Source of the DNA: Escherichia phage vB_EcoP_PE007
Length of the DNA: 64,000 bases
Sequence record: OQ938542.1
Direction: 5' to 3' (one strand)
Part shown: one piece after another, positions 1 through 64,000 of the stretch
How the letters are laid out: every line of letters starts with the position of its first letter
How positions within the stretch are numbered: the first letter of the stretch is position 1
Program-made: the position numbers and the translations under genes
The notes under the pieces: generated by a model
Told to the model about the DNA's origin: nothing
Databases searched by the model: none
Seen by the model: the letters and a program-made list of their open reading frames with translations, nothing else

Positions 1-1
1 T

Positions 2-559
2 ACCAAACTGCCACGTGTAGTCTCTGCTATTGAAGGTGAAGATATTAACTGGCACGTTGATGTAGCAGGTGGGAAAGCACCATTTACTTATAAATGGCAA
101 TTCAAAGCTGATACTGCTGGTGCAGCATTCGCTGATATTAGCTCCAGTACTAACCCATCTGCTGCTACTGCAACATTGACCCTTAATGATGTAACAGCTA
201 CTTCTGCTGGTACTTACAAAGTGATTGTTACTGATGCTAATGGAACCACGGTAGAGGATGGGTCACTATTAGCTGTAGGCTATTACGAAGCAAGCTCACT
301 GGTAGCTACTCCTGCTTCACTGGCTCTGTCTGTTGCTGCCGATGCTGTTGCTGGTAAGACTGTAACAATTGTTGCTATGCCCGTTGGTTCATCTGCTGGT
401 ACTTTGTCTATCAAGACTGCTCCAGATTCTGCTCGTGCTACGGCTACCATTGCTGGTAACGTACTGACAGTTAAACCAGTGGCTGCTGGTGATACTACTT
501 CTGTAGTAGTTACCAACGGTATAGTCGATGTAACCATCCCTGTTACTGTTGCAGAATAA
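2..559 (+). CDS. Ig-like domain protein, 5' partial (possible capsid decoration protein)
   Basis: Frame is open from window start to the stop at 557-559 (track start at 176 is TTG inside the frame); Thr/Val/Ala-rich beta-strand repeats such as TYKVIVTDANGTT and VVVTNGIVDVTIPVTV. Confidence 0.45.
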   Translation, partial: TKLPRVVSAIEGEDINWHVDVAGGKAPFTYKWQFKADTAGAAFADISSSTNPSAATATLTLNDVTATSAGTYKVIVTDANGTTVEDGSLLAVGYYEASSLVATPASLALSVAADAVAGKTVTIVAMPVGSSAGTLSIKTAPDSARATATIAGNVLTVKPVAAGDTTSVVVTNGIVDVTIPVTVAE

Positions 560-581
560 TAGTACTTCTTTTTGTGGTTAT

Positions 582-601
582 AGCCCTCCTTAGTGAGGGC
601 T
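582..601 (+). terminator. hairpin attenuator/terminator
   Basis: agccctc-cttagt-gagggct followed by ttcttgtat; near-identical copy at 27631-27649. Confidence 0.4.
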
Positions 602-626
602 TTCTTGTATCTATAGGAGAGTAAAA

Positions 627-935
627 ATGACACAGAAATTACGTGTATGGCACATTCCCCAAATGCCAATGAAGGCATTTCATGTAGAAACTGATAGTCT
701 TCAGGAAGCTGTTAAGATTAAGAATGCGTTAGCAGACTATGACCTATTCCAGTATGAGAACAATGTCAAAGGCGATTATGCTAATGCTAACGGTATTGAG
801 ATGTGGGATGAGTCCCTCACTGACCAAGACCTTATTGATAGGGAATTGGAGGACCGTTGGGTAGATTGGTATATTGAAACTGAAGACGATTTCTTTGATG
901 ACCCAGAAGAATATCTGAATTATCTAATCAAGTAA
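627..935 (+). CDS. small acidic hypothetical protein
   Basis: ATG at 627 preceded by aggaga RBS; strongly acidic C-terminus (ETEDDFFDDPEEY). Confidence 0.6.
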   Translation: MTQKLRVWHIPQMPMKAFHVETDSLQEAVKIKNALADYDLFQYENNVKGDYANANGIEMWDESLTDQDLIDRELEDRWVDWYIETEDDFFDDPEEYLNYLIK

Positions 936-987
936 GTATGATTGCTTTATTTGGGGTTATAAACCCTGAAATGAAACCCTCAAGTTT

Positions 988-1017
988 GACCTCCCTATTG
1001 AAGGGAGGTCTTTTTTT
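988..1017 (+). terminator. rho-independent terminator
   Basis: gacctccc-tattgaa-gggaggtc followed by T7. Confidence 0.75.
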
Positions 1018-1042
1018 GACTTAAACATCCTGGAGCCAGGAA

Positions 1043-1231
1043 ATGTACAAAGAGATTGCGTTTTTCTCATTCTTACTAGGTGGTTTGATAGGTGCAGGAT
1101 TTGTAGCTATTTCTAATACCTACTTTGGTTCTACTCCAAACTCTGTAACACAAACCCTCAAGCATGAATGTGAATTGAATATCCCTCGTAATCAAAACTG
1201 TGTAATGCAGTTCGTACCGGAGAAGAAATGA
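1043..1231 (+). CDS. small membrane protein
   Basis: ATG with ggagccagg RBS; hydrophobic N-terminal segment FFSFLLGGLIGAGFVAI. Confidence 0.5.
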   Translation: MYKEIAFFSFLLGGLIGAGFVAISNTYFGSTPNSVTQTLKHECELNIPRNQNCVMQFVPEKK

Positions 1232-1488
1232 ATATTCATAATCTACATTTGGTTGAAAAACTGTATGAAGAATACAACGACAACCGACAGCAATTAGCTA
1301 GTTTGAAGAAAGCTCCACATATGGTGAAAGTATCCTTTTACGATAAGGATTTAGGACCGCAAGCTCGTACAAGAATACTACCTGAGCTACTGTCATTTTA
1401 TCAAAATAAGGTAGATGACTTAGAGAAACGCCTGAAGCATTTAGGTGTAGATTTATCAACGCTACCGGATGAAGGAGAAGATGAGTGA
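1228..1488 (+). CDS. hypothetical protein
   Basis: ATG overlapping upstream stop (ATGA), operon-style coupling. Confidence 0.5.
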   Translation: MNIHNLHLVEKLYEEYNDNRQQLASLKKAPHMVKVSFYDKDLGPQARTRILPELLSFYQNKVDDLEKRLKHLGVDLSTLPDEGEDE

Positions 1489-1694
1489 AAGTAACAAATC
1501 GTTCTGAGAACAATGAGGTAACTTTCGGTGATGTGGAGCCTGCTAATGGTTTTATTTATAACCAGACAGTGTGTTTAAAGATTCACTTACCTGATGGTAA
1601 ACCTGCTGCTGTTGCTGTAGAAACTGGTAAATCATTCTGTCTATCTGCAAGTACATTCGTAACACCAATAAACCTGGAAGGATATTACCTTTGA
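1485..1694 (+). CDS. hypothetical protein (GTG start)
   Basis: GTG at 1485 with gaaggag RBS 5 nt upstream; no internal Met. Confidence 0.4.
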   Translation: MKVTNRSENNEVTFGDVEPANGFIYNQTVCLKIHLPDGKPAAVAVETGKSFCLSASTFVTPINLEGYYL

Positions 1695-1876
1695 AATTAA
1701 CACAGTCCCAAGCAATCTTCCTTCGTATGGTTCAAGGTGGCTCTGCCACCAGCAACCGTAATAACAAAACCGCACAGTCTCTTAAAAAGCTGGGCTTAGT
1801 TCAGTTCAATACTGGTCTTGGGTGGTCATTAACCCCTATCGGTGTACTTCAACTCAACGAAATGAAAGGTAACTAA
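1691..1876 (+). CDS. hypothetical protein (TTG start)
   Basis: TTG at 1691 with ggaagga RBS; alternative ATG at 1727. Confidence 0.35.
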   Translation: MKLTQSQAIFLRMVQGGSATSNRNNKTAQSLKKLGLVQFNTGLGWSLTPIGVLQLNEMKGN

Positions 1877-2206
1877 ATGAAAACTTTACTTAAAGGTATT
1901 GCAGTAGCTGCACTGATAGCTTTGGCCCCAAGTGCACAGGCAATTGAACCAGAACCAATTCTGGAAGGTGCTCAGGCTTACCTGGATGACACCCGTGATG
2001 TGTTCGGGCAAGGGTTCTTCATGGGCAGCATGGTTGCTTACATTGAGAACACAAATAACTGTGTTCCTGATGGTATTAAGTATTCAAGCATTCTGCCTAA
2101 GATTGCCAAAGTAGTTATTTATGACTCTGCGATCCTTAAGATGAAGAATACATCTCAAATTATTGCGTACTCAGTGCACAAGGCATATCCCTGCACCAAA
2201 TCTTAA
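1877..2206 (+). CDS. secreted/periplasmic small protein
   Basis: N-terminal signal peptide MKTLLKGIAVAALIALAPSAQA with AQA-I cleavage-type site; two Cys. Confidence 0.55.
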   Translation: MKTLLKGIAVAALIALAPSAQAIEPEPILEGAQAYLDDTRDVFGQGFFMGSMVAYIENTNNCVPDGIKYSSILPKIAKVVIYDSAILKMKNTSQIIAYSVHKAYPCTKS

Positions 2207-2240
2207 TTAGTAATTCCATTAGCTTTAGGAGAGTAAGTAA

Positions 2241-3293
2241 ATGGCAAGCATTGACTCCTTGACCGTATGTAATTCACGTCAAGCCCGTAACTTTATTATC
2301 CGTGCCTTGAAAGCAGGTAACGTACCGTTCCTGACTTCATCCCCGGGTATGGGTAAATCTGCAATCATTCGTTCTATTGCAGAAGAATTTGGTATGAAGC
2401 TGATAGATCATCGTCTGTCTACTTCTGCCCCAGAAGACCTGTCTGGCTTACCATTCCGTAATGGTGACCGTGCAGAGTTTATTCCATTCGCTGACTTATT
2501 CCCCATTGAAGGGGATGAAGTACCAGAAGGGTATAATGGCTGGCTCCTGTTCCTTGATGAGTTCAACTCAGCTAAGAAAGAGGTAGTGGCTGCTGCATAC
2601 AAACTAATTCTCGACCGTATGACTGGTCAGAAAAAACTTCATCCTAATGTGATGATTGTATGCGCTGGTAACAAAGCTACTGACCGTGCCATTGTTAACC
2701 CATTAGGTACTGCAATGCAGTCCCGTGTGGTTCACTTTGAAATGGAACTTAACTTCGACATCTTTGTTGAAGACGTAATGATTCCTCAGCAATGGGATGA
2801 ACGTCTGGTTGCATTCTTACATGCTAATCCAGGCTATCTGCATGACTTCGACCCAGCTCATAAGAACAAAACGTTCTGTTGTCCTCGTACTTGGGACTTT
2901 GTTAATAAAGACCTCAAGAACCTGCCAGAAGGTGCTCTTCCTGATGAAGATTCTATCTACTATGCAGGTCACGTTACTGCTGGTAAGGCTACAGAGTTTG
3001 TTCAGTTTACTCAGGTATATAATCGTATCATTACGATTGAGAAGGTAGTCAAAGACCCACTGGGCTGTGCACTACCGGAAGATAACAACCTGTGTTGGGC
3101 TACCGTTAACCATCTGGCTAACAAGACTACTGAAGAGAACTTTGTTGATGTTCTTCAGTACATTGAACGCTTTAAAACGTTCACCCATAAGATTCTGTAC
3201 TTCCGCACAGTAGGCAAGGCTTTACCAGAAATTCAGGCTACACCTGAATGGCGTAAGGCTGCTGCTAACGTCTCTCGTTACATTCACGGATAA
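2241..3293 (+). CDS. MoxR-like AAA+ ATPase
   Basis: Walker A SSPGMGKSAI, Walker B LFLDEFNS; aggagag RBS. Confidence 0.75.
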   Translation: MASIDSLTVCNSRQARNFIIRALKAGNVPFLTSSPGMGKSAIIRSIAEEFGMKLIDHRLSTSAPEDLSGLPFRNGDRAEFIPFADLFPIEGDEVPEGYNGWLLFLDEFNSAKKEVVAAAYKLILDRMTGQKKLHPNVMIVCAGNKATDRAIVNPLGTAMQSRVVHFEMELNFDIFVEDVMIPQQWDERLVAFLHANPGYLHDFDPAHKNKTFCCPRTWDFVNKDLKNLPEGALPDEDSIYYAGHVTAGKATEFVQFTQVYNRIITIEKVVKDPLGCALPEDNNLCWATVNHLANKTTEENFVDVLQYIERFKTFTHKILYFRTVGKALPEIQATPEWRKAAANVSRYIHG

Positions 3294-3300
3294 TCACAAC

Positions 3301-4476
3301 ATGAACCAATTTCCTCAGCACACACTTAGTGATGAACAACTCATGCGTGAGTATGACCGTATTCAGGCTCAAGCCTTCCTGGGTAAGTCTGCTGCGTTCT
3401 TTGGTTCATTGCTGTGTAGTCTTAAATTCTCATGGAAACGCGAGGATTGCCCCACTGCATGTACTGATGGGATAGAACTCCATTTCAACCCAGACTTCTT
3501 TATCTGGATGTGTCCAGATGCAAGAGAAACAGTATTAATGCACGAGTTATGGCATGTGGCATATCTACATGACATTCGTCGTGGAAGCCGTGACCCGGAA
3601 GTCTGGAACCAGGCTTGTGACCACTTCATTAACCTTCAGTTAGAAGAGGATGGTTACAAGTTCACTGGTATTGACAAAGGCATTTGCAAAGACCCTCAAT
3701 ATAAGGATTGGGTCGAAGAAGACATCTACGATGACCTGATGAAGAACCCTCAGAAAAGGCAGAAGCCGTCAGGGGGTGCTGGAGCAGGTCTTGCTGGCGA
3801 CATAAAATCCCCCACTTCGGGGCAGTCCCAGGGTGCTGTTGTCAACAACGTAGTTCGTGCAATGCAGAGCCAGAAAATGGCTGGTGGACAGATGCCTGGT
3901 AAGGGTGCTGGACGTATGGAAGAGGTTATTACCCAATTCCTTAAACCAGTGGTTCCTTGGCAGGAAGTTCTGATGAACTTCTTTACCGACATTGATGACA
4001 CTCACTATACGTGGGCCAGACCAAACCGTCGTTATACTGACACCTATCTACCTTCACTGGAAGATGATGAAGGACGCCTACGACACTTAGCTTATTTTGA
4101 GGATGTATCCGGTTCTATTAGTAGTGCTGACTCTCTGCGTTTTAACTCAGAGGTTGCCTACGTTAAGAGCCAGTTCAATCCTAAGAAGATGTCCCTAATT
4201 ACCTTCGACGATATTATCCAGGAAGAAATAGACATCACTGAAGAAGATACTTTCGAAGAAATTAAAATTACTGGTCGTGGTGGTACAAGCCTCGTGCCTG
4301 TACGAGATTGGATTATTAAGAATAAGCCAACCGCTGCAATCATATTCTCCGATATGTATGTTCGTCCAATGGAAGAATTGCCATTTGATATCCCTATCAT
4401 CTGGTGTGTTCTGAATAATCCCAATGCTACCGTACCTTTTGGGGAGGTAGTTCATATCCCTAAAGGAATGAAATAA
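3301..4476 (+). CDS. VWA-like domain protein with HExxH metallopeptidase-like N-domain (DUF2201-type)
   Basis: HELWH motif; C-terminal half resembles a VWA-like fold; immediately follows the MoxR ATPase as in bacterial MoxR-VWA pairs. Confidence 0.55.
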   Translation: MNQFPQHTLSDEQLMREYDRIQAQAFLGKSAAFFGSLLCSLKFSWKREDCPTACTDGIELHFNPDFFIWMCPDARETVLMHELWHVAYLHDIRRGSRDPEVWNQACDHFINLQLEEDGYKFTGIDKGICKDPQYKDWVEEDIYDDLMKNPQKRQKPSGGAGAGLAGDIKSPTSGQSQGAVVNNVVRAMQSQKMAGGQMPGKGAGRMEEVITQFLKPVVPWQEVLMNFFTDIDDTHYTWARPNRRYTDTYLPSLEDDEGRLRHLAYFEDVSGSISSADSLRFNSEVAYVKSQFNPKKMSLITFDDIIQEEIDITEEDTFEEIKITGRGGTSLVPVRDWIIKNKPTAAIIFSDMYVRPMEELPFDIPIIWCVLNNPNATVPFGEVVHIPKGMK

Positions 4477-4982
4477 TGGTTGTTAATGGTAATTCTCTAT
4501 ATCGTTCATCTCAGTTGCTGGATGTCCCAGACCGTAAGATATCCGAACATGGTGTAAGCTATGGATTGGGTGAAGCTGGTTACGATATTCGTATCAAACA
4601 AGATATTACCTTCTATCGCTTATTTGGGTTGATTCCAATGGTGAAAGTCGTTGATGGAAACAAAGTATCACGCCATCTCGGTAAATTCACATTGGCTTCA
4701 GCAATTGAGAAGTTCAACATGTCCCCATCCTGTGTAGCTATCGTTCACGATAAGTCTACGTGGGCAAGACGTGCATTATCAGTGTTCAATACCGTAATAG
4801 AACCAGGATGGAAAGGGTATCTCACCCTTGAACTGGTCTATCATGGTCGTAAGAAATTGCATATCCCAGCTGGTGCTGGGATAGCTCAAGTATTATTTCA
4901 TCTGGTTCAAGAACCTGCTAATTACAATGGCAAGTATATGAACCAGGAAAACAAACCAGTAGCTGCAAGAAGCAGTAAATAA
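4476..4982 (+). CDS. dCTP deaminase / dUTPase-family protein
   Basis: GYDIRI motif and C-terminal VIEPGWKGYLTLELV resembling the dCTP deaminase signature. Confidence 0.6.
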   Translation: MVVNGNSLYRSSQLLDVPDRKISEHGVSYGLGEAGYDIRIKQDITFYRLFGLIPMVKVVDGNKVSRHLGKFTLASAIEKFNMSPSCVAIVHDKSTWARRALSVFNTVIEPGWKGYLTLELVYHGRKKLHIPAGAGIAQVLFHLVQEPANYNGKYMNQENKPVAARSSK

Positions 4983-4991
4983 GGAAACAAC

Positions 4992-5201
4992 ATGTCAATA
5001 TTTCAAGTAACTCATGCAACCTCAGATGTACGTGTAACCATTAATGCTGCAAATGTAGTAGGAGTGGAACAAATTCCACTGTCTGATTGTGCACGTATCA
5101 CATTCGTAAATGATAGTACTATGGACACCAAAGAAACCTATCGTTCGGTACGTAATTACCTGAAGAAAGCTCTTGCTCCTACAAGCAAAGACGCTGAGTA
5201 A
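4992..5201 (+). CDS. hypothetical protein
   Basis: ATG with aaggaaa RBS. Confidence 0.45.
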   Translation: MSIFQVTHATSDVRVTINAANVVGVEQIPLSDCARITFVNDSTMDTKETYRSVRNYLKKALAPTSKDAE

Positions 5202-5274
5202 GTAACTGCCTAAATAGCCCAGCATAGTTGGGCTATTTGTGAAGAAACTAACTCAACCCCACATAGGAACCATC

Positions 5275-5517
5275 ATGGAATCTTTAGCAGCAATCCTTGT
5301 TATGTTGTTTGTATTAGCTGTATACCTTATCCCTACTATCATTGCTTTCTCACGAGGCCATGCCTCTAAGTGGGGTATTGGTGTGCTTAATATCGTATTA
5401 GGCTGGTCTTTAGTCTTCTGGGTAGTAGCACTGATTTGGTCGCTGTCCAACAAAGGACAGAACCAAGTTACAAATGTAACTGTTGTCCAAACCAATGGTG
5501 GCAGTAAAGCAGAGTAA
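5275..5517 (+). CDS. superinfection immunity (Imm-family) membrane protein
   Basis: YLIPTIIAFSRGHASKWGIGVLNIVLGWSLVFWVVALIWSL matches the Imm_superinfect pattern; ATG 5275 with aggaa RBS (track start 5239 is GTG). Confidence 0.55.
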   Translation: MESLAAILVMLFVLAVYLIPTIIAFSRGHASKWGIGVLNIVLGWSLVFWVVALIWSLSNKGQNQVTNVTVVQTNGGSKAE

Positions 5518-5591
5518 CTAATCGTAATAGTCTCATGAGGCTATTACTGGAAGTTACTTCCAGCTCATTGCTTATCCATCTCCTAATCCAA

Positions 5592-5616
5592 GCCCACCTA
5601 ACCCGTGGGCTTTTTT
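5592..5616 (+). terminator. rho-independent terminator
   Basis: gcccac-ctaaccc-gtgggc followed by T6. Confidence 0.7.
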
Positions 5617-5632
5617 AATTACAGGTACTCTT

Positions 5633-6013
5633 ATGTCAAACAGACGAAATGGTAAGTCTATCTTTCAAGGGATGGACTTCGGTAAGCTGGAACAAACTGC
5701 AATGCTTGCTTTGGGTAAAACTGTCCATGACCAAGTGGAGAGTAAAATTGAATTAGATCTTTATGCAACAATGCAGACTCTTATTCAGAAAAAATGGATT
5801 ACTAGCAGACCTTTTCCTTCATACATTCCCCCAGAACCACATCTGAAATCTAAGGTAGACCGTATCATAGATAAGTTCTGGCTTAGCCCGTGTTATGACG
5901 AAATGCATCTTTACTTGGCTCAAATACAAAAGAATCCTTATACCAAAGATGTATTTAAGGGCAAGAGCACTACCCATCACTACCCCTGGTATAGAAGAGG
6001 TAGTAAATACTAA
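5633..6013 (+). CDS. hypothetical protein
   Basis: ATG ORF following terminator 5592-5616. Confidence 0.45.
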   Translation: MSNRRNGKSIFQGMDFGKLEQTAMLALGKTVHDQVESKIELDLYATMQTLIQKKWITSRPFPSYIPPEPHLKSKVDRIIDKFWLSPCYDEMHLYLAQIQKNPYTKDVFKGKSTTHHYPWYRRGSKY

Positions 6014-6456
6014 TGCGTATCCCATTCCTAAGAAAAAGAGAACGAAATCCTGTTCTTTATAATAAAGGCATAGAGGATGAGTATGAACTCAACCGTAAAG
6101 CCCGTTCCTACATAACAAAATTATTCATGGGGACTAAAAACCCTGATAGATTATTAGACTTTGTTTTTGAACAAGTCTTTATCATATACAGCTTAGCTAT
6201 GTCTGCTGGTTCACAAGAAGTAAGTGATAAGGCAAGAAATGCTCTCTGTATGCTCCGTAAAGAGTATGAAGCTCTCATGTATGGAGACTTGTACTCATTT
6301 AAGGAAGAAACCGCTGTAGCGTGTTCTGTGGCTCTTACTGAAGGTGTAGCAGTATTACAGGAACTACCTCGTAGTGAGTTTAAACTGGTATATGTTCAGG
6401 TTAAGAGAATCACAGAAACGAGAAGTGGTATCACTAACTATCTAAGGTCATTCTAA
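6013..6456 (+). CDS. hypothetical protein
   Basis: ATG overlapping upstream stop. Confidence 0.45.
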   Translation: MRIPFLRKRERNPVLYNKGIEDEYELNRKARSYITKLFMGTKNPDRLLDFVFEQVFIIYSLAMSAGSQEVSDKARNALCMLRKEYEALMYGDLYSFKEETAVACSVALTEGVAVLQELPRSEFKLVYVQVKRITETRSGITNYLRSF

Positions 6457-7400
6457 TGATTAAGGCATCAGTAATTGCAGATTCCGTTCATCCAGAAACA
6501 GGAACCCGTATCACAACCTTTGAATTGGTTTATCCCCGATTCATTCACAGTGAGTTTATGACTCACCGTGTATTCAACCGCAATGCTTCAAGTAGCCGTG
6601 CTATTCCTACCTCTAAGTTAATCGAACAGGTTCGCAATGAACCAGTGATGCCAAGTCACTGGGGCAAGAACCAGAAAGGTATGCAAGCAGATGAAGAACT
6701 CACTCCTATGGAGATTGAGGATGCTAAGTTTATCTGGGATAACGCTGCATCTGCTGCTGCTGTGTATGCTGAACAGCTACGTCGTGGGCAAGTACATAAG
6801 CAGATTGTTAACCGCATTCTGGAACCATTCACTCATATCCGTGTAGTAGTAACTTCAACTAGCTGGGCTAATTTCTATGGACTGCGTGACCACAAAGATG
6901 CACAGCCAGAGATTCGTGAACTGGCTCAAGCAATGCGTATGGCACATGAAGAAAGTACACCAAGGGCATTACCATATGGACAATGGCATCTGCCATATGT
7001 TGCTCATATTGATCGTGTTGGGGCTTACAATTTCTGCAAACGCAATCGAATTACACGCGATGAACCAAGTGATGCAGAAGTGCATGGACTACTCCTCAAA
7101 GTAAGTGCTGCACGCTGTGCCCGTGCCTCATATAACAACTTTGAGGGACGCCCTTCTACTATCGAAGAAGATCTTGGCTTATTCGCTAAGTTAGTAGAAA
7201 ACCAACCTATTCATGCTTCTCCAACGGAACATCAGGCTACACCTATGAACCTTGGTGAGAAGTATGTGAATAACATGAACCCAGTTACCTGGGAACAAGG
7301 TGTTACATCCATGGATAAAGAAGGGAATCTGTACTCAGGTAACCTGCTCCACTTTATCCAATTCCGTAAATTAATTCCTGGTGAGACTATTACTGAATGA
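6456..7400 (+). CDS. ThyX-like FAD-dependent thymidylate synthase
   Basis: THRVFNRNASSSRAI resembles the ThyX RHRxxSxNxxSxR signature, with Thr in place of the first Arg. Confidence 0.5.
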   Translation: MIKASVIADSVHPETGTRITTFELVYPRFIHSEFMTHRVFNRNASSSRAIPTSKLIEQVRNEPVMPSHWGKNQKGMQADEELTPMEIEDAKFIWDNAASAAAVYAEQLRRGQVHKQIVNRILEPFTHIRVVVTSTSWANFYGLRDHKDAQPEIRELAQAMRMAHEESTPRALPYGQWHLPYVAHIDRVGAYNFCKRNRITRDEPSDAEVHGLLLKVSAARCARASYNNFEGRPSTIEEDLGLFAKLVENQPIHASPTEHQATPMNLGEKYVNNMNPVTWEQGVTSMDKEGNLYSGNLLHFIQFRKLIPGETITE

Positions 7401-7636
7401 AAAAACTAGCTCTATACGCAATGCTAATTAGTACCCTACTAACACTGACCTACGCATACAAAGTTGCCTTTGTCGTAGAAACAGATATGCAGTTCATTCG
7501 AGCTAGTATTCTGTTCTTTGTAAGCGAGATTGGTTTATGGTGTGTTTACTACTTTGCTCGTGACTACGAAGCAATTCGTGAGCAAGAAGAAGTGAAAAAA
7601 CAAATGATACGATTTGTAGAACAAAATCGTAAGTAA
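7397..7636 (+). CDS. small membrane protein
   Basis: Two hydrophobic segments; followed by terminator 7643-7667. Confidence 0.5.
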   Translation: MKKLALYAMLISTLLTLTYAYKVAFVVETDMQFIRASILFFVSEIGLWCVYYFARDYEAIREQEEVKKQMIRFVEQNRK

Positions 7637-7642
7637 ACCTAA

Positions 7643-7667
7643 GACCTCCTCCGGGAGGTCTTTTTTT
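7643..7667 (+). terminator. rho-independent terminator
   Basis: gacctcc-tccg-ggaggtc followed by T7. Confidence 0.75.
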
Positions 7668-7696
7668 GGTTTCAATTAACTCTTTTAGGAGGGCAT

Positions 7697-7909
7697 ATGC
7701 CTGCTAAATACCGTATCAAAGACACACCCGTAATGTGTGAGGGTGAGAAGGGCGACATTGTATATGCCTGTATCCAGGATGATTTCAATGCTGCTCAGAT
7801 GCTAACCCAAATGACAAATACACTGCATGTGTCAGTAACACTGGACCCTACCGGTGACTATCCATGCTTCCCTATTCCTGCCCATAACCTGGAGCAAATT
7901 CATGATTAA
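7697..7909 (+). CDS. hypothetical protein
   Basis: ATG with aggaggg RBS. Confidence 0.5.
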   Translation: MPAKYRIKDTPVMCEGEKGDIVYACIQDDFNAAQMLTQMTNTLHVSVTLDPTGDYPCFPIPAHNLEQIHD

Positions 7910-8216
7910 CCCTGAAGTAATTCATAGTAAAACCGGTAAGGCTGTCCCACTCAGTGAGATTGCAGTAACTGGTGATATTGCTGCTTGTCCAGCAAACATT
8001 GCCTCTCTATGTATGTGCATTGCTGCACTGGCAGAGGAACGTAAGTTATGGCTGGAGCCAAGCAAGGAAATGGTACTAGCTGGTATGGCTGAACTGAATG
8101 CACTTCTGAAAGAAATGTATGACGAGAATGGTCAATTAGTTGAACCTACTGATGACCAAATTTCAGACGCTGTAGTATTTGTCCTTCAAGCAATGGCAGG
8201 TAAACGCAATGGTTAA
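7902..8216 (+). CDS. hypothetical protein
   Basis: ATG at 7902 with ggag RBS, ATGA overlap with upstream stop; track start 7854 is further upstream in frame. Confidence 0.45.
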   Translation: MINPEVIHSKTGKAVPLSEIAVTGDIAACPANIASLCMCIAALAEERKLWLEPSKEMVLAGMAELNALLKEMYDENGQLVEPTDDQISDAVVFVLQAMAGKRNG

Positions 8217-8400
8217 TGTAAATATCGCCTCAGAGAAAACGTATAGCATTCAGATTAATGGCTTAACTGAGTATCAAGTCTTATTCCTAATGAATGCTTT
8301 TCAAAATAGTCCAGTGGGTCACCATCCTAATGATGAACCACGAGAAGAAGCTGAACTTCGTAAAGCTATTTTTGATAAGTGTAAACAAGTTCTAATGTAA
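8209..8400 (+). CDS. hypothetical protein
   Basis: ATG at 8209 in frame with the TTG track start at 8179. Confidence 0.35.
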   Translation: MVNVNIASEKTYSIQINGLTEYQVLFLMNAFQNSPVGHHPNDEPREEAELRKAIFDKCKQVLM

Positions 8401-8427
8401 GCAACATTTAATCTGGAGAGTAAATAA

Positions 8428-10995
8428 ATGTTAGTTGCAGATACCAACGAAATAGCTACCTCAGCGACACTGGGTAGCAAAGAAACAATTGCCTTTGGCA
8501 TCTCTGATGACCCGGCATTCTTTCATGTATTAAGTACTTCCCTGTATAACAATCCTACTCTGGCAGTAGTCCGTGAGACTATCTGTAACAGTTGGGATGC
8601 TCATATTGAAGCAGGTAAGACTGATACCCCTATTCGTATCACTATTGATACAGACAACTTTATTACCTTCCGAGACTACGGTAACGGCATTCCAGATGAA
8701 CTCATTGGTTCCATTTATGGTGTCTATGGTGCATCTACTAAGAAGGCCAACAGTAGCGTTACTGGTGGCTTTGGCCTGGGATGTAAATCTCCATTCGCTT
8801 ATACAGATAGCTTCCAGGTTACTTCATGGAACCAGGGAAAGATGTCGGTATATAACGTAGCTAAGGCTGCGATTGAGAATGATGGTAAGCCCGGTATTGT
8901 TCCTATTGTTACTGGTATTCCTACTGAGGAATCTGGCCTGGAAGTTAAATTCCAGTTAGGCAAACATGACGTAAATACCTTCGTGCATTACATCACATCA
9001 ATCGTATTTAACGGTGAGATTAAAGCTGAGCTTAGTATCCCTAAACTAGTTAAAACAGAAGCAGGCAATAGTATTCAACAGGGTGATTACACTTTATTGA
9101 ATACGCTGGGTATGTCATTTGAACCTGGTTCATATGATATGTCTGATAGATGGTATCAAGGCTATATGGGTAGCAGTAACATATACGTTCGCTACGGTAA
9201 TGTAATGTACCCAATTGTATCCAGCCCAGCTAGTGAAGAAGCTGTAGACCTTATCCTCAACTTCATGAATATTATTGGTGCTTCTAATCTAGTAGTTCAG
9301 GCTGCACCAGACACTTTAGCTATTGCTCCTAGTCGTGAAACGCTGTCTAACCAGAAGTTAACCGACGATGGTATTACTACTCTATGTGTAGATTTAGTAG
9401 ACCGTATGGAGAAAGAGATTAAGGCTAAGATTCCTGAAGCTATTAAGCAAGTTGAAGAATATGCCTCTAAATCCTCTACTCGCTTTTGGGAATATCCATC
9501 TTTCCTACTTGCTGTTACAGACAGAACCGTCCAACGTTATATGTCCTCTAGCTTATGGGCTAAGCAACGTAAGCATCACATCAAACACTGGCGTAATCTA
9601 TCCAATAAGGCTTTGTTAGCTCGCCCTGAGTATGCAGGTCTTAAGAAACTGTATGGCAAGGCTATGTGTGCTCTTAAGGATACTCGTGAAGAAAGTACAT
9701 ACTCTCCGTTCCAGGAATTAGTATATCGCCATCTACACTTACCACAGCTTGCTGCTTTGAAAACCTCTGGTATTAAGTGGTCTGGTTACATAATGAACCA
9801 AGGTAATCGTGTTGACCTGGTGAAGGGTAGACTTACTGACTACTTTAAGATGTATCATAACTCCCATCAGGGTATTGGCATATTTACTACCAAGAACGTT
9901 GTAGTTACTCGCCGTTTATCTGATTGTGCAGACTCTTTTTCATACTTCCCTGAGTACAATCGAGGTGATCTGGAGCGTACAGCTTTTGTTCACGTCGTTG
10001 GTCCTAAGAAGGGTGCAGCAGAAGAAGCTGTAACTAAGTTCACTGCTATGGGTTATCGGGTAATTGACCTTACTCAATATAATGAGTGGGACAAACCAAC
10101 TAACTTCCGCAGAGAACAAGCTAAGATAGCTGCCGAGAAACGGGCTAAGACAATAGCTGCCAATAAAACCAAAGCAACTAGTAAAACCAATGCTCTGATT
10201 TCATTGAATGCAGTTCTTGGTGCTACCCAGGTGCGGAATAAAAATGGAGATTGGGAACCCAAGCCGTATATTCAGAAAGAATTTGCTGACCCAAGTCGCC
10301 ATGAAAAGTACGGTTTCGTTGAAGTAGAACAGCCTAAGTACTACGTACTAGCCAATCAGGTTGGTTCAGGTAACCCAGTAACTGCCAGTATTGGAACCAT
10401 GTGGAAATGGTATGAGTTATCCGATGAGATGAAAGCAGAGACTGTTGTCTGTCGTAATCAAATTGAAGCTAACAAGGCCAAACGACGTGGTGCTATCCAC
10501 ATTGATGATGTTCGCTTTAGTGAACTGATGTCTGTTATTACCAGTAAAGGATTCAAGAAATATGTTACTGAACATCGTATAGGTATTCTGGAATACGTAG
10601 GACTGGATGACAGAGAGTATTGGGAAATCCTAGACATACTGGGTCTAACCTTCAAACCATTACAGAATCTGATTTTTAAACCAGAATATGAATGGGCATA
10701 TGACTTTCTACGGAATCGACCACACGACAACAAAGAAAAACTTGTTGAAATGGGTTGTATTAAGTCAGTGGATGACTTAGAGCCATATGCAATAATGACT
10801 AATCCGCGTAATCATAAGTACTTTAAAATACTTAATGATTACAAAGAATTATTCAGTTATAGCTGGAATAAAAATGACATCCTACAGACGCTGGACTTAG
10901 GTAGTTTGGTCAAACACCTTAAGAAGAATCCAGAGGATATTCCTGGGTTTAAGTCCCTCTACCGTAATCGTCTAAATAAACTGAAAGGTAACTAA
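8428..10995 (+). CDS. rIIA: rIIA-like protein (GHKL ATPase domain)
   Basis: N-terminal GHKL boxes: RETICNSWDAH, DYGNGIP, GGFGLGCKSPFAYTDS; paired with a downstream large partner as in rIIA/rIIB. Confidence 0.6.
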   Translation: MLVADTNEIATSATLGSKETIAFGISDDPAFFHVLSTSLYNNPTLAVVRETICNSWDAHIEAGKTDTPIRITIDTDNFITFRDYGNGIPDELIGSIYGVYGASTKKANSSVTGGFGLGCKSPFAYTDSFQVTSWNQGKMSVYNVAKAAIENDGKPGIVPIVTGIPTEESGLEVKFQLGKHDVNTFVHYITSIVFNGEIKAELSIPKLVKTEAGNSIQQGDYTLLNTLGMSFEPGSYDMSDRWYQGYMGSSNIYVRYGNVMYPIVSSPASEEAVDLILNFMNIIGASNLVVQAAPDTLAIAPSRETLSNQKLTDDGITTLCVDLVDRMEKEIKAKIPEAIKQVEEYASKSSTRFWEYPSFLLAVTDRTVQRYMSSSLWAKQRKHHIKHWRNLSNKALLARPEYAGLKKLYGKAMCALKDTREESTYSPFQELVYRHLHLPQLAALKTSGIKWSGYIMNQGNRVDLVKGRLTDYFKMYHNSHQGIGIFTTKNVVVTRRLSDCADSFSYFPEYNRGDLERTAFVHVVGPKKGAAEEAVTKFTAMGYRVIDLTQYNEWDKPTNFRREQAKIAAEKRAKTIAANKTKATSKTNALISLNAVLGATQVRNKNGDWEPKPYIQKEFADPSRHEKYGFVEVEQPKYYVLANQVGSGNPVTASIGTMWKWYELSDEMKAETVVCRNQIEANKAKRRGAIHIDDVRFSELMSVITSKGFKKYVTEHRIGILEYVGLDDREYWEILDILGLTFKPLQNLIFKPEYEWAYDFLRNRPHDNKEKLVEMGCIKSVDDLEPYAIMTNPRNHKYFKILNDYKELFSYSWNKNDILQTLDLGSLVKHLKKNPEDIPGFKSLYRNRLNKLKGN

Positions 10996-10999
10996 TCTG

Positions 11000-13048
11000 A
11001 TGAAAATCGAACTGATTTCTATCATCGCACTGGCAGTTGACAGTCGTAACCTTACATTGTGGAAGCCTGATGGCTCCACGATTGTATATCCTCAGAGCGA
11101 CCCACGGGTTGCTCGTATTGTATCTGAAGCACAAACCAAGGGTCTGGGAACTACCAAAGACCAAATAGAAGTAAACATTGCACCGGAAGTAAACCTGCGT
11201 ACTGAATATCTGGAAGCAGAGAAGAACACTAACGGATTCGTCCGTTTCTTCAAGGTAGCCAAAGCTAAGCTTAAAGATTTCTTCCAAGATGGTACGGGTA
11301 CTCAACCTGACCGTATCATTTCTGATATTAAGCTAGGCAATCCAACCAAAACATTAGTGTCTAAAGCTATGGATACATTCCTGGCTGTACAAGCTAATGA
11401 ACCAGAAGTAACAGTATCTGACGGTTTCTACGACAGACGTGACAACCTAATGTGGGTTACTGGCTGGGATAAGGACCATAACCATCCTGCATTGGTTCGT
11501 TTTATTAACGATGTATTGTGTTGGGGCTATGCTCATACCGACCGTACTCTTGCACAGGAATGGCCTATTGCAATTCGTGCAGTATCCGATGATGAAATGT
11601 GTGAGTTTGCTAAACAAGCTAAACACATCAAAGGGGTACACATTGTATTCACCAGTCGTGATGTAACACCATTTCCTTACGTAGAAGTAGCTAAAACTAC
11701 GAACCAGGACAAACTGGCTGCTGCTTCTGAAAAGTTAGCTGCATTGGGAGCTATCAGTACCGATGATGCTAACTTCCACACTGAAGTGAAGGAGGATGAA
11801 GTGGTTGTTGCTGTTACCAACAATGGGGTTATCCCTGGAGTTGAGAACCTGCATCGTCACTTACGTCAGTCTGCCAAGCTGAAAGACTACAAGGGCTTTA
11901 CTAAGTTCCTTGAACGCCTGGCTCCGGTTATTAAAGACCGTCTGCACTCAGTAGAAGACCTGATGAAGTTCATGGAAACTGCTGAATTACCTATTGCCGA
12001 TGATGGTTCAATCCTGTTCCTTAAACGCCTTAAGTCTAGTGGTATAGAAAATGGTAAACGTGTATTCGTTGACTGTCACTCAGGTAACATTCGTCAATGG
12101 GTAGGCTGTAAAGTGCAGGTACGTGAAGACCTGGTAGACCCTGACCGTCGTCAGGATTGTTCTAACGGTCTGCACGTAGCATCCATGAGCTATCTACGTG
12201 GCTTCGGTGGTAACGTAACTATCCTTGGTAAAGTAGCACCGGAAGATGTATTTGCTGTTCCTGAGTACAGCACTAATAAGATGCGTGTATCTGCGTATCA
12301 CATTATTGCTGAACTACCGGAAGAGGAACGTAATAACGTTAACAATGGTATCTACCTGTCTAAGACAGAAGTAGGTAAGAAGTTGCTTAATGATGCCATC
12401 GTTGGGAACCATAGCTCACCTACCACACTTATTATGGTTGGGGGTCATTATGGTACTAACCTCAAATACACTAATCTCACATCTGGTTCTGTAGAACAAT
12501 TCCGTACAGTTGCTAGCAAAGAAGCACTGAACATGGAAGAGTCACTGAATGAAGCTGTAGCTGCTGAACCAGTGAAGGCTACTGACCTTAAACCTGTTAT
12601 TAAGAAGGCTCCTACTGTGAAAGAACAAATCCAGGAACTGGTCAAAGAGTTCCTTACTGCAACAACCCCAGAAGATAAGTTAGCTGCTGCTGACCTTCTG
12701 GTAGAACTGCGTGGTAAAGCTCGTAAGCCTTGGGCTGCATTCGATGTGGGTAATGATGTAGTAGCTAAGATTGCTGATGTACGTGCTACCTATACAGCTA
12801 AGCCTATTGGTAAACCTAAAGCTGTTAAGCAGGATAAGACAGTTAAACCTACTAAATCTAAGCCTGCTATTAATAGTACTAATGCCAACATCATCAGAGG
12901 TTATCTAGCAGATAGTGGTATGTCTGATTATCAGAAAGCCCACTCCATTCATGACCTGAAACGTGCAGCTAAGAAGTCTTATGCTGCTATGGGTCTTACT
13001 GAAGAAGAGTGCAAAGCCATTGATAAGCTGAAGCACCACCTTAAGTAA
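11000..13048 (+). CDS. rIIB: rIIB-like protein
   Basis: Large ORF immediately downstream of the rIIA-like gene; call is by synteny only. Confidence 0.4.
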   Translation: MKIELISIIALAVDSRNLTLWKPDGSTIVYPQSDPRVARIVSEAQTKGLGTTKDQIEVNIAPEVNLRTEYLEAEKNTNGFVRFFKVAKAKLKDFFQDGTGTQPDRIISDIKLGNPTKTLVSKAMDTFLAVQANEPEVTVSDGFYDRRDNLMWVTGWDKDHNHPALVRFINDVLCWGYAHTDRTLAQEWPIAIRAVSDDEMCEFAKQAKHIKGVHIVFTSRDVTPFPYVEVAKTTNQDKLAAASEKLAALGAISTDDANFHTEVKEDEVVVAVTNNGVIPGVENLHRHLRQSAKLKDYKGFTKFLERLAPVIKDRLHSVEDLMKFMETAELPIADDGSILFLKRLKSSGIENGKRVFVDCHSGNIRQWVGCKVQVREDLVDPDRRQDCSNGLHVASMSYLRGFGGNVTILGKVAPEDVFAVPEYSTNKMRVSAYHIIAELPEEERNNVNNGIYLSKTEVGKKLLNDAIVGNHSSPTTLIMVGGHYGTNLKYTNLTSGSVEQFRTVASKEALNMEESLNEAVAAEPVKATDLKPVIKKAPTVKEQIQELVKEFLTATTPEDKLAAADLLVELRGKARKPWAAFDVGNDVVAKIADVRATYTAKPIGKPKAVKQDKTVKPTKSKPAINSTNANIIRGYLADSGMSDYQKAHSIHDLKRAAKKSYAAMGLTEEECKAIDKLKHHLK

Positions 13049-13110
13049 TAGCCTGTTCAAATAGCCTCACTTATAATAAAGTGAGGCTATCTTTGAAGAG
13101 GAAATAAGCT

Positions 13111-13506
13111 ATGTCTAAAATATTCAGAAGTAATCGCAAAGCAACTGATGAAGACATCATTCGTATGAATGCTGTTGGTCTGTCCCTCGCAACTATCGCT
13201 AAGACGTTGGGGGTTCACCCCACTACGGTTACTTTGCGATTGCGTTCTCTAAACATTGAACCAGCCGACACACGTCGGACGTTCATGGAAAACGTATTAC
13301 GACCTTTACCAACCCATGTGGCTGATTGGCTGTCAGAACAAGTTGGTCCTGCTTATGAGATTCGCTCATATGTAAGAGACTTGATTCTGGAAGCGTATAA
13401 TAATCGCCACCTTAACCAAGAGAGTGAGCATGACAAGTTCATCCGTTTGTACGCTGGCAAATACGGAAGCCTGGTTCCGGAAAGCAGTACCAAATCCGAC
13501 AAGTAA
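13111..13506 (+). CDS. HTH DNA-binding protein
   Basis: N-terminal helix-turn-helix GLSLATIAKTLGVHPTTVTLRL. Confidence 0.5.
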   Translation: MSKIFRSNRKATDEDIIRMNAVGLSLATIAKTLGVHPTTVTLRLRSLNIEPADTRRTFMENVLRPLPTHVADWLSEQVGPAYEIRSYVRDLILEAYNNRHLNQESEHDKFIRLYAGKYGSLVPESSTKSDK

Positions 13507-13522
13507 GAACATTAGTACCCAG

Positions 13523-13885
13523 ATGGGTTGCCATCTGGAAGAAGTAGAAGAAATGCTTCAGACCATTTATCCAAATGGTAGTTACGATGCAGAATTACTG
13601 CAACGTGCACAGGATGCTCTTACAAACCTGGCAAACCATATGAAACGTAATGACGATGCTTATCGCATTGATGCTAGTACCAACCTGCTGGATGCACTGG
13701 CAGACCAGATTGTTACAGCAACTGGCGTCGGTACTTTCCTTGGGATGAATGTCCCTGGAGCATTGGCTGAAGTCAATCGCTCAAACTATTCTAAGTTTGA
13801 AGATGGTGAACCTGTCTTCAATGAGAATAAGAAAGTTATGAAAGGGAAAGACTACACTCCCCCGGATTTAAGCCCTTACATCTAA
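13523..13885 (+). CDS. MazG-like nucleotide pyrophosphohydrolase (putative)
   Basis: ATG at 13523 (track start 13424 overlaps the upstream gene); all-alpha NTP-PPase-like pattern EEVEEML ... LDALADQIV ... EVNRSNYSKF. Confidence 0.4.
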   Translation: MGCHLEEVEEMLQTIYPNGSYDAELLQRAQDALTNLANHMKRNDDAYRIDASTNLLDALADQIVTATGVGTFLGMNVPGALAEVNRSNYSKFEDGEPVFNENKKVMKGKDYTPPDLSPYI

Positions 13886-13905
13886 CCCTCTACGGAGGGT
13901 TTTTT
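13884..13905 (+). terminator. rho-independent terminator
   Basis: aaccctc-tacg-gagggtt followed by T-run. Confidence 0.7.
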
Positions 13906-13918
13906 ACTGGAGATTTTA

Positions 13919-15229
13919 ATGTTTTCCAAACCTACCAAAGCCCCACTGAACAAGGGGCAAGAAGCGGTTGCGAAGGAGTTCTTCGACTTCCTGCTCAACC
14001 CTAATGCTACCGAATTCAATATTAGTGGCCCTGGGGGAACTGGCAAGACATTCCTGATGTCGCACCTCATTGATGACACTATGCCTGCATATATGGAAAC
14101 TTGCTCCCTTATGGGAACCAAGCCCCTGTATAACGAAGTTGTTATGACTGCGACCACGAACAAGGCTGCTGAAGTTCTGGCTCAGGCTACTGGACGTCCA
14201 ACATCTACCTATCATTCCTTCCAGGGACTGATTGTTAAGAATGACTTTAAGACCGGTGAGGCTAATGTCGTACCGTCTAAATCATTCAATATTAAGAAGA
14301 ACAAAATCATCTTCGTAGATGAAGCATCCATGATTGACCGTCAGTTACTTAAATATGCTCGTGAAGGTACTCACCAGTGCAAACTGGTATTCGTAGGCGA
14401 TGCTTCTCAGCTTCTGCCTGTTAAAGAGAATAAGTCTCCCGTGTATGCAGGTAATATCCCAACACACTATCTGACTGAACAGATGCGTACCGATGCACCG
14501 GAACTAAAAGCATTGCACCAGCAATTGCGTGATACGGTAGAAGGTAAGACAGGTTTCCTGCCTATTAAGTGTATTCCAGGCATTATTGACTGGGTACAGG
14601 GAGAAGAGATGGAGAAACTGGTTCTCAGTCACTTCACTCAACCCACCAACAGCCGTATTGTTGCTTACACAAATGACCAGGTTATTAATTACAATAACTA
14701 CATTCGTGAAGCCAATGGTTACGTGGGTGAGTACTCCATCGGTGAACAGTTAGTTTCTAACTCTGCTGTTCGCTTAGGTGTGGAAGACCGTCTGTCTATC
14801 GAGCAAGACGTAAAACTCATCGACCAGGATAGCAGTACTCGCATGATTCAGGTTACAGGTGACCTGGAACTGGAAGTCCGTGATAGTACTCTGGACCTTG
14901 GCTATGGTGGTATTGTAAGTGAAGTCCCAGTACCTACCGACCCAGAATACTTCAACCGTTTGGTTAAGTGGCTAGGTAAGGAGAAGAACTGGGAACCTTA
15001 CTTCCGTCTTAAAGAAACCATTCCAGACCTACGTGCTACTCATGCATGTACTGTCCATAAATCACAAGGCTCTACTTACGACACAATCTTCATTGATGCA
15101 GATGACCTCTCAAGCTGTCGCCAACCGGATATGGTTGCTCGTCTGCTTTACGTCGCTGTGTCTCGTGCCCGTAAGCGAGTAGTGTTTTATGGCAATCTTG
15201 CCAGTAAGTATGGTGGTCTAACTTTCTAA
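13919..15229 (+). CDS. Dda/RecD-like SF1 DNA helicase
   Basis: Walker A GPGGTGKT, Walker B FVDEASM, motif TVHKSQGSTYD. Confidence 0.85.
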   Translation: MFSKPTKAPLNKGQEAVAKEFFDFLLNPNATEFNISGPGGTGKTFLMSHLIDDTMPAYMETCSLMGTKPLYNEVVMTATTNKAAEVLAQATGRPTSTYHSFQGLIVKNDFKTGEANVVPSKSFNIKKNKIIFVDEASMIDRQLLKYAREGTHQCKLVFVGDASQLLPVKENKSPVYAGNIPTHYLTEQMRTDAPELKALHQQLRDTVEGKTGFLPIKCIPGIIDWVQGEEMEKLVLSHFTQPTNSRIVAYTNDQVINYNNYIREANGYVGEYSIGEQLVSNSAVRLGVEDRLSIEQDVKLIDQDSSTRMIQVTGDLELEVRDSTLDLGYGGIVSEVPVPTDPEYFNRLVKWLGKEKNWEPYFRLKETIPDLRATHACTVHKSQGSTYDTIFIDADDLSSCRQPDMVARLLYVAVSRARKRVVFYGNLASKYGGLTF

Positions 15230-15239
15230 GGGAGGATAT

Positions 15240-15770
15240 ATGCCTCAGATTGGTTCAGCGACTATTGGTCAGGTTGCCAATAGCAGTGAGATAGTCAAAC
15301 ACCTGTTCTTAGCAGAACTGGTTCGTCTTGATAATGTGTTAAACGGTATCATTGATAAGAACGACCGTATCAATGGTATTGATGTATCGGCTGGATTCCT
15401 TTATCAAGGGGAGTTCTATCAGCGTTCTAATGCTTCCAGACCTCCGACCTACGGTGAGCGATTAACGCTTAATCCAGAACTTTGGCCTGCAATGGACAAG
15501 TATCTGAAAGCCTCCAGTCGTCTGATTATGGAAGTACACCTAGTGAACCAGACTGTTTATCGCCTGGTTCGTGGTTGTATGTCTTATCAGGATGTACGTG
15601 ATGCTTTGCCTGAATGCCTGGTAGCCCAGGACCAGACTGGTAAGTACAAGGAACTACCACGTACTCGTGAAGCAGCCTGGACACTTGCTGGTGATCCTAT
15701 GGCAATAAAACAGTATGAGAAGATTCTTCCCTCTATTGAGTACTATGCAGCTTCTCATCTGATTTTCTAG
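15240..15770 (+). CDS. hypothetical protein
   Basis: ATG with gggagga RBS. Confidence 0.5.
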   Translation: MPQIGSATIGQVANSSEIVKHLFLAELVRLDNVLNGIIDKNDRINGIDVSAGFLYQGEFYQRSNASRPPTYGERLTLNPELWPAMDKYLKASSRLIMEVHLVNQTVYRLVRGCMSYQDVRDALPECLVAQDQTGKYKELPRTREAAWTLAGDPMAIKQYEKILPSIEYYAASHLIF

Positions 15771-15779
15771 GGTAAAGCT

Positions 15780-18359
15780 ATGCGTTACATCACCTCTCAA
15801 GATACGGGTAAGTATCCTATTGCTATCCTCGGTCATCAAATCCGAAGGGAGGAGATGATTAAAACCTACCTGCTGCCTAATGACCTAAGCATGGAAGATT
15901 TTATCTTCATTGAACTTCATTCTGCCCCTGGCAAGAAGAAGACTCCTGCAAGGGAAATTAAAGAGTTCATACAGCAGGAACTGCAACAGGTACTGGATGA
16001 TGCAGAAACTCAATACATTATCTGTACCGATTCTGATTACTTCAAAATACTGACTAAAGAAGCTAAAGCAGAGGCTAATCTCGGCTATGTTTGTGATTCA
16101 GTATGGGGTAAGCAGAAGGTTATCTATGCACCTAGCTACAGGCAGGTCTTTTACGATCCTCCTGTAGTGAAAGCCAAGATTGCTCAGGGTATGGATGCAT
16201 TACTTAACCACATACGTGGACAGTATGCTGAACCAGGACAAGGAATTATTGAATTTGAAGCCTATCCAGATACTCCAGAGAAGATTAAAGCCTGGCTAGA
16301 CCAGTTGCTTGAGATGAATAAGCCACTGGCTATAGACATCGAAGCATTCGGTTTAAAGCACTATAACGCCGGTATAGGGACAATTACATTCTGTTGGAGT
16401 AAGACACAAGGCATAGCCTTTAATGTGGACTACGAGCCAATTCCTGGGGCTACTGAAGCACCTTACGGGCGTATCAACAGAAATGGTGTTGTTCGAAATC
16501 TTCTGCGTGAGTTCTTCATTAAGTACACTCAACGGCAGATGTATCACAACATTAGCTATGACGTGTATGTGCTTATCTATCAGTTATTCATGGATAACCT
16601 GATTGATACAGAAGGCTTACTGCATGGCATGGAAATCATGCTACGTAACTGGGATTGCACTAAGTTAATCACCTACTTAGCTACTAACAGTTGTGCAGGT
16701 AATCACCTTAGTCTGAAAGACCAGGCTCAGGAATATGCTGGTAACTATGCTCAGGATGACATTAAAGACATTCGTCTTATTCCTAATGAGCAATTGTTAC
16801 GCTACAACCTCATTGATGGTTTGTGTACGTGGTACACCTACGAGAAGCACTGGGATACTCTTATTGCTGATGACCAACTGGATGTTTACAACAACATCTT
16901 TAAGCCAGCCTGTGAAGATATTATTCAGATGCAGTTAACCGGTATGCCCATAAATATGGAAACCGTTAACCAGGTAGCTAAGGAGATGGAAACTGACAGG
17001 AACCAGGCTCTGAAAACTATTCGTGAGTCCAAGCTCATGAAGAATTTCACCATGATGCTTCGTCAGGAATGGGTAGATGATAAGAATGCTAAGCTCAAGA
17101 AGAAACAAGTAACACTTGCTGATTGTGACATCGAGTTTAACCCTAACTCAGGTCCACAATTACAGAAGCTGTTATTTGATTATATTGGCTTACCGGTACT
17201 TGGTCTTACTAAGAGCAAGCAACCTGCTACTGATGGTGACACCATTAAAGCACTGCGTACGCATACGCAGAGTGAAGATGTTAAGGAACTGCTCAATGCA
17301 CTTATCGACTATAAGCTCGTGGATAAGATTATCACTTCATTCATCCCGGATTTCCGTAATGCACAACCTGGGCCAGATGGATGGCACTACCTATTCGGCA
17401 ACCTCAATCTGGGGGGAACGGTTTCTGGTAGATTATCTGCCTCTGAGCCAAACCTGCAAACCATTCCGTCTGGTTCCAAATACGCCAAGAAGATTAAGAA
17501 ATGCTTCGAAGCACCACCGGGTTGGATCTTTTGTGGACTGGACTTTGCAAGCCTTGAAGACCGTATCTCAGCTTTAACTACCAAAGACCCTCAGAAGCTT
17601 AAGGTATATACCGATGGCTATGATGGTCATAGTCTCCGTGCATATGCTTACTTCGGTGAGCAGATGCCAGACATAGAAGACACAGTAGAATCTATTAACT
17701 CCATTCAGCATAAGTACAAATCATTGCGTAGTGACTCGAAGGCTCCAACCTTCTTGCTTACCTATGGTGGTACGTATATGGGCTTAATGAAAAACTGTGG
17801 CTTCTCAGAAGAAAAGGCTAAGACTACAGAGAAACGTTATCACGACCTCTATGTAGTTAGCGATATGTGGGTTCAGGCTAAACTAGACGAAGCTGCCAAA
17901 ACTGGTTATGTTACTGCCGCATTCGGTTTGAGAGTGCGTACTCCTTTACTGGCTCAAGTATTACGTGGGACATGTAAGACTCCGTATGAAGCAGAAGCAG
18001 AAGGCAGAACTGCTGGTAATGCTTTAGGGCAAAGCTGGTGTCTACTGAATAACCGTGCTGGTTCAGAATTTATGCGTAAAGTCAGAGCCAGTGAGTTCAG
18101 GTTAGATATTCGTCCTAGTATTCATATTCATGATGCTCAGTACTTCATGATTCGTGACAACATGGATACCTTGCAATTCACGAACAAGCACTTGGTTGAA
18201 GCCGTTAACTGGCAAGACCATCCTGATATTGCTCATCCAGAAGTTGGTTTGGGTGGGGAACTATCCTTGTTTTACCCAACGTGGGCTAACGAGATTGAAA
18301 TTCCAAATCACGCTACCCCAGAAGAAGTTCATCAAATAATTCAAAAGGCATTCGCATGA
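15780..18359 (+). CDS. family A DNA polymerase with 3'-5' exonuclease domain
   Basis: Exo I LAIDIEAFG; motif A DFASLEDR; motif B RSDSKAPTFLLTYGG; motif C IHIHDAQ. Confidence 0.9.
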   Translation: MRYITSQDTGKYPIAILGHQIRREEMIKTYLLPNDLSMEDFIFIELHSAPGKKKTPAREIKEFIQQELQQVLDDAETQYIICTDSDYFKILTKEAKAEANLGYVCDSVWGKQKVIYAPSYRQVFYDPPVVKAKIAQGMDALLNHIRGQYAEPGQGIIEFEAYPDTPEKIKAWLDQLLEMNKPLAIDIEAFGLKHYNAGIGTITFCWSKTQGIAFNVDYEPIPGATEAPYGRINRNGVVRNLLREFFIKYTQRQMYHNISYDVYVLIYQLFMDNLIDTEGLLHGMEIMLRNWDCTKLITYLATNSCAGNHLSLKDQAQEYAGNYAQDDIKDIRLIPNEQLLRYNLIDGLCTWYTYEKHWDTLIADDQLDVYNNIFKPACEDIIQMQLTGMPINMETVNQVAKEMETDRNQALKTIRESKLMKNFTMMLRQEWVDDKNAKLKKKQVTLADCDIEFNPNSGPQLQKLLFDYIGLPVLGLTKSKQPATDGDTIKALRTHTQSEDVKELLNALIDYKLVDKIITSFIPDFRNAQPGPDGWHYLFGNLNLGGTVSGRLSASEPNLQTIPSGSKYAKKIKKCFEAPPGWIFCGLDFASLEDRISALTTKDPQKLKVYTDGYDGHSLRAYAYFGEQMPDIEDTVESINSIQHKYKSLRSDSKAPTFLLTYGGTYMGLMKNCGFSEEKAKTTEKRYHDLYVVSDMWVQAKLDEAAKTGYVTAAFGLRVRTPLLAQVLRGTCKTPYEAEAEGRTAGNALGQSWCLLNNRAGSEFMRKVRASEFRLDIRPSIHIHDAQYFMIRDNMDTLQFTNKHLVEAVNWQDHPDIAHPEVGLGGELSLFYPTWANEIEIPNHATPEEVHQIIQKAFA

Positions 18360-18661
18360 CAAAAAGTACTAAAGAAACCGTAGTCAGAAAATATCATTGG
18401 ATGGTAGCAGCACAGGTAGTCTTCCAGCTTCCTAAAGTGGATGATGGTTCCCTGCTTACCATGAACACAATGTTGCTCACTGATGAACCTTATGTGACCT
18501 ATAAAGATTTGGCTCGTGCCAATCATTCCCTGAAGATTAGTCTGGACCAGCGTTTCGACACTTCGGTTGACTTGAAGGACATTGTTTACCTGTCTCTTAG
18601 CAATCTGGGTCTGATGTCTGAACCAGAGTTCCAGGCAAACATGATTCCTAAGGAGAAATAA
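18356..18661 (+). CDS. hypothetical protein
   Basis: ATG overlapping polymerase stop. Confidence 0.45.
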   Translation: MTKSTKETVVRKYHWMVAAQVVFQLPKVDDGSLLTMNTMLLTDEPYVTYKDLARANHSLKISLDQRFDTSVDLKDIVYLSLSNLGLMSEPEFQANMIPKEK

Positions 18662-19137
18662 TGGCTAAGCTCTCCGGTGGATTGAATAACTGGTATGTAG
18701 TACCAGTTAAGAACCCTCAACGGAAAGAGCAAGAGCCATATCAAGCAGAGTGTGAGGATATTATCCAAGCACTGGGCATGACCTTCGATGAGGGTTGTGC
18801 CTTTAAAGCTCTGTGGCGAAATGCTGCTGCCCGTATGGGTAATGGTAAACCTGGAAACACTGCTGTTTACGATGCAGAGAAGCTGGTTCATTATGCTAAT
18901 CGTATTCTTGCTAAGGAGAAGTTAGCTAGTGAGTTATTTCCGGATCCTGCTACGAATGTAAATACCGTTGGTAGTTATTGGCACCATACAAACAATGGTA
19001 AACCTCACTTCACTAAAGAATTTTCATTCATTGAGATTGTTTATAAAGATGAACGAGATGAAATTTACTCGTATAACTTCAATCAGCTAAGTGAAATTAA
19101 GTGGAACTGGGTTCACAGATACAGGATTACTTACTAA
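18661..19137 (+). CDS. hypothetical protein
   Basis: ATG with aggag RBS. Confidence 0.45.
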   Translation: MAKLSGGLNNWYVVPVKNPQRKEQEPYQAECEDIIQALGMTFDEGCAFKALWRNAAARMGNGKPGNTAVYDAEKLVHYANRILAKEKLASELFPDPATNVNTVGSYWHHTNNGKPHFTKEFSFIEIVYKDERDEIYSYNFNQLSEIKWNWVHRYRITY

Positions 19138-20117
19138 TGAAGATAACCAACAACCATGATGTATCACTGGCCCTGGCTGTATGGCTATTACATGATGAGT
19201 ATGATTACGTAGACAATCCTAAGTATCTGTCTGTTACCACATTGCTTAAGCCCATTAAGCAAATCGTCATGAAGCATCGTGTAGATTTAAGTGACCAGTC
19301 AATTGATGTTATGGATTTCGTCTCTACATCAATGGGTACCGGTTTACATGATTCTATCGAGAAAGCCTGGAAGCTAGGTCATAAGACTGCATTGAAGAAG
19401 TTGGGTTATCCTCAACGAGTAATTGATGCAGTAGTCATTAACCCAACCAAAGCAGACTTTGATGCTAACCCTGACCTTATCCCAATCTACATTGAACAAC
19501 GTGGAACCAGGGTAGTTAAGGGTTGGACTATCGGTGGTAAGTTCGACATCGTAACAGAAGGTCTGTTGCAGGACTTTAAGTCTACCTCAACCTATTCCTG
19601 GGTTGCTGGTTCCCGTGATGATGAACACAAGATGCAAGGCAGCTTGTACCGTTGGATTCACAACGACATCATTACTGAGGATGTAATTCGCATTAACTAC
19701 ATCTTCACTGACTTCATGAAACACATGGCTAATAGCAATCCGAACTATCCTGCTAATCGTATTATGCATAAGGACATTCCGTTGCTATCTGTCGAGAAGA
19801 CTGAACGTTGGGTAGAAGAAAAGATTCACCTCATTGAGAAGTACTGGAATGCACCTGAAGAGGAAATTCCTGAATGTACTGACGAGGAGTTGTGGCGAAC
19901 AGAGCCACAGTTCAAGTACTTCTCTGATGCTTCTAAGGTAGATGTACCTGGAGCCAGAAGTACCAAAAACTTTGACGATATGGCATCTGCTCGTATCTTC
20001 ATGGCTGAAAAAGGTGGCAAAGGTGCTATCAAGGTCGTGGAGGGGCAGGTTAAGCGTTGTCTGTACTGCCCTGTCGCGTCCATTTGCAAACAAAGAGAGA
20101 GATATTTTCCATCATGA
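19138..20117 (+). CDS. PD-(D/E)xK Cas4/RecB-like nuclease
   Basis: GKFDIV ... QDFK nuclease-core pattern and C-terminal CLYCPVASIC (Cx2Cx5C); ATG 19138 abuts the upstream stop. Confidence 0.5.
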
Positions 20118-22267
20118 GTATTGACCTGACCGGAGTCACTCACCACCCTGCAATTGAAGAAATTGTAGATGTGCTGTGTAACAAGACACAAAACAACGAC
20201 AGAGGATTCTTCCGTGTCGAAGTAGCCTACTTCCTGGCTAAAATGGCATCCTGTATGGGTGCAACCATTGTCACTAAAGACCGTGGTGACTTACCAGTCA
20301 ACATTTACGCTATGGCATTAGCAACGTCTGGCTTCGGTAAAGGTCACTCGGTAAATATTATTGAAGACGGATTCATGACTGGCTTCCGTAAACGCTTTAT
20401 GGAAGACACCATGCCCGTCATTGCAAATGACCGTCTATGGAAGATTGCTAACGAACGTGCTGCTCGACAAGGTACAGACCAGAATGATGAGTTTGATAAA
20501 GTTGAAGCAGAATATAAACGTGCTGGAGCATATCCGTTTACGTTTGACTCTGGTACTCCACCAGCAGTTAAACAACTACGTCATAAACTGTTAATGGCTG
20601 GGTGTGGTTCAATCAACCTTCAGATTGATGAAATTGGTTCTAACCTGCTGGCTAACACAGATGTATTAACTCTGTTCCTGGAACTGTATGACCAGGGTAA
20701 GGTTAAGCAGAAGTTAACCAAGAATACTGCTGAAAGTGTTCGTGGTGAAGAACTGGATGGTAAGACTCCAGCTAACCTGTTGCTGTTTGGTACACCCAGT
20801 AAGCTACTGGATGGTGGTCAGACCGAAGATCAGTTCTATGACTTCCTTGATACAGGGTATGCACGTCGTTGTCTGTTTGCCATTGGGCATTTAGACAAAC
20901 GAGCACATGCAACGCTAACTCCAGAGGAAATCTACCGTAACCTGATTAAGCAGGATAACGTACAGTCCCTTGGTAAGTGGGCTAATCACTTCCATAGTCT
21001 GGCTGACCCAAACCTGTTTGGTTTTAAGATGGTTGTGGAAGATGCTGTGGGTATTGCTCTGATTACTTACAAGATTGATTGCGAGAAACAAGCAGAAGCT
21101 ATGGCTGACCACGAAGAAATTCGTAAAGCTGAAATTTCCCACCGTTACTTCAAAGCTCTTAAGCTGGCTGGAGCACTGGCGTTTGTTGACCAGAGTTCAT
21201 TCATTGAAATGTCTCACCTTAAACAAGCAATCCTGCTCGTAGAGGAATCTGGGGCAGCATTCCAGGGTATTCTCAATCGTGAGAAAGCTTATGTGAAGCT
21301 GGCTAAGTATATCGCTTCTGTAGGTAAAGAAGTGACTCATGCTGACTTACTGGAGTCATTGCCGTTCTATAAGAGTGGCAATGCAGCTCGTAATGAGATG
21401 ATGACTCTTGCTACAGCATGGGGCTACAAACAGCACATCATCATTAAGAAAACCTTCAATGAAGGTATTGAGTTCTTCCGTGGGGAAACTCTGAAAGAGA
21501 CTGACATCAATGAGATGATAGTGGCATATAGTGATAGCTTTGCTTATGACTACATTGGTGAACGTGTACCGTTCGACCAGTTGCATGTATTAACTCAAGC
21601 TCCCGGTATGCACTGGGTAAACCATCACATGAAGAATGGACATCGTTCCGAAGAGAACGTTATTCCAGGATTTAACATGATTGTTATTGACTGTGATGGT
21701 GGAGTACCACTGCATACGTGCCATGAACTGATGAAGGAATATAAGTTCATGACCTATACCACTAAGCGTCATTCTGATGAAGAGAACCGCTTCCGGCTGA
21801 TTATTCCAATGAACTATGAGTTACACCTCGATACTGAGGAGTACAAAGAGTTCATGAATAACGTTATGTCTTGGCTACCGTTCGAAACGGATGAATCTGC
21901 TAACCAACGAGCCAAGAAGTGGATGTCCTGCGAGACTGGTTCCTATCATTACAATCTTGAAGCAAATCTGTTGGACGTGCGTGACTTTATTCCTCGTACT
22001 AGTAAGAACGAGCAGTTCCAGAACCAGATGAAGGAAGTACAGTCGTTGGATAATCTGGAGCGTTGGTTCGCTAGTCGTATTGCTACCGGTAATCGTAATA
22101 ATCAAATGATTAAGTACGCACTGGCATTGGTTGACAGTGGTTGGGATTTTGCCCAAGTACAGCAAGCCGTCCACTCATTCAATAAGAAACTGGCTAATCC
22201 ATTACCAGATGATGAATTGAATGCAACCGTAATGGTCACCGTGGCTAAACGCTTCGCTGGCAAATAA
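20114..22267 (+). CDS. putative DNA primase (prim-pol-like C-terminal region)
   Basis: ATG 20114 (ATGA overlap); IVIDCDGG Asp motif; N-terminal P-loop-like GFGKGHS and QIDEIG; sits in the replication module. Confidence 0.45.
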   Translation: MSIDLTGVTHHPAIEEIVDVLCNKTQNNDRGFFRVEVAYFLAKMASCMGATIVTKDRGDLPVNIYAMALATSGFGKGHSVNIIEDGFMTGFRKRFMEDTMPVIANDRLWKIANERAARQGTDQNDEFDKVEAEYKRAGAYPFTFDSGTPPAVKQLRHKLLMAGCGSINLQIDEIGSNLLANTDVLTLFLELYDQGKVKQKLTKNTAESVRGEELDGKTPANLLLFGTPSKLLDGGQTEDQFYDFLDTGYARRCLFAIGHLDKRAHATLTPEEIYRNLIKQDNVQSLGKWANHFHSLADPNLFGFKMVVEDAVGIALITYKIDCEKQAEAMADHEEIRKAEISHRYFKALKLAGALAFVDQSSFIEMSHLKQAILLVEESGAAFQGILNREKAYVKLAKYIASVGKEVTHADLLESLPFYKSGNAARNEMMTLATAWGYKQHIIIKKTFNEGIEFFRGETLKETDINEMIVAYSDSFAYDYIGERVPFDQLHVLTQAPGMHWVNHHMKNGHRSEENVIPGFNMIVIDCDGGVPLHTCHELMKEYKFMTYTTKRHSDEENRFRLIIPMNYELHLDTEEYKEFMNNVMSWLPFETDESANQRAKKWMSCETGSYHYNLEANLLDVRDFIPRTSKNEQFQNQMKEVQSLDNLERWFASRIATGNRNNQMIKYALALVDSGWDFAQVQQAVHSFNKKLANPLPDDELNATVMVTVAKRFAGK

Positions 22268-22323
22268 GCAAACAGGAGTCTTTCTTTGGTTTGAAGGACT
22301 CCTAAATTAAATGAGGAAAAATA

Positions 22324-23076
22324 ATGTCCGAAGTAATTCCCAATGATATGAACACTCAGCTAATCCTGATTGCAGGATTCTCAGCGAGTGGTAAATCAGC
22401 ATCACTGCGTAACATCAGGAACCAGGAACGCTGGCTCTATCTGAATACTGAAGCAGGTAAACGTCTGCCTTTCCGTAACAAGTTCAATACTTACAACATC
22501 GAAGACCCGTACCAAATCTGGGAAGCATTTGATGTTGCATCTCCGGGTGGAGAAATGGCAGACGATGTTGATGGTATCATCATTGACTCAGCAACCTTTA
22601 TGATGGATATGCTGGAATCTCAGTACGTATTGCCTTCTGCAAATACGCAAAAGGCATGGGGAGATTTTGCACAGTTCTTTAAGATACTGCTGCAACAGAA
22701 AGTCGTTAAGTTTGGTAAGCCAGTAATTATTACTGCTCATGCTAAAGACGAACTTGATGAAGCTGCTGGTGTAATGAAAACATTCATCCCAGTGAAAGGC
22801 TCTCTGAAGAATAACGGGCTTGAAGCCTACTTCTCTACAGTGGTTTACGCAGAACGTGTAGACATTAAAGAACTGGAGAAGTATGGAAACAAGATGCTTG
22901 AAATTACGGAGGAAGAACGTGATTTAGGCTATAAACATGTATTCCAGACCCGTCCAACCAAGAAGTCTGTTGGTAAACGACTTCGTTCTCCTATGGGTAT
23001 GTTCGATAAGTCCGAGACTTACATTGATAACGATGCCCAGAAACTCTTAGACCACCTGGCTGAATACTACGCTTAA
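22324..23076 (+). CDS. P-loop NTPase (RecA-like/Sak4-like ATPase candidate)
   Basis: Walker A GFSASGKS; gaggaaa RBS. Confidence 0.5.
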   Translation: MSEVIPNDMNTQLILIAGFSASGKSASLRNIRNQERWLYLNTEAGKRLPFRNKFNTYNIEDPYQIWEAFDVASPGGEMADDVDGIIIDSATFMMDMLESQYVLPSANTQKAWGDFAQFFKILLQQKVVKFGKPVIITAHAKDELDEAAGVMKTFIPVKGSLKNNGLEAYFSTVVYAERVDIKELEKYGNKMLEITEEERDLGYKHVFQTRPTKKSVGKRLRSPMGMFDKSETYIDNDAQKLLDHLAEYYA

Positions 23077-23115
23077 GCGTTTGTCTGGTTGTTAATCACT
23101 TATTAGGAAAATCAT

Positions 23116-23919
23116 ATGTCATTGTTCAGTAATCTGAAAGAAAAAACCAAAAACGTTGAAGCTGCTAAAGACTCTCTGGGTGGTGGTGGCTTCGGTGCAA
23201 AAGAAACCGATATCTACACTGGTACTGTAAAAGTAGCTTACGTAGGCAAAGCTGATTCTGGTGCAGACTGGATGCAGTTAATTATTGAAGACCTGAAAAA
23301 CTCTGATGGCGTGCCTGCTGGCGAGTTCCGTGCTCAGGTGTACTTCACTTCTGGTAATGCTAAAGGCAACAAGCCGACTTACGAGAAAAATGGTAAAGAG
23401 TACTTCCTGCCTGGCTACACTGTCATTAACGACATGATGCTGATGGCTACTGGTACTGAACTGCCTGAAGCAGACTTCGAAGAGAAGATTGTTAAAGTCT
23501 ACGACTACGACGCTAAAGCAGAAGTTAATAAATCTGTCATGGTTCCAGTTGACCTGGTAGGCCAGACTGTTACCTTCGCTCTGGAAAAAGTTCTGGAAAA
23601 CAAGCAGGTTAAAGGCGACAACGGTTATGTAGACTCTGACGAAACTCGTGAAGTAAACGAGATTCAGAAAGTGTTTCACCCAGAACTGCTGGTCACAGTC
23701 GTCGAGGCTCAGGAAGCAGAGAAGGCTGAAAAAGAACTAACCCCAGAACTGGCTGTATTCTATGCAGCATGGCTGGAAAAGAACAAAGGCAAAACTCGTG
23801 ACAAGACTAAGAGTTCTGCTGGTGGTAATGGTAAAGGTGGCTTGCCTCCTAAACCAGGTGCGGGTGCTGGCACGGGTACTGCTCCTGCTGGTGGTAAATC
23901 ACTGTTTGGTAAACGTTAA
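23116..23919 (+). CDS. SSB-like protein (N4 gp45-like by size and position)
   Basis: 267 aa, Gly-rich termini, position between replication genes and resolvase; no motif-level proof. Confidence 0.45.
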   Translation: MSLFSNLKEKTKNVEAAKDSLGGGGFGAKETDIYTGTVKVAYVGKADSGADWMQLIIEDLKNSDGVPAGEFRAQVYFTSGNAKGNKPTYEKNGKEYFLPGYTVINDMMLMATGTELPEADFEEKIVKVYDYDAKAEVNKSVMVPVDLVGQTVTFALEKVLENKQVKGDNGYVDSDETREVNEIQKVFHPELLVTVVEAQEAEKAEKELTPELAVFYAAWLEKNKGKTRDKTKSSAGGNGKGGLPPKPGAGAGTGTAPAGGKSLFGKR

Positions 23920-24473
23920 TGAAAATCCCAATTGTCGGTGCAGACATTAGTCTCCGCAATTGGGGTTTAGCTCGTGGGATGCTGGACATTGAGTCCGGCG
24001 TCTTCGAGCAGGTCGAACTTAAACTGGTTCAAACTGAAGTTGACCACAACAAACAAGTTCGAACCAACTCCAAAGATATACAAGCCGCTCACGATTTGTT
24101 TCTTGGTTGTGAGGAATGGTTACGGTCTGCTAAAGCAGTATTCGTAGAAGTACCAGTAGGCTCTCAGTCTGCTAACGGTATGAAATCCTATGGCGTATGC
24201 GTAGGATTAATAGGTGCATTTCGTGCATTGGGTTGTCCAATCTTTGAAGTATCCCCAATTGAAAACAAACTTGCACTGGTCGGTGATAAAACTGCATCTA
24301 AGGACACGATGATTCGTGCTGCTCATGCCATCTATCCTGAAGCCAACTGGCTCACAGATAAGAAGGGCAAACTTATGAATAAGAATGAGCACTTAGCTGA
24401 TGCAATCGGTGCAATCCATGCTGGTGTAAATCTCCCAGCTTTCCAAAACCTCCTTAATTTAATAAAGGCGTAA
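23919..24473 (+). CDS. RuvC-like Holliday junction resolvase
   Basis: N-terminal IVGADISLRNWGLA, central FVEVPVGS, C-terminal DAIGAIHAG resembling RuvC catalytic regions. Confidence 0.5.
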   Translation: MKIPIVGADISLRNWGLARGMLDIESGVFEQVELKLVQTEVDHNKQVRTNSKDIQAAHDLFLGCEEWLRSAKAVFVEVPVGSQSANGMKSYGVCVGLIGAFRALGCPIFEVSPIENKLALVGDKTASKDTMIRAAHAIYPEANWLTDKKGKLMNKNEHLADAIGAIHAGVNLPAFQNLLNLIKA

Positions 24474-24474
24474 C

Positions 24475-24915
24475 ATGCAAATCATTTTGAACCAGTCCGA
24501 AGTAGAAGCTGCTGTACAGGCTTATGTCGATGATCAAATCAATCTTGCTGGTGACATCAATATTGTCATCAATGCAGACGGTACAGCTTCCGTTGGTATC
24601 AACGAAGAGGTTCATGAAGATACTCCACCCGTGGGAGTAGAGAAGAAAACTCGTCGTTCTCGTAAGAACCCACAGGAAGCTAAACATCGTCCGGTAGAAC
24701 CAGAGCCGGAAGAAGTAGTTGAAGAGGTAAAGGTAGAAGAAACCCAGACCTCTACTGGTGGTCAGAACGAGAGTTCTACGCCGGAACCTGAAGAAGAAGC
24801 AGTAGCTGAACCAGAAGCACAAGAAGAAGTTGTGCAGGAAGAAGTTAAGGCTGAAGAACCAGCAGAGAAACCTGCTACTAAGCCTTCACTGTTCGCTGGC
24901 CTTAAACGTAGTTAA
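24475..24915 (+). CDS. highly acidic hypothetical protein
   Basis: C-terminal half rich in Glu (EPEPEEVVEEVKVEE ... PEPEEEAVAEPEAQEEVVQEE). Confidence 0.5.
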   Translation: MQIILNQSEVEAAVQAYVDDQINLAGDINIVINADGTASVGINEEVHEDTPPVGVEKKTRRSRKNPQEAKHRPVEPEPEEVVEEVKVEETQTSTGGQNESSTPEPEEEAVAEPEAQEEVVQEEVKAEEPAEKPATKPSLFAGLKRS

Positions 24916-25149
24916 TCTGGTAGGTGGCTCAGAAGCTGCTGCTATTTGTGGTAGTGTTCGTAATTCTGATGCTATTGCTTATCAGGATTCTGGACGTGTC
25001 GGCTCCATACATAGCATTTATCATCACTGTGCTTATACTTTGGAAACTCAGTGATAAAAACGGTGGTGACAAGCCGCCAGAGTAACAACAACAACCGAAC
25101 CAGTGTGCAGGAATACTCTCCCCTGTGCATTGGTTCAACTGAGGCTAAT

Positions 25150-25320
25150 ATGAACAAATTTACTATTCACTGGCTCAATGGGAAGGTTAGTTCTTTCATG
25201 GGTGGAGAACCCGTTGAAGGAAAGAAAGCATTTCACATTGAATCGGAAGGCTGCAAAATCTTAGTACCATATGCTTGGTATAAAGAGGGTGAAGTAGAAG
25301 CATTAAAAAAGAGTAGTTAA
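25150..25320 (+). CDS. small hypothetical protein
   Basis: ATG 25150 with gagg RBS; last ORF before the ORF-poor locus. Confidence 0.4.
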   Translation: MNKFTIHWLNGKVSSFMGGEPVEGKKAFHIESEGCKILVPYAWYKEGEVEALKKSS

Positions 25321-26267
25321 TATCGTGAAGGGTTCTGTTAGAATCCTTTGAGATAGGAACTCCTATCATAACCTTTCTTATCTTAATCTTTGCCGTATGG
25401 CACTGACGCTAGGGTTGATGCCCATCCGTCAGGTAGACTATTTTAAGAATGGGTTATCACAGAAAATGTAAAGCAACATTCGGGTTAATCAATGGCCTCT
25501 CCCTATAGGGGCCATTTCTGAATCTTAGGCTATATCCCAAAGGTTAGTATCTTTAGGATAAGGCTTCAGATCCCTTATCAACTAACGCTCATGTTGAGCA
25601 CAACATTAACCAATAATGTCGGATAGTTCGTTATACTATTCATCCAGCATTGAGATGTTAGGTCTTACATGTAAACTAAATCATAGGGTAAAGAGGGACT
25701 CGTCATCCCTCCCCTATTATGACATCCTATCAATGAGTACATTAAGCTAACGTGCGGAGGTTTACACTGTAGCCGGTGTAGGTGGAGAAGACGGCAGGGT
25801 AGCTACCTGTGCTTAGTGTACTCTTTGATAGTTTTCGTAAGCGATTATGCGGTTTTTTAGAAATGAACCAATAACATAAATGCAAACGATGATGTTGTTC
25901 TGATGGCGGCGTAATAGCCTGTAAGTCAGCAAGGTCTTCCGACTCCTTGTAAGCAAATTCGGCGCAGTGGCCCGCTGTGATTAATAATGGGCACACAACA
26001 GGTAAGAGCATTTAGGCTACTGAGAAATCATCCGAGGCAATCAGACCTATCTTCTGTTAAGTGCTCTTTCCGTTGTGGTGAATGTGCAGGCTGATGCGCA
26101 GTGGGACGTGGCTGACTCACGAGGATGGCTCAAGCGAATAAGCAAGCTCGACGCCGCCGAATAAGCGCCTTATGCCGGAGATCAGTACCGGCCACCACAA
26201 CAAGTCCAGACGATATCTGAGTGACTATAAAAACAGATGGAGCCAGGTGGAATCCCTGGCAATTAAT

Positions 26268-26334
26268 TCCGGTGTAGGTACTAGCGTTGTGCACAAACGT
26301 GAGTGTTCTGGTTCGAGTCCAGACGCCGGAACCA
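26268..26334 (+). ncRNA. tRNA-like element (degenerate or D-arm-less tRNA with encoded CCA)
   Basis: 7-bp acceptor tccggtg/cgccgga (one GU), T-arm tctgg-TTCGAGT-ccaga, anticodon-like arm gcgtt-gtgcaca-aacgt, discriminator A plus CCA; no D-arm, so only about 64-67 nt. Confidence 0.3.
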
Positions 26335-26405
26335 ATTCAAAGTAGCATTGCACTAATCCATCCCGGAGTTCAAAGGCCAAACATGGAGCAGTGCTACTTT
26401 GAATT
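26334..26405. repeat. long inverted repeat (14 bp perfect, about 18 bp with one mismatch)
   Basis: aattcaaagtagca at 26334-26347 pairs with tgctactttgaatt at 26392-26405; left arm overlaps the CCA end of the tRNA-like element. Confidence 0.6.
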
Positions 26406-26779
26406 AGAAAGATTATGGGGGTAAGTCGTAACCATACGACGGCGTAAGTACCAGATGAGACTTCTGGACGCCCCTACCAGATTTGGGGTGTAACAGTTAA
26501 ATCCAGTTGCCGGAAGTGCTATTCTAGATACGCTGCCAATGTGTGAACGGTAAGGCTGTACAGGACTCGGACTCCCGCCTCAAACCAAAGTCGCCAGGTA
26601 CTTATGGCAAACGGGTAGTAACGAACTAGTCATTCGTCAAACGCCCACCCTATTATGAGTCAGCAAGAACGCCTTCACTTAAACTTAAACAATATAAGCT
26701 TAACGCAATAATTATGTAGGGGTATGTAAGGATTGCGAAGAAGGAGCCAGTTAAAGTCTGGCATGACTCACTCATTTAT

Positions 26780-26853
26780 GCCCACTTAGCTTAGACGGGG
26801 AAAGCAACCGACTAATAATCGGAAGGTCACTGGTTCAAATCCAGTAGTGGGTA
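26780..26853 (+). tRNA. tRNA (hand-folded anticodon AAU; identity uncertain)
   Basis: Acceptor gcccact/agtgggt (7 bp, one GU), D-arm gctt/aagc, anticodon arm accga-ctaataa-tcgga, 5-nt variable loop, T-arm actgg-TTCAAAT-ccagt, discriminator A; 74 nt. Confidence 0.65.
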
Positions 26854-27080
26854 CTTATTAATAGAGAACATAGTCCTGATTGCATTGCACTCTAAAGACA
26901 ATGCCGGTGAGACAGTCCGGCACTCTAATTATTGAAAACATACCTAACGGTGTGAGTATGAGCAGACTATAATGCTCAATTACAGTTAACTATTATCGGA
27001 CTATCAATCCTGTTTGCTGGTACAAGCACCGGTGGTAATAGTTAACTGGCCTAGCCTCGTTAGCTGCGTTAAAGCTACTA

Positions 27081-27105
27081 AGTCCCTCTTCGGAGGGACT
27101 TTTTT
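27081..27105 (+). terminator. rho-independent terminator closing the tRNA/structured-RNA locus
   Basis: agtccctc-ttcg-gagggact followed by T5. Confidence 0.75.
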
Positions 27106-27169
27106 ATTTGAGTATTGATGAACGCAATCATGCTTAAGTACAAATTCAAACCACTCTATGAGGCTAATA

Positions 27170-27550
27170 ATGGCAACAGTAAGTAAAGAAGCAATCGAAG
27201 CTAAGATTAAGAGCATTTACTTTTTCAATGGTGCAGATGCAGTGAAGTCTGCATTCGTTGACCCTTCTGCACTACCGGCAGATGATTTGGCTAACCTGGG
27301 TCTGACAACCCATTGTGTAATCATTCTGGAAAATGGATTTAAAGTTGAAGGTGTATCTGCTTGCGTAGACCCAACTATCTATGATGAGCAGTTAGGTCGC
27401 CAGTATGCATATGAAAATGCATTCAATAAGATTTGGGAATTAGAGGGCTACCTACTACGTCAGGCACTGCATGAGAAGGAAGAGACTGCTAAAGCTTTGG
27501 CTTCCTTTGCAGAAAACAATACCTGTGATGGTGGTGGTTGTACAATTTGA
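27170..27550 (+). CDS. hypothetical protein
   Basis: ATG 27170 with gagg RBS; first gene after terminator 27081-27105. Confidence 0.5.
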   Translation: MATVSKEAIEAKIKSIYFFNGADAVKSAFVDPSALPADDLANLGLTTHCVIILENGFKVEGVSACVDPTIYDEQLGRQYAYENAFNKIWELEGYLLRQALHEKEETAKALASFAENNTCDGGGCTI

Positions 27551-27630
27551 TTCAAAGGTGTATGGTAGTTTTTACCGAAAGGTACTGAACTACCCGACAT
27601 GTGGTAAGGCTCATGAAGCCAAAACAAAAC

Positions 27631-27655
27631 AAGCCCTCCTAGTGAGGGCTTTCTC
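27631..27655 (+). terminator. hairpin terminator/attenuator
   Basis: agccctc-ctagt-gagggct followed by ttctcattt. Confidence 0.45.
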
Positions 27656-27668
27656 ATTTGAGGTAGTT

Positions 27669-28184
27669 ATGTCAGAAGAAATTAAAGTCCATTTCACCAA
27701 CTACATTGGAACCAAGTGTGTAAATGGTTTCCGAATGAACAAAGAAACATACTGCAAACTTCGAGGCTGGGATGTACCAGCAGATGAAGATCCACTAGAA
27801 GAAGGTTACTTAGTCGAGTACCCAGACTCTAAGTCCAACCAACCTCAATTTCGTGGTTATCCTCAGTTCCGTGGCTATATTAGCTGGTCACCTAAAGCTG
27901 CATTTGAAGCTGCATACCATGACGTAGAAAAAGGTTGTACCTTTGGTCATGCAGTAGAGCTTCTCAAATCAGGCTTCAAACTAGCCCGTAAAGGCTGGAA
28001 TGGCAAAGAGATGTATATTTCCTATGTTGACCCAAAAGAGTGGAATAGTAGTGAACTGGAGCGTCCATGGGATGAAGACCTTAAGCCACGCCCGTGGATT
28101 GGTATCAAAACCGTCGATAATGAGTATATGCCTTGGGTTCCATCCCAATCGGATGTATTAGCAGAAGACTGGGTAATTCTATAG
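27669..28184 (+). CDS. protein with possible DUF2829/Tad2-like C-terminal domain
   Basis: ATG 27669 with gagg RBS; C-terminal FGHAVELLKSGFKLARKGWNGKEMYISYV ... PWVPSQSDVLAEDWVIL; assignment is from recalled family motif, not a search. Confidence 0.45.
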   Translation: MSEEIKVHFTNYIGTKCVNGFRMNKETYCKLRGWDVPADEDPLEEGYLVEYPDSKSNQPQFRGYPQFRGYISWSPKAAFEAAYHDVEKGCTFGHAVELLKSGFKLARKGWNGKEMYISYVDPKEWNSSELERPWDEDLKPRPWIGIKTVDNEYMPWVPSQSDVLAEDWVIL

Positions 28185-28192
28185 GAAACTAT

Positions 28193-28486
28193 ATGGAACT
28201 CTTTAAGAAAGGGCAGCTTATACCTAAGCGTATTGGTGGATTGCATGTTCATCGTAAAACAAGACACCGTTTAACCTTTGGTTGTGATGTACAAATTGAC
28301 GGTAACAATTGGATTGCTGTGCCAGATACTGGAAATTCAATGGTTCATTGTAAGAAGTTAGGTATTCGCAGAAACAACGGTACTTACCAAAAGGTACATG
28401 CTGATTTTGTAGATATTTACTTTAATGCCAACAAGATTGATTATGTAATCAAAACTGACCGAAAAGCTCTTGTAGTTAAGAAATAA
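28193..28486 (+). CDS. hypothetical basic protein
   Basis: ATG 28193 with aggaaa RBS; followed by hairpin terminator 28493-28517. Confidence 0.45.
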   Translation: MELFKKGQLIPKRIGGLHVHRKTRHRLTFGCDVQIDGNNWIAVPDTGNSMVHCKKLGIRRNNGTYQKVHADFVDIYFNANKIDYVIKTDRKALVVKK

Positions 28487-28492
28487 AATAGA

Positions 28493-28517
28493 AGCCCCTC
28501 ATTAGAGGGGCTTTTTC
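28493..28517. terminator. bidirectional terminator between convergent genes
   Basis: agcccctc-atta-gaggggct with T-rich flanks on both strands; lies between the + strand gene ending 28486 and the vRNAP stop at 28520. Confidence 0.65.
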
Positions 28518-28519
28518 AT

Positions 28520-31500
28520 TTAGTTAGTAAGATTGAGCCACGGGTTCAGGGTATGAGCACGTAAGCCTTGACCGAAACCGAAGGAGTAACCAAGATTGCC
28601 CTGTGCAGCAATACTAAAGATGTTGTCCTGAATAGGCAGACCAACGTTACCAAACATGGTAGGGGTTGGAGCCAACATAGCTATAGCAGCATGCACCGGG
28701 TTATTACGAATCATGGACACTGCAACTTTTGCAGAACGAATCTTAAAGTTATAGAACCACATTAAACCAACACTTTCCATATACCCACGGAAGCGACCCG
28801 GTAGACGGTCATAGTTAATAAACTCTTCCGTTACACGTCCTAGTGCTTCTTCACGGGTCTTACCTTTACGCTGAGTCAGTTCATCATAAATGATTGCTTT
28901 AGCGATAAAGTCAGAGTACTCAACCGTCTTCTGGATACCCTGGAACAGAGCAGTATCCTTAGTGATAAGTGCATAACGACCTGCGTTACGTACAGACTTA
29001 GGCAGCTTATCAGCCAGCTTATCCATGTATTCGTGAAGTTTGCCTTCAGTAATAAGGATATCATCACGACCAATACCAGCATCTGCAATTGAGGAGAACT
29101 CACCAGCTTCCAGCAGAGGCCAGATACTCAAACGTTTATGGCTATCAGAGATGGACTGAATCTCAGCCTTAAGTTTACGAATCTGGTTCGGGTTAGTAGC
29201 TGCACGTAATTCTGCTTCTGCATCTACCTGACGCAGACGAGATTTCAGGTACTGGTTAATCTCAGCAGTCTTCTGTGGAATGCTCTTAGCAATGTTCTTA
29301 ACCGGTACACCACGAGCAATCATCTGATAAAGGTTAGCCAGGAAGTTAACAGCAGGTACGACTACTGACTTAACCACAATCAGAGTCTTAGCTTCTTTAA
29401 CTAAGTTCTGAACCAGGTTCTCACCACCCATTACATACTTATAGGCACGGTTGCCAAAGACACCCAGCATAGCTTTCTTGAAGGTATCCAGTGTTTCTGG
29501 TGACCAACGGGAATTACCAGACCAGGCATCACCTACAGAAGCTGCACGATAACCCAGAGCATCGTTGAGCATGTCACGACGTACCCATAATTCACCCGGA
29601 CCAAACAAACTTTCTGCTTTCTGACGGGTTTCACTGTTCATCAGCTTAAGTGCATCGGCAGTTACTGGGTCCAGTTTAGAACCAAGAAGGTTAACGTACT
29701 GGGACTTATTAGAAGCAGACATCTTAATGTCGTTCTCATACATGCTATGCAGGTTCTCAATCAGCATATCATTGAAACGCTGAGCCTTAGCTTCTTCCAC
29801 CTGACGACCACGCCATACACCGATTGCACGAGCAAGATGGTTCTCACCTTCAATGTGCTTCAGCATATTAGGGTCAATGGATTGCTCATAAGCAACCACA
29901 TTACCATTGGCATCATATACAGGCAGCAGTGGTTCATTACCACGTTCACCACGAGCCAGTGCTTTAGTGATACGGTCTACGGAAGGCTTGTCAGTGATAC
30001 GACCAGCTACCATGGTTCCCATAGTAAAGCCCGTACCGAGATCTACACCACCAGCAGTATTACGAACGTTCTGTAAGATACCTTGCGAGAAAGGAGCCTG
30101 TGCCTGTACTGGTGCAAAGTAGTAGCTACGTGCTGGTCCACGATTAGCAGAGCTACCCTGATAAGTACCAAGACGTACATAGGATTTCTCAATCAAATCA
30201 GCAAACTGACTATCTTCAGCAACAATCAGGTTAACACCCTGTTTGTTCTCAGTTGGGATGTATCCTTTGTACTGATTCAGGGTTGCACGAGTATCAGACT
30301 TAGCTTTAGCCATTTCATCTTTACGCTGACCAACCAGGTAAGAAGTAGCAAAGTCCATGCCTTCAATTTCTGTCTGAGCCAGTGAAGATAACATCTCACG
30401 GTCAGTCTTATTCATTGCTTCCAGTGCATACAAAGTAATCAGTTTATCCAACTGAGCTACATCTACAACAGAACGTGTAGTCTTACGTTCACCCAGTAAA
30501 CGAGAAATTGCAGTAGCATTACGTAGCAGGTTGTTACCAACCGTACCATTAATCATGTATTGAGCCAGTTGCTTAGATTTACGATTAATCAGAGGCCAGT
30601 TACGTCCTGCTTGTTTCTGTAAATCTGCTTCCAGTTTATTAACCTCACGGTCAACAATCTTCTGGTCAGTCAGCAGGTCACGGATTTCAGCCAGAGACAT
30701 AGTGTCGCGAAGAACAGCTAAGTCAGTTTTACCCATACCAGTATGCATTGCTTTCCACTCATCGTTAGTCAGCTTACGGCTGAACTTAGATGCGATAGTA
30801 GTAGGCAAATGCTCACGGAACTGCTGACGGTCAGCCTGTACCTGTGCACGTACTGCTTTAATCAAATCATATACAGAAGCATTGCTCTTAGTACGACCAG
30901 TTAAGTCATTAACCAGGTCATGGAAAGGTTGCCATACTTTACCCTGGTTCATTGCAGCCATAACACCTTCAGCTACGATTGCACCATTCTTCTCTGTAGC
31001 AATAGCAGCTATCAATTGTGCAGCATGAGCAGCACCTTTAACCAGTGGGTTCTTGGTATTAGCTGCAACTTCACGAGCACCTTCCAAAGCACGGGTAGAC
31101 AGTACATCAATAGAGTCCACCAGATACTGGTTAGCACGGTCAATAGCATTACCGGTAGGAGTAGCAACGGAATCATAGAAGGACTCTGCATTAAGACTGG
31201 TCTGCATAATTGTCTGAGCCAGTGCATCCATACCTTCCTGTACGTTAGTGGCTTTAGTATCACCTGCTACACGAGCATTCAGGCTAGCCATTGCAGCAGT
31301 ACCGATGTTAGTCAGCATTGCATCAACGGTATTGCCTGATTTCTTATCTGCTTTCATAACAGGAATATCAGCCAGTACCTTACGTACCTCTTCGCTTACC
31401 ATTGCCAGACCAACAAAGGTAGGCAGTAAGGAAGAACGACCTTGTGCATCAAATTCAATGTTGTTAGCACCCATGATGGTATCGAACTTCTGCTGTGCAT

Positions 31501-34500
31501 AGTAACGGTCAGCAGGGTTAGTACTATCCGGGTCAGCCATGAATGATTCGACGGTCAGATTCTTAGTAACATGCGTGTAGTATTCCTGTGCACGAGCCAT
31601 AGCAGCAGGGTTAATAGCAGCCTCGGTAGCCAGTGCAGCAACAATGTTAGTAAAGAGACGCTGTTCCTGCATATTCATGGTGAAGCCATGTGCCTGAACA
31701 TCACGAGTTACTTTAGTTGCATTTACTACTGCATCAGAGAACTTACCTTTACGAATTACTTGCTGTACTGGTTCTGAACCAATGTAGTTAGTAATCAGCT
31801 TATCGAAGGTTTTCCCTAGCTCTTCCAGACGAGTATTGTCACCGTATGCTTTGTTATGGAACAAGGTAGTATCTTTAGCTACAGCAGTAGTAGGGGCCTG
31901 CCCACGCATTACTACAGCAGAGTTAAACAGTAAGCCAGAGAACATATCATCTGCATTAGCAGGAGCTTTCTTACGTCCGAATACCAGACGTTTGATTGCT
32001 TCATATACAGCCTGAACCATAGTTTTAAGTGCAGTGGTTTTCTTCTGCTTACTTATAAGTTCACGGTTGGTTAAACCCCAAGCCATGTACTCATTCAGTG
32101 CAGCAGCTTTAGCCATCGCTGGTTCAATAAAGCCATTAGACAAGTGACCATTAATGGTATTCAGTGCATTAGCATATGCTTCACGTACTGCCGGAGATTC
32201 ATCCTTAACATCCAGAGCACGGAACTGATTCATCAGGTCTTCAATATTCTGTACTGCTTCATTAGGAGTACCTTCATAGTGAGCCAGTACAGATTCAAAA
32301 GTAGAAGCATGTACTAATTCATGAACCAGAGTCTCTAAGGAAGGAGTAACTAAGTAGATGGTTTTATCTTCAAAGTTAGTCCAGCCATATGCATTACCAG
32401 CCTCAGCAGCTTCAATATCTTCTGGTGCTGGGCGAGTAATATTCTTCTCAATAGCGTAGGCATCCAGTTGAGAAGGCGTACCGTAAACAACCTTATAGTC
32501 TTTAGCAGCAAGAGATTTCTGTATTTCTTTCAGTACTGCTTGTTGTTCAGGGGACATCTCTTTAGCCAGTTTAGTAATGGCAGCATTAGACAGCAGACGT
32601 ACACCAGACTTCAGTACACGACCGACCTGTTCCATTGCTGGCACTTCTTTCACTGGTTCTGCTTTAGCAGCACGTACTGCATCACGACGCTTGTTTAATT
32701 CAGCATCAAACAGTTCGTTCAGCTTAGCTACTTGCTGGTCTACAGTCAGACCTTCCAGAGAGATTTTACCGTTGTTCACATAAGGAGCACCAACAGCAGC
32801 CATCTGGTCAACAGTGACTTGTACCTGGTCCATTACCTTGTGGCGAATATCTACACCCAGAGCAATATTACGCAGATTACGTTCAATCTGTTCAGCACCA
32901 ACACGTAACAGGTCATCAGTAGCACCCTCACGTTGGTCGTATTCCAGTGCAGATTTAGCGATAGCTTGTTTGGTTTCATCAGACAGTTTGCTGAAGTCTA
33001 CGTTCTTCATGAACTTAGCAAAGGAGTCATAAACATTCTTGATAGGGTTACCCTGCCAGGAAGTATATACAGCCTCATTAGCTTTACGGCTTGCATCAGT
33101 AATGTCATTAATACCAATGTTCATACCATCAAAGATTTTCAGGGTATTCTTCGGAGCACCTTTCATAGTAGAAAGGGTCTGCATCATCATGCCATCACCT
33201 GTACCGATGGTCATAAATGGAATACCTGCTACACCTGCCTGTGAAGGAGCATAGATGATCATTGGCACACGCATACGGTCATCTAAGTTGGTAGCCAATA
33301 CTTGGTTAGCAACATCAGTATTCTCACTACCAGCAATGTAGAAAGTCTGTGAACCAGTCTCAATCATTGGAGCCAGTGGAGACAATGAAGCCTGGATTTC
33401 ATTCAGTTCTTTCTGTGTTAAGAAATCACCTTTCTTCCATGTTGGGTCTTTTTCTTTTTCTGCCAGCTTAGCCTGTACAGCTTGTTGGAACATATCCTGC
33501 AATACCAGAGATTGAATCTGAGTAGCCTTCTGTAAGTTCTCAGTAGAATACATCAGACCCTCACCAACAGTATTTCGGATACCAGTACGCATTGGTTCAA
33601 CGAACAGATGAAGCATGTTCTCTTGTAAGTTCTTCAGAGCATTACCGGATACAGTAAACTTCTGAGGGTCTAACTTACCAGTCAGAGCACCATCTACCTG
33701 CTGAATAGACAACTCACCTTTACGCATAACCGGAACATTACCAGTTAGTGCTTCCATAGAAGTAAGGAAAGTATCCAGCATAGCCTGAGCATCAGCCTCA
33801 GACGCAGCCTCCTTACCAAACATAGCCATAGCTGGGGAAATGCTAGGGTCAGCAGCACGGGCTTGTAGAACGTCACTGAAGCGTTCGTAGATGGTATCAG
33901 TAATTGCACTAACCATCTTGCCAGCAATACCACGAGCACCAGAACCATAGATGGTAATGGTCAGTGGGTTTTTAGCGATACCACGTTTCAGGTCCAGAGT
34001 ACCATCTTCATTAAGATTGAAGTCTTTAATGAACAGGTCCATTAACTTCTGAAGATGCTTCATCTGGTTCGTAACAGGAACGTTGTTACGGTAAGTATTG
34101 CGTAATTCATTCAGTGCCTGTTGCAGACTATTAGTAGATGCTTCATACAGGTCAACACTGTCATCATGCGAATGATGCTCGTTCATAGTCTTGCCAGCTT
34201 TACCGAAGAACAAGCCACCCTTAGCAGTATTCTTAATCCAGTCTGAAGTGAACTTACCACCAGTCATTAATACCATTGCGTTGATTGGTCCGTTGGTTAC
34301 ACCATCGGCTTCAACGTACAGTGGGGTATTAAAGTTAGCACGGTCATCACTGTTAAGGTAACGGGCATATTCCATAAGAGCCATGAGAGCTACGAATGAT
34401 TTATCATTCCCCAAGGAAGTCTTCAGAATATCCACTGCATTAGCAGGTAAGTGACCAGACTTATCAAACTCAACCATCATATCAACAGCAGGTTTCAGTT

Positions 34501-37500
34501 TACCTTCCAGAGCTTTAGTCAGCTCATCTGACATAACTTCACGGGACATTTTATGAACTTTAATGCCTAATGCCTGAGCCAGTCCAAGCTGGAAGTCAGA
34601 GAACGTTTGACTGTTTTCATTACTTAAGTCGATGGTAGAGAAGGTTGGAAGGATTGCTTCACGAACCAGCTTACTGGATTGTGGGTTGTTCTTACCAAGC
34701 ATCTGCATACGACCTACACGGGTCATGTTGTAGCCGTAGTGAATAGGTGTATCCAGTCCATTCTCCTGTTCCTTAATTTGATTGATTACACCAAACAAAG
34801 AATCATATGCCATGGACACGGACAGGTTCTTACCTTCCAGTGATTTAGCAGTATTCACATTAAGCAACTCTGGGGTAAGAGCACCAGCACCCATTAATTC
34901 CAGAATGTTGTCACGACCCAATGCTTCATAGAAGTTAACCATAGGCATATGTACACGAAACTCAGTAGCTTGTTCTGCTTTGAGAGCAGCTTTCTGTTCC
35001 GGGGTATTATTAACAGCAGGGTTACGTAACTGAGTTTGAGCCACGGAAGGAATGTCATCACCCAGATACAATTTCTCTACTGGTTCTAAAAGGACAGTTT
35101 CCTCAATAGCAGTAGGGAATTTATTAATGGCATCGTTATCATCCAGCTTCTCAATGGTATACAGACCAACAGTCTTATTAGATTCTGGGTCAATCTCAGA
35201 CACATCTAACATGGACTCTTTAACTTCACCCATCTCAATAAGGGAAGACAGAATCTCTGTAGCCATTGCCATTGGGATACCCTTGGTATACCCCAAAGGT
35301 GCATTAGGATTACGATTCAAACCCCAATAGGATTCAATCTTTTGAGCTAGTGAGTTAGTAGCTTCAACCAGGGTCTGAGCATTCTCGAAGTCAGCCAGAA
35401 TACCTTCTGGTAGCAGAGATGCTTCCACACCAGTAATAGCAGCTACGTCTTTCATGTCTTTAACAGCAGCATTCTGTGTAGCAGTCAATCGCCATTGCAG
35501 ACCAGCAAGTACAGCAGTTTCTAATAGCTGGTCATTGAACTTAAAGGTGTCACCATCTTTCTCTACGATGTTAAGTAACTTACCACCTACCCAACGGTTA
35601 GCCTCAGTACCTTCCGCAAAACGTTTACCAACGTTCTTGTTAGCAAGGAACTTAGCCAGACGGTCAGACAGAGTAGTCTTCAGAGTTTCACCAAACTCAA
35701 ATAAGTCCTGGTAACGCTTAATCACATCACTTGTGAGAGCGTTATTTTCTTTTTGAGTAAATGCTTCAAAGCGAGCAGCAGAAGACAGTGCTTTCTTAAC
35801 ATCAGTCAAAGGAGACTCAGAGCCAATGGTACGAGACTTAGGTTCTTCTGGAAGACTAAATGCTTTAAGGAACTGGTTCGGTGTCTTGTCATTGTTGTAG
35901 ACAGGGAACACTGTTTCCATTTGAGATAAAGGTTTACCACCAACGGTATAGTCTGCTTTCAACTGAGCCAGTGATACTTCTTCCTTCTCTACATTATTGG
36001 TATTACGCCCAGACGTATCTACACCAATCTGAATCAGTGCATTGTTTGCTTCTACGAATGATTGAACAGTATTGAATTGTTCAGGAGTCAGCTTCTGATT
36101 ATCAAACAGTTGTAATGATACAAATGGTTGCTCACTTCCTTTGTAGAAAGTGGAGCGTACAGCACCAGTATCCAGAGACATATCACGGTAACCATCATGA
36201 CCAAATACATCAGACAGACTGATATGGTCACCATTGGAACCAACAACAGTACCATCATCAAAGAGCCAAGGACTCTCCTTACGGTCACCATACTTATTAA
36301 GAGTATCCTGTGAAATAGTATTCTCTTTCACATAAGAATCTCTTTCAGATTCAGTAGGCTGTTCAACGGTATCCTGTTTTTCAGATTGGTTCTCAGGTTC
36401 TTTTACAGTCTGTGGTTTAGACTCTTTAATAGTAGGTTCTGTTTTAACAGCTTCACTAACAGAGGGTTTAGTCTGTACAGTAGGGGTAACTGGTTCCTGT
36501 TTTGTAACAGGAGTTTCATCAACCTGATTCACTGGTTCATTGGTCTGTTGGGATTGAGCAGCATCAAGATTGCCCTGACGGAACTCTTTAACTACCTGGG
36601 CGGCAGGCTTGTCCAAACGTGAATCCAATGGGGTAACTTTCACATGAGAAACATTAAGCTCCGGGTAAGCCGTAGCAAGTGCGTTAGCAATATCAGCTAC
36701 GGTCTTGGCTTCCAGTCCTACTTGCTGGGCAAACTTAACAGACTTGGTATCATACGGATTGACACCGAGGCCAGTACGACTACGTACCCATTCACGCGAG
36801 GGAGTAAGAGCCTGATAATGGACAGACTTATTCTTATCCGCATTCCCAGAAATCAAATGCTCATTCAACGCTCCGACCTTATTCTGCATGTGCTGGGCGA
36901 ACTTCATAAAATCGCTCAGATAAGCGGAGGCCAAATCGAAGTTACCAGAGTTATACGCAGAACGAATGCGTTTCGCATGTTGCAACGCAGAGTACTGTCC
37001 TTCATTAGAACGAGACTCATCGGTTTTAATCTGTTTACTAACAATATCTTGAGGACGTAAGCCTAGTTCTTCTGCTTTAGCGTCGAACTCTCGTGCACCC
37101 TGTAATAAGGCAGCAGCAGATTGCAGGGCAGCACGTTGACGATTCCCCAGTGTAATCTTACCTTCACTTGCATGTTTCAGAACCATGTTCACTGAATCTG
37201 CATCCAGCACTTCTGGAGATACATCAGCAGCCATAGCAATGTTGTTTGCTTGGGCTTGGTTAGCTTCTTCAGTAGCTTTCAGTTTACCTGCTTCAGCCTG
37301 TTCCTGAATCATGGAATGGATGGCACGGAATGCACGAAGTACCTTCGGTGTATTCTGAACGTTAGCCATCAGGCCGGAGAATTGGTCTACGATTGCAGCA
37401 GCAGGGGAACCTTGTTCCAGATTAGCCAAAGCACCCGGGTCACGGTTAATGAAGCTATCCATAGACATGATATTGTCATACATCTGGATTGCAGCTTCCA

Positions 37501-39274
37501 TTTGAACGTTAGGGTCTTCGGCAGTATTAACCAAGTCAGCCATCTTCTGAATAGCTTCTACACGGTTAGTGGAACCAGAAACAGCTTCACGGATTGCTGG
37601 GTTAGTTTGTTCCAATTCTACCGGGTCAAACTTCATTGCCTGAGTTAAGTCAGCAGCATACTGGGTAGCAGCAGCTTTCTCTTCTGGAGAAATATCCATT
37701 GCATCCACTGCTTCCTGAACAGTTGCTTGAGCTTGTTCTGCCTGAGCAGTAGCTTCTTGTGCAGCAGCGTTAACCGTAGCATCAGATACGGGGGATGCTT
37801 GTTCATTACGCTTAGCAACTTCTTCCCCACGTTGAACCAGGATGTTAGTAATAGGTGAAGCTACTTTTGCTAGTGCCTTACCAGCCAAAGAAGCACCAGC
37901 CAGGGTAGTACGTACAGCAGGACCAACGGCAGCACCAGCAGCCTTAACAGTTGCACCAGGAGCTTGAGCAACTCCAGCAGAACCGAAGCCATACAATGCA
38001 CCCAGACCAGTTTGTTCACCCACACCTTTAAGCAAATCACGCTCAGCATCTACATTGCCATGAATTGCCTTGTTTTGTGCAAACTGACTTGTACCAGACT
38101 GGATACCTTCTTCTACAGTCTCACGCAGCATGTTAGAACCAGCACCAGCCAGTGAACCTACCTTAAGTGGGTTAAGTTCAAACTTGGATACCAGTGGAGC
38201 AGTAAGAGCAGCAACTGGAGCAGTTAAGCCAGCAGCAGTGATACCTGTTTCAGATGCAGTCTGGCGACGTGCTTCTTCAGGAGACAGACCGTCTTTAATA
38301 TGCTGTTGGTATACAGGAGATTTAGCAGCCAGTTCACTGAATGGCATTTCCATAATTTCATTAGCAGTCTGTTGGTATGCACCACCAGCTTCCATACCAC
38401 CAATTGCTATAGCAGGTGCAGCAACACGACCAGCAGTCTGTGCAATACGTGCAGGACGATAACCTAATTCAGCAGCTAGGGTAATACCCTTAACAGCTTT
38501 ATCACCACCTACCATTACTTTACCAAGTGCAGATACACCACGGATAAGTGGACCACCTGTAAAGAGGGAACCAACACCTTCACTCAGTCCGTCAGAAGCA
38601 GCCATACCATTATCAAGTGTGTTAGCAACAGAATCAAAAGCGTCACGACCAATACGAGACAAGGAGGCAACCAAATCGCTCCCCCCATTTTTGATATCTT
38701 GTTCATAGAGCTTCTGGTTCTTCCGTGCAGAAATCTGGTTCTGATTCTGAACAACTTTACGTGTAGCATTCAGTGCATCAGACTGTAGATTGTGTACACC
38801 CTCATTCAACCAATCCATCCCGGAAGCAATGGTTGCCCCGGCATTATTATTGACCAAACCTGCGCCAAGAGCAGCAATGCCCCCAAGGGTATTAGCAACA
38901 CCAAGACCAACACCAGAAAGAGTATCGCCAAATGCTTCTGCGTTAGTACGTTGTTTAGATAAGTCCTGACGTACAACATCAGCAGCATTAGCTCGGCTAT
39001 TAAGAATCTGTAAACCTTGCTCATTACCGTACTTATTAATGATTTCTAATGGGGAGGCTTGAGTGAAATCTGCCTGAAGTGAACCTGGTTCGAATGCACC
39101 GATTCCAAGATTACCTACTCGTCCAGTCTGGAGATTGTAAGCATTCTCTGGGGTTAATTGGAAAGGGCTTTGCCCTTGTGCAGCTTGCTTCTGAGAGGTT
39201 GCAGTAGAGACATCGACTTGCTTAGCATTAGTGATGCTGTCTGCGAAACCTGCCAGACGGTCAAATGTTGACAT
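28520..39274 (-). CDS. virion-encapsidated RNA polymerase (vRNAP, N4 gp50-like)
   Basis: Single uninterrupted ~3584-aa ORF, a size characteristic of N4-like vRNAP; ATG at 39274 with aggaaa RBS (track start 39292 is TTG). Confidence 0.85.
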   Translation of the reverse strand: MSTFDRLAGFADSITNAKQVDVSTATSQKQAAQGQSPFQLTPENAYNLQTGRVGNLGIGAFEPGSLQADFTQASPLEIINKYGNEQGLQILNSRANAADVVRQDLSKQRTNAEAFGDTLSGVGLGVANTLGGIAALGAGLVNNNAGATIASGMDWLNEGVHNLQSDALNATRKVVQNQNQISARKNQKLYEQDIKNGGSDLVASLSRIGRDAFDSVANTLDNGMAASDGLSEGVGSLFTGGPLIRGVSALGKVMVGGDKAVKGITLAAELGYRPARIAQTAGRVAAPAIAIGGMEAGGAYQQTANEIMEMPFSELAAKSPVYQQHIKDGLSPEEARRQTASETGITAAGLTAPVAALTAPLVSKFELNPLKVGSLAGAGSNMLRETVEEGIQSGTSQFAQNKAIHGNVDAERDLLKGVGEQTGLGALYGFGSAGVAQAPGATVKAAGAAVGPAVRTTLAGASLAGKALAKVASPITNILVQRGEEVAKRNEQASPVSDATVNAAAQEATAQAEQAQATVQEAVDAMDISPEEKAAATQYAADLTQAMKFDPVELEQTNPAIREAVSGSTNRVEAIQKMADLVNTAEDPNVQMEAAIQMYDNIMSMDSFINRDPGALANLEQGSPAAAIVDQFSGLMANVQNTPKVLRAFRAIHSMIQEQAEAGKLKATEEANQAQANNIAMAADVSPEVLDADSVNMVLKHASEGKITLGNRQRAALQSAAALLQGAREFDAKAEELGLRPQDIVSKQIKTDESRSNEGQYSALQHAKRIRSAYNSGNFDLASAYLSDFMKFAQHMQNKVGALNEHLISGNADKNKSVHYQALTPSREWVRSRTGLGVNPYDTKSVKFAQQVGLEAKTVADIANALATAYPELNVSHVKVTPLDSRLDKPAAQVVKEFRQGNLDAAQSQQTNEPVNQVDETPVTKQEPVTPTVQTKPSVSEAVKTEPTIKESKPQTVKEPENQSEKQDTVEQPTESERDSYVKENTISQDTLNKYGDRKESPWLFDDGTVVGSNGDHISLSDVFGHDGYRDMSLDTGAVRSTFYKGSEQPFVSLQLFDNQKLTPEQFNTVQSFVEANNALIQIGVDTSGRNTNNVEKEEVSLAQLKADYTVGGKPLSQMETVFPVYNNDKTPNQFLKAFSLPEEPKSRTIGSESPLTDVKKALSSAARFEAFTQKENNALTSDVIKRYQDLFEFGETLKTTLSDRLAKFLANKNVGKRFAEGTEANRWVGGKLLNIVEKDGDTFKFNDQLLETAVLAGLQWRLTATQNAAVKDMKDVAAITGVEASLLPEGILADFENAQTLVEATNSLAQKIESYWGLNRNPNAPLGYTKGIPMAMATEILSSLIEMGEVKESMLDVSEIDPESNKTVGLYTIEKLDDNDAINKFPTAIEETVLLEPVEKLYLGDDIPSVAQTQLRNPAVNNTPEQKAALKAEQATEFRVHMPMVNFYEALGRDNILELMGAGALTPELLNVNTAKSLEGKNLSVSMAYDSLFGVINQIKEQENGLDTPIHYGYNMTRVGRMQMLGKNNPQSSKLVREAILPTFSTIDLSNENSQTFSDFQLGLAQALGIKVHKMSREVMSDELTKALEGKLKPAVDMMVEFDKSGHLPANAVDILKTSLGNDKSFVALMALMEYARYLNSDDRANFNTPLYVEADGVTNGPINAMVLMTGGKFTSDWIKNTAKGGLFFGKAGKTMNEHHSHDDSVDLYEASTNSLQQALNELRNTYRNNVPVTNQMKHLQKLMDLFIKDFNLNEDGTLDLKRGIAKNPLTITIYGSGARGIAGKMVSAITDTIYERFSDVLQARAADPSISPAMAMFGKEAASEADAQAMLDTFLTSMEALTGNVPVMRKGELSIQQVDGALTGKLDPQKFTVSGNALKNLQENMLHLFVEPMRTGIRNTVGEGLMYSTENLQKATQIQSLVLQDMFQQAVQAKLAEKEKDPTWKKGDFLTQKELNEIQASLSPLAPMIETGSQTFYIAGSENTDVANQVLATNLDDRMRVPMIIYAPSQAGVAGIPFMTIGTGDGMMMQTLSTMKGAPKNTLKIFDGMNIGINDITDASRKANEAVYTSWQGNPIKNVYDSFAKFMKNVDFSKLSDETKQAIAKSALEYDQREGATDDLLRVGAEQIERNLRNIALGVDIRHKVMDQVQVTVDQMAAVGAPYVNNGKISLEGLTVDQQVAKLNELFDAELNKRRDAVRAAKAEPVKEVPAMEQVGRVLKSGVRLLSNAAITKLAKEMSPEQQAVLKEIQKSLAAKDYKVVYGTPSQLDAYAIEKNITRPAPEDIEAAEAGNAYGWTNFEDKTIYLVTPSLETLVHELVHASTFESVLAHYEGTPNEAVQNIEDLMNQFRALDVKDESPAVREAYANALNTINGHLSNGFIEPAMAKAAALNEYMAWGLTNRELISKQKKTTALKTMVQAVYEAIKRLVFGRKKAPANADDMFSGLLFNSAVVMRGQAPTTAVAKDTTLFHNKAYGDNTRLEELGKTFDKLITNYIGSEPVQQVIRKGKFSDAVVNATKVTRDVQAHGFTMNMQEQRLFTNIVAALATEAAINPAAMARAQEYYTHVTKNLTVESFMADPDSTNPADRYYAQQKFDTIMGANNIEFDAQGRSSLLPTFVGLAMVSEEVRKVLADIPVMKADKKSGNTVDAMLTNIGTAAMASLNARVAGDTKATNVQEGMDALAQTIMQTSLNAESFYDSVATPTGNAIDRANQYLVDSIDVLSTRALEGAREVAANTKNPLVKGAAHAAQLIAAIATEKNGAIVAEGVMAAMNQGKVWQPFHDLVNDLTGRTKSNASVYDLIKAVRAQVQADRQQFREHLPTTIASKFSRKLTNDEWKAMHTGMGKTDLAVLRDTMSLAEIRDLLTDQKIVDREVNKLEADLQKQAGRNWPLINRKSKQLAQYMINGTVGNNLLRNATAISRLLGERKTTRSVVDVAQLDKLITLYALEAMNKTDREMLSSLAQTEIEGMDFATSYLVGQRKDEMAKAKSDTRATLNQYKGYIPTENKQGVNLIVAEDSQFADLIEKSYVRLGTYQGSSANRGPARSYYFAPVQAQAPFSQGILQNVRNTAGGVDLGTGFTMGTMVAGRITDKPSVDRITKALARGERGNEPLLPVYDANGNVVAYEQSIDPNMLKHIEGENHLARAIGVWRGRQVEEAKAQRFNDMLIENLHSMYENDIKMSASNKSQYVNLLGSKLDPVTADALKLMNSETRQKAESLFGPGELWVRRDMLNDALGYRAASVGDAWSGNSRWSPETLDTFKKAMLGVFGNRAYKYVMGGENLVQNLVKEAKTLIVVKSVVVPAVNFLANLYQMIARGVPVKNIAKSIPQKTAEINQYLKSRLRQVDAEAELRAATNPNQIRKLKAEIQSISDSHKRLSIWPLLEAGEFSSIADAGIGRDDILITEGKLHEYMDKLADKLPKSVRNAGRYALITKDTALFQGIQKTVEYSDFIAKAIIYDELTQRKGKTREEALGRVTEEFINYDRLPGRFRGYMESVGLMWFYNFKIRSAKVAVSMIRNNPVHAAIAMLAPTPTMFGNVGLPIQDNIFSIAAQGNLGYSFGFGQGLRAHTLNPWLNLTN

Positions 39275-39344
39275 AGCATGTTTCCTGTTCAAACTTATAT
39301 CGTATATAGGTAACTTACTCTACAGTAAGCCAGTTAAAGAAAAA

Positions 39345-39358
39345 AGCCCCGTAGGGCT
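39345..39358 (-). terminator. terminator/attenuator upstream of vRNAP
   Basis: agccc-cgta-gggct; on the minus strand followed by a T-run (complement of aaagaaaaa). Confidence 0.5.
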
Positions 39359-39368
39359 TTTATTAGTA

Positions 39369-41333
39369 TTACCGATTTTGTCTGGGTTGCATATACTCAG
39401 GCAGTCCTTGTGCCTGACGTAAGTACCGTGCAGCACGTTCTTCATCTTCCTTGGCTCGTGCTCTATCCACACTAGCCTGTGACTGGAAACCTCTTGGAGC
39501 CAGGTTAGCTGGGTCAGCCTGTACTTGTGCCTGTGCAGCTTGGAGCATTGCAGCAGCTTTAGTAACAGCCTCCTGACGTGCAGGTAAAAGAGCAGTAAGA
39601 CCGCTTTGTCCGGTGTTAATCTTATTCTGGGTATTTGCCAGTGCAGCTACAGCAGCATCATATGCAGTCTGTGCCGCCTGAATATTCTGCATAGCTTGAG
39701 CACGACCAAGGTTACGAACACTACCTTCCAGTGGTTCACCCCGTTTCACACCCTCGATTAACTGTTCTACCTGACGGTCATTAAGACGCATACCATTACC
39801 TGCTTCATTGGTAATGAATGGGTTAACTGCATCAATAGCACGACTAATATAACCCTCTGGTACACCAGTCTGTGCACGTTGCATAACAGCAGCAGCCATA
39901 GCAGGTGACATATTCCCACGTTGAGAAATATCGTTCAGTCGATTCAGTACCCAGTTACGGTCAGCACCTTTAAAATCACCCTCCAGCAAACGATTAGCAA
40001 TCTCACCTACTGGGGTATTATCAGTGACAGTACCAAGGAAGTCTGTGTTAAGACTACCAGTGTTATCCTGCATAGAACGAGTACCAATCATACCCTGAGC
40101 CAGAGTAGATACTGCCTGATTACCTTGATTATTCTGAACCATAGCAAGTGGGTCAGCCCCTACTTCAGCTTGAGCAATAACAGGTTTAATCTGTTCCCAA
40201 GTCATATCCTTATAAGCACCTGGGGTAGAGTTAGGCAGAGCAGCCCAAGTATCTTTAAGGTTACCGTTCTTACGAGACTCGAAGATAGCCTTACCAATCT
40301 TATCCTGGTTCTCAGGAGAAAGAGGCTGGCTTTGCCAATCTGAACCAAGAACTTTGGGAGCGAAGTCTTTCAGAGTAGCTTGGTTAATCTGGAATGCACC
40401 AACAGGTGAAGCACCTTGATTCGACTTCATACCATCCTGGTGTTTAATTACATCACCAATACTCATTTGAGTAATAGGGGTAGATGTACCGGCAAACTGG
40501 TAAGTAACATCGTAAGGGGAACCCTGACGAGTACCAGCAGTGCCAGGAGCAGACGCAGCACCTACGCCATTGCCGTATACACCCGGGTAAGTACTAGCCA
40601 GTAAACTCTGTAAACGTGCCTGTGCAACTGGGGACAAGTTCTTACTGTATGCTTCTGCCAACAGACGGGCATCATTAGGGTTCTCAGCACCACGGGTAAT
40701 CTGTGACATTACACCCATAGCTGCCTGACTGTCAGCATCATTACGTTGAGCAACACCTAAATCAAAACGATTCTGTGCCTGATTAATAGCCTGACCACCC
40801 TGACCTTGTAGACGACCCATCATCTCCAGTTGTTGGTCAGCAGGGAGTGCAGACAGTGCATCACGGGTCTGACTTAATGCAGCATTAATACGGTTCTGGT
40901 CACCGGACTGATAAGCCTCAGACAGTAAACGAATAGCCGGGGAAGCATTATCTAATGCAGTGTTAGTATCCTGTAAACGACCAAAGCGATAAGCAATGTA
41001 GTCATTGGTTCCCTGCTGTCCTTGTTGTGTCAGTAATGTACCTGCTCGTTCATCCAGGTTTTGGAGGGTACGTTGATTTACCAGTGAAGGATCAACCCCC
41101 TGAAACAGTGCACCAGATGCCAAAGCATTACGGTACTCATTCGGGTCTTGGTACTGCATAGCATTCATCATGACGGCATTGCCAGCCTCCTGCTTGGCAG
41201 CGTTCTGGAAATTACCCAGTGCATCACTTAAGCCGGAGGTGGCGTTACCAATCATGCTACCAAATGTGCGAATGCTGTCACCAACTCCAGAGAAGTTAGG
41301 TGCATCAACATTTCTCCACGTTATCTGAGCCAT
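39369..41333 (-). CDS. virion protein (N4 gp51-like position)
   Basis: ATG 41333; Gln/Ala-rich; a weak SLT-like GAFQI motif. Confidence 0.5.
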   Translation of the reverse strand: MAQITWRNVDAPNFSGVGDSIRTFGSMIGNATSGLSDALGNFQNAAKQEAGNAVMMNAMQYQDPNEYRNALASGALFQGVDPSLVNQRTLQNLDERAGTLLTQQGQQGTNDYIAYRFGRLQDTNTALDNASPAIRLLSEAYQSGDQNRINAALSQTRDALSALPADQQLEMMGRLQGQGGQAINQAQNRFDLGVAQRNDADSQAAMGVMSQITRGAENPNDARLLAEAYSKNLSPVAQARLQSLLASTYPGVYGNGVGAASAPGTAGTRQGSPYDVTYQFAGTSTPITQMSIGDVIKHQDGMKSNQGASPVGAFQINQATLKDFAPKVLGSDWQSQPLSPENQDKIGKAIFESRKNGNLKDTWAALPNSTPGAYKDMTWEQIKPVIAQAEVGADPLAMVQNNQGNQAVSTLAQGMIGTRSMQDNTGSLNTDFLGTVTDNTPVGEIANRLLEGDFKGADRNWVLNRLNDISQRGNMSPAMAAAVMQRAQTGVPEGYISRAIDAVNPFITNEAGNGMRLNDRQVEQLIEGVKRGEPLEGSVRNLGRAQAMQNIQAAQTAYDAAVAALANTQNKINTGQSGLTALLPARQEAVTKAAAMLQAAQAQVQADPANLAPRGFQSQASVDRARAKEDEERAARYLRQAQGLPEYMQPRQNR

Positions 41334-41345
41334 GGTGGTTTCCTA

Positions 41346-41789
41346 TTAACGGGTTAGTTTATTGGCTGCAATATAAGCATCAGCCGAAGACTGGTCACGA
41401 TTTTCTGCTGTAGCACGGCTACGAGCACGGTCTTCCAGTGCAGTGTTATAAGACTTAATCTGGTTATTCAGGTTAGTGTTAGTAACACTCTTAGTAAAGT
41501 TCAGCTGGTCTTTGGCTAACTTGTTAGCCTGGAAACCACTATAGATACCAGCTAAGGAACCAAGTGCACCGAGTCCTAGTTGGAAGGTGGGTACATTCAT
41601 ACCCAACTGATTAGCTGAACCAGACAAGAAGGAAGTAGGGGAGGCTACTCCTGTACCTGCATTCATACCAATAGCTGCACCCGGATTGTAGTTCATAGCT
41701 GGGGTATTAAAATTCTGATTGTTATTAGACATCCAAGACATAGCAGCTGGCTGTGGGGTTTGGTTGCCTGTTAAGAATGACAAATCCAT
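41346..41789 (-). CDS. virion protein (gp52-like position)
   Basis: ATG 41789 with aggaga RBS (track start 41810 is TTG). Confidence 0.45.
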   Translation of the reverse strand: MDLSFLTGNQTPQPAAMSWMSNNNQNFNTPAMNYNPGAAIGMNAGTGVASPTSFLSGSANQLGMNVPTFQLGLGALGSLAGIYSGFQANKLAKDQLNFTKSVTNTNLNNQIKSYNTALEDRARSRATAENRDQSSADAYIAANKLTR

Positions 41790-41802
41790 AGGGATTCTCC
41801 TG

Positions 41803-44457
41803 TTAAACAAGGTCAGTATTAAGAGTCATATCAGAGTAGCTTCCAATCATGTTTAAAGACATGTCAGCTATATCCGAACCAGTCATGAGAGTACGTGAGA
41901 GGAAAGAATCCATCGACTCCATTGACACAAATTGCATAGGGTCAATTACACCCTGCCCAGCAGTACCAAACATCTCTTCATACTGCTTATTGATTGCCAT
42001 CATATCAGTATTGTACTGCTGCATTACTTTCTCTGCTTTCTGAATAGTAGCAGCCGTAGATGCATTAATATACTGGCTAATACCATTACCTACTGAACTG
42101 GTAAGCTGCATGATGTTCTGAGCATTCATCATTTCACTGGCTAAGGTAGATAAGGATGAACCAGTAGATAGAGCAGTACCAACATTCATAGCTACCATTG
42201 AAGCAACAGCAGCAATGATAAAACCTAGCTTATCACCAAAGAGTGAAGTGGATACTTTAGTGATAATAGATACCAGAATCATTGCAGCAATGGCGTTTGC
42301 TACAGCACCTACTATTACAGCAGCTAATCCAACAAAACCGAGTGACGCCCCAACTGCTCCATATGCCCCAAGTATACCTGCACCACCAGTACCCATAGTG
42401 AATACGGATACAACGACAGCAACCACAACAACCACAATCTTAAAGGCAGATGTTTGATACCACTTCTGCTTAACCTTCTTATATGAGTTCATCACCAAGT
42501 AAGAACAGGCAGTAGATAACTGAGTACTACGAACCAGTGACATTGAACGGTAGATGTTAGTATGTAGTGGAATAATGAACCCACTCTCCTCTGCATCACC
42601 CATTGCTTCGGCAACATCAATATGCACTGACTTATTCTTATATACCCTGTTATTGTGATTTAGACCCAGTACTCTAAGTTTACGATAAGTGTTATTACCA
42701 TCCTGCCAAAGCAGTTCATACTCCTGCATAGAATAGAATGTAGTGGTAACCTCTAACTTCTTAGCTGAACCGGAGTTACTAGCAGTTCGTATGTTCTTGC
42801 GAGTAAGAGTTATATCCCCTGCATACCTGGCTCGAAGTTGTCCTTGCTTAGCACCAGACCATGCTTGCCCTGAGTGGGTAGTTTCAGATACGTAATTCCA
42901 ACCAATGGTCATGTCATACTTGTAATGCTTATTACTATGTACCCTAAATTCTCTCTTAGGTATGACTGGGTATTCTGGCAGTGGTGGAGGAGTTCCAATA
43001 GTGTGCCCTTCAGTCCTATTCCACCATTCTACATATGCATCAACTGCATCATTAGCTGCCTGATAACCTGCAATCACTGCCTCCAAGGTTGGATAGGTTG
43101 GGTCAGGTGGGAATGCTTCAGTAGCCATCTGAAAGAAACGGTAGATGTATTCCTTAGCAGTATCTTCAGGAGTATTAAGAGATACGCCAAATGTGCCATA
43201 AATGTACTGAATATCACCTATATCATCATTCTTCTTAAGCTCTGTTACTACCTTATCAATTTTTCCACCGGTAGCTTTATAAAGAGCTTTCTTACAGTAT
43301 GGATAGATTGGGTCATTCTCTACCCATTGTTTATCGTTCCTGATTGGAATAAATGGATAGAATCGATTATCGGTAGCCTCAGTATCGAACAGTGAGTCTA
43401 GTGCAACGTTACCAGAGTTCTGCTTATAGATAAGCATCTTAGGTGTACCAACAGCAGTCATCTCTGTATCTGTACGAGTAGTCTGGGAGGAATACTTACG
43501 AACCAGTGTCTCTGTGGTTGTAGTGATTGTATCGGTACGAGTAACACCACCACCTATATCAACTACATTGGTAGTTACAGAAGTACTGGATTGAATCTCA
43601 CCAAACTTTTTATGAGTCATTACCCTGTCAGATACAACTACAGTTACGTCATCAGGTTTTTCAGTGAATCCTCTACGGTAAACCTTAATGTAAGAGTTCC
43701 AGTTATCTACACTTGGTTCGGTGACAGTACTGTCTTCATCTGGTCTACCATCAGAATAAACAGAATGAGTCTGTATAGTCTTAGTGAGATTAGTTGTATT
43801 AGCTGTTGTATCACTTGAAACAGTAGTCCATAACAAAGTAGAAGGTAAGTCATCCTCATCATCATAGACAGTAGTCGGTCCCTCTACCGGTGGATTGATA
43901 GACGGGGACTTATAGAATGAGTAATCAGCATAGAGATACAAAGCACCTGGTTCAAAGTTAGTAGGTGTGAATTTAATAGTAGAACCACCATCCAGGGAGA
44001 TCATAGTAATTTCATTAGTATCTTCATTGATGTCTATGTCGAATCGTTCCATGATTCGACTAGGAGCATTTTCATAAAGATATTGGTCACACCATTGCTC
44101 AAAGTCAGCAAAGCCAATTTCTGCTGCCTGAACATAGACAGACTCTCCAGCAGGTGGTGTAATTTGACCCTCTATAACAGTAGGGTCAATCTTAGCCAAT
44201 ACACCCAACGAAGAACCAGCCATACCAACTTCTGAATCATAGTGGTTCTTACTCCAGCTGGAGAACAATCGCATACGAATACCAGGTCCATTCAGATAAC
44301 TATCAGAGATAGTGTCTGCCATAGTGAATCCTGTATTGGAAACAATGTTACCGATGACTACAGTCTTCATATAGTTAGGACGTTTGTGTATATCCCCTGC
44401 CATGTTATAGACAGAGGATGCTACGTATACTTTAGTCTTCCCACTGAATAAGCCCAT
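41803..44457 (-). CDS. large virion protein with hydrophobic Gly/Ala/Val-rich C-terminal region
   Basis: ATG 44457; C-terminal VVVVVAVVVSVFTMGTGGAGILGAYGAVGASLGFVGLAAVIVGAVANAIAAMILVSII. Confidence 0.55.
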   Translation of the reverse strand: MGLFSGKTKVYVASSVYNMAGDIHKRPNYMKTVVIGNIVSNTGFTMADTISDSYLNGPGIRMRLFSSWSKNHYDSEVGMAGSSLGVLAKIDPTVIEGQITPPAGESVYVQAAEIGFADFEQWCDQYLYENAPSRIMERFDIDINEDTNEITMISLDGGSTIKFTPTNFEPGALYLYADYSFYKSPSINPPVEGPTTVYDDEDDLPSTLLWTTVSSDTTANTTNLTKTIQTHSVYSDGRPDEDSTVTEPSVDNWNSYIKVYRRGFTEKPDDVTVVVSDRVMTHKKFGEIQSSTSVTTNVVDIGGGVTRTDTITTTTETLVRKYSSQTTRTDTEMTAVGTPKMLIYKQNSGNVALDSLFDTEATDNRFYPFIPIRNDKQWVENDPIYPYCKKALYKATGGKIDKVVTELKKNDDIGDIQYIYGTFGVSLNTPEDTAKEYIYRFFQMATEAFPPDPTYPTLEAVIAGYQAANDAVDAYVEWWNRTEGHTIGTPPPLPEYPVIPKREFRVHSNKHYKYDMTIGWNYVSETTHSGQAWSGAKQGQLRARYAGDITLTRKNIRTASNSGSAKKLEVTTTFYSMQEYELLWQDGNNTYRKLRVLGLNHNNRVYKNKSVHIDVAEAMGDAEESGFIIPLHTNIYRSMSLVRSTQLSTACSYLVMNSYKKVKQKWYQTSAFKIVVVVVAVVVSVFTMGTGGAGILGAYGAVGASLGFVGLAAVIVGAVANAIAAMILVSIITKVSTSLFGDKLGFIIAAVASMVAMNVGTALSTGSSLSTLASEMMNAQNIMQLTSSVGNGISQYINASTAATIQKAEKVMQQYNTDMMAINKQYEEMFGTAGQGVIDPMQFVSMESMDSFLSRTLMTGSDIADMSLNMIGSYSDMTLNTDLV

Positions 44458-44458
44458 A

Positions 44459-45301
44459 TTAGTTCAGCCCGTTGTTAGTCTTCAGCTTGGTCAAAATGGT
44501 ATCAATACTTGCGTTAGTGAAACCATTAGGAGGATTCAAGCCTTCATCAATAGTCTTCTGTGTAATCCATGCATCAGTAAACAACTTAGATGCTTTGACT
44601 TCTGCATCACGTTGGTAAGAAGTAATCTGTTGAGAGTACAACTCTTTCTGTTTACCTACAGAACCAGTAACAGTAGCACCATCACTACGAGTATCCAGTG
44701 TCTGTGCACGTTGTGCTTCTGTCTGCTCAGTAAGCAATTTAAGCTGTTGAGGTAGCATCTGATTAGCATTAAACAATGCAGCACAATACGTCTCAGACTC
44801 AGTAGCAATCTTCATCTTAGTAAGAGCGTATTCACTCTTAGCAGACAATGCCTGAATCTTAGCCAGTACAAACTGAGCCTTAGAAGTAGCCAGTTGAACA
44901 CGAGCAGTAACTGCCTGAATCTGTGCCATAGCAGCAGCCCAGTATGCCTGGTCACGTCCAAGTAAGAACTGAACAGCATTACTCATGCATGATTCCATCA
45001 TAGCAATGTATGCTTTGGTATATTCACCACCAGTAATACGGTTAGCTTTAAACTCAGCTTTAAGGTGATTGTGAGCAGATTCCATTAATGCATCAAACGT
45101 ACCACTGCCTCCTACTTCACGGGTAGTAAGAGATTCATTGGTTATTTTAGTAATAGCCCCAAAGATTGTAGAATCATCTCCACCAGGGATATCCCATTCA
45201 GGACCAGACATATCAATATCAGGAAGGGTAAAGTCATCACCCTTAGTTAACTCTTCTAGGAGTCGGTTAGCTTCTACCTCAGCAGAACAAGACATAATCA
45301 T
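44459..45301 (-). CDS. virion protein (gp54-like position)
   Basis: ATG 45301; synteny within the structural module. Confidence 0.45.
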
Positions 45302-45371
45302 TCCTCTTGGTTCAAAAAGAAACGGCCCACGGAGTTACCCCAGTGAGCCGTGTTGAACTGTAGCTTATACG

Positions 45372-46013
45372 TTAATCGTTAAGGCTACCAGCAGCAATCT
45401 GTGCTTGAGCCAGTTGAGCTAATTCAGCTTCAGTCAACGGAGGCAGTACTTCAATGGAGAACTCACGTGCTTCTGTTGCACGGATGTCCGGTAAGCCATT
45501 CTTACCTTTACGAGTCGTAATGTTGATGAACTTGCGTTCTTTAAGGAACTCGTAGATACAGTACGGAATATGATAACCATTGTCGGTTACTTCACCGAAT
45601 GGAACAAACTTACGTACAGTACCCATATATTCGTTAGCTACGGTGATAATTTCACCCGGCAGGTCTTTCTTCTTAGGGTCAAGGTTCTGGATACGTACAC
45701 GAATCAGTCGAGTCTGTTCTGCACGAATCTTCTGACCCAGGGTCATCTTCTTAACGCCAGCTTCTTGTTTTTCGCCAAGTGGGTTAACAGCAGCTTCTTC
45801 AACTACTGGTTCATCTTTTACTTGTGCAGCTTCAATCTTCTCACGAAGCTTCTCAACGGAAATGTTGTTAGAGAACTTGATATTCATCAACGTTGCACGT
45901 TGCTTAAGAACTTCAAGTTCGCTAGGCATTGCAATATCGTTAACGGTATCTTCGTTGCCCTGTACGTTCACTTCTACGTCAGTGGTCGGTTTATCGTTAA
46001 TGCTCATGTTCAT
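45372..46013 (-). CDS. structural-module protein (gp55-like position)
   Basis: ATG 46013; immediately upstream of the capsid gene. Confidence 0.45.
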   Translation of the reverse strand: MNMSINDKPTTDVEVNVQGNEDTVNDIAMPSELEVLKQRATLMNIKFSNNISVEKLREKIEAAQVKDEPVVEEAAVNPLGEKQEAGVKKMTLGQKIRAEQTRLIRVRIQNLDPKKKDLPGEIITVANEYMGTVRKFVPFGEVTDNGYHIPYCIYEFLKERKFINITTRKGKNGLPDIRATEAREFSIEVLPPLTEAELAQLAQAQIAAGSLND

Positions 46014-46080
46014 ATTTCCTGTGGTTCATTTAGTTTTATTAAGAGGGGGACTTATGTCCCCCTTGTTTTATTTCGGACTA

Positions 46081-47283
46081 TTACAGAGGAGCAACAGTCT
46101 TAATCAGAGCCAGACGTTCTGGGCGTTTAACCAGGATACCATAGTACCACTTGATAGAACTGAAGCCAGTTTCACCATACGGGTCGTTACGGTCAGCAGT
46201 TTCTTTACCAGGCATCTTAGTCATGATGGTGAACTTAACAGACTTACCATCAGTCTGGAAGCCAATGGTAGAGAAGGAGTCGTCACCAACTACCAGCATC
46301 GGGAATACGTCGTAGTGTTCCTGACCAGATACCATAGAAGTACGATAACCCGGGTTAGTAGTAACCTGAGCACCAGCACCTGCCCAATGAAGCATCTCAG
46401 GAACCTGGATAATACGGAACTTATCAATACAACCGATTTCACCATTCATCAGAGTACCAGCATCAGCATAGTGCTGAACTTCGATGAATGCTTTATTACC
46501 AAACAGGTCTTTCATCGCTTTCAGTTCTGGAACCAGTTCAGAACCAACGTACATTACACGAGTACCACCAAGTACTTTGGTATCTGTCAGTTTAGAACCA
46601 GTGATGATAGTAGTCTGGGTCGGAGTACGGTTCTCAGTAAGAATCTGGTCAAGACGCATCAGGTTCTTATAAGAAACTACAGACGGGGTAGAACCTTCAC
46701 CAGTGATGGTTGCATCAGAGACAGCAGCACCTGCATACAGTACAGTACCAGCAGCAGCCAGCAAGTCTTTCTGGAGAACAGCTTCAGTCAACTGTACAGC
46801 ACCGTTCATCAGTTCACGAGACAGGTGTTCTTTCAGCTGGTCATCGGAATCAAAGTCCAGAGACTCTTGGGTAAATTCGTAGAAGAAGCCGAACTTATGA
46901 ATGGAACCTTCACGAGCCAGACGAGTGAAGCCTACACGGTTAACACGACCACCATTCTCTGACAGCAGAGGCAGTTTAGAGGTGATGTTACCAACGTCTT
47001 TGGAAGAACCGTACAGGTTACCGTTAACGATGGTAGCACCATTAGCATCAATACCCTGGTCGTTAATGTTCTTATCATCGAGCAGAGGAACGTACTCGTA
47101 CACCTTAACAGTCTTGCCGTAGTTCTTCGGCATGTTAACGGTGTTAGCCAGAGGCATAAAATACTGGTCTTTACGAGACTGAATAATAGCCTTCTTCAGC
47201 CAGTAATAGGTATTCATCTGGTCGGAACCAGCACCATCAATGCTAGATTTCTGACCGTCAATTGGAGCGTTATAGTTTAACAT
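46081..47283 (-). CDS. major capsid protein (N4 gp56-like)
   Basis: 400 aa, between scaffold-like and gp55-like genes and near portal; by size and synteny. Confidence 0.6.
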
Positions 47284-47299
47284 ATCATCTCATTCCTGT

Positions 47300-48520
47300 T
47301 TAAAGACTACCCGGTACTGGGAGTTTAGCGAAATCTTCATCACTCATAGCGAGTGGGTTTACAATAGGTGTTGCTTTACGTGTAGCAGCCCGATTAAGGG
47401 AAGCTGCTTTAGCTTGCTCATTGTTAGCCAGAGTCTGCTTAGGTTGTGCTACACGCACTACCGGCTGAACTGCTGGTTTAACTGCTTGTACTGGTTCAGG
47501 CTTAGCTACTTGGTTAAATGCTCCTTGTTGTGCAAGAAGGTTACCAACGTAGTTATAAGCCTGAATAAACGGAGTACCTACCGGAATCTGACCTAACACC
47601 TGAAGACGATTCACTTCATTAGCAATGGTGTCATAAATACCATTCTCACGCTGTTCGTGAATGGTGTGGAGTAAGCCACGATTCTGATAAAGAGCATCTT
47701 TACTGGCAGCATCCCATGTCGAGCTAATAACACCTAATGTAGCTTGTCCTTCTTGAGTAGACTTTAAGTCGTCAATTTCGGTTGCAAAATCTGCTTCGGT
47801 GTCTGTAACACGGTGTTTGCCACCCTGGTAGTTAATTTCCTCTTCTGGATTAAAGTCCAGAGGATCTGTACCAGAGTCTTTCAACAACTTTTTAATGGCT
47901 TCAGGATTCTTCTTATCCAGGTCAATCAGGAAAGAAAGTTTTTCCTCATCCATTAAACCGTTGTTCTGTAGCATCAGCATTACCTTACGGTACGGCTGAA
48001 GTTCTTGCATCTTACGAGTATAGTTAGCACCCATCTGCATCAGGCTAATGGCCTCCTCCGGAGAACGGGGAGTAATCATTTTGCCGTTAGCTTTAAAAGG
48101 AGCCATCAACTTCTCATAACCTTCCTTATAGTTGAAGTCAGCAGGCAGACCTTCAGACTGTTTGCCTTCTTCTTTCTGTTCCTGGCCTGGTTCAGCAGTA
48201 GAAGGTTCAGCTTCAGTAATCGGCTTACCGTTACTATCAACTTCTGTGTCAACAACTTTATCATCAACTTTATCAGAAGTTAAAGAATTTGCTGAATCAT
48301 CTTCATCTGCGTCAGTTTCGGGGGAGGTTTCTTCGGTTGGTAGTTCTTCAACAGCAGGGGTGTCAACTTCTTCATCAGGAGTCTGTACGCCGTTGGTTTC
48401 TGGGTTGTTCTGAGTGGAAGTATCTTCCTCAGCAATAATAGCTGGGGCTTCCATATTCAGAATCTCATCATCCGACATTGCGAGAATGTCGGAAGCTGTG
48501 GTTGCAGCTTCCGTAGTCAT
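47300..48520 (-). CDS. acidic scaffolding-like protein
   Basis: Acidic low-complexity N-terminus, placed between portal and capsid genes. Confidence 0.4.
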   Translation of the reverse strand: MTTEAATTASDILAMSDDEILNMEAPAIIAEEDTSTQNNPETNGVQTPDEEVDTPAVEELPTEETSPETDADEDDSANSLTSDKVDDKVVDTEVDSNGKPITEAEPSTAEPGQEQKEEGKQSEGLPADFNYKEGYEKLMAPFKANGKMITPRSPEEAISLMQMGANYTRKMQELQPYRKVMLMLQNNGLMDEEKLSFLIDLDKKNPEAIKKLLKDSGTDPLDFNPEEEINYQGGKHRVTDTEADFATEIDDLKSTQEGQATLGVISSTWDAASKDALYQNRGLLHTIHEQRENGIYDTIANEVNRLQVLGQIPVGTPFIQAYNYVGNLLAQQGAFNQVAKPEPVQAVKPAVQPVVRVAQPKQTLANNEQAKAASLNRAATRKATPIVNPLAMSDEDFAKLPVPGSL

Positions 48521-48539
48521 AGGAAATATCTCCGGTTAA

Positions 48540-48884
48540 TTATTCGTCTTCAGGTTCAGCACGAACTACATCGAGTTCTTCTTCTACCTGTAGAATAACG
48601 TCAGCTTCACGTTCGCCCATACGAATGGCGAGGTCGAGCCAACGACGTAAGTGACCAGCAGCTTGAGCCATGTTGAGTGCATCTGCACGATTGTTAGCTT
48701 CAAGCAGTGGGTCACCAGACTCTTGCACGTAACGTGCACAATCTTCTACACAGAACTGGCGAAGGATTACTTTACGGAACAGTGGATTCTCCAGAAGTTT
48801 ACGTACATCCTCTGCGTGTGCAACTGCACCTTTAGCAGCTTCCAGTCGATGTTCCAGTCCTGCGATTGTTGATTCTTTACTCAT
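48540..48884 (-). CDS. hypothetical structural-module protein
   Basis: ATG 48884; between portal and scaffold-like genes. Confidence 0.45.
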   Translation of the reverse strand: MSKESTIAGLEHRLEAAKGAVAHAEDVRKLLENPLFRKVILRQFCVEDCARYVQESGDPLLEANNRADALNMAQAAGHLRRWLDLAIRMGEREADVILQVEEELDVVRAEPEDE

Positions 48885-48897
48885 GTGAAGGTCTGCC

Positions 48898-51168
48898 TTA
48901 TAAGTTCATACCAAGAGCCGATGCTGGGTCTTGGCTAGGGTCATAATGTTGGGAACTAAGTGAATAAGTCGGGTCTTGCTGTGCAGCTAAGTCACGTTCC
49001 TGTAAAGAGTTCCCGTTAGTCAAAGCGTTATATCCGACAGCAGCAGATATGTTGGGGGTAGTTTCACCTTCTTTAGTAGGTGTTGTCAACGCCTTAGTTA
49101 TTTGAAGGTTCTGGTTTCCTTGAGATTGTGCTTTTTGTTTTTCCATATCACGAGCATGTTTAGTACCAGATTCCTGTTCCAGATAATCCAGGTCTTTAAG
49201 GTCACCACTAGAAATAGCTTCTTTAGCCTTAGCATTATTGAGTGCAATCTTACTTTTCAACTCTTCATTCTCAAGCTGTGCTTTTTGAATTGCCAATTGC
49301 TTAAGCTGTTCTTCCATAGGGTCTGGTTGTGGTCGCCAGGTACGTAATTCATGAGCAAGGTCTGGCATACGCTTAAGTTCTGCAATTTTAGCTACGAGAG
49401 ATAATGTAATAGTCTGGTCAACTGTATTACCTAACGTTTGAACCATGAAGCTCAAGTCCTGAGATTTCTGGTTATCAATTTCAGCAGTATTAATATCAAC
49501 CTCAATATCGAAATTACCTTTAAGGTCTTCACGGTTAATTTCTACGTACTGTTCATTGGTAATACGTACTACTTCCTTCTCAGATAAGAATACGGCATTC
49601 ATTGCACAAATCTTAGTACCAATGTCTGCCATACCCTTAGCTAATCGACGAAGGATTGCCATCTCACGTTTGGATGCTGCATCGAGTGCACCACGAATAC
49701 CAGCAGCCACATCTCCATAAGCTGCACCAGTTACACCTCCAGAGAATGCTTTAACACCAGTTAGTGCTTCTGCTTCCTGGTTCTGCATCTGAGTCATAAC
49801 TATTGCCGACTGAGGTAACTCAGGGAACTTATGTTCCATAATGGCCTGACTAGGGTTGCCCTGCATTGGGTTATACTCATAGTCTTGTCCGTCATCATAT
49901 CGACGTCGGTTCAGAGTATCTAACATCCCTTTAGGATAACCACGTTGCCCGTTTGCACTTCGACCTAACAGGTCAATCATCCCACGCATAGTTGCACCAA
50001 GAATTGCTTGGTTATCCCCCAACAGTTCAGCATCAGCTTCACCAAAGAGTTCACGTTTACGGGGCATGTAAGGAACAACTACCAGAGGTAACTTACCATC
50101 TGGGAACGGGTTCTTCTCCATACGAATAAGAGTAGAACCAATCCAGGTAGCAACAATTGGTTCCAGTGAACCGTCATCATTAATGTCGTAAAATCCCCAG
50201 TATTCATAAGCAATGACTTTCTTACGAAGTGCATCCTTAAACTGGAAATCACCAGGAGTTTTACTTTCATGGTCTGGGTCTGTCATAGGACTAGAACTTT
50301 CCCAGTCAATCTTATCCAGGTTGTGGTAACGGTCCTTGTTCTTCATGAGGTCTGCTTTGCAAGTCTCAAATGAGATAACTGCATAAAGAGCCTTATCCAA
50401 ATCACCATTACAGCTTGGGTCAATAACTACGTTGTTTGGGTTAAGCATTTCAACAGTAGGTCTGTTAACCAGTGCTTTCTCTACTTCAACTTCAGTAACA
50501 CCTGTCTGGATTGCATAAGTAGCTTCCCCAGTTTCATTGAAGTAATTAACAGCTTCCTTAATATCTTCTGGCATTGTTTCGTCGTACTCACGGGGATTCT
50601 CTGCCTGAAGCTGTAGTGCCTGCTGAAGAATATCTGCTTGTTCTTGGTTCTCAATTGGATACAACTGAAAGACTGGTGTTTCTGTTTTAATCTTAACAGT
50701 CTTACGTTCCCAACCAATACGAGCAATACCAGTACCGTCATCTACGACACTATGTACGTAATCATCCACCAGTTTTACTTTATTAAGCTGGGTACGGAAT
50801 TGGTAGTTAAGAACTAATTCATTCTGACGTGCAGCTAACTCATCTTCAAAAGTAACGGGAGTTACCTTAAAGAGTTTATTAGATGAGAGGAATGGTTCAG
50901 ACAATGGTGCATAACGCCATTCTGCCTGACGGCGAACCAGTCTAGGTTGGACTTGGGAACGCCCCTTCACCTTTGGAGGTTTAGCCTTACCCTTAACTTC
51001 CATCAAGTCATTCCACTCACGAATCTGGGCCATGATTGCATCGTGAGCAGGTTTAGCTGATTCCAAATCACCTTTCAGTAATTGGATACTTGGTTCCTTC
51101 TTCCAGTCCGTTAACTTCTCTGATTGAGCCGGGTCTGGTAAAGGCTTAAAAGTGTCTTGGTGTTCCAT
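48898..51168 (-). CDS. portal protein (N4 gp59-like)
   Basis: 756 aa, position upstream of capsid assembly genes; by size and synteny. Confidence 0.6.
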
Positions 51169-51170
51169 AG

Positions 51171-51698
51171 TTATTCCTGTTCAAAAAGTTTACGGTCAGC
51201 CTGGATCTGTTTACCCAACTCAATTAGTTGGCTGTCACGGAGTCTAACAGTTGCCCTGAGTTCTTCAACCAAACGTCTGCCTTCTTCAAGATTGTTGTCG
51301 AGTCTGGCTGCATGGCTTGCAAGACTTCTGCACTCAAAGGTTCCGGTTTCGGCTTGACGTTTATATACCGATGCTCGTCTTTCAGACTGTTGCATCCGGC
51401 TGTCATAATCACTGCTAACGCGAGCAAGCTCGCTTGCGTAATTACTCTCAGCCGTCTGCAACCGGGAAGTGAGTAACCCGACTTCATAACTATGGTTTCT
51501 TTGGAGAGCATTGTATTTGTCCTGTAATTTTTGTGTTGCCTTTTGGTCTTCAACCTTTTGGGCATCCCACTTCTTTTGAACAGTAGACTGTCCGTTGGAA
51601 TTACCCCAAAAGTAAATGGTGGCCCCGAGGACCACCACTAGAAGATAAGGCCAACCTTTAGAGATTAGCATCTTCATTACATGCCTCCAGTGGCACAT
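51171..51698 (-). CDS. i-spanin (Rz-like)
   Basis: N-terminal TM segment [22 protein letters not shown] followed by a charged coiled-coil-like region; contains an embedded lipoprotein ORF in another frame. Confidence 0.6.
51224..51565 (-). CDS. o-spanin (Rz1-like), embedded within the i-spanin gene
   Basis: Alternative frame wholly inside 51171-51698; signal peptide plus lipobox-like [12 protein letters not shown]; Pro-rich mature region; likely start at an internal ATG (51511 or 51487). Confidence 0.55.
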   Translation of the reverse strand: MPKRLKTKRQHKNYRTNTMLSKETIVMKSGYSLPGCRRLRVITQASLLALAVIMTAGCNSLKDEHRYINVKPKPEPLSAEVLQAMQPDSTTILKKADVWLKNSGQLLDSVTAN

Positions 51699-52293
51699 TG
51701 CCTATTCGGTTAGCTATCCAACCATACGTAAAGTCTGGCATGTTTAATGAGGTGTAGTGGTTCAGTTGTTTAGCATCTAGTAACTTAATCATTACCCGAC
51801 ATGCTGCAACTTTGCCTCGTTTTTTCTGTAATGCTTTATATGCATTAACAGTACTTACACCGACTTTACCATCAACCTGTATTTTAGGGTAGTCTTTGCC
51901 ATCACGGGACATTTCATTAAGAGATTGCTGTAACCACTTAGCCGGACGAGTTACACCAGTGTTAACACCGGCATCTACCAGCTTGTGTGTTACAGCAGGA
52001 GATATATCAGCGAAGGCTACGAAGTTAGGCTTAAGTACGTAGTCATCGATGTATATCTCAGCAGCCATCTCTTTAGATAAACCCTTCATAGAACCATCCC
52101 AGCCGTACTCAGTAGCCAGAACTTCTTTATGGGATTTAGCTACAGATTGGGTAATTCCATGATTAGTTTCCCCACCTGGGTCACGAGGATTATTTACATA
52201 ACCCCCTTCCATATAAAACACTGCCCCCAGGATAGCAGCGACAACTCCTCCCACTGCACCACCTTTCGCAGCAAGTTTCTGTTTAGCTTTCAT
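51658..52293 (-). CDS. N-acetylmuramidase endolysin (GH108-like) with N-terminal signal-anchor
   Basis: EGGYVNNPRDPGGETNHGIT signature; N-terminal hydrophobic Gly/Ala-rich segment GGAVGGVVAAILGAVFY suggests SAR-type export. Confidence 0.75.
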   Translation of the reverse strand: MKAKQKLAAKGGAVGGVVAAILGAVFYMEGGYVNNPRDPGGETNHGITQSVAKSHKEVLATEYGWDGSMKGLSKEMAAEIYIDDYVLKPNFVAFADISPAVTHKLVDAGVNTGVTRPAKWLQQSLNEMSRDGKDYPKIQVDGKVGVSTVNAYKALQKKRGKVAACRVMIKLLDAKQLNHYTSLNMPDFTYGWIANRIGNVPLEACNEDANL

Positions 52294-52543
52294 GTGAATC
52301 TTCCTTTGGTCGGAATCGTATTAATCTGCCTATGATGTTTAAGGCAAACAGTGCGATTACAATATTGGAGCCATGGGGAATATCTTCCAGGATGTGACGA
52401 GGTAATCCTGTCAGCATTGGTTGAATGATATCTATGGCAGAAAACATAATTAACCCGAGCGTACTAATCTGGATGGATGCCCACTTCCAGCATCTTTTCC
52501 AGTTAGGTACTAGCTCTACCTTTCTTTTTAGCCTGCGAACCAT
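52283..52543 (-). CDS. holin candidate (two TM segments)
   Basis: ATG 52543 with gggaga RBS (track start 52609 is GTG); two hydrophobic segments; adjacent to endolysin. Confidence 0.5.
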   Translation of the reverse strand: MVRRLKRKVELVPNWKRCWKWASIQISTLGLIMFSAIDIIQPMLTGLPRHILEDIPHGSNIVIALFALNIIGRLIRFRPKEDSHES

Positions 52544-52857
52544 GCGAATATCTCCCGTCTTGCAGCAGCCAATACACCAATAATTGCACCTGCCCCAGCC
52601 CACACCCACTTACCAAAAATTCCAGCACCAACAACTTTATGCTTAATGGTGATGAACTCTTCAATAGTAGGTTCATTCTTAGCTAAGCTATCCTCCACAT
52701 TCTTTAGTCTATTGCCTATGTCATTTATTGAATCCCGTAGTTCTACCAGAGTTTCCTCCAGTTTCTCACGGTCCTGCCTGTCCCTTGTCTGGTTCTCAAA
52801 CAGAGTCTTCAATCGTTCCTCCAGTCTGACTAGAAGCAGTTCGCCTGATTCGTTCAT
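52528..52857 (-). CDS. lysis-cassette membrane protein (holin/antiholin candidate)
   Basis: Charged coiled-coil-like N-terminus and C-terminal TM GAGIFGKWVWAGAGAIIGVLAAA; first gene of the lysis cluster. Confidence 0.45.
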   Translation of the reverse strand: MNESGELLLVRLEERLKTLFENQTRDRQDREKLEETLVELRDSINDIGNRLKNVEDSLAKNEPTIEEFITIKHKVVGAGIFGKWVWAGAGAIIGVLAAARREIFAWFAG

Positions 52858-53077
52858 AGTATTACCGTAGTTGTGTAGTTAGAATCCCCAATAGGGTCGT
52901 ATCATAAGATGACTCTTAGATAATACTTAGTATGATGGGGTACATCCAGACATAGTGTCTGGTAGCAACCCATGGTGGATGGTATTTAGTTAGGTATGTT
53001 TAACATATCCGGGCAAGTAATTACCCTAACAGCAGTATCGGTTAGGGTAATGCAAACAGTAAACTCTATATGAGAAA

Positions 53078-53094
53078 AGGCCCAAACTGGGCCT
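53078..53094 (-). terminator. terminator after tail fibre gene
   Basis: aggccc-aaact-gggcct directly after the stop at 53104; T-rich on the minus strand. Confidence 0.5.
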
Positions 53095-53103
53095 TAGTTT
53101 TAA

Positions 53104-55218
53104 TTAAATCAATCCATAAACTGCATTGTGTATTACGACACCCCCAACAACTGAAGAAACATTAAAATTAATTTCAGCTTTGTAGGCTCCTTGTGGAACG
53201 CAATCCACCAAAGCATAAAAGTTGAACGTGTTTACCACTGGGATGATATATCCTATGGAATCCGCAACAGTATTTCCTTGCTGGTCCAGGAATCTAATTG
53301 ACGCCAGGGTGGTTGTTGTATTTTTAGCCCAAAAACCAAGCTGAAAATAACGACCCGGTTCACAATCAATGATTGTTTGGGTGAAGTTAGCTGCTGCATC
53401 TGCTGATGGTACAGATAAAACAAAAGAAGTTGTAAACATTAAATTGTTAGGAACATCGTTTGCTGTAGTAGCAGTGACAACGCCTGTTCCAGTTTGCGAG
53501 AGTGTCCAGTTAGATGTGTTTTCAAACTGTCCTGAGCCATTGCTAATGCTATTAATATAAGGGCTTACAATGCTTCCTAGATTCCAGTTAGTTGTAATAA
53601 ACCCTGCACGAGGGAAGCACCCTCTGGACATTACTTTTTTGCTAGCGCCACCTATCAACTGTCTTGTAGCAAATCCAGTAGCAATCGTTGTGTTACCGTA
53701 GAGGGGCAATGAGCAGTTATTTAAACTAACTACCCCGTCACCATTACTAACAATAGGCACTGTACTGTAGCCTTCCGGAAGCAGAATAGTAGAATCTTTA
53801 ATACTGAGGCGTGAGCTTCCACTCACAGTAAAGCCTACAAAACTCTGCCCAGGTTGATACTCAATATTACCGTTAGCAAATACTAAGGTAGCATTACCAC
53901 TTAATGCCACTACTGGATCGAAGTAGCCTGCCTTTTTACCTGCTGGTAATGAGCATGAATCAAAGATGAACTGCCCATTCTCAAATGTAAATGGACCCCC
54001 ATTATCAACCATCCAGCAGTGGTTGAATTTTATAACCTCACCAGCATTAGCCGGGGAATTAAAGATTACAGAGTTAGTAAAACTGCGAGAAATGGTGCAC
54101 TTATCAAACAGGATACGGTATGCATTATCTTTAAACTCAATACCTGCGGTAGATATAAACCCGCAGTTAGATATACGTAATTCTGCTATCTCCCCTCCAG
54201 TACTACTGCCCAAGCACATCTTTCGAGTACCTTTACCTACAAAGGAAATACCTGTTAATAGGGCAGTAGCATTAATGGCATCACGGGCTGTGTAATCTGT
54301 ATTAGAATTGATTACGGTTAAGTAATACTCTCCTGTTACACCTTCCACTTCCGTAAGGGTACACTTATTGGCTCCTACTAAAGCCCCCTTAGATACATCC
54401 AGTACGATAGGTGTACTAATAGTCCCTGATGTAGGTACAAGACAATCGTAACCGGCAGAGTTTACCTTGTTAATGAACGGAGCAATGTCCCCAGTACCAG
54501 TATAGCCTGCATCGTATACCGTAGCAGTACCTTCAAAGAACTTACGCTTCCAGACCACACCTGCACCGGTGAAAGTTACAACTTCATCTACAGGAGTAGT
54601 ATTAGGAACCGCAATCATAATACCCCCACCAACGGAAGAACCTGAGTATGAATCTAGCATTACACTAGACCCTACTGTTGCTCCGACAGAGGCCAGGGCA
54701 GTTACGTCGGGTACACTACCAATTAAAGTCATACCATCCTGAGATGCCAACTGAGCACGCAAATTAGGATCCGTTTGGGACTTCCAATCCGTGTTGCCAA
54801 CAGGGTTGGCCCCTTCAACAATAGTTACGGGTAGAGAACCTAAGTAGGTATAACCAATACCATTATGCATCAAAAGCTCATTTCGAGTATTTACTACTAA
54901 GCCCGTAGTAAATGAATCAGATAAGCATACAAACTCTCTACGTGCAGCAGCCAGTTCGCCTAAATCAATAGTACCAGCTGAATGAACCAGGACTGCGTGT
55001 TCGTTAAGACTAACAGCAGTAGTTCCTACCGGAAGTACAGGTAATGAGTAAGCACGTTGGGTAGCCTTATCATAAATTACTTTGTATCCACCCAAGTCCA
55101 CACCTACAGAAAAATAAACCACCTCATTCTGCTTAACACCAAACTTACGGGCAATGGCTTGCTTATTGGTAAGAATACCAGTGGAGCCTTTACCACCTTG
55201 GGAGAACATCTCGTTCAT
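53104..55218 (-). CDS. tail fibre / tailspike protein
   Basis: 704 aa, Gly/Thr/Ser/Asn-rich beta-rich composition, adjacent to the second spike gene, followed by terminator. Confidence 0.5.
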   Translation of the reverse strand: MNEMFSQGGKGSTGILTNKQAIARKFGVKQNEVVYFSVGVDLGGYKVIYDKATQRAYSLPVLPVGTTAVSLNEHAVLVHSAGTIDLGELAAARREFVCLSDSFTTGLVVNTRNELLMHNGIGYTYLGSLPVTIVEGANPVGNTDWKSQTDPNLRAQLASQDGMTLIGSVPDVTALASVGATVGSSVMLDSYSGSSVGGGIMIAVPNTTPVDEVVTFTGAGVVWKRKFFEGTATVYDAGYTGTGDIAPFINKVNSAGYDCLVPTSGTISTPIVLDVSKGALVGANKCTLTEVEGVTGEYYLTVINSNTDYTARDAINATALLTGISFVGKGTRKMCLGSSTGGEIAELRISNCGFISTAGIEFKDNAYRILFDKCTISRSFTNSVIFNSPANAGEVIKFNHCWMVDNGGPFTFENGQFIFDSCSLPAGKKAGYFDPVVALSGNATLVFANGNIEYQPGQSFVGFTVSGSSRLSIKDSTILLPEGYSTVPIVSNGDGVVSLNNCSLPLYGNTTIATGFATRQLIGGASKKVMSRGCFPRAGFITTNWNLGSIVSPYINSISNGSGQFENTSNWTLSQTGTGVVTATTANDVPNNLMFTTSFVLSVPSADAAANFTQTIIDCEPGRYFQLGFWAKNTTTTLASIRFLDQQGNTVADSIGYIIPVVNTFNFYALVDCVPQGAYKAEINFNVSSVVGGVVIHNAVYGLI

Positions 55219-55269
55219 AACGACCTCTTTGTTTTTCTAGTAAACCCCTCCGAAGAGAGGGGTATAGAT

Positions 55270-58125
55270 TTAACTAATTTGGTACATAGTTGCTGTACCA
55301 TCATCAATGCATCGCCACAGGGTATGATGATACTGCGGTATAGTGAAGTCCACAGAACCCTTAGGAATAATATTGTTTGCTGCATATTTAACAACACCGT
55401 CTGTGGTATTAGATGCAATCATCAAATCTCTTCCGTAAGGTGCTCCATAGATATGGAATATATTAACAGCAGCACCGGTAATGCGTAGGTTAGCAGCCGG
55501 ATGTATTTTAGTAAGGTCAATATCACCAGAATCAGTAACATCAACAAAGAATGGTTTACCCCCATCATACCCATTCATAGTAAGACCTGAATCGGCATAG
55601 ATGTTAATACGAGCATCAATAGGCAACTCATTGCCAGAGCAGTGTGCACCACCAACAAGTAAACCACCTTCAGTACGACGTCCATTAGAGTCTGATTCGT
55701 AGAAACCAAATTTAGTATTGTTAATGTTGCCACTAACTACCTTAATTCCACACAGGCTTACTGAGTCAGCAGTGGCATCAATGCCGTAACTACAGTTGAC
55801 TACCTTACCATTTCCAACAAACAATCCATAATCTGATGGGTCACATCTAATGAACTTAACCCCATTAAAGTCAATATCTGTACCTGACAGATAAGCTGGT
55901 TTAATAGTACCCTCTGGAGCCATAAAGGTATCGCCAGTAAAGCTAATTACACTACCAGAACCAGTAATGAAATAGGGCACATTCTTACGAGGTACAGATA
56001 ACTTCGTAGCAAGATATCCAACATCTGTTGGAATAAATACGTTATTACAGAAAAAGACTCTGTAACTAGTACCTAAATCAATAGGAGCTTTAACATATGC
56101 AAAACGGTCATCAAGAGTAGAACCTGTACTAACTGGTTGAGCTACCTCAAAGTGGCAATGATTAAAGAACACAAACCATGGGTTACCGAATTTAATCATG
56201 TAAGGGGTAAGCTCAAAATGACAACCAGTGAAGTATACGTAGTTACTTTCCTGAATCATGGTCACAGCAGGTTTATCAACGCTACCACTTTGCAAGAATG
56301 AGCAATTGGTAAAGTATGTATCCTGAATATACCCAATTTCCAATGCTTGGTTCGGGAAGAACTGGATATTAATACCTTCAACTATACCCATCCAACCTAT
56401 GGCATTAAGATACAATCCTACATCACACTGACCATCTACACCCCAGATAGCAAAGTCACGTAAAGTCATACCAAAGCAATAAGCACTACCCGAATCTACG
56501 GATAGCATACGACCAGTAGCAACATGCGAATTAAATACAGTACCTCGCACAGGTGATGGTGAATGCATATTAGTATCTACAGTACGTAGACCTTGAGCGC
56601 CTTCCCCATACATACAGAGTGCATAATCAGCCACCAACGGACTATTGATAGCGTATTTACCGGATGGAGCAAATACAGCATACCCGACCTTGGCTGCATT
56701 AATTGCTGCTTGCGTACCTGCATAGTCCTGGCTTTGTGACAGGCTAGTCACAAAAGGATAAACCATCTGAGCAGCGGTGAGTGTACTAAACTTCTCACTC
56801 AGTGGATGTAGCTGTCCATCCCCAATTGCACCAAAATCTTTGATATTGATAGTGTCAGCTAACTTCAACTGAAGACTACGTTCAATAGAAGCTGCCATTG
56901 GGGACTTGTGCCCAATTCTGGAAGTACCTTGCTCAGATGCAAGAGAATCCTGGTACTGTTTGAGTGCAGTAAGTGCAGGATATGGTGCAGCAAGTAAATC
57001 CACTTCAATGTTACCTGGTGCGTAAACAAGTTTACCAGCAGCAACACTCACGATGTAAACGTTAGATGGTAATGCAGGTAATCCGTAGGAAGTCTGCTCT
57101 GCTACCGAATAAACAACCTTCTTGCCATTCAGAGTCTGAGTAGTATCAGTACTCAGGATTACATCTGAGTCTTTTACATTAAGGGTACGAGCAACTTCCT
57201 GAAGAGTATGGTCTGATGTTTCCAGTACCTGCGTCTCTCCACCAATCTGTACAATCAGACGGTCATTGGTTGTCAGTGGTTCAGTAAGAAGTATACGTTG
57301 GTTATCCGGGTCAGCAGTATAGGACTCAGTAGTTAATCCTTTATACAAACGAAGTCCATTCTTATACACGGCAGGAATAGACTGGAAGGTATAAGGAATA
57401 GCAATAACCTGCTCACCACCTACAGCAGCACCATTGTTGTATAACCAGTTAATCTGAACCCAGTCATTAACATTGGGGTTGTCCGGTACAGCAGGAACCC
57501 CAGTCAGAAGGAATACTACTTCATCACCCTCTTCCAGAGGCTGAGCCAGAGTTACGGACAGGTTATCTGCGTTAAACTCAAAGCCTCGCCCTACATACTG
57601 CATGTCACCATTAATAATGATAAAAGGTACACCCACAGTACCGTCAGGTACGTTAATTGTGGTTTCACCACCAGTAGCGGAACCATTGCTGTATACCCAA
57701 GGAATATAAGCACCTTCACTGGAAGAAGTACCACCACCACCAGTAGAGCCAGAAGTAGCAACAGTAATCCATGAACCGGTTGCAGTAGTGTCATCGGGTA
57801 AAATACCTGTACGGTCACCCTCTACGTATAAGTAGTCAGTTACCTGATGGTCACCTGTACGAGAGAAGCCGTAGATACGTGCATACTTAGCTTTAGTAGT
57901 TAATGCTTTAAGTTCTGCTTCAGACTGTACACCAAGTACCATTCCATACTGGTTAAGGAAGTCATAAATGAGTTTAAGATTACCCAAGTTACAGTAGACA
58001 GTTCGAACCACATGGTAAGCATTACCAAGTAATGCATCTACCATTGGGTCATTGGAACTGTTTTGGCAGTAAGGATTGGTCCAATCCTGCTTTGCATCAA
58101 AGGGGGTATGTGCGTTCATCGCCAT
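55270..58125 (-). CDS. tailspike with pectate-lyase-like beta-helix domain
   Basis: DFGAIGDGQ motif typical of the pectate lyase superfamily; N-terminal tandem duplicated ~85-aa domains. Confidence 0.6.
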   Translation of the reverse strand: MAMNAHTPFDAKQDWTNPYCQNSSNDPMVDALLGNAYHVVRTVYCNLGNLKLIYDFLNQYGMVLGVQSEAELKALTTKAKYARIYGFSRTGDHQVTDYLYVEGDRTGILPDDTTATGSWITVATSGSTGGGGTSSSEGAYIPWVYSNGSATGGETTINVPDGTVGVPFIIINGDMQYVGRGFEFNADNLSVTLAQPLEEGDEVVFLLTGVPAVPDNPNVNDWVQINWLYNNGAAVGGEQVIAIPYTFQSIPAVYKNGLRLYKGLTTESYTADPDNQRILLTEPLTTNDRLIVQIGGETQVLETSDHTLQEVARTLNVKDSDVILSTDTTQTLNGKKVVYSVAEQTSYGLPALPSNVYIVSVAAGKLVYAPGNIEVDLLAAPYPALTALKQYQDSLASEQGTSRIGHKSPMAASIERSLQLKLADTINIKDFGAIGDGQLHPLSEKFSTLTAAQMVYPFVTSLSQSQDYAGTQAAINAAKVGYAVFAPSGKYAINSPLVADYALCMYGEGAQGLRTVDTNMHSPSPVRGTVFNSHVATGRMLSVDSGSAYCFGMTLRDFAIWGVDGQCDVGLYLNAIGWMGIVEGINIQFFPNQALEIGYIQDTYFTNCSFLQSGSVDKPAVTMIQESNYVYFTGCHFELTPYMIKFGNPWFVFFNHCHFEVAQPVSTGSTLDDRFAYVKAPIDLGTSYRVFFCNNVFIPTDVGYLATKLSVPRKNVPYFITGSGSVISFTGDTFMAPEGTIKPAYLSGTDIDFNGVKFIRCDPSDYGLFVGNGKVVNCSYGIDATADSVSLCGIKVVSGNINNTKFGFYESDSNGRRTEGGLLVGGAHCSGNELPIDARINIYADSGLTMNGYDGGKPFFVDVTDSGDIDLTKIHPAANLRITGAAVNIFHIYGAPYGRDLMIASNTTDGVVKYAANNIIPKGSVDFTIPQYHHTLWRCIDDGTATMYQIS

Positions 58126-58826
58126 CCTCGTTGTTCAAATTTAGTTTCGGTAATTGAAATACTTCCATTAGCCAGGTCGTAATCAACAACCTCACCACAG
58201 ATGCTTTCATACGTTTGCAGATACTCTGCTGCCTTAGCGTTAGCTTCCGGAGTATTCAAACCAGTGTGGTAACGATAACCCACCCAGTTATGAAGTGCTG
58301 TCATTAGTGTGTCTGCTAAGTCAACTTCCTGTTCTTCATCACCCGTGAGTACTGGGTGCTTAGCTTGATAAGTTACGTTAAGTGCCTCGAAGTGTCGAGG
58401 TCGCATACACTGAATAGTATCAGGCCGAGGAGTGAAGATTGCATGGGGGTCTGAATCGTCGTTAAGTCTACGTCGATTCCCTGAGTTATCAAACACATTT
58501 AAAATTTTAATAACATCATCCTGGAAAGGTTTCATGAACCCATCCATGATGTATGGATATTGAATCTCAAGCGTAGGCTTAGTAAATCTGGAGTAAGCAT
58601 ATCTGGATTGAAGAGGATAATCAGTACGACCTTCCTTCATCTCCACAATGCAGCTATTAGTCCTCAAAGGAAAACGACTATGTAATCGTACCAGCCCCTC
58701 ATTAATAGCAGCCAGTATCTCAGGCTTACTATCTGGTTCAATACCCAATCTGTCATCCGTGACTGCACCAGTACCCTTCAAGGTACTTAATGCCAAGCCA
58801 CGGTATACTTCCGATAATTTCTGCAT
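58116..58826 (-). CDS. hypothetical virion/packaging-module protein (gp67-like position)
   Basis: ATG 58826; between terminase large subunit and tailspike. Confidence 0.45.
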   Translation of the reverse strand: MQKLSEVYRGLALSTLKGTGAVTDDRLGIEPDSKPEILAAINEGLVRLHSRFPLRTNSCIVEMKEGRTDYPLQSRYAYSRFTKPTLEIQYPYIMDGFMKPFQDDVIKILNVFDNSGNRRRLNDDSDPHAIFTPRPDTIQCMRPRHFEALNVTYQAKHPVLTGDEEQEVDLADTLMTALHNWVGYRYHTGLNTPEANAKAAEYLQTYESICGEVVDYDLANGSISITETKFEQRGWR

Positions 58827-58832
58827 GGTTCC

Positions 58833-60422
58833 TCACACAATGTATGAACGTAGTGGGTTAACACTATCTTCTTCTTCATCATCCCACATAGGGTCACCCT
58901 TGTTATCCACCATAGTCATACCTGCCTGTGGTTTCCAAGGATTGAGATAACCCAGCATGGAGATAGTATCAATACAGTCATCCTTACCTTTGATTCCATT
59001 AATGGTAGCTAGTTTAATCTGGCCCATGAACAGACCCATAATAGTTGAATCTCTCAACTCTTCCGGGAAGTACATCTTACCAGCTTTGAACCATGGAACT
59101 ACCAGGTTAAATCGTGACAGCTTAGAGGTTACAGGACGTATACCCGGCTTACCACCTTCAGAAGATGCAAAGTTAAAGAAGACATTACGGTTAATCATTT
59201 CTTTCTGAAGGAGCGAAATGAATCCACCTTGCTGCCCTGTGATTTCGACACCAACGTTTTGTGGTTGGTATTCTTGAACCAGACGGAACAGGTCATCAAA
59301 GTTTTTATCCATAAGCTGACGATTAGCCACACCATCAACCCAGAACCAATCTCCATTAGAACTATAAGCCCAAACTGATATGACACTATAGTCACTGGTC
59401 TGTTTCTCCGATGTAGCAAAGTCAGTTGTAATATAATAGTTGTAGCAGGACTTCATCCTTAATAGTTGCTGTCTGCTATACCATCTAATTTCACTATCCT
59501 GAACCAGTCTCTCATCTTCAGAGCTAATACGGAGCATAAGTTCCTGATAGAAGCCTGCCAGCTTACCCGTCTTAACTGCCATGTCATATTGGGCTTTGAT
59601 GTAGTCGTAGGAGAAACGGTCATCCCATGCACCTTGAAATTCTTCCCTACTACAAGGGAACTTCTCACACACAGGCCATACGTTGACATCCCATGCACCA
59701 GACTCTACTGCTTCAATGATAATATCTTCCTTATTAAAGGGAGTACCATTGAAGATTACTTTACGACGTGTAGGGTCAAGAGCATGGTTCACACCTTTAT
59801 AAACGGTGTCTTTAATAGCTTCCATGCTAGTCTTGGAGTTAGCATCACCATCACTAATCAAGTCATCTAGTACACAGAGTGTTGGACGCTTACCATATAT
59901 CTTCGTACCACGAAGACCTGTCTTAGCACCAAACAGCTTAACACCAAGACGATGCCCTTCTACATTACGGAACTCCAGAAGGTTATCCGTAAAGGTAGCT
60001 TCTGGTATCCATTGCTGGAGGAACTCACTATTTTTGTAACGGAACTCAATATTCTTACGTGCAGACTTAGCACCGTTATCCATTGAGTCAGATACGTAAA
60101 TCATTCCTTCTACTTTACCCAGACTAGGTAAGTGACCAAACACTGCCAGGAACAAAGTAAAGTATTCCATGAACACAGCAGTCTTACCTGCACCACGGAA
60201 GCACAGGTTAACTACATACTGGTTCGGGCTAATCATCTTATCCAGCATCTTCAAGTGAACTGGGGGTGTTTTGTTGGATTCACCTTCTTTGCCATTAACC
60301 AACTTAATAAAGTTGGCAAAGGTAAGAGCAAACTGACTGGGAACATAGTTGGAAGAGTTTAGGTGGGAGTAATCCACCTGGTCTAGCCATTCATCCAGTT
60401 CCTGTTTAATTAACTCAGACAT
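58833..60422 (-). CDS. terminase large subunit
   Basis: Walker A-like CFRGAGKT, Asp-rich nuclease region CVLDDLISDGD; ATG 60422 with gagga RBS (track start 60443 is GTG). Confidence 0.75.
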   Translation of the reverse strand: MSELIKQELDEWLDQVDYSHLNSSNYVPSQFALTFANFIKLVNGKEGESNKTPPVHLKMLDKMISPNQYVVNLCFRGAGKTAVFMEYFTLFLAVFGHLPSLGKVEGMIYVSDSMDNGAKSARKNIEFRYKNSEFLQQWIPEATFTDNLLEFRNVEGHRLGVKLFGAKTGLRGTKIYGKRPTLCVLDDLISDGDANSKTSMEAIKDTVYKGVNHALDPTRRKVIFNGTPFNKEDIIIEAVESGAWDVNVWPVCEKFPCSREEFQGAWDDRFSYDYIKAQYDMAVKTGKLAGFYQELMLRISSEDERLVQDSEIRWYSRQQLLRMKSCYNYYITTDFATSEKQTSDYSVISVWAYSSNGDWFWVDGVANRQLMDKNFDDLFRLVQEYQPQNVGVEITGQQGGFISLLQKEMINRNVFFNFASSEGGKPGIRPVTSKLSRFNLVVPWFKAGKMYFPEELRDSTIMGLFMGQIKLATINGIKGKDDCIDTISMLGYLNPWKPQAGMTMVDNKGDPMWDDEEEDSVNPLRSYIV

Positions 60423-61104
60423 CTGTAATGTCCTCATCTGCACGTACTAGTTTAGAACCAGCAACCTCTTTGGTGGGTACACCACTATTGATTGCATTAA
60501 TTTGCTGCTCAGCCAATGCAGCAAGTGTTGCCTTGAGGTCAGTTAATCCGGAGTTCTCTCTCAAGTCCAGATTGATATTCGTTACCTGATCTTTCGGTTT
60601 AGCTAAGTGAGTAAGGATAGAGTTAGCTGCATCACATCTTACCTTCTCACTTGCTGCTGTAGTCATCAGTTCGACCTGAACGTTGATTGCCTTCTGATAG
60701 TTGTCCTGGTTCACAATCCACACTGGAACCAAACTTTGTTCCATGATGAGGTTAACTAACTTACCTCTGTGATATGCAGATACATAAGCACTAATATCTT
60801 TCTCGCTGGTTCCTCGTGCAACAAGTTCTGCTTGTCGGTTAGGGAATGTCTTGAAGTAGGCTTCCTTATTGGAATAACCCATGTGTTTATAAGTCACATA
60901 CTGAACTGCATTCATGTAGTCCTGTGTCTTAAACTTACCTTCCTTCATTACACCAGAGTAGGAGATAAAGTTTTCACGGAAGGACTCAGCAACCAGTTGG
61001 TCTTGGGTTATGTTGTTGATCGTGTCTACCAACTCCTGGGTCACACTGTTTTTGAAGTTAGCAGGTAAGGCATTAACAATCTGCTGCTTAGTTAGTTCAC
61101 TCAT
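60415..61104 (-). CDS. putative terminase small subunit (gp69-like position)
   Basis: First gene of the leftward late operon, directly upstream of the large terminase; by position only. Confidence 0.35.
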   Translation of the reverse strand: MSELTKQQIVNALPANFKNSVTQELVDTINNITQDQLVAESFRENFISYSGVMKEGKFKTQDYMNAVQYVTYKHMGYSNKEAYFKTFPNRQAELVARGTSEKDISAYVSAYHRGKLVNLIMEQSLVPVWIVNQDNYQKAINVQVELMTTAASEKVRCDAANSILTHLAKPKDQVTNINLDLRENSGLTDLKATLAALAEQQINAINSGVPTKEVAGSKLVRADEDITDV

Positions 61105-61166
61105 ACTTATCTCGCTACAAAGTTATGTCTATTAAAGAAGATTCTTTTCTTGGGGTGAGTTACCCC

Positions 61167-61195
61167 TTGAAGAAACGATACCATACAGTTACACT
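61167..61195 (+). promoter_or_regulatory. candidate sigma70-like promoter for the right-end array
   Basis: TTGAAG, 17-bp spacer, TACACT in the divergent intergenic region; weak match. Confidence 0.2.
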
Positions 61196-61275
61196 TTAGT
61201 CATGATATAGAAAAAGTTCATGATACTAAATAGTATGTAATGTTCCGATGACCCTATTCCCAAAAGGAGTAACCT

Positions 61276-61566
61276 TTGAGAATCTATATGAGAGTCCAAG
61301 ACTCTAAAGATGAATACAAAGAGCTAGACCACACCAAGGCTGGTATTCTTTCAGATGATATCATCATTACACATGATGAAGACACCTACCATGAATTAGC
61401 TGGGATGATGTTGTTAGAGAATCGTCCGGGCATTAAGATCTTAGAACCAAGAGAAACTTACTCTTTAGAAAAGAGACTTTCAGCTCTTGTGTTCTTCACA
61501 AAATTACCTCATAGTGTCTCCGTCAGGCGAAGCAAAGACAGTGTTCGGATGACGGTGACGATGTGA
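61276..61566 (+). CDS. paralog-family small protein 1
   Basis: TTG start with aaggag RBS 6 nt upstream; motif IIITHDEDTYHELAGMMLLEN shared with downstream genes. Confidence 0.5.
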   Translation: MRIYMRVQDSKDEYKELDHTKAGILSDDIIITHDEDTYHELAGMMLLENRPGIKILEPRETYSLEKRLSALVFFTKLPHSVSVRRSKDSVRMTVTM

Positions 61567-61714
61567 TTAGTCATGCCGCCTAGTAGACAGTGGCGGTACT
61601 CGTAAAGAGTTAATAACTTCTACAGTCAGGGTTGCCCGGCTCCTTTCCTACCTAGTAGGCTAACGATACACATGTATCTAGGGTGATGAACTGACCCGTG
61701 ATAGAAAACGGTAA

Positions 61715-61750
61715 GGGGTAGAGTCGAGAGGCTCTACCCCATTTCTTTTT
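61715..61750 (+). terminator. rho-independent terminator
   Basis: ggggtagag-tcgagagg-ctctacccc followed by atttcttttt. Confidence 0.65.
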
Positions 61751-61766
61751 CAGGAGGTATGCAAAT

Positions 61767-62156
61767 ATGAGCATCTACTGTTTTGATATTGATATTACCG
61801 GAGTACTACTTAAACAGGAACCTTATTACCTTGGGGAACCAGAAGTAGTAAGTAAGTTCATTACCCCGTGGCAAACAGTATTCTTACCTGACTGCGAAGA
61901 GTCCCATGAGGTTATTGGTTCTCTTTTCCTATCCAACCTGCAACTCAATACTAAGATACTTACTGAACCAAAGGTGTATGATCTTTCCTTTTACAGCGAC
62001 TTTCAAATGATCTTCCCTGGTGTACGTTTCTATAAGATAGATGGTTGGGAATTGATAGCTGACCATAATGTTTTTAATAAAACACTTTCCATTTACTTCA
62101 GACCTATTCCTAAAGGAAGGAAAATCAATCATGAAATTCATAATGACCATCCCTAG
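61767..62156 (+). CDS. paralog-family small protein 2
   Basis: ATG with aggagg RBS; motif VFLPDCEESHEVIGSLFLSN. Confidence 0.5.
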   Translation: MSIYCFDIDITGVLLKQEPYYLGEPEVVSKFITPWQTVFLPDCEESHEVIGSLFLSNLQLNTKILTEPKVYDLSFYSDFQMIFPGVRFYKIDGWELIADHNVFNKTLSIYFRPIPKGRKINHEIHNDHP

Positions 62157-62445
62157 TTTTACTGGAAGGGGGGCTATGTATGCAGGAGACTTCACTTTAG
62201 AAGAAGTCATGGACAGCAACCCCCAGCAAGTAATCCTGGTTCCTACTTTAGAGGACTACCATGAGGTAAGGGGTCAACTCTTCTTAGCAGGTAATGACCG
62301 TAAGGTTGTATGTATTGTTCCTCCATCTGTCTATACCAACTTTAACTCCGGGGAACCTATCCCATACATGATGGTGTCTGATGATTACCAATGGGATTGT
62401 CGCTATGAGGATGGTGAATCCCGTTACTACTATGTAAGGAAGTAA
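62131..62445 (+). CDS. paralog-family small protein 3
   Basis: ATG 62131 with aaggaagg RBS; motif ILVPTLEDYHEVRGQLFLAGN. Confidence 0.5.
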   Translation: MKFIMTIPSFTGRGAMYAGDFTLEEVMDSNPQQVILVPTLEDYHEVRGQLFLAGNDRKVVCIVPPSVYTNFNSGEPIPYMMVSDDYQWDCRYEDGESRYYYVRK

Positions 62446-62448
62446 GGT

Positions 62449-62766
62449 ATGCGCTTCTATGGTTTGAGTTATCGTAGTACCAGTCCCCTTAATCTGGGGG
62501 TAGGTAAATCTCACTGGATTAGAATAAGCACGCCTATGACCATGTACTACGAACAATGCGAAAAAGCAGATGAGTTCATCGGAACCTGCCTCATGTTGGG
62601 TGTACCTATTACCTTTATTAAAATAGATACCTCCATTGAAGTTCCAGAGAATGTAGTTGTGTATATCTATTCCTCCAGTGAACCTATGGTAGTTACTACC
62701 CTTACAGGTAGACTTATTACCCTCTATCCTTCTACCTCATATTTATCTAGCGACGAGAGCTGCTAA
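62449..62766 (+). CDS. small protein (possible divergent family member)
   Basis: ATG with aggaag RBS; weak similarity ADEFIGTCLMLG. Confidence 0.4.
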   Translation: MRFYGLSYRSTSPLNLGVGKSHWIRISTPMTMYYEQCEKADEFIGTCLMLGVPITFIKIDTSIEVPENVVVYIYSSSEPMVVTTLTGRLITLYPSTSYLSSDESC

Positions 62767-63050
62767 TGGTTATCAGTAAAATTTATTCAGAAATACCTTG
62801 GGATGAATACATCCACCATAAAAAAGTAGCTAACCTAGATGCTGATATACTTATCCTGGTTCCAGACGAACAGTCCTTGCATGAACTACAAGGATTGCTT
62901 TTCTTACACAATAAGAAAGCAGAAGTACATCTACTTGAACCAGGTACACCAATGTCCTGGCAGGGTAGATTCAGTCCATGGCATCTCAATACAGACAAGT
63001 ACATCCTATCCTTCGAGGATAACACCCCAATCTATAAGGAAAGACAATGA
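62766..63050 (+). CDS. paralog-family small protein 5
   Basis: ATG overlapping upstream stop; motif ILILVPDEQSLHELQGLLFLHN. Confidence 0.5.
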   Translation: MVISKIYSEIPWDEYIHHKKVANLDADILILVPDEQSLHELQGLLFLHNKKAEVHLLEPGTPMSWQGRFSPWHLNTDKYILSFEDNTPIYKERQ

Positions 63051-63089
63051 AACTAAACATCTCCTTCTATCTGGTACAGGTACTGAAGT

Positions 63090-63428
63090 ATGAACGTTAA
63101 GCTATTGGGTATGAGTGGTACAGACTTGCTGTACTACTCCTCTGAACCAGAGAAAGCAATCATTCACACTATGACCTATGGAACCTCAACACTAATAATG
63201 GAACCGGGAGAGTTAGCAGACTTTGCACAAGGGCATAAACTCCTTACTAACAGTAATGCGGAGATAGTTATCCTGCAAAATGGTGAGTCAGTATTCATAC
63301 CATTGGGGGATTATGCTCATGTGTTTATCAAAGATGCTACCGTAAGGAATAGTAGTGGTAATCCTAACCATCCGGACTATTACTCAGGTATAGCTCGTAT
63401 CATCACCAGAGAACTTTCTCCTATTTAA
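63090..63428 (+). CDS. small hypothetical protein
   Basis: ATG ORF at the end of the array; family membership unclear. Confidence 0.4.
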   Translation: MNVKLLGMSGTDLLYYSSEPEKAIIHTMTYGTSTLIMEPGELADFAQGHKLLTNSNAEIVILQNGESVFIPLGDYAHVFIKDATVRNSSGNPNHPDYYSGIARIITRELSPI

Positions 63429-63608
63429 CTGCTTATAAGGATTAACATGTGGTATGTAACAGTCAAGGGCTTACCTGAACCAGTGATAATGCACAGCCTT
63501 GCTTTCGTAGAAGTAGGTGGACCATTACTTGTAAATGGTAAGCTCTATGAGGTTTTAAGTATCAAACGCTATGATGAATAGGGGATAGATAGTTATCCCC
63601 CATAGTAT

Positions 63609-63734
63609 TTACAGATAAGGTAGAACCAGTGACAAGAGTACAATACCTATGAATCCTACAGCACAGGCACAGGCAATAAAGTGTAACCAGTTCTCAGGGT
63701 CTGTAGGATTGTATTTACCCCAACCATCTTTCAT
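63609..63734 (-). CDS. possible 41-aa membrane protein (not in the ORF track)
   Basis: ATG with gaggt RBS; hydrophobic FIACACAVGFIGIVLLSLVL; stop abuts hairpin 63583-63602. Confidence 0.25.
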   Translation of the reverse strand: MKDGWGKYNPTDPENWLHFIACACAVGFIGIVLLSLVLPYL

Positions 63735-63833
63735 GTTAGTACCTCAAAGTTATCTGCTTATAGAGATAGTGCCTATAATATTTTTGCATGTCAAAATTGT
63801 GATAGCTATGTATGACTGTAGTGGTGTGGCTGG

Positions 63834-63889
63834 GGCTACACCCTTACACTCAACTAGCCCCCCCCCCCCGGTATGTTGACGGTGTAGCC
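63834..63889. repeat. C12 homopolymer flanked by a 9-bp inverted repeat
   Basis: ggctacacc at 63834-63842 and ggtgtagcc at 63881-63889 flank a run of 12 C at 63858-63869. Confidence 0.5.
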
Positions 63890-64000
63890 ACTACCCTACC
63901 CCACCTTACACGTTACACATGCTTGACTCACTTCGTTCGTCAGCGATGCTCCGCATGTTATGGACATGTCGTCCTATCATCAACTATTGGAGCTATCATC

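Follow-up and report, generated by a model that had tools for sequence, protein, structure and literature searches.

Gene content and organization of the locus

The window, i.e., the whole 64,000-nucleotide stretch of DNA that was analyzed, derives from a G7C/N4-like podophage (Gamaleyavirus, Schitoviridae). Around the gene considered here, its DNA is 96% identical to that of Escherichia phage ECBP1, and 90-96% identical to that of other G7C-like N4-family podophages. The gene itself, an exonuclease gene orthologous to N4 gp42, is one long open reading frame on the plus strand running from ATG to TGA (19137..20117; 981 nt, encoding 326 amino acids followed by TGA, 37.5 kDa). Its ATG overlaps the stop codon of the gene upstream (TAATG), a GGA lies approximately 11 nt to the 5' side, and the N-terminal residues MKITN are kept down to a homolog with only 29% identity, which fixes the start at 19137. 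An earlier note, made from the letters of this DNA, had placed the gene at 19138-20117; the end is correct, but the start was set one base late, and the resulting 980-nt interval is translated out of frame. At the 3' end, the TGA overlaps the ATG of the primase gene (ATGA). No sigma-70 promoter or terminator was detected above shuffled expectation inside the gene, and neither signal was found between it and the primase gene. Three antisense (minus-strand) open reading frames had no PHROG match, and an Rfam scan revealed no RNA in the exonuclease gene, its sole match being a tRNA elsewhere.

The surrounding genes, all on the plus strand, were assigned by a PHROG scan and by synteny. Upstream, a Dda-like helicase (13919-15229), an unknown gene (15240-15770), and a family-A DNA polymerase (15780-18359) are syntenic with N4 gp37-gp39, the helicase and the polymerase each having a PHROG match; these are followed by two small unknown genes resembling gp40 and gp41 (18356..19137; phrog_5974 and phrog_9919), which are linked to the exonuclease gene through overlapping stop and start codons. 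Overlaps of this kind join each gene to the next all the way from polymerase to primase. [quoted passage not shown] The order of these four genes is that of N4 gp43-gp46, and also that of Escherichia phage nithesis; indeed, the whole order from helicase to resolvase is that of N4 gp37-gp46. With the polymerase upstream, the primase downstream, and this synteny with N4, the gene is located in the replication module, as the earlier note had proposed, and its slot between the gp41-like gene and the primase is conserved in the N4-type module. The Sak4-like annealase gene is 2.2 kb to the 3' side of the exonuclease gene. No cas genes were found beside the latter, its neighbors being phage replication and recombination genes.

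A tblastn search returned 471 phage records carrying the gene, almost all of them N4-like genomes of 70-78 kb from phages of Vibrio, Pseudomonas, Escherichia, Klebsiella, Erwinia, Achromobacter, roseobacters, and others. In some of these relatives an HNH homing endonuclease gene is located near the locus; none is present in the window.

Family assignment and nuclease motifs

Public records already contain both this gene and its label. The window protein matches PHROG 2139, "exonuclease", over residues 1-325 (E 5e-152), is 100% identical in amino acid sequence to the annotated exonuclease of phage nithesis, and is 71% identical over its full length to N4 gp42. The latter carries the label "exonuclease" in RefSeq, which may have homology as its only basis. 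Compared with N4 gp42 and the other Schitoviridae members of PHROG 2139, the window protein is an ortholog with the same gene order, motifs, and cysteines, and we found no material difference. The family is also large: when 1.84 billion cluster representatives were searched with a profile, the E<=1e-3 level was reached by 4,082 relatives and the E<=1e-30 level by 490. The clade comprising N4 gp42 and Leptospira phage LE4 gp62 has neither a Pfam family of its own nor a solved structure.

Conservation was assessed in 266 homologs: 146 N4-type cluster representatives, with 32-53% identity to the window protein, and 120 proteins of an LE4-type subgroup (named for LE4 gp62), which are shorter and approximately 25-30% identical to it. 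Among the 146 representatives, only about 29 positions are at least 95% conserved, and these include the catalytic residues and all four cysteines (discussed later); the same residues are 99-100% conserved in both subgroups, apart from the individual exceptions given with each motif. Motif I, G67-x3-H71-x3-E75 (19335..19361; this and all features below are on the plus strand), lies in a long helix spanning residues 58-88, with G67 and H71 invariant and E75 97% conserved. It is followed by E120 (19494..19496), a predicted acidic active-site residue that is invariant, and by the PD-(D/E)XK core, F136-D137-I-V ... Q145-D146-F-K148 (19542..19580), found in the window protein as "GGKFDIV" and "LQDFKST". 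The earlier note had singled out this core, and D137, D146, and K148 are indeed present and are invariant in all 266 homologs. RecB-family motif IV, Q167-x3-Y171 (19635..19649), completes the set: Q167 is invariant (266/266), as is Y171 among the 146 N4-type representatives, and 117 of the 120 LE4-type proteins have Y171. The RecB-family catalytic residues H71, E120, D137, D146, K148, Q167, and Y171 are thus all invariant or nearly so in the 266 homologs. Because this catalytic set is intact and invariant, the protein is predicted from its sequence to be an active RecB-family PD-(D/E)XK nuclease.

Assignment to a named domain family was less straightforward. A Pfam scan of the window protein returned PF12705 (PDDEXK_1) alone, at 17.5 bits against a cut-off of 22 (residues 108-318), with only the C-terminal two thirds of the protein aligning to the model; N4 gp42 likewise scores 20.3 bits against the gathering cut-off of 22 bits. 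Within a set of 104 diverse family members, 39 matched PF12705 at E<=0.01 (best E value, 3.7e-7), and many LE4-type relatives carry a precomputed PF12705 tag. Judged by these scores, the gp42 family is peripheral to PF12705. None of the 104 members matched PF01930 (Cas4), YqaJ, DUF2800, or DUF3799 (PF12684), and an NCBIfam scan of the window protein gave no match. Searches of PDB chains by sequence, with the single protein and with two family profiles, returned nothing usable.

PF12705, the only Pfam family touched, is exemplified by Stenotrophomonas phage AXL3 gp40, which is also a phage replication-module nuclease. When a broader gp42-family profile was aligned by hhalign with AXL3 gp40 and 120 of its homologs, five nuclease motifs fell in register, motif I being placed on the RGxxxHxxxE of AXL3 gp40, but this alignment is non-significant (E 0.013, probability 3%). 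In other profile-profile runs against the AXL3 gp40 family, the match either lacked significance or slipped out of register onto a decoy "TDW.K" motif.

Predicted fold and relation to Cas4

The window protein as modeled by AlphaFold2 (pLDDT 88.7, pTM 0.77) and a member of the LE4-type subgroup, modeled independently with AlphaFold2 (pLDDT 95.6, pTM 0.88), had the same best match in the PDB, the Cas4 protein SSO0001 (4IC1), with E values of 2.7e-7 and 1.6e-7, respectively, and TM-scores, normalized to the target, of 0.59-0.63 for the two models. For the window model, the next matches were RecE (1.6e-4) and then human EXO5 (5.6e-4); the nuclease domains from RecB and AdnAB, DUF3799, and MGME1 fell between 1e-3 and 1e-2. 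For the subgroup model, SSO0001 was followed by EXO5, AddB, RecE (1.2e-4), ACE1, Cas4 in Cas1-Cas2 complexes, and lambda exonuclease. Among viral models (BFVD), an N4-like ortholog ranked first (1.3e-39); after it came uncharacterized PD-(D/E)XK nucleases from uncultured phages, and Cas4-like proteins encoded by archaeal viruses. The models therefore place the predicted fold in the Cas4/AddB/EXO5 branch of the RecB-family nucleases, and it is through such comparison of predicted folds only that the family is tied to solved structures.

The phage recombination exonucleases of the lambda exonuclease, RecE, and YqaJ type share the PD-(D/E)XK superfamily with gp42. Their task would also be the one proposed for gp42, namely, to resect DNA 5'-3' for an annealase partner, from a gene adjoining the annealase gene; RecE and lambda exonuclease are 5'-3' exonucleases. 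They lack a cysteine cluster, however, whereas the gp42 family has one. Further, RecE is a moderate fold match, and lambda exonuclease is matched at approximately 1e-2 by the window model and at 2e-3 by the subgroup model; both rank below Cas4 in the fold searches, and the LE4-type model places EXO5 and AddB ahead of them too. With these positions in the ranking, and no YqaJ match in Pfam, we did not obtain the picture that the earlier note had named as fatal to its reading, namely, top matches to lambda-exonuclease/YqaJ-type proteins without the cysteines. A weak fold match was obtained with the DUF3799 protein EUBREC_2131 (3L0A; 2.2e-3 for the window model, 9.2e-4 for the subgroup model), a phage-related, RecE-like nuclease that also has four cysteines; the gp42 family, as noted above, does not match PF12684. 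In the crystal structure of 3L0A, the four cysteines bind zinc, in an arrangement that is reported to be the one seen in AddB and Cas4 (PMC3466216).

Resemblance to Cas4 raises the question of a CRISPR-related function. The earlier note had mentioned that Cas4 homologs have been implicated in interference with CRISPR adaptation, and Campylobacter phages provide a published precedent, their Cas4-like proteins being described as candidates for a part in that process. A phage-borne Cas4 that manipulates adaptation in the host would account for Cas4 being the top structural match, and for the match of the window protein to phrog_1706, "CRISPR/Cas system associated" (E 1.9e-10). The sequence models for Cas4 proper, however, argue otherwise: none of the PADLOC Cas4 models matched the window protein at E<=1, whereas four of them matched the control, AXL3 gp40, which is a canonical Cas4-like protein from a phage, and PF01930 matched none of the 104 diverse members. 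The gene also keeps one replication-module slot across N4-like phages of Vibrio, Pseudomonas, Escherichia, relatives of Roseobacter, and others. To our knowledge, moreover, the type I-E and I-F systems of E. coli do not use Cas4. Finally, the pfam12705 branch of Cas4-like proteins does not include CRISPR-associated clades (PMC5704561). We thus regard manipulation of CRISPR adaptation as very improbable, and the suggestion of interference found nothing in its support, with neither a Cas4 sequence signature nor cas neighbors. Differing from Cas4 proper in the absence of both a significant match to its sequence models and a CRISPR context, the window protein is Cas4-like in fold only.

The conserved cysteines and the insert

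The window protein has exactly four cysteines, C247, C308, C311, and C317. The last three form the triad C308-x2-C311-x5-C317 ("CLYCPVASIC"; 20058..20087), which bears out the C-terminal Cx2Cx5C reported in the earlier note and is 99-100% conserved. Of the 146 N4-type representatives, 145 have these cysteines spaced 2/5; LE4-type proteins have them spaced 3/5 or 4/5. As CX2CX5C arose in only 51 of 200,000 shuffles of the protein, the triad is not a chance feature, and its conservation agrees with this conclusion. The remaining cysteine lies in the segment P245-E-C247-T-D-E-E-L-W253 (19869..19895), where conservation reaches 100% for C247, in the one subgroup as in the other, and 99% for W253. 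C247 is positioned at the end of a helix (residues 219-236), 76 residues past the QxxxY of motif IV and 60 residues ahead of the triad. Only four alignment columns contain a conserved cysteine, and they do so in both subgroups; exactly four cysteines are present in 61 of the 146 representatives.

This arrangement was compared with that of the known four-cysteine nucleases. In Cas4, Csa1, AddB, and SIRV2 gp19, one cysteine is found near the N-terminus and three near the C-terminus, and these four hold an Fe-S cluster by which the ends of the nuclease domain are "stapled" together (PMC3466216). SSO0001 and AddB, the closest characterized relatives, have this four-cysteine Fe-S staple and are 5'-3' exonucleases (PMC3466216). 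The window protein, which is approximately 120 residues longer than SSO0001, has in common with Cas4 SSO0001, AddB, EXO5, and Dna2 the RecB-type motifs, four conserved cysteines, and a C-terminal CxxCx5C. Unlike the iron-staple nucleases, though, the gp42 family does not have one cysteine N-terminal of the core and three C-terminal of it: the N-terminal cysteine is missing, C247 follows the nuclease core, and a 60-residue insert precedes the triad. The canonical N-terminal cysteine, which the earlier note had listed as the fourth to be sought, is thus absent, and it is C247, downstream of the core, that is invariant instead. Any cysteine at all occurs in the first 60 residues of only 13 of the 146 representatives, and never in a conserved column. 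The description of the protein as having a Cas4/RecB-family arrangement must, as a result, be divided: the RecB-family nuclease, the Cas4-like fold, and the cysteine cluster stand, while membership in Cas4 and the canonical cysteine layout do not.

Where the canonical cysteine might have been is suggested by an N-terminal motif, S32-x-T34...K38-P39 (19230..19253), which contains no cysteine and in which S32 and T34 are at least 97% conserved. AXL3 gp40 does have the canonical SxS..CP cysteine at its N-terminus (YWSFSLYNTHKQCP; also given as "SFSLYNTHKQCP"), and the window protein does not. Based on inspection and on the non-significant hhalign alignment, the S32-K38 segment may be equivalent to the SxSx..CP region of Cas4 and AddB, with the gp42-family segment "S-x-T-x-L-L-K-P" at the region of their first cysteine. 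The canonical position would then correspond to K38 or to I43, both of which are compatible with the profile alignment; position 38 is K, R, Q, or S in the gp42 family.

Between C247 and C308, residues 248-307 (19878..20057) are looped out as a 60-residue insert with a strand-strand-helix-strand layout, which is predicted by AlphaFold2 to consist of strands 258-262 and 277-279, helix 282-291, and strand 297-301. The model from the LE4-type subgroup has the same insert layout. A match of LE4 gp62 (E 0.22) had suggested that the insert might be a DUF2188-like domain, and this assignment was rejected because eight excised inserts gave no consistent match in Pfam.

Residue covariation was examined by mean-field direct-coupling analysis of 387 sequences (Meff 232), in which the top couplings are indel artefacts. 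In this artefact-dominated analysis of 51,360 pairs, the couplings of residues 240 and 241 with residue 321 ranked 137 and 220, and coupling between the insert helix (287-290) and residues 323-324 was among the 40 strongest. No coupling joined the N-terminal segment to the triad region among the same 51,360 pairs, the best rank being 1,608. These couplings hint, weakly, that C247 may be situated next to the triad. By analogy with the nucleases described above, the four cysteines most likely hold a structural metal cluster, which would be expected to be of the [4Fe-4S] type, with zinc possible. We infer that C247 acts as the fourth ligand of this putative cluster, which would clamp the base of the insert.

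Gene neighborhoods and a proposed role in recombination

The neighborhoods of more distant homologs bear directly on function. In Leptospira phage LE4, the gp42-family homolog adjoins a gene for a RecT-like annealase, and in three unrelated metagenomic phages, an ERF annealase gene is located 0.4-1.7 kb to the 3' side of the homolog, with a RusA gene adjacent on the 5' side. The gp42-type nuclease is thereby found with annealases of three non-homologous families, Sak4, RecT, and ERF, as well as with junction resolvases, and it is most simply explained as the resection partner of a two-component recombinase. The earlier note's view that such nucleases act in recombination fits this gene context, and the three annealase families as companions point to a protein that performs the resection step of phage recombination, and not to a CRISPR-related Cas4.

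Two other functions were weighed against these neighborhoods. One is that of a replication exonuclease, which would remove primers or flaps and process Okazaki fragments, replacing a domain that is missing from the phage family-A polymerase. N4 replication requires the 5'-3' exonuclease of host Pol I, which would already cover such a need. Conversely, the N4-type polymerase does lack a 5'-3' exonuclease domain (PMC2784036). The position of the gene, between those of the polymerase and the primase, with its stop codon overlapping the primase start and no promoter or terminator intervening, would also suit this role, as would the action of its structural neighbor EXO5 on single-stranded DNA in replication and repair. 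However, beside the homologs that accompany RecT or ERF annealases and RusA, no polymerase gene was seen within 6 kb. This association with annealases in phages without a nearby polymerase gene favors resection as the central function. One enzyme could fill both roles, but we consider primer removal an unlikely account of the protein.

The other function is degradation of host DNA, either for nucleotide scavenging or for host shut-off, which might be expected of a conserved, predicted active DNase that is expressed with the replication genes. The constant neighbors, though, are annealases, SSB, and junction resolvases, and not genes of nucleotide metabolism; an exonuclease of this class would need free ends, and we know of no degradation of the host chromosome in N4 infection. 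We give this explanation the least credence of those considered.

We propose, with good confidence in the explanation as a whole, that the window protein is an N4 gp42-type 5'-3' resection exonuclease belonging to a phage exonuclease/annealase recombination system. It would be a Mg2+-dependent RecB-family PD-(D/E)XK nuclease with a Cas4-like fold, in which a metal cluster on C247, C308, C311, and C317 would clamp the base of the 60-residue insert onto the C-terminal helices. Acting at double-strand ends or nicks of phage DNA, the enzyme would degrade the 5'-ended strand and leave 3' single-stranded tails, which SSB and the Sak4-like annealase would pair with homologous DNA; the RuvC-like resolvase would cut the resulting junctions, and the outcome would feed recombination-dependent replication and concatemer formation. 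Both the 5'-3' polarity and the partnership with the annealase are what we infer from the comparisons above. Previous work offers several points of contact with this scheme. Sak4 is a single-strand annealing protein whose cognate SSB stimulates it, and N4-like phages have been noted to carry it (PMC5928155). The N4 SSB is described as required for recombination (Choi et al. 1995), and N4-infected cells are described as the source of a purified phage-coded 5'-3' exonuclease, which may or may not be gp42 (Guinta et al. 1986, JBC 261:10736).

Implications for the N4 gp42 family

Apart from its relocated fourth cysteine, this is an ordinary, known gene whose family is already a PHROG. We did not find gp42 described as a cysteine-cluster or Fe-S protein in the literature searched, and a 2023 structural review of recombineering exonucleases and annealases makes no mention of Fe-S or Cas4. 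The present analysis sharpens the label "exonuclease" to that of a RecB-family nuclease with a Cas4 fold and four cysteines, found in the company of three families of annealases. Whether the N4 gp42/LE4 gp62 clade constitutes a distinct class of metal-cluster recombination exonuclease, in which the staple cysteine of the N-terminus is gone, C247 serves as fourth ligand, and an accessory mini-domain is clamped by the cluster, is to our minds an evenly balanced question. If it does, the classical N4 exonuclease would be an unrecognized Fe-S enzyme, and an Fe-S-dependent exonuclease partner for Sak4, RecT, and ERF annealases would join the recombineering toolbox. The cysteine layout departs from the textbook iron staple throughout a very large phage clade lacking both a structure and a dedicated Pfam family, raising the question of whether a new way to mount an Fe-S cluster on a PD-(D/E)XK nuclease may be found in as well studied a model phage as N4.

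Sequence variation among exonuclease homologues

The cysteine triad of the window exonuclease, spaced Cx2Cx5C, differs from that of the LE4-type subgroup (the shorter, distant relatives typified by gp62 of Leptospira phage LE4), in which the spacing is Cx3Cx5C or Cx4Cx5C (L003:5001-5906; P0391-P0510). In 74% of the members of this subgroup, a fifth cysteine occupies the column of window residue N187. Many distant homologues (P0121-P0270, e.g., P0187, P0152, and P0250) continue beyond the triad in an extra C-terminal tail with the consensus ...G.L.., which could be a partner-binding peptide; unlike these family members, the window exonuclease lacks such a tail. In addition to an LE4-type homologue, the metagenomic phage contig L005 encodes a small protein (L005:11414-11635) matching the Pfam family 'Sequestin' (PF21825), a few kb downstream of its ERF gene.

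Genomic context of the exonuclease gene

Just upstream of the exonuclease gene lies the gp41-like gene (window 18661-19137, + strand). The matches to residues 1 to ~88 of its product lie at the C-termini of larger phage proteins, among them phrog_7063, '3'-phosphatase, 5'-polynucleotide kinase' (E = 2.9e-19), where positions 229-306 of the 316 in the profile are aligned. A polynucleotide kinase is also annotated at or near the exonuclease gene in the relatives phi G17, PMBT57, and UE-S5b. The ~88-residue match represents a shared domain.

Several close relatives (those compared were ECBP1, EC1-UPM, Bp4, PW8, and PBM-3) carry an HNH homing endonuclease gene within the polymerase-exonuclease-primase stretch, and in the carriers a 3001-nt query (window 18000-21000) spans ~3567 nt in two pieces. 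This gene is missing from the corresponding stretch of the window, as it is from those of nithesis, an Escherichia phage with an identical exonuclease, and St11Ph5.

A region of small ORFs separates the replication module from the virion RNA polymerase gene; in it, ARAGORN identified a tRNA-Ile gene (window 26780-26854, + strand) with the unusual anticodon AAT; Rfam confirmed the tRNA (64.8 bits). The N4-type virion RNA polymerase gene itself, a giant ORF of 3590 aa on the - strand (window 28520-39292), is consistent with the genome assignment of the window.

Possible occurrence in phage particles

In the N4-like roseophage vB_DshP-R7L, the gp42-like protein (gp60) and the SSB were listed among the proteins identified when particles were analysed by SDS-PAGE (PMC11934525); their presence there could reflect either packaging or carry-over.

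Follow-up and report, generated by a model that had tools for sequence, protein, structure and literature searches.

What role could a small, strongly acidic phage protein play when it is encoded directly behind a single-stranded-DNA-binding protein (SSB) and a Holliday-junction resolvase? This question is raised by an open reading frame in the 64,000-nucleotide stretch of Escherichia phage vB_EcoP_PE007 (OQ938542.1) that we analyzed, hereafter called the window. The phage belongs to the N4-type phages (Schitoviridae, Gamaleyavirus) and is G7C/ECBP1-like; the reading frame, referred to below as gp47, runs from ATG to TAA over 146 codons and yields a product of 146 aa with a pI of 4.35. We consider it a real gene because 682 homologs, from near-identical to distant, are present in public data and because parts of it are under purifying selection. 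Among the 46 likely genes of the window, its product is the most acidic, with the highest D+E fraction (23.3%), and its most acidic 60-aa stretch (36.7% D/E) is equalled but not exceeded. A repeat check excluded DNA tandem repeats as the source of the low complexity, and an antisense ORF of 122 aa (24454-24822) was set aside as a by-product of the GAA-rich codons of gp47.

Table 1 Features of the gp44-gp47 region in the window, with the basis for each assignment.
Feature	Position	Strand	Basis
gp44, Sak4-like AAA_24 ATPase, first gene of the gp44-45-46-47 cassette	22324..23076	+	Pfam AAA_24 5e-11; PHROG 124 1e-49
gp45, N4SSB-type single-stranded-DNA-binding protein	23116..23919	+	PHROG 743 E=3e-89; 60% identical to N4 SSB
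SSB N-terminal motif copy SLFSNLKE, aa 2-9	23119..23142	+	F4 and L7 at least 90% conserved in 120 SSBs; pLDDT 52-64
SSB C-terminal tip GGKSLFGKR, end of Gly/Pro-rich disordered tail	23890..23916	+	conservation in 120 SSBs
gp46, RuvC-like Holliday-junction resolvase, proposed gp47 partner, without a tail of its own	23919..24473	+	PHROG 159 E=3.8e-42; RuvC-like annotation in relatives
Shine-Dalgarno-like AAAGG, 6 nt 5' of the gp47 ATG	24464..24468	+	sequence reading
gp47 ortholog, whole CDS	24475..24915	+	ORF call; PHROG 7641 E=1.2e-68; St11Ph5 ortholog labelled 'gp47'; N4 gp47 in the same position
gp47 N-terminal folded alpha/beta domain (head), aa 1-45	24475..24609	+	AlphaFold pLDDT 85-93
gp47 basic patch KKTRRSRKNPQEAKHRPV, aa 56-73	24640..24693	+	net positive block
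gp47 acidic Glu/Pro/Val-rich disordered spacer, aa 76-135	24700..24879	+	composition; pLDDT 44-63
gp47 C-terminal tip KPSLFAGLKRS, aa 136-146 (tip peptide ATKPSLFAGLKRS)	24880..24912	+	short linear motif common to the SSB; F140 invariant

The position of the gene, directly after the SSB and the resolvase, is as originally described, and the gp46 stop codon (24471-24473) lies 1 nt ahead of the gp47 ATG. Spacings of 0-3 nt or overlaps between gp46 and gp47 also occur in N4, Ea9-2 and the loci L022 and L024, and the 1-nt spacing suggests that the two genes may be translationally coupled. The further claim that gp47 closes a middle operon holds only approximately, as no strong terminator was found directly 3' of the gene; the first ones are at 27080-27101 and 28490-28515, with small ORFs and a tRNA in between. 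The same arrangement recurs well beyond this phage: in the window, in St11Ph5, in N4 and in all fetched isolate and metagenomic loci, gp47 comes right after the resolvase of the gp44-gp45-gp46 cassette and ahead of the virion RNA polymerase.

The product is, judged by full-length homology, the ortholog of N4 gp47, a family conserved throughout the N4-like phages (Schitoviridae). Residues 1-146 match positions 1-151 of the 151-position PHROG 7641 profile, a family without known function; N4 gp47, labelled 'hypothetical protein' like its relatives in N4-like phages, also falls under PHROG 18842. Exhaustively searched, a set of 1.84 billion representative proteins gave 23 gp47 clusters (50% identity), and tblastn with the head domain found 176 phage records across Schitoviridae. 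N4 gp47 shares with the protein of the window its place after gp46, its head, its basic patch and its tip, although the latter is hidden in the RefSeq entry by a frameshift at the 3' end. This family gives gp47 a name and no mechanism: our literature search returned no reported function for N4 gp47, and the Migulavirinae 'gp47' found there, a tail-fibre chaperone under another numbering scheme, was dismissed as irrelevant. By the standard set in the original prediction, a match to a characterised family with some other, unrelated role would have spoken against it; none was significant in Pfam, NCBIfam, PADLOC, the PDB or Foldseek. Specifically, searches of Pfam, NCBIfam and PADLOC turned up no family for gp47 and gave only low-complexity noise (Menin, PRP1_N and the like), the PADLOC defence and anti-defence models gave no match at E≤0.1, PDB sequence searches gave nothing significant, and the AlphaFold model had no Foldseek match in the PDB at E≤0.001 (best 1.4). 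Against the BFVD viral models, Foldseek retrieved only members of the gp47 family and fusions of gp47 to RusA.

The architecture of gp47 consists of a folded head, a basic patch, a long disordered acidic spacer, and the C-terminal tip KPSLFAGLKRS. In the AlphaFold model the head comprises beta1, a helix at residues 7-21 and strands at 28-32 and 38-42; in the window it contains no Lys or Arg and has a net charge of -8. Within the family alignment (23 clusters), M1 and G36 of the head are invariant and L5 and E9 nearly so, while in the tip F140 is invariant and S138 nearly invariant. Outside the head, pLDDT is mostly below 70, with block means of 44-71. The head does have one resemblance that we leave unexplained and do not count as evidence: the best PDB profile matches are all YfiA/RaiA proteins aligned from residue 1 (E=0.4-0.65), and hhalign of a 33-sequence head alignment against E. 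coli YfiA gave a 60% probability (P=8.6e-5) over beta1-alpha1-beta2-beta3. A truncated YfiA/HPF-like domain, i.e., a ribosome hibernation factor acting on ribosomes, is nonetheless an extremely improbable identity for it, since the PDB matches are insignificant at database scale, none of 22 members matches Pfam Ribosomal_S30AE at E≤10, Foldseek finds no such match, the head would be without beta4 and alpha2, and the genomic context is one of DNA metabolism.

Behind the head, the first third of the linker is net-positive in most of 32 family members, and the sequence EAKH[RV]PV of the basic patch region is conserved in the Gamaleyavirus-like subfamily (KERKHRPV in N4). This basic block, present past the head in most members, together with canonical AT-hook-like RRGRP sequences in two distant members (RHEph16 ARRGRPRNK and P0132 PRRGRPP), could suggest a small architectural DNA-binding protein of the histone or HMGA kind, whose patch would contact DNA, with the acidic tail tuning that contact; a basic region followed by an acidic tail is the layout of HMGA and HMGB proteins. 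However, the patch of the window, RRSRKNP (within KKTRRSRKNP), is without the GRP core and does not qualify as an AT-hook, spans only ~18 residues while the whole protein carries a net charge of about -20, and has no Pfam match to the HU, H-NS or HMG families. As such a protein would also account for neither the invariant tip nor the resolvase fusions described below, we regard this explanation as highly improbable, and the histone-like counter-ion protein that had been suggested for this locus finds nothing in its favour past the short patch.

The acidic spacer is the feature that first draws the eye, and its composition was found as originally described: acidic, Glu/Pro-rich and of low complexity, with 21 D/E, 7 P and only 3 K/R in residues 76-135, a net charge of -18, and the string VEPEPEEVVEEVKVEE. 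The disorder that had been proposed for this tail is likewise predicted by AlphaFold (pLDDT 44-63). Selection, however, acts elsewhere. Among 106 close relatives, 70% of sites are polymorphic in the spacer, as opposed to 13% in the head, 17% in the basic region (aa 46-75), and 9% (1/11) in the tip, so that the spacer is the fastest-evolving and least constrained part of gp47 and selection acts instead on head, basic patch and tip. Between genera the spacer varies in length and sequence to the point of being unalignable, and what is kept is its charge pattern: summed over 32 proteins, the charges of the three linker thirds are +51, -138 and -259, a conserved gradient.

This pattern bears directly on the idea, among those first put forward, that gp47 is a DNA mimic or acidic decoy. 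Its acidic stretch would then pass for nucleic acid and occupy the site at which a protein binds DNA, be it a protein of the host (restriction enzyme, nucleoid protein, RNA polymerase) or the SSB or resolvase of the phage. The pI and the charge of the 60-residue spacer would suit such a role, as would the negative distal two-thirds of the linker in almost all of the 32 members, and in T7 gp2.5, T4 gp32 and E. coli SSB, tails of this disordered acidic kind compete with ssDNA for the binding cleft of their own protein. DNA mimics such as Ocr and ArdA are likewise small, very acidic and encoded by phages, but they are folded, ordered arrays of carboxylates with patterned surfaces, whereas the acidic part of gp47 is disordered and hypervariable, presents no ordered acidic surface, and has neither a structural match by Foldseek nor an anti-defence match in PADLOC. 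Selection on head, patch and tip also argues against mimicry, and the linkers of LIT1, phiAxp-3 and inbricus are Ala/Pro/Val-rich and only mildly acidic. We consider mimicry improbable and not supported as a description of this protein. The nearest of the three initial ideas was a disordered acidic activator tail, although it is the C-terminus KPSLFAGLKRS of gp47, and not its acidity, that copies the tip of N4SSB.

This likeness at the C-terminus is specific within the genome: among the real genes of the window, only gp45 and gp47 have S[LI]F at a terminus. The core [RK]xSLF, or more fully [RK]-x-S-L-F-[GA], is common to the gp47 tip, the end of the SSB C-tail, and the SSB N-terminus. In an alignment of 120 diverse SSBs collected by profile search, L263 and F264 of the C-tip are invariant and S262 and G265 at least 90% conserved (consensus RKSLFGKK), and S-L-F is found in 116 of the 120 SSB tips and in most gp47 tips; a locus search with an SSB alignment returned close relatives only. 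The pairing of the two tips also extends across the family. All 19 genomes compared, which represent at least 10 genera or subfamilies, have a gp47 and an SSB that end in [SGAK][LIM]F at 1-14 residues from the C-terminus, and the two tips resemble each other within a genome, e.g., APRKSLF and APRQSLF in Ea9-2, ARPSLFG and RRPSLFG in phiAxp-3, or ASLFS* and GSLFS* in LIT1. Over the five residues upstream of the core, gp47 and SSB of one genome resemble each other more than those of different genomes do (permutation p=0.002, 19 genomes), a signal that may partly reflect shared ancestry or gene conversion, the genomes being phylogenetically related. Downstream of the Phe there is no co-variation (p=0.77), with GKK in the SSB C-tip and AGLKR in gp47, and since these residues differ systematically the two tips may not be interchangeable. 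In this respect gp47 is closer to the N-terminus of the SSB, whose consensus MSLFGNLK is similar to gp47 tips of the form SLF[AG][GN]LK such as PSLFGNLRRS and PSLFANLKR. Judged by sequence, then, the C-terminus of gp47 has the features of an SSB-type tip: a conserved aromatic peptide that ends a predicted disordered linker and carries the same motif as the cognate SSB.

The SSB itself provides a frame for interpreting this tip. Its core (aa 30-230) is modelled confidently by AlphaFold, with OB-fold SSBs and PrgE as nearest Foldseek neighbors, its tail (aa 234-267) has pLDDT below 50, and flexibility is predicted for its N-terminal end as well as for this tail. The C-terminal activation tail of N4SSB and gp47 are thus alike in the core that ends a disordered tail, in its invariant Phe, and in an upstream flank that co-varies within genomes, but gp47 has no OB-fold or ssDNA-binding core, and its linker is acidic while that of N4SSB is Gly/Pro-rich and basic. 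A similar logic, in which a disordered linker leads to a short hydrophobic or aromatic docking peptide, is seen in bacterial SSB (DDDIPF) and in the tails of T7 gp2.5 and gp4, two replication proteins with the same kind of acidic, Phe-ending tail and a common partner. The gp47 tip differs from these tails, to which it is unrelated in sequence: it is basic, it continues beyond its Phe, and it is the linker that is acidic.

A terminal S-L-F could alternatively be read as a sliding-clamp-binding motif (QL[SD]LF) that would recruit both SSB and gp47 to the host beta clamp. The three residues do correspond to positions 3-5 of the clamp-binding pentapeptide and are terminal in both proteins, and clamp-binding motifs are typically located at protein termini past disordered linkers. 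The position of the hallmark Gln, however, is occupied by R in 86, T in 16, and K in 11 of the 120 SSBs, and by Q in 0 of 19 gp47 tips, and N4 replicates with its own polymerase while its gp8 inhibits the host clamp loader, which makes this reading very unlikely.

A second line of evidence links gp47 to the resolvase. The order SSB, resolvase, gp47 was found in every locus examined, with a RuvC-like resolvase ahead of gp47 in the window, N4, Ea9-2, inbricus, Pokken and LIT1, and a RusA-like one in Pylas and SP-076. In at least four genera, RusA and gp47 are fused in frame: translation yields uninterrupted RusA-gp47 ORFs in RHEph16, ZC03, ort11 and VCO139, all with an S[LI]F tip at the end. In addition, Foldseek against viral models matched gp47 to a 222-aa roseophage 'RusA' (a BFVD entry), which is a putative fusion; we count this entry apart from the four established by translation, and take the 71 'fused' tblastn records as an upper bound. 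One of these records, from the non-N4 Vibrio phage 1.079.O, was rejected as a fusion case: its RusA is closed by a stop codon, and its SSB is of the ordinary DDDIPF type. The original prediction did not include this resolvase link.

The fused RusA proteins of N4-like phages (Rhizobium, Sinorhizobium, Pseudomonas ZC03, Vibrio VCO139 and roseophage; PHROG 14238) occupy the same genomic position and carry a C-terminal extension homologous to gp47, with the same parts, i.e., head, basic patch, acidic linker and S[LI]F tip. Accordingly, gp47 matches only positions 145-263 of the 311-position PHROG 14238 profile, which is the non-catalytic extension, and Pfam finds no nuclease domain in gp47. On this homology, gp47 is the free-standing form of the module that forms the C-terminal extension of RusA resolvases in other genera; in the window, by contrast with the fusion phages, the module has a gene of its own, preceded by a RuvC-like resolvase instead of RusA. 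RuvC-like and RusA-like resolvases share no structural relationship, which makes specific binding of the head to both types unlikely, and the head may instead serve in dimerisation or have an independent role. Fusions of tightly coupled neighbors can also arise through simple loss of a stop codon.

Based on the tip and the fusions, we propose that gp47 might act as a disordered tether that gives the junction resolvase an SSB-type docking tip, a reading to which we assign an even chance. In this proposal, the tip would plug into the docking site used by the SSB tails, on a receptor that the two proteins would share, and docked gp47 would position or regulate gp46 where SSB and its partners work, at replication or recombination intermediates and possibly at the host RNA polymerase. 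The acidic spacer would function through its length and charge rather than its sequence, preventing tip and patch, both basic, from settling on bulk DNA, and may cover DNA-binding surfaces as long as the tip is undocked.

The receptor of the tip is somewhat more probably than otherwise a phage replication or recombination protein, namely the Sak4-like gp44, the DNA polymerase, the primase, or the SSB core. The last of these gains no support from the AlphaFold model of the SSB, in which neither tail is docked onto the core. By analogy, gp44 can be considered a candidate: it lies upstream of the SSB in every locus fetched, and the Sak4 protein of phage HK620 has been reported to bind SSB-coated ssDNA only when the SSB retains its last six residues. 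The C-terminus of the host RNA polymerase beta' subunit is a less probable receptor but a plausible one, and some other protein an improbable one.

The RNA polymerase option also underlies the main alternative to the tether proposal, in which gp47 would regulate late transcription by means of a tip that imitates the activation tail of N4SSB and attaches to the beta' C-terminus. It would serve as a co-activator or, in competition with N4SSB, as an anti-activator that sets the time of the middle-to-late switch, and its place next to the resolvase would be incidental. According to a review, the C-terminal residues of N4SSB are essential for activation of the host RNA polymerase, and the beta' C-terminus is its reported interaction partner. 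gp47 carries the same [RK]xSLF core with its invariant Phe, both proteins come from the middle (replication) gene block, and the SLF core stays unchanged across phages of alpha-, beta- and gamma-proteobacteria, as would fit a highly conserved host target. Nevertheless, the RusA fusions in at least four genera and the constant place after the resolvase favor a role in DNA processing, the residues past the Phe in gp47 are unlike those of the SSB C-tip and closer to the SSB N-terminus, and the literature consulted names N4SSB as the late activator and mentions no gp47 requirement. We therefore judge a late regulator rather unlikely. Similarly doubtful, in our estimate, is a broader version in which [RK]xSLF would be a general N4-like docking code for the beta' C-terminus, with gp47 and RusA-gp47 bringing the resolvase there or displacing N4SSB.

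If the tether reading applies, the eye-catching low-complexity region of gp47 would be a mere spacer, with the information residing in about 10 terminal residues, and a conserved 'hypothetical protein' gains a function-level hypothesis. N4 is the classic model for redirection of the host RNA polymerase by a phage SSB, and to our knowledge the action of the N4SSB tail has no structural explanation. Finding the same peptide on a second, resolvase-linked protein in the schitoviruses examined helps to define the motif, as an invariant S-L-F with a basic upstream flank, and suggests that it is a portable docking module and not an oddity of the SSB. Should the docking-code reading be true, a nuclease would be recruited through a transcription-activator motif, the viral SSB and a resolvase accessory protein would compete for one RNA polymerase site, and the resolution of branched replicating DNA would be coupled to the late-transcription switch.

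The minus strand of the window encodes the virion RNA polymerase that is a hallmark of N4-like phages, in an ORF of 3590 codons (28520-39292), which places this phage among them. Across 22300-26000, identity was 93-98% to Escherichia phages ECBP1, Bp4, PD38, St11Ph5 and PGN829.1, all five of which are Gamaleyavirus (Schitoviridae, Enquatrovirinae). The gp47 ORF is intact (146 codons), its ATG lies 1 nt past the gp46 stop codon, and its ribosome-binding site is AAAGG. As originally predicted, it directly follows the SSB and resolvase genes. Its position at the end of the operon is approximate, as no strong terminator was found directly 3' of it, the first convincing ones lying at 27080-27101 and 28490-28515.

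Features of the gp47 region of Escherichia phage vB_EcoP_PE007 (OQ938542.1)
Feature	Coordinates	Strand	Remarks
Primase gp43	20057-22267
Sak4-like AAA_24 ATPase gp44	22324-23076		directly 5' of the SSB gene
N4SSB-type SSB gp45	23116-23919
SSB N-terminal SLF motif	23119-23142	+	in MSLFSNLKEK; F4 and L7 at least 90% conserved (120 SSBs); predicted flexible
RuvC-like resolvase gp46	23919-24473		no tail of its own
gp47	24475-24915	+	label by St11Ph5 annotators; same place as N4 gp47
53-codon ORF	24924-25085	+	GTG start; begins 9 nt past gp47
Predicted tRNA-Ile	26780-26854	+	anticodon AAT; single tRNA in 25400-27100
Phage_gp49_66 ORF	27158-27550	+	E=4e-25; upstream of and overlapping the Tad2-like ORF
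Tad2-like (Thoeris anti-defence 2) ORF	27471-28184	+	domain at aa 157-236, E=5e-24

The 53-codon ORF encodes a hydrophobic, probably membrane-spanning product (MAQKLLLFVVVFVILMLLLIRILDVSAPYIAFIITVLILW...) without a match in Pfam. N4 encodes the same peptide 3' of its gp47, where it was left unannotated, and small ORFs occupy this place in Pylas, phiAxp-3 and other phages, one of them annotated with a transmembrane domain. Further 3' lies an ORF-poor stretch of ~1.7 kb (25400-27100); since relatives differ in the tRNAs annotated at this position (tRNA-Ala in St11Ph5, seven tRNAs in Ea9-2), we regard it as a variable tRNA island. The Phage_gp49_66 and Tad2-like ORFs are the counterparts of N4 gp48/gp49. 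The otherwise constant cassette is broken in one metagenomic N4-like contig by an HNH_3 homing-endonuclease gene between SSB and resolvase (L017:1590-2132).

The observation of an acidic, Glu/Pro-rich low-complexity stretch was confirmed: Asp and Glu make up 21 of residues 76-135 of gp47, which also include 7 Pro and 3 Lys/Arg (net -18), and the string quoted in the original prediction, VEPEPEEVVEEVKVEE, is present. With 23.3% D+E and a pI of 4.35, gp47 is the most acidic of the 46 likely gene products of the window, and it ties for the most acidic 60-residue stretch with the product of 47300-48520 (minus strand). The latter (406 aa, pI 4.35, up to 36.7% D/E per 60 residues), encoded in the late (structural) block and without a match in Pfam, is probably the "first" acidic protein that the title of the prediction implied. 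No DNA tandem repeat was found behind the composition bias of gp47.

No characterised family matched gp47 in Pfam, NCBIfam or PADLOC, and PHROG 7641 (function unknown) aligned with it over the full length (E=1e-68). When 1.84 billion representative proteins were searched exhaustively with HMMER, 23 clusters emerged, in whose alignment only M1, G36 and F140 were invariant and L5, E9 and S138 nearly so, which places the conserved parts in a head of ~45 residues and in the last ~10 residues. AlphaFold predicted the head (pLDDT 85-93) as a beta strand, a helix (residues 7-21) and a hairpin of strands 28-32 and 38-42, and returned low-confidence coil elsewhere. In a set of 106 near-identical relatives with the same length, polymorphic sites were most frequent in the acidic stretch (aa 76-135, 70%); they made up 17% of the spacer and basic patch (aa 46-75), 13% of the head and 9% of the tip (aa 136-146). 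The linker was not alignable across 32 family members, yet its charge gradient was kept (+51, -138 and -259 for the first, middle and last thirds, summed over members). Being the most variable part while keeping this gradient, the Glu/Pro-rich "tail" is thus a spacer, in which composition only is conserved and no sequence-specific element. Readings of gp47 as a DNA mimic or as an architectural DNA-binding protein find little support. The same holds for a YfiA-like role: the head (24475-24609) is weakly but consistently similar to the YfiA/RaiA fold of ribosome hibernation over that fold's first half, both alignments starting at residue 1, and the match is not significant (hhalign probability 60%; E=0.4 in a PDB hmmsearch).

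The basic patch of two distant members (locus L026:3102-3884 and protein P0132) contains a canonical AT-hook-like RRGRP, within ARRGRPRNK and PRRGRPP respectively; the gp47 of the window has RRSRKNP there. The annotated gp47 of N4 (L002:8040-8113; RefSeq NC_008720, about 32039-32112) ends in ...EEEKKYRKKRLKNQYKPNLLCLQV before its stop codon, and a +1 shift within an A-rich run gives ...EEEAKEPVQAKPSLFAGLKR and a stop codon, matching the family consensus; an intact N4-type gp47 (P0138) is present in public data. Judging from these sequences, a frameshift error in NC_008720 probably masks the conserved tip of N4 gp47.

A tblastn search with the head returned 176 phage records, all N4-like, with hosts among alpha-, beta- and gamma-proteobacteria. 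All inspected loci have the head directly 3' of a Holliday-junction resolvase. The window, N4, Ea9-2, phiAxp-3, inbricus, OLIVR1, Pokken and LIT1 encode a RuvC-like resolvase there, Pylas and FSL SP-076 a RusA-like one. A single uninterrupted ORF spans both RusA and the gp47 module in Rhizobium phage RHEph16 (260 aa), Pseudomonas phage ZC03 (280 aa), Sinorhizobium phage ort11 (271 aa) and Vibrio phage VCO139 (265 aa), each with head, basic patch, acidic linker and S[LI]F tip. PHROG 14238, whose annotation is RusA-like resolvase, matched gp47 at its non-catalytic positions 145-263, and a Foldseek search of gp47 against viral models matched a 222-aa roseophage "RusA". Single tblastn alignments across RusA and head numbered 71 records, an upper bound, with a stop codon between the two in at least one (a non-N4 Vibrio phage). 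That two unrelated resolvase types precede or are fused to the same module argues for a module that serves junction resolution as such, not a particular enzyme fold. In roseophage DSS3phi2, the RusA ORF orf58 (L038:2456-2992) reaches a few residues into the gp47 head before its stop codon (…MRILLDQDDIHKR…); a frameshift in the record has probably split a RusA-gp47 fusion here.

The gp47 C-terminus, KPSLFAGLKRS, resembles both ends of the SSB encoded two genes upstream, which starts MSLFSNLKEK and ends GGKSLFGKR (MSNLFGNL and AAKSLFGKK in N4). In a six-frame scan of the window, gp45 and gp47 were the only real genes with a terminal S[LI]F. We compared SSB/gp47 pairs from 19 genomes spanning Enquatrovirinae, Humphriesvirinae, Rothmandenesvirinae, Erskinevirinae, Demetervirinae, Zicotriavirus, Huelvavirus, Oliverunavirus, Pokkenvirus and metagenomic lineages, and handled a 20th pair, LIT1 (Migulavirinae), separately. 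Both proteins carried [SGAK][LIM]F 1-14 residues from the C-terminus in every genome, LIT1 included, and their flanks resembled each other per genome: APRKSLF/APRQSLF in Ea9-2, ARPSLFG/RRPSLFG in phiAxp-3, ESSTSLFG/ESTGSIFD and PKKKLFG/KPKKSIFA in loci L018 and L020, and ASLFS/GSLFS, each followed by the stop, in LIT1. The five residues preceding the core co-varied within genomes (permutation p=0.002, indicative rather than decisive for 19 related genomes); no co-variation was found for the residues after Phe in the same set (p=0.77). Among 120 diverse SSB homologs, L263 and F264 were invariant and S262 and G265 at least 90% conserved, with consensus ends AAPRKSLFGKK (C-terminal) and MSLFGNLK (N-terminal). 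The latter nearly matches the gp47 tip, SLF[AG][GN]LK[KR]; the N-terminal motif, of which no mention was found in the literature searched, is closer to this tip than the SSB C-tip is. The AlphaFold model of the SSB from this alignment has a confident core (aa 30-230), whose nearest Foldseek matches were OB-fold SSBs and PrgE at marginal E-values (~1e-3), and low pLDDT at residues 1-28 (52-64) and 234-267 (<50). Both motif copies are thus predicted to lie on flexible tails, as expected of docking peptides. A clamp-binding reading of the gp47 tip finds little support.

Taken together, these comparisons best support gp47 as a disordered tether that would give the resolvase an SSB-type docking tip. 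Its tip would dock at the site used by the SSB tails. Reach would come from the acidic spacer, which would also keep the tip and the patch, both basic, away from bulk DNA and may shield DNA-binding surfaces up to docking. Acidic tails of T7 gp2.5, T4 gp32 and HMGB proteins offer an analogy for such shielding. Among the weaknesses of the tether model, a single head domain is unlikely to recognize both RuvC and RusA, and the SSB C-tip and gp47 tip differ past the Phe. In the main rival model, gp47 acts at RNA polymerase beta' in competition or cooperation with N4SSB and so modulates late transcription. According to a review from the Rothman-Denes laboratory (PMC4496689), N4SSB can activate late transcription without binding ssDNA, and activation of host RNA polymerase depends on its C-terminal residues. 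In HK620, the last six SSB residues are needed for Sak4 binding to SSB-coated ssDNA and for annealing stimulation (PMC5928155). This literature and the presence of the Sak4-like gp44 point to two candidate receptors for the tip, beta', which is documented, and gp44, by analogy.

The gp47 gene is already known as a "hypothetical protein", and no functional statement on it was found in the literature searched. In the accessible part of the published family signature-gene table, gp47 is not among the entries, plausibly because its linker defeats clustering. Recruitment via an SSB-tail-type peptide is an established principle, and gp47 is no new kind of system; as far as our searches show, the motif in common with N4SSB, its within-genome co-variation between SSB and gp47, and the recurrent fusion to RusA are new. 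With the mechanism itself inferred, the finding provides a concrete handle on the long-unexplained activation tail of N4SSB and on a conserved schitovirus gene.

Follow-up and report, generated by a model that had tools for sequence, protein, structure and literature searches.

Here, we show by comparative analysis that the N4-like coliphage DNA under study, a stretch of 64,000 nucleotides referred to below as the window, carries on its plus strand a structured RNA element, E1, that retains a message domain of the tmRNA type, with a resume context, a constrained tag frame, a stop codon enclosed by a P5-like helix and a pair of pseudoknots. The first ~33 nt of E1 are antisense to nt 68-107 of host tmRNA, which is established as sequence complementarity and without interaction data, and the element has no tRNA-like domain. 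Horizontal spread has carried this conserved and structured plus-strand element into many families of enterobacterial phages, and E1 represents an RNA family missing from Rfam. The positions of E1, its parts and the neighboring features are given in Table 1.

A search of 50,697 phage records found E1 in 483; among 5,426 complete E. coli genomes, 157 (~3%) carry it in prophages. The element is almost never annotated. Its carriers include N4-like, Vi01-like, FelixO1-like, ~46-kb sipho- and HK620-type phages, with 70-97% identity across unrelated phage families. In HK620 the element is flanked by pR'/qut on one side and the tQ terminator on the other. Bas80, Vibrio pYD38-A, Moogle and Erwinia M7 each have a sigma-70 promoter whose end lies 6-7 nt upstream of the 5' arm. 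Short "hypothetical protein" calls that cover E1 in several phage records are likely spurious. No description of an E1-like element was found in the literature searched, which does not prove that it is unpublished.

Table 1 Features of the non-coding locus and of E1 (positions are those of the window)
Feature	Position	Strand	Description and support
S0a, hairpin-rich non-coding element	25321-25585	+	Gamaleyavirus-specific; begins at the stop codon of the upstream gene
Hairpin	25491-25516	+	51-nt stretch 25480-25530, z -1.9
Stem-junction module	25728-25826	+	13-bp closing helix 25735-47/25810-22, two inner hairpins; -37.9 kcal/mol, z -3.35
E1, ~375-nt structured RNA	25827-26201	+	Comparative analysis
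E1 5' antisense arm, GAUAGUUUUCGUAAGCGAUUAUGCGGUUUUUUA	25827-25859	+	Complementary to E. coli tmRNA nt 68-107
E1 linker ending AUAAAU	25860-25881	+	22 nt vs 21 nt (69-89) in E. coli tmRNA
E1 tag frame, GCA AAC GAU GAU GUU GUU CUG AUG GCG GCG UAA	25882-25914	+	Encodes ANDDVVLMAA-stop
E1 P5-like helix around stop codon	25900-03/25926-29	+	94.8% of cells paired
E1 pseudoknot a	S1 25930-34/25945-49, S2 25939-42/25959-62	+	99% of cells paired
E1 pseudoknot b	S1 25963-67/25975-79, S2 25970-73/25989-92	+	Covariation
E1 long helix H-L	26004-12/26060-68	+	99.5% of cells paired; 5/9 pairs changed on both sides
E1 3' module	26072-26201	+	Closing helix 26072-80/26193-201, hairpin A 26084-99, variable region, hairpin B 26174-92
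E2a, conserved spacer	26203-26267	+	Two small hairpins; fold z -1.5
Hairpin	26242-26260	+	65-nt stretch 26203-26267, z -1.5
E2b, tRNA-like element	26268-26337	+	Three-arm fold, -24.1 kcal/mol, z -2.1
Long near-perfect hairpin	26335-26407	+	-27.9 kcal/mol, z -6.2, 0/200 shuffles as good
E3 block	26484-26576	+	98% identity to N4
tRNA-Ile, unusual anticodon AAU	26780-26853	+	ARAGORN; Rfam tRNA (RF00005) 64.8 bits vs threshold 29
Hairpin	26903-26921		36-nt stretch 26895-26930, z -2.7
Intrinsic terminator closing the locus	27080-27105	+	9-bp G+C-rich stem, UUCG loop, T-run; z -3.3

The tag frame of E1 has neither a start codon nor a Shine-Dalgarno sequence. Its resume context, AUAAAU-GCA, is invariant in the BLAST-derived E1 homologs, and the linker retains U(-5) and A(-4), the equivalents of U85 and A86, which set the reading frame of tmRNA (PMC2481249). 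All 127 homolog matches (122 unique sequences) have exactly 10 sense codons. The tag frame is open in 122 of 122 sequences, the other two frames in 4 and 29. Variation concentrates at the third codon position (codon-position entropies 0.56, 0.43 and 0.92). The last tag codon is GCC in 60, GCG in 42, GCT in 19 and GCA in 1 of the sequences. A stop codon is always present and is interchangeable among TAA, TAG and TGA, and the encoded tags follow the consensus AN[DE]xxx[L]x[AV]A. The frame is thus under coding-type constraint, as shown by its substitution pattern and not by translation data.

Covariation was tested on named structures, after an all-against-all screen had proved too noisy to read. 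Over the 22 pairs tested, 95.5% of cells were paired, as compared to 36-49% in slid controls; 17 of these pairs showed double changes, and none of 500 shuffles reached the observed values. In the P5-like helix, 40 sequences have GC and 27 have AU at pair 25903-25926. Pair types alternate likewise in both stems of pseudoknot a (S1: CG42/UA31, GC39/AU30 and AU61/GC10; S2: GC58/AU14 and AU61/GC11), and pair 25967-25975 of pseudoknot b occurs as CG, UA and GC in 53, 10 and 9 sequences, respectively, with S2 of this pseudoknot being lengthened by paired insertions in some lineages. Helix H-L encloses a hypervariable insert, which in some homologs contains T-arm-like hairpins. The helices of the 3' module are conserved yet nearly invariant, with one covarying pair in hairpin A. 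In most homologs the loops of this module are mutually complementary (GCUGAU with AUCAGC); the hairpin B loop of the window reads AUCAGU, leaving one G-U wobble in the loop-loop pairing, and in Pseudomonas phage CF81a both loops have changed jointly to GUCGAU/AUCGAC. The 3' module also occurs without arm and tag, and FelixO1-like E1 lacks it. A single-sequence minimum free energy fold (z -1.2) is uninformative for E1 because the structure is pseudoknotted.

The region of tmRNA matched by the 5' arm reaches from the 3' strand of PK1 through the A-run and U85/A86 to the resume codon G90-A92 and on to codon 6, with 29-32 bp of complementarity. Most of this target region is unpaired in tmRNA. Nucleotides 79-89 lie between PK1 and the coding sequence, and both PK1 and the coding sequence tolerate alteration without loss of function (PMC2481249). 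RNAduplex places the arm of the window at tmRNA nt 67-108 with -32.9 kcal/mol (z -5.9), which none of 1500 dinucleotide shuffles equaled. The reverse complements of two other arm variants align to tmRNA 67-106 with z 10 and differ from it at 1-2 aligned positions, gaps aside; taken by itself, the window variant aligns with a z of just 3.3. For 30 of the 34 arm variants the best tmRNA site lies at nt 74-107, insertions, where variants carry them, contribute pairs with intervening tmRNA bases, and FelixO1-like arms match a different sub-block (AAAAUAG) within the same target. Predicted pairing of the arm amounts to -34 kcal/mol with host tmRNA vs -17 kcal/mol with the message domain of E1 itself. 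The arm is essentially constant although codons 3-6 of E1 vary, and by itself it has no stable fold (z -0.3).

Several observations limit how far this complementarity can be interpreted. Duplex energy is not unique to the arm, since values down to -31.9 kcal/mol against tmRNA are also obtained with G+C-rich control windows taken from the locus, and because these controls score almost as well it was not used as a stand-alone statistic; we relied on composition-matched shuffles, reverse-complement alignment and the recurring target site. Covariation of the arm with particular hosts did not emerge. The arms of Vi01 and PhiSH19 match the E. coli target and a provisional Salmonella target sequence to a similar degree. 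A contig scan for the host target guessed from one divergent arm (L094) returned only chance matches in coding sequences; ARAGORN found no tmRNA at the four scan loci checked, and the two that were inspected are protein-coding. In Ackermannviridae the 5' half of the arm is locked in a ~27-bp hairpin with the upstream leader, and in HK620 about 230 nt precede the arm; RNA processing must therefore be assumed. In FelixO1-like E1 the linker match fails (18 nt vs 8 nt).

The absence of a tRNA-like domain rests on several lines of evidence. ARAGORN called no tmRNA in the window or in the examined subset of E1 loci, only tRNA genes, and no T-loop was found in the HK620 stretch between pR' and tQ. 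In four lineages promoters abut the arm. A PK1 pseudoknot 5' of the resume codon is likewise absent; in its place, the arm folds weakly and is antisense to host tmRNA. E1 reached the Rfam gathering threshold of none of the tmRNA models (RF00023, RF04321, RF01850). In the window, tmRNA_permuted scored 31 bits (E 6.5e-4; threshold 47), beta_tmRNA also matched, and a second tmRNA-model score was 18.6 bits (threshold 84), with 20-22 bits in HK620 and T765; these sub-threshold matches to three tmRNA models coincide at one spot in the window, HK620 and T765. GOLLD, ROOL and other Rfam phage RNAs gave no match at E<=10 in these same three sequences. We also tried to read the locus as a full tmRNA whose 5' acceptor, GCCGGUG at 25771, would pair with 26188-92 or 26324-30. 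This reading was rejected because the upstream segment is missing in the close relative nithesis and in all distant homologs, and because promoters abut the arm. CCACCA at 26192-97 was likewise rejected as a free 3' CCA end, since these bases pair with GUGGUG at 26075-80 in a conserved helix.

E1 lies in a locus that an earlier note, made from the sequence alone, had described as free of convincing protein-coding ORFs between 25321 and 27110, and this claim held, as no credible ORF was found. The flanking CDSs end at 25320 and begin at 27158, and the longest ORFs in between, 89 aa (minus strand, 25742-26011, overlapping conserved RNA) and 57 aa, are not convincing. A gap of 1.8-2 kb exists at the equivalent site in 7 of 7 related Gamaleyaviruses and in N4, and not one small ORF is conserved across the homologous loci. 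The earlier note's canonical tRNA (26780-26853) was confirmed by ARAGORN and Rfam, and its terminator (27081-27105) also held, with a stem at 27080-27101 followed by the T-run. Its second tRNA-like element (26268-26334) held as a fold, without a tRNA call by ARAGORN or Rfam. The three hairpins it listed (25491-25516, 26242-26260 and 26903-26921) are all present, each modest on its own. The hairpin at 26335-26407, absent from that list, is far stronger than any of them. The suggestion that the plus strand may encode more structured RNA than the tRNAs alone is supported by the covariation-backed helices and pseudoknots of E1, although the tmRNA-like element itself, the main content of the locus, had gone unnoticed. 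tRNA, tRNA-like element, terminator and E1 all lie on the plus strand; the proposed dedicated transcription unit was not shown to be a single one, because expression data are absent. The idea was to be refuted if covariance models found only the one tRNA. This is formally the case, as ARAGORN and Rfam at curated thresholds returned tRNA-Ile alone in the window, but the outcome is misleading because the sub-threshold tmRNA matches and the comparative analysis reveal a conserved family missing from Rfam.

The remaining modules differ in their distribution. Homologs of S0a are limited to 57 Gamaleyavirus-type records and are near-identical among 8 phages that are otherwise 15-20% divergent; RNAalifold predicts 95 pairs, of which just 1 shows a compensatory change, and an extended -10 promoter-like site (25317-25344, TTAATA-16-TG-TAGAAT) lies at the start of S0a. 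Directly 5' of the E1 arm, the stem-junction module may be a processing signal that generates the 5' end of the arm, a possibility that is only inferred. A helix with a 3' strand motif of the AGUGCUCUU type is found just upstream of the arm in 55 of 122 homologs, and a sigma-70 promoter occupies this position instead in 27. E2a is common to N4 and some Klebsiella, Shigella and Salmonella phages. E2b consists of a 7-bp acceptor stem, a short anticodon-like arm with the loop GUGCACA, a GGUUCGAGUCC T-arm and an ACCA end; it lacks a D-arm, its canonical parts being the acceptor and T-arm only. ARAGORN did not call it a tRNA, the Rfam tRNA model did not match it even at E<=10, and its C:G at pair 3:70 sets it apart from alanine-type acceptors. 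E2b is 92-100% conserved in 106 N4-like records, among them N4, which lacks E1; one record labels it tRNA-Undet. E3 shares ~81% identity with Klebsiella, Enterobacter and Pantoea phages of ~150 kb. tRNAs have been gained and lost at this site among relatives, with tRNA-Ala and a pseudo-tRNA-Cys in ECBP1 and four tRNAs in N4. The region contains more terminator-like (5 observed vs 1.6 expected) and promoter-like sites (8 observed vs 4.1 expected) than expected. The locus as a whole could be a non-coding RNA island assembled from exchangeable modules with E1 as the main component; together with the mechanism proposed below, we give this slightly less than an even chance of being right.

We propose that E1 is a phage RNA derived from tmRNA, which would base-pair with the tmRNA of the host and put its own tag template in place of the host's. 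The evidence leaves this proposal just short of even odds, as it is inferred without expression, end-mapping or interaction data. Briefly, the arm would anneal to host tmRNA along a mostly single-stranded stretch that runs from the 3' strand of PK1 through codon 6, and the duplex would conceal the frame-setting U85/A86 and the resume codon of the host. The E1 strand would exit the duplex beside tmRNA nt 67, placing its own resume codon ~22 nt further on, as compared to 21 nt in the native molecule. The alanyl-tRNA-like domain of the host, together with SmpB, might then deliver the E1 template to stalled ribosomes, where loading of a template tethered by an intermolecular helix is unproven. Rescued chains would receive a phage tag (...LMAA or ...LAVA) and not ...ALAA. 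The other modules (tRNA-Ile, E2b, hairpins) would be a source of processing sites and of further small RNAs, and the unit would stop at the 27080 terminator. With a tag template of their own and a tmRNA-antisense arm, phages may therefore block or re-program host ribosome rescue. In a bolder reading, a mobile E1 docks on host tmRNA to form a hybrid host-virus two-piece tmRNA, by which, in infected cells and lysogens, ribosome rescue would write a virus-specified tag or at least fail to write that of the host; we would lean slightly against this version. What a phage would gain from a tag swap is unclear because the phage tags are still degron-like.

The main rival, which remains possible, is that E1 does no more than inhibit or sponge host tmRNA by antisense pairing. 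The arm would block the host resume region and slow or stop tagging, the frame would never be translated, and the body would either draw off tmRNA-binding factors (S1, SmpB, RNase R) as a decoy or simply stabilize the RNA. This hypothesis rests on the same antisense evidence, has a precedent in the phage-borne tmRNA inhibitor of DS6A (PMC4131195; PMC11915505) and does not depend on the loading of a template in trans, which is unproven. However, it leaves unexplained why an exact 10-codon frame is open in all 122 sequences with variable third positions, why an interchangeable stop codon is ever-present and why U(-5)A(-4) is retained. It is unlikely that E1 works independently of host tmRNA, with an arm that pairs with its own message domain as the relic of an inverted duplication, and serves as a selfish mobile module or in an unrelated role such as late-leader regulation in HK620. 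Arm and own resume region are partially complementary (CUUUGCGG vs CCACAAAG, -17 kcal/mol), the window-type arm and its own region have changed jointly, and E1 is highly mobile and modular. Yet self-pairing is weaker than host pairing in 73 of 73 sequences, E1's own sequence has a C.A mismatch exactly at the host's G, and the arm remains matched to the host codons even as codons 3-6 of E1 change freely.

Two further alternatives are very unlikely. One holds that E1 is the coding piece of a phage two-piece tmRNA whose acceptor is a nearby tRNA-like element, either E2b in the window or an element upstream of E1 in Klebsiella phage T765. Such elements without normal anticodon arms do occur near E1 in both genomes, the T765 element (L004 989-1054) is a weak tRNA-Sec match, and permuted two-piece tmRNAs are known (PMC11915505). 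Against this, E2b is found in N4 without E1 and E1 in hundreds of phages without E2b (106 vs 483 records), no tRNA-like partner accompanies E1 in HK620-type prophages, the two acceptor strands of E2b are both local, with C:G and not G:U at pair 3:70, and no complementarity between E2b and E1 was found. The other, to which we give as little credence, regards the locus as an ordinary phage tRNA island with decaying tRNA/tmRNA debris that has no function beyond the tRNA or, in a variant, as a site of hidden small protein genes as annotated in nithesis and Bas96. It draws on the turnover of tRNAs at this site among relatives (ECBP1, N4) and, for the variant, on the 30-45-aa CDSs that automatic annotation places here. 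Debris would, however, not be expected to retain compensatory pairs, a frame fixed at 10 codons and 70-97% identity between unrelated phage families, and the mini-CDSs run on both strands over covarying helices and are not conserved as ORFs.

Trans-translation is the chief bacterial path of ribosome rescue and quality control, and certain phages, e.g., lambda-immP22 hybrids, need it in plaque assays (PMC2481249). An RNA family that both mimics and targets tmRNA would, if confirmed, represent a new viral takeover of host translation quality control, residing without annotation in well-studied HK620, Vi01-like, FelixO1-like and G7C/N4-like phages. Should the template swap prove true, the tRNA-like and message-like functions of tmRNA can come from different organisms, which bears on the evolution of two-piece tmRNA and offers a natural tool for tag re-coding. 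Existing phages and a simple non-stop reporter would suffice for a direct test of the hypothesis, and the minimum outcome is a new RNA family for genome annotators.

Among known systems, GOLLD and ROOL resemble E1 as long, pseudoknotted, unannotated phage RNAs that commonly lie next to tRNA genes, but they have no tag frame and no antisense arm. AgvB and AsxR of EHEC prophages are phage-encoded anti-sRNAs, i.e., short sponges, whose complementarity to host non-coding RNA is short and often 5'-terminal. E1 differs from them in its length of ~375 nt, its conserved, translatable-looking frame, its pseudoknots and its target, tmRNA. Mycobacteriophage DS6A encodes a tmRNA consisting only of the tRNA-like domain, thought to interfere with host trans-translation (PMC4131195; PMC11915505). 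This RNA and E1 are both phage-borne fragments of the tmRNA system, yet they are opposite halves, as the DS6A RNA has the tRNA-like domain without a coding sequence and is thought to titrate SmpB and not to act by antisense pairing. With one-piece tmRNA (SsrA, RF00023), E1 shares the resume codon GCA preceded by U(-5)A(-4), the lack of a start codon, an AND-type tag of ~10 residues with hydrophobic residues followed by alanine at its end, a stop codon within a hairpin (helix 5) and H-type pseudoknots after the frame. Unlike one-piece tmRNA, it has no acceptor stem, T-arm or CCA end, carries an arm antisense to host tmRNA in place of PK1, is phage-borne, often with its own sigma-70 promoter, and scores below every tmRNA threshold. 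The best Rfam match of E1 is the two-piece permuted tmRNA of alpha- and beta-proteobacteria and cyanobacteria (RF04321), in which, as proposed for E1, template and acceptor reside on two base-paired RNAs. The two pieces of that tmRNA derive from one gene and pair via the acceptor stem and P2, whereas the partner of E1 would be a complete host tmRNA, paired via the message region of the host.

The locus at 25321-27110 encodes E1, a conserved, structured and horizontally mobile phage RNA. When Rfam was scanned permissively, two models matched below threshold at 25811-25963, namely tmRNA_permuted (31 bits, E 6.5e-4) and beta_tmRNA; the matched stretch CAUAAAU GCA AAC GAU GAU GUU GUU CUG AUG GCG GCG UAA reads as a tmRNA-style tag, ANDDVVLMAA. 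By BLAST, E1 is 70-97% identical to very different phages, and E1 taken alone was found in 483 of 50,697 phage records. Carriers include Gamaleyaviruses and Klebsiella KP8-like Schitoviridae; Ackermannviridae (among them Vi01, Ag3, SKML-39 and PhiSH19); FelixO1-like Ounavirinae (among them Erwinia phiEa21-4 and M7); siphoviruses of ~46 kb; the lambdoid HK620 and HK633; and Cronobacter, Pantoea and Vibrio phages. Prophages with an E1 match occur in 157 of 5,426 complete E. coli genomes, in none of which PGAP annotates anything over E1, and a pattern scan of IMG/VR returned at least 120 stretches. The E1 of many virulent phages is part of the tRNA cluster or adjoins it, in the orientation of the tRNAs. 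In HK620 (L003 1201-1580) it lies in the late-operon leader, downstream of the late promoter pR'/qut and upstream of the terminator tQ; because of this position, we infer that it would be a constitutive short late transcript, a counterpart of lambda 6S RNA, made in lysogens.

The phage from which the window derives infects E. coli and belongs to the Schitoviridae; it is an N4-like Gamaleyavirus of the G7C/ECBP1 type. The earlier note's observation was confirmed as a whole. Its claim of a stretch without a convincing ORF held from the CDS end at 25320 to the CDS start at 27158, and an equivalent gap of 1.5-2 kb, 3' of SSB/RuvC-like genes and 5' of the genes for a gp48-like protein and the virion RNA polymerase, is present at the same place in all seven relatives examined and in N4. 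The canonical tRNA and the terminator were likewise upheld. The second proposed tRNA-like element, E2b, was called neither by ARAGORN nor by the Rfam tRNA model, yet folds into an acceptor and T-arm. The strong hairpins exist; those listed are singly unremarkable, and a stronger one lies directly 3' of E2b. The locus as a whole is a mosaic (BLAST).

Features of the locus in window coordinates
Feature	Position	Strand	Observation
S0a	25321-25585		~265 nt, non-coding, near-identical in 8 Gamaleyaviruses 15-20% divergent elsewhere
E1	25827-26201		~375 nt
E1 5' arm	25827-25859		GAUAGUUUUCGUAAGCGAUUAUGCGGUUUUUUA
P5-like helix around stop codon	25900-03/25926-29	+	covariation
H-type pseudoknot	25930-62	+	covariation
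H-type pseudoknot	25963-92	+	covariation
Long helix around hypervariable insert	26004-12/26060-68	+	5/9 pairs compensatory
E1 3' module	26072-26201	+	two conserved hairpins, complementary loops
E2b	26268-26337		tRNA-like, without D-arm, encoded ACCA end
Hairpin	26335-26407		very stable, near-perfect, 17 bp plus; z -6.2
Conserved block	26484-26576		98% identity to N4, flanks unconserved
tRNA-Ile	26780-26853		anticodon AAU, 64.8 bits (ARAGORN, Rfam)
Terminator	27080-27105		

The P5-like helix and the two pseudoknots of E1 were evaluated on 73 distinct aligned sequences, with slid 3' partners and 500 shuffles as controls. Jointly, they are 95.5% paired, as compared to 36-49% with slid 3' partners; double-sided changes affect 17 of their 22 pairs, and 170 compensatory cells were observed versus 7-25 in the slid controls, values attained by none of the 500 shuffles. 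Both loops of the 3' module have co-changed (GCUGAU/AUCAGC to GUCGAU/AUCGAC) in Pseudomonas phage CF81a, where the module stands by itself. The 3' module is absent from FelixO1-like E1, and the core of E1 therefore consists of arm, tag, P5 and pseudoknots. In Pseudomonas phages the module also occurs solo, without arm or tag, for instance in CF81a (L154 700-816), inside an annotated 'hypothetical protein'.

The tmRNA-type tag frame of E1 is under selection. It begins at GCA, without a start codon, comprises exactly 10 sense codons in 127/127 homolog matches (122 unique sequences) and ends in every homolog with a stop codon, be it TAA, TAG or TGA. This frame is open in all 122 unique sequences, the other two in only 4 and 29. 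Third codon positions are the most variable (entropies 0.56, 0.43 and 0.92), and all four synonymous forms of the final alanine codon are used. Tag variants include ANDDVVLMAA, ANEEMYLAVA, ANDDLMLMAA, ANDEQFLAVA and ANDNTFLAVA; the FelixO1-like tags, from homologs identified by BLAST alone, are ANDNVFLAVA and ANDAQFLAVA. The six bases 5' of GCA are invariably AUAAAU, so that U(-5) and A(-4), which correspond to U85 and A86 of host tmRNA, are retained. For frame choice in E. coli tmRNA, A86 is essential and U85 contributes (PMC2481249).

E1 has no tRNA-like domain and is not a tmRNA. ARAGORN called only tRNA genes and no tmRNA in the window and the subset of E1 loci examined, all Rfam tmRNA scores for the window, HK620 and Klebsiella phage T765 were far below threshold, and the HK620 sequence as far as tQ is devoid of a T-loop. 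Bas80, Vibrio pYD38-A, Moogle and Erwinia M7 have good sigma-70 promoters (TTGACA-17-TAGATT, -TATAGT, -TAATCT) that end 6-7 nt before E1's conserved 5' end, and a promoter of that kind was found in 27 of 122 E1 loci. A conserved CCACCA, considered as a free end, was ruled out as it is one strand of a helix.

Several individual loci deserve separate mention. The long-helix insert of L046, L095 and L027 (alignment columns ~45-135) includes a hairpin like a T-arm (GGGUUCGAAUCCC or GGUUCGACUCC), so that helix and insert resemble a tRNA-like domain whose 3' end is not free; L011 and L124 have a 3' stretch like a tmRNA T-arm plus acceptor strand (CAGCUCCAC). About 150 nt 5' of E1, T765 carries an uncalled tRNA-like element (L004 989-1054) with acceptor GGCGAAG/CUUCGCC, T-arm GGUUCGAUUCC and no proper anticodon stem, whose sole match is a weak tRNA-Sec (17.7 bits). 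In nithesis (L001 1570-3121) and Bas96 (L159 470-1966), many CDSs for 'hypothetical proteins' of 30-70 aa are annotated on both strands of the RNA locus, overlapping even covarying E1 helices; these automatic calls are likely spurious.

The 5' arm of E1 is antisense to host tmRNA, which is shown as sequence complementarity and not by interaction data. With E. coli ssrA from MG1655, the window arm pairs with tmRNA nt 67-108, GUAAAAAGCCGCAAAAAAUAGUCGCAAACGACGAAAACUACG (-32.9 kcal/mol, z -5.9; equalled by 0/1500 dinucleotide shuffles), a target that covers the PK1 3' strand, the 11-nt AAAAAAUAGUC element and the tag frame start (numbering from PMC2481249). Some G+C-rich control windows match this duplex energy on tmRNA, and by alignment the window variant, taken singly, reaches only moderate significance (z 3.3). 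Reverse complements of other arm variants align to tmRNA 67-106 with z ~10 and 1-2 differing aligned positions besides gaps, and in 30 of 34 variants the best duplex over the whole tmRNA falls at nt 74-107.

Four kinds of change in the arm are informative. Insertions of the CACGUUA type add pairs to the intervening AAC codon; the window-type change from GCGACUUUG to GCGAUUAUG moves pairing from GUCGC+CCGCAAA to AUAGUCGC+CCGC; FelixO1-like arms have lost the PK1 block and gained CUAUUUU, which pairs with AAAAUAG; and at 25830 either A or G would pair with U105 (alignment read by eye, not computed). Host-specific covariation of arm and target was sought among the arm variants and could not be shown. 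The arm alone has no stable fold (z -0.3). It prefers host tmRNA over E1's own message domain (median -34.4 versus -17.2 kcal/mol; host better in 73/73), because E1's own codons 3-6 are freely variable and its own PK1 3' strand reads CCACAAA versus CCGCAAA in the host. In Ackermannviridae the 5' half of the arm lies within a ~27-bp hairpin with a target-like leader, possibly for self-masking of the arm or as an RNase III processing site, and the window and HK620 have a stem-junction module 5' of the arm; the model thus has to assume processing. In Vi01 (L160 236-346) and T765 (L004 1097-1206), the leader is a copy of the tmRNA target (GAACGAAAAGCUGUUUG) and lies ~80 nt upstream, with hairpin energies of -45 and -41 kcal/mol.

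Gamaleyavirus relatives differ by an inserted tRNA-Ala, a pseudo-tRNA-Cys, a duplicated tRNA-Ile and a swapped pseudoknot region 3' of the tag; arm and tag are kept in 7/7. ECBP1 (L002 2188-2360) keeps arm, tag and P5 helix, with a different pseudoknot-like segment 3' of the stop, a pseudo-tRNA (anticodon ACA) after the stop codon and a tRNA-Ala(CGC) inserted 5' of the arm, at the equivalent of window 25713-25720. Elsewhere in the locus, S0a is predicted to be strongly structured and densely hairpinned, is too conserved for covariation, follows an extended -10 promoter-like site (TTAATA-16-TG-TAGAAT, 25317-25344) and is absent outside the genus Gamaleyavirus. E2b is conserved (92-100%) in Gamaleyaviruses, Klebsiella N4-like phages and N4 (L007 ~1566-1636), and is labelled tRNA-Undet in one record. 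It is independent of E1, since N4 has only E2b and most E1 carriers lack it. An 8-nt repeat (26330-26337) flanks a ~118-nt insertion that several relatives carry where E2b meets the adjacent hairpin. The conserved block, of unassigned function, further shares ~81% identity with Klebsiella, Enterobacter and Pantoea phages of ~150 kb. The anticodon AAU (A34) of the phage tRNA-Ile is unusual for bacterial systems, whose tRNA-Ile usually reads GAU; a second, degenerate tandem copy is present in some relatives, for example nithesis and 24-32N.

We propose, in the absence of expression or interaction data, that the arm anneals to host tmRNA and covers the resume codon together with U85/A86. Beside tmRNA nt 67, the E1 strand would then exit the duplex and offer its own U(-5)A(-4)-GCA 22 nt on, versus 21 nt in native tmRNA. 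The charged host tRNA-like domain and SmpB might thereby carry the E1 template to ribosomes that have stalled, and rescued chains would receive the phage tag. The main alternative is that E1 only inhibits tmRNA, its tmRNA-like body serving as decoy or stabiliser; this reading does not account for the coding-type constraints. For the proposed tag swap, a benefit is not evident because the phage tags retain the degron-like end. ClpX and SspB are known to recognise the tag.

Rfam 15 contains no E1-like family, and in full-text literature searches we found described neither a tmRNA-like phage RNA that lacks a tRNA-like domain, nor the E1 tags, nor any RNA antisense to tmRNA. We regard E1 as a new kind of element, with the caveat that only its sequence supports the inferred action on tmRNA. 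The phage tmRNA genes known so far are complete ones in mycobacteriophages, Bacillus phage G and Streptomyces phages and, in DS6A, a form with only the tRNA-like domain (PMC4131195, PMC11915505). E1 represents the opposite case, tmRNA-like but without this domain.

Follow-up and report, generated by a model that had tools for sequence, protein, structure and literature searches.

The window analysed here, a stretch of 64,000 nucleotides from Escherichia phage vB_EcoP_PE007 (sequence record OQ938542.1), comes from an N4-like coliphage (Schitoviridae, Gamaleyavirus), and its segment 25900-27200 is 95-99% identical to phages nithesis, ECBP1 and Bp4 by BLAST. A 3,590-aa ORF on the minus strand (28520-39292) occupies the position of the annotated virion RNA polymerase of the relatives. 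The last gene upstream of the locus ends at 25320 and is followed by a non-coding array of about 1.4-1.8 kb (about 25350-27110), which contains no credible ORF and is closed by an intrinsic terminator (Table 1). A tRNA-Ile is the sole gene called in the whole window by ARAGORN and by Rfam at curated thresholds, and the same array holds the tRNA-like element described below. The locus of the element adjoins a gene with a Tad2-like anti-defence domain, and in the record of phage N4 the element lies inside an unannotated gap of 1.5 kb between gp47 and gp48, where the match of its covariance model (L108, 1867-1932) corresponds to EF056009 32870-32935. The modules of the surrounding array are structured RNAs that are swapped among unrelated phages and are largely unexplored; besides a tmRNA-like tag RNA, they comprise further RNAs ending in CCA as well as long stems with embedded T-loop junctions.

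Table 1. Features of the non-coding array (positions of the window)
Feature	Position	Strand	Sequence or structure	Basis
tmRNA-like tag RNA	25726-26200	+		relaxed Rfam scan: tmRNA_permuted, 31 bits, E = 4e-4
Structured conserved leader	26203-26267	+	AGUCCAGACGAUAUCUG...GGA-GCCAGG-UGGAAUC-CCUGGC-AAUUAAU	BLAST with 26200-26345, relatives, fold
tRNA-like element	26268-26334	+	predicted mature RNA of 67 nt	sequence, MFE fold, RNAalifold, pair counts, covariance model
Acceptor stem, 5' strand	26268-26274	+	UCCGGUG; 7-bp stem with U6.G67	
Linker replacing the D arm	26275-26283	+	UAGGUACUA, 9 nt	
Hairpin	26284-26300	+	GCGUU-GUGCACA-AACGU; 5-bp stem GCGUU/AACGU, cap GUGCACA	
Linker	26301-26306	+	GAGUGU	
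T arm	26307-26323	+	UCUGG-UUCGAGU-CCAGA; 5-bp T stem, canonical T loop	
Acceptor stem, 3' strand	26324-26330	+	CGCCGGA	
Discriminator	26331	+	A73	
Encoded CCA	26332-26334	+	CCA	
Long hairpin whose first base is the A of CCA	26334-26405	+	arms 26334-26351 and 26388-26405, 18 nt, 94% complementary; variable insert	
AU-rich spacer after CCA	26335-26338	+	AUUC	relatives
tRNA-Ile, anticodon AAU	26780-26854	+	no encoded CCA	ARAGORN; Rfam tRNA, 64.8 bits
Intrinsic terminator	27080-27111	+	9-bp stem, then TTTTTTATTT	

Fold of the tRNA-like element

The initial annotation had described a tRNA-like element with an encoded CCA and 9 nt in place of a D arm, and had noted that the CCA runs straight into a long inverted repeat. 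Sequence, MFE fold and RNAalifold agree on the element, and the last A of its CCA is the first base of the repeat. The acceptor stem (UCCGGUG/CGCCGGA, 7 bp), the discriminator A73, the encoded CCA and a T arm with a 5-bp stem and a 7-nt loop of the UUCRANY type conform to a canonical tRNA, and two pairs of the T stem covary among relatives. Between the acceptor stem and the central hairpin there is only the invariant 9-nt sequence UAGGUACUA, which shows that the D arm is absent; no conserved pairing partner for this linker was found in the variant alignment or by RNAalifold.

The helices of the element are reproduced in the MFE fold of the single sequence. An extra helix of this fold (UACU/AGUG) was dropped, as it is not kept in the KP8, L097 and cp20 variants. 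The MFE has a z-score of -1.72, and 15 of 200 shuffled sequences fold equally well. Thermodynamics alone would not single out the element, and the support for it comes from the comparison with relatives.

Distribution among phages

Searching with 26200-26345 by BLAST, we obtained matches in 106 phage records, all of enterobacterial N4-like phages and with N4 included, and 61 of these records cover at least 80% of the query. An element of 66-68 nt is present in phage N4 and in KP8-like, G7C-like and cp20-like Schitoviridae. The comparison with related phages, which had been proposed as a check in the initial annotation, places it among the best-conserved stretches of the non-coding region in at least three genera, and its conservation is 90-100% even between genera in which the flanks can no longer be aligned. 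A diverged copy occurs in the Klebsiella phage cp20 (Efbeekayvirus), with the sequence UCCGGCG UAGGUACUA ACCCU-GUGCACA-AGGGU ACAGCAU CCUGG-UUCGAGU-CCAGG CACCGGA ACCA. There it is located directly between tRNA-Tyr and tRNA-Ser, and its CCA-AAU spacing is that of the six real tRNAs of this phage. The KP8 record lists exactly these 67 nt as 'tRNA-OTHER', and the AL25 and Jura records carry the label 'tRNA-Undet'.

Pattern scans of IMG/VR viral contigs, of 185,579 bacterial and archaeal genomes, one per species, and of metagenomes gave only chance matches outside N4-like phages, and none of 5,426 E. coli genomes contained a copy covering at least 80% of the query. A literature search revealed no paper on the element or on non-coding RNAs of N4. 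As judged from these searches, the element represents a new family with a narrow distribution in N4-like phages. An origin as a phage attachment site (attP) or as a 3' fragment of a host tRNA was considered and rejected: the best E. coli match, 35 nt of tRNA-Asn at 83%, is not significant (E = 9), and there is no exact match in the host.

Selection on the fold

For the analysis of pair conservation, we aligned seven distinct sequence variants (7-8 exist), which show a mean column identity of 90%. Standard pairs account for 99.2% of the pair cells, and the observed pairing values were reached by 0 or 1 of 500 column shuffles, compared with 23-47% pairing in slid controls. Both-sided changes are found in three pairs of the hairpin and two of the T stem, five in all, and this covariation rests on few independent events because only seven to eight closely related variants exist. 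The sole non-standard cell is C6.A67 in cp20, an isosteric replacement of the U6.G67 found elsewhere, and every substitution in a stem is either pair-keeping or isosteric. The acceptor pairs 1-5 are invariant and therefore uninformative on covariation either way. From the seven variants, RNAalifold independently predicted the three helices and additionally paired G22 with C27, which turns GUGCAC into a closing pair with a UGCA tetraloop and leaves the seventh base of the loop as a bulge. The linker UAGGUACUA, the palindromic cap GUGCAC, the T loop UUCGAGU and the terminal ACCA are invariant across the variants.

A covariance model built from the seven variants separated 16 family members (86-97 bits) from every real tRNA (at most 31 bits) in 935 kb of phage loci, and the copy of the window reached 95.5 bits. 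Fold-keeping stem changes together with invariant loops point to a discrete, selected RNA family instead of a decaying pseudogene, and on the evidence of the alignment the element is conserved and its fold is under purifying selection. Small overlapping ORFs exist on both strands, and a protein-coding reading was rejected: close relatives differ by single bases in the length of the cap and the linker, and the element is considered non-coding because such one-base indels would break any reading frame.

Relation to the neighbouring tRNA gene

The words GGAGCCAG (26239 and 26743) and GCATTGCACT (26345 and 26882) are indeed present near both the element and the tRNA-Ile, as the initial annotation had stated; the duplicated tRNA module that it derived from them, with the element as its decayed copy, did not hold up. 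The two words are out of register, since the distance from the start of GGAGCCAG to its gene is 29 nt for the element vs. 37 nt for the tRNA, and GCATTGCACT starts 11 nt past the CCA vs. 28 nt past the tRNA end. Shared words of this length are at chance level in the 1.9-kb region, which contains three exact 10-mer and two exact 11-mer repeats vs. about 1.7 and 0.4 expected (N^2/2/4^k). In the window, GGAGCCAG occurs eight times, with the other six copies in unrelated contexts, and the 10-mer identity of the flanking words is lost in PBM-3, N4 and KP8. Each of the two GGAGCCAG copies starts a small hairpin upstream of its gene (GCCAGG/CCUGGC and GCCAG/CUGGC), and the hairpin at the second site covaries in relatives, although the word itself changes.

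An alignment of the two modules, also proposed at the outset, yielded generic T-arm similarity only. In a global alignment the element and the tRNA-Ile share 12 identical bases, as compared to 51 of 67 shared with E. coli tRNA-Asn when gaps are allowed, and the tRNA-Ile is absent from the matches of the element model at E values up to 10. By these comparisons, the tRNA at 26780 is not a paralogue of the element. A decaying pseudogene of a duplicated module would account for the missing D arm, the failure of tRNA finders to detect the element, the flanking words and the resemblance to tRNA-Asn; yet we find it hardly credible in view of the conservation across genera with non-aligning flanks and of the pairs kept in all stem changes, since covariation contradicts decay. 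The fallback proposal of the initial annotation, a non-tRNA role of this copy, fits the evidence.

The resemblance to E. coli tRNA-Asn comprises the pairs U1-A72, C2-G71, C3-G70 and G7-C66, the bases UAG at positions 8-10, a T loop of the same sequence (UUCGAGU) and four of the five T-stem pairs. The element differs from this tRNA in its collapsed D arm, its replaced anticodon arm and its discriminator, which is A instead of G. It is plausible from this pattern that the element originated from a tRNA, with tRNA-Asn as the best resemblance, and was remodelled and kept.

Decoding capacity

The central hairpin departs from a canonical anticodon arm. Its loop has 7 nt in three variants (GUGCACA in the window, KP8 and cp20) and 6 nt in the other four (N4, ECBP1, L097 and L119), and position 37 is a C instead of a purine. 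The tRNA model RF00005 did not match the element at E values up to 10 in the window or up to 1 in N4, KP8 and cp20, no Rfam family overlapped it at E values up to 10, and ARAGORN did not call it at default settings. In mitochondrial mode (-mt), ARAGORN reported the N4 variant as a 'D-loop mtRNA' with a 2-nt 'anticodon' and called the cp20 variant with an odd loop, leaving the window copy uncalled. Because the middle loop has either 6 or 7 nt and the tRNA models fail, we conclude at the level of sequence that the element is most probably a non-decoder, unable to read codons. No known aminoacylation identity set is evident: a G3.U70 pair is lacking, and the combination of A73 with a GCA-like loop is found in some variants only.

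A true decoding tRNA without a D arm, for instance a tRNA-Cys (GCA) comparable to the D-armless tRNAs of animal mitochondria, nevertheless has some arguments on its side. The loop GUGCACA of the window, KP8 and cp20 would provide U33 and GCA at positions 34-36, ARAGORN calls some variants with lowered thresholds or in mitochondrial mode, and a few GenBank records label the element as tRNA-OTHER or tRNA-Undet. We consider this reading very improbable: the 6-nt loops and C37 speak against it, the discriminator is A instead of the U73 required by E. coli CysRS, the loop is narrowed to a UGCA tetraloop in the RNAalifold prediction, and a search with the Rfam tRNA model finds no match; moreover, where ARAGORN calls the window copy at relaxed settings, it does so with another acceptor stem that is shifted in position.

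Flanking modules and proposed maturation

The element is preceded by a structured leader whose 3' hairpin (26242-26260) is opened by the first copy of GGAGCCAG. This hairpin covaries in the FH3, SopranoGao and 9NA sequences compared, with GCCAGG/CCUGGC, GCCGG/CCGGC and GUAGG/CCUAC as alternative arms. Because leader and element occur separately, with the element lacking the leader in cp20 and the leader lacking the element in 9NA, SopranoGao and FH3, the leader represents an independent module. In place of the element, the slot behind it can carry RNAs of 125-190 nt that likewise possess an acceptor stem and a T arm together with ACCA.

On the 3' side, relatives retain a hairpin of the type AAUUC...GAAUU at the same spot, with different arms and a swapped insert; in N4 this insert forms a T-loop three-way junction. 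The hairpin is possibly a processing site. The junction ACCA-AU(U) recurs between RNA modules of the arrays, and N4 and cp20 have their real tRNAs punctuated in the same way; by analogy with the maturation of tRNA 3' ends in E. coli, the AU-rich spacer would be a candidate cleavage site. In PBM-3, the next CCA-ended RNA begins only 2 nt past the CCA of the element. The 2-nt gap in PBM-3, the placement among tRNAs in cp20 and the plus-strand terminator closing the array all suggest that the element is treated like a tRNA gene.

The interpretation to which we give somewhat better than an even chance is that of a working gene for a non-decoding tRNA mimic of about 67 nt, which would mature like a tRNA and have an acceptor-end factor as its candidate target. 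The half of the tRNA that has been kept is the one that processing and acceptor-end enzymes would read, namely the 7-bp acceptor stem with A73 and CCA, stacked on the 5-bp stem of a T arm whose loop is canonical; the GG of the linker UAGGUACUA could still dock on the T loop, and a short stub with GUGCAC as its cap would be what is left of the anticodon arm. The element would be transcribed from the plus strand together with the array of phage tRNA and non-coding RNAs, and RNase P would create the 5' end by cutting at U26268. For the 3' end, an endonuclease would cut within the AU-rich spacer, and exonucleases would then trim the RNA as far as the CCA. Such tRNA-like excision by RNase P, spacer cut and trimming is probably the route taken, because placement and punctuation match those of the neighbouring tRNAs, and a stable RNA of 67 nt would be its predicted product. 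The mature RNA may then occupy or titrate a factor recognising the acceptor/T-arm/CCA end of tRNAs, which is a speculative assignment of its job. A decoy against tRNA-directed defence is a reasonable alternative target because of the adjoining gene with a Tad2-like domain.

The same fold could also serve as a processing signal only, recruiting RNase P and 3' enzymes to cut a long transcript, in which case the excised 67-mer would be functionless, and the cuts would serve to release the leader or tag RNA on its 5' side and the hairpin on its 3' side. tRNA-like cutting is an established principle, known from mitochondrial tRNA punctuation and from MALAT1/mascRNA, and both the recurrence of ACCA-AU(U) at the borders of swappable modules and the occupation of the post-leader slot by the other 125-190-nt RNAs are in line with it. 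However, a cutting signal needs an acceptor/T minihelix only, yet UAGGUACUA and GUGCAC are invariant and the stub under the cap covaries, and in cp20 both neighbours of the element are true tRNAs, which do not require an additional signal. We therefore rate a mere cutting signal as unlikely.

The upstream tag RNA and a possible tmRNA connection

The tmRNA-like tag RNA upstream of the leader contains the segment AUAAAU-GCA AAC GAU GAU GUU GUU CUG AUG GCG GCG UAA (25882-25914), encoding the peptide ANDDVVLMAA, which by its sequence is a textbook tmRNA-type tag; ANEEMYLAVA is another of these tag sequences. The region was found in 538 phage records of unrelated groups, including N4-like phages, T1-like Klebsiella phages and Ackermannviridae. 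It also occurs in FelixO1-like phages, whose copy lies inside the tRNA cluster, and in the lambdoid phage HK633, whose copy is flanked by the late terminator and the holin gene. The tag consists of 10 codons and a stop in 107 of 107 loci, with variation concentrated at third positions (GCG, GCT, GCA, GCC), and covariation among 57 non-redundant sequences supports the hairpin that contains the stop codon as well as two pseudoknots downstream of it. No tRNA-like domain of the tag RNA was found, as ARAGORN returned a single, spurious call in the 107 loci. The best Rfam score of the tag RNA, 44.6 bits vs. a threshold of 47, was obtained where a tRNA-Gly lies directly upstream. A literature search recovered no paper describing the tag RNA or its peptides.

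This neighbour raises the alternative that the element is a tmRNA-type tRNA-like domain that binds SmpB and either blocks trans-translation of the host or serves the tag RNA located 70 nt upstream of the leader. The layouts are alike: both have an acceptor stem, a D loop that contains GG but forms no stem, a T arm and ACCA, and both carry a helix where a tRNA has its anticodon arm. In 13 loci, an RNA with a 10-codon tag is found 240-400 nt upstream. The match to a tmRNA domain is a resemblance of shape only. The element lacks the G3.U70 pair that constitutes alanine identity: position 3:70 is C-G in seven of seven variants, and the sole wobble is at 6:67. No tmRNA model matched at E values up to 10, and ARAGORN run at relaxed thresholds (-m -ps80) found no tmRNA. 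Moreover, the element occurs without the tag RNA in N4, in the cp20 type and at loci L123, L225 and L255, and hundreds of phages contain the tag RNA without the element. The energies of predicted duplexes between the two RNAs are no better than those of shuffled sequences (z = -0.65 and +1.0), and the 11-mer that the element shares with the tag RNA region at 25773 is an arm of a local hairpin. A physical partnership is disfavoured because of this independent occurrence, the lack of complementarity and the local pairing of the 11-mer. In favour of a tmRNA function without a coding part, the tmRNA of mycobacteriophage DS6A consists of the tRNA-like domain only (PMC4131195, PMC11915505). On balance, we regard a tmRNA-type domain as distinctly improbable.

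Two specific arrangements were rejected. The 11-mer CCGGTGTAGGT is present at both 25773 and 26269, the former copy 110 nt before the tmRNA-like resume codon, which would allow a one-piece tmRNA of 560 nt closed by acceptor pairing through CCGGTGTAGGT. However, at 25773 the 11-mer forms the 3' arm of a hairpin local to a variable insert, locus L041 has this insert without the element, and a single exact 11-mer repeat is close to what chance would produce in 1.9 kb. A split tmRNA joined by base pairing fails, as complementarity does not exceed that of shuffles and the two RNAs occur independently. That the mini-tRNA and the tag RNA without a tRNA-like domain nevertheless form a split phage tmRNA system, with the element as decoy or partner in diverting or replacing host trans-translation, is a very long shot. 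If true, it would represent a phage-encoded, split tmRNA system of new topology and extend the phage toolkit of mimics of the translation machinery.

Implications and comparison with known systems

Although phage N4 has been a model for decades, its gp47-gp48 gap with the element has stayed unannotated. If the element is indeed a tRNA mimic stripped under selection to the acceptor/T-arm/elbow core, it would show which half of a tRNA matters to the phage, and it would offer a clean probe for a host enzyme or a tRNA-directed defence that reads the acceptor/T-arm half. For annotators, the 'tRNA-OTHER' and 'tRNA-Undet' calls in Schitoviridae can be taken as a distinct RNA family instead of noise.

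Several known RNAs share some of the properties of the element. The tmRNA of DS6A and the 'no CDS' tmRNAs are RNAs of about 65 nt without a coding or decoding part (PMC4131195, PMC11915505). They resemble the element in size and in the succession of acceptor stem, unpaired D-loop substitute, short helix, T arm and ACCA, whereas the element lacks G3.U70, is unrecognised by tmRNA models and shows no sequence similarity to tmRNA ends. The D-armless metazoan mt-tRNA-Ser(AGY) likewise has a short loop in place of the D arm and retains the acceptor and T arms. In contrast to the element, which belongs to a bacterial virus and has a loop of 6 or 7 nt that is probably closed to a tetraloop, the D-armless mitochondrial tRNAs are real decoders with 7-nt anticodon loops.

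Among coliphages, the stable RNAs C and D of phage T4 (species 1 and 2) are small non-tRNA RNAs inside a tRNA cluster, as is the element. They are stable and are co-transcribed and processed together with the tRNAs, and their function has been obscure for decades. With about 120-140 nt and a fold other than a miniature cloverleaf, they differ from the element in size and shape. Finally, the tRNA-Other of Bacillus cereus (PMC3399842) and mascRNA keep a full cloverleaf and are unrelated to the element in sequence and context, but they provide examples of what we propose here, namely tRNA-shaped RNAs that are made by the tRNA machinery and act outside translation.

Conserved RNAs around the mini-tRNA

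The non-coding array holding the mini-tRNA, a D-armless tRNA-like element with an encoded CCA, also contains a tmRNA-like tag RNA upstream of it (see table). The tag ORF reads GCA AAC GAU GAU GUU GUU CUG AUG GCG GCG UAA and codes for ANDDVVLMAA; directly before the tag codons, the 5' part of the RNA carries an A-rich leader and AUAAAU, and the stop codon is contained in a hairpin, 3' of which two covarying pseudoknots follow. This RNA is carried by 538 phage records from unrelated families, the tag variants elsewhere including ANEEMYLAVA and ANDNVFLAVA, with codon changes mostly at third positions. Its short forms end in ...GGGCA-ACCA or ...CGGGGA-ACCA, and the long forms, including the window copy, in a terminal hairpin followed by CACCA (~26172-26198). 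No tRNA-like domain was recognisable in the tmRNA-like tag RNA, and no literature on it was found.

The structured leader before the mini-tRNA is kept in unrelated phage families with covarying stems, and the RNAs directly 3' of it differ among phages; it gave no Rfam match. Slots adjoining the mini-tRNA, or its own slot, are filled by other non-canonical RNAs, 125-190 nt long, which all combine a T arm and A-CCA with an acceptor stem of 7 bp (U1-A72). Models for tRNA and tmRNA and those of Rfam called none of them. In the 125-nt RNA, the acceptor stem shows covariation (UAUCAGU/ACUGAUA vs. UACUGGU/ACCAGUA).

The anticodon AAU of the tRNA-Ile is unusual because of the A at position 34, and some records name this gene tRNA-Xle. 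CCA is not encoded in it; it is encoded in the mini-tRNA and in the tRNAs of N4 and Klebsiella phage cp20.

Two further non-coding blocks, highly conserved with N4, contain a covarying hairpin (GCCGG-UGAGACAGU-CCGGC in the window vs. AUUGG-UGAGACAGU-CCAAU in N4) and probably represent more unannotated RNAs.

Features of the array, its flanks and compared phage loci
Feature	Position	Strand	Details
tmRNA-like tag RNA	25726-26200	+	tag ORF 25882-25914
Structured leader	26203-26267	+	~60 nt; AGUCCAGACGAUAUCUGAGUGACU...GCCAGG-UGGAAUC-CCUGGC
Leader copies	9NA (L126) ~701-760; SopranoGao (L125) ~701-765; FH3 (L124) ~701-768
Non-canonical RNAs	PBM-3 (L002) 1633-1757; KP8 (L109) ~1296-1424; FH3 (L124) ~768-905		125-190 nt; also in loci L081, L021
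Long stems, similar arms	25726-25836; 26003-26080; 26334-26405; N4 (L108) 1936-2050
tRNA-Ile	26780-26854	+	anticodon AAU; sole canonical tRNA of the window
Conserved blocks	26480-26600; 26865-26930; N4 (L108) ~2220-2330, ~2440-2500	+	non-coding
Exact repeat CCCTATTATGA	25712-25722; 26648-26658	+
GGAGCCAG copies	1032; 2540; 11918; 19950; 26239; 26743; 33369; 39496
N4 gp49/Sf6 gp66-family gene	27158-27550	+
ORF with Tad2-like domain	27471-28184	+	Thoeris anti-defence 2

Repeats, module exchange and genomic context

Long-stem arms of the type ..AAGAGCA../..UGCUCUU.. recur across the array with swappable inserts inside. One recurrent insert, seen in N4 and loci L016, L042, L056 and L057, is itself a three-way junction that has a T loop but neither a D arm nor free ends. 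Modules are exchanged between phages, with ACCAAUU as a recurrent boundary.

The CCCTATTATGA repeats, which include a -10-like TATTAT and correspond to CCYTATTATGA at the same places in relatives, may mark promoters inside the array. GGAGCCAG occurs eight times window-wide vs. 1.4 expected from shuffles; two copies lie inside the array, and the contexts of those outside look unrelated.

Downstream lie the gp49/gp66-family and Tad2-like genes, and the array therefore adjoins an anti-defence or accessory region.
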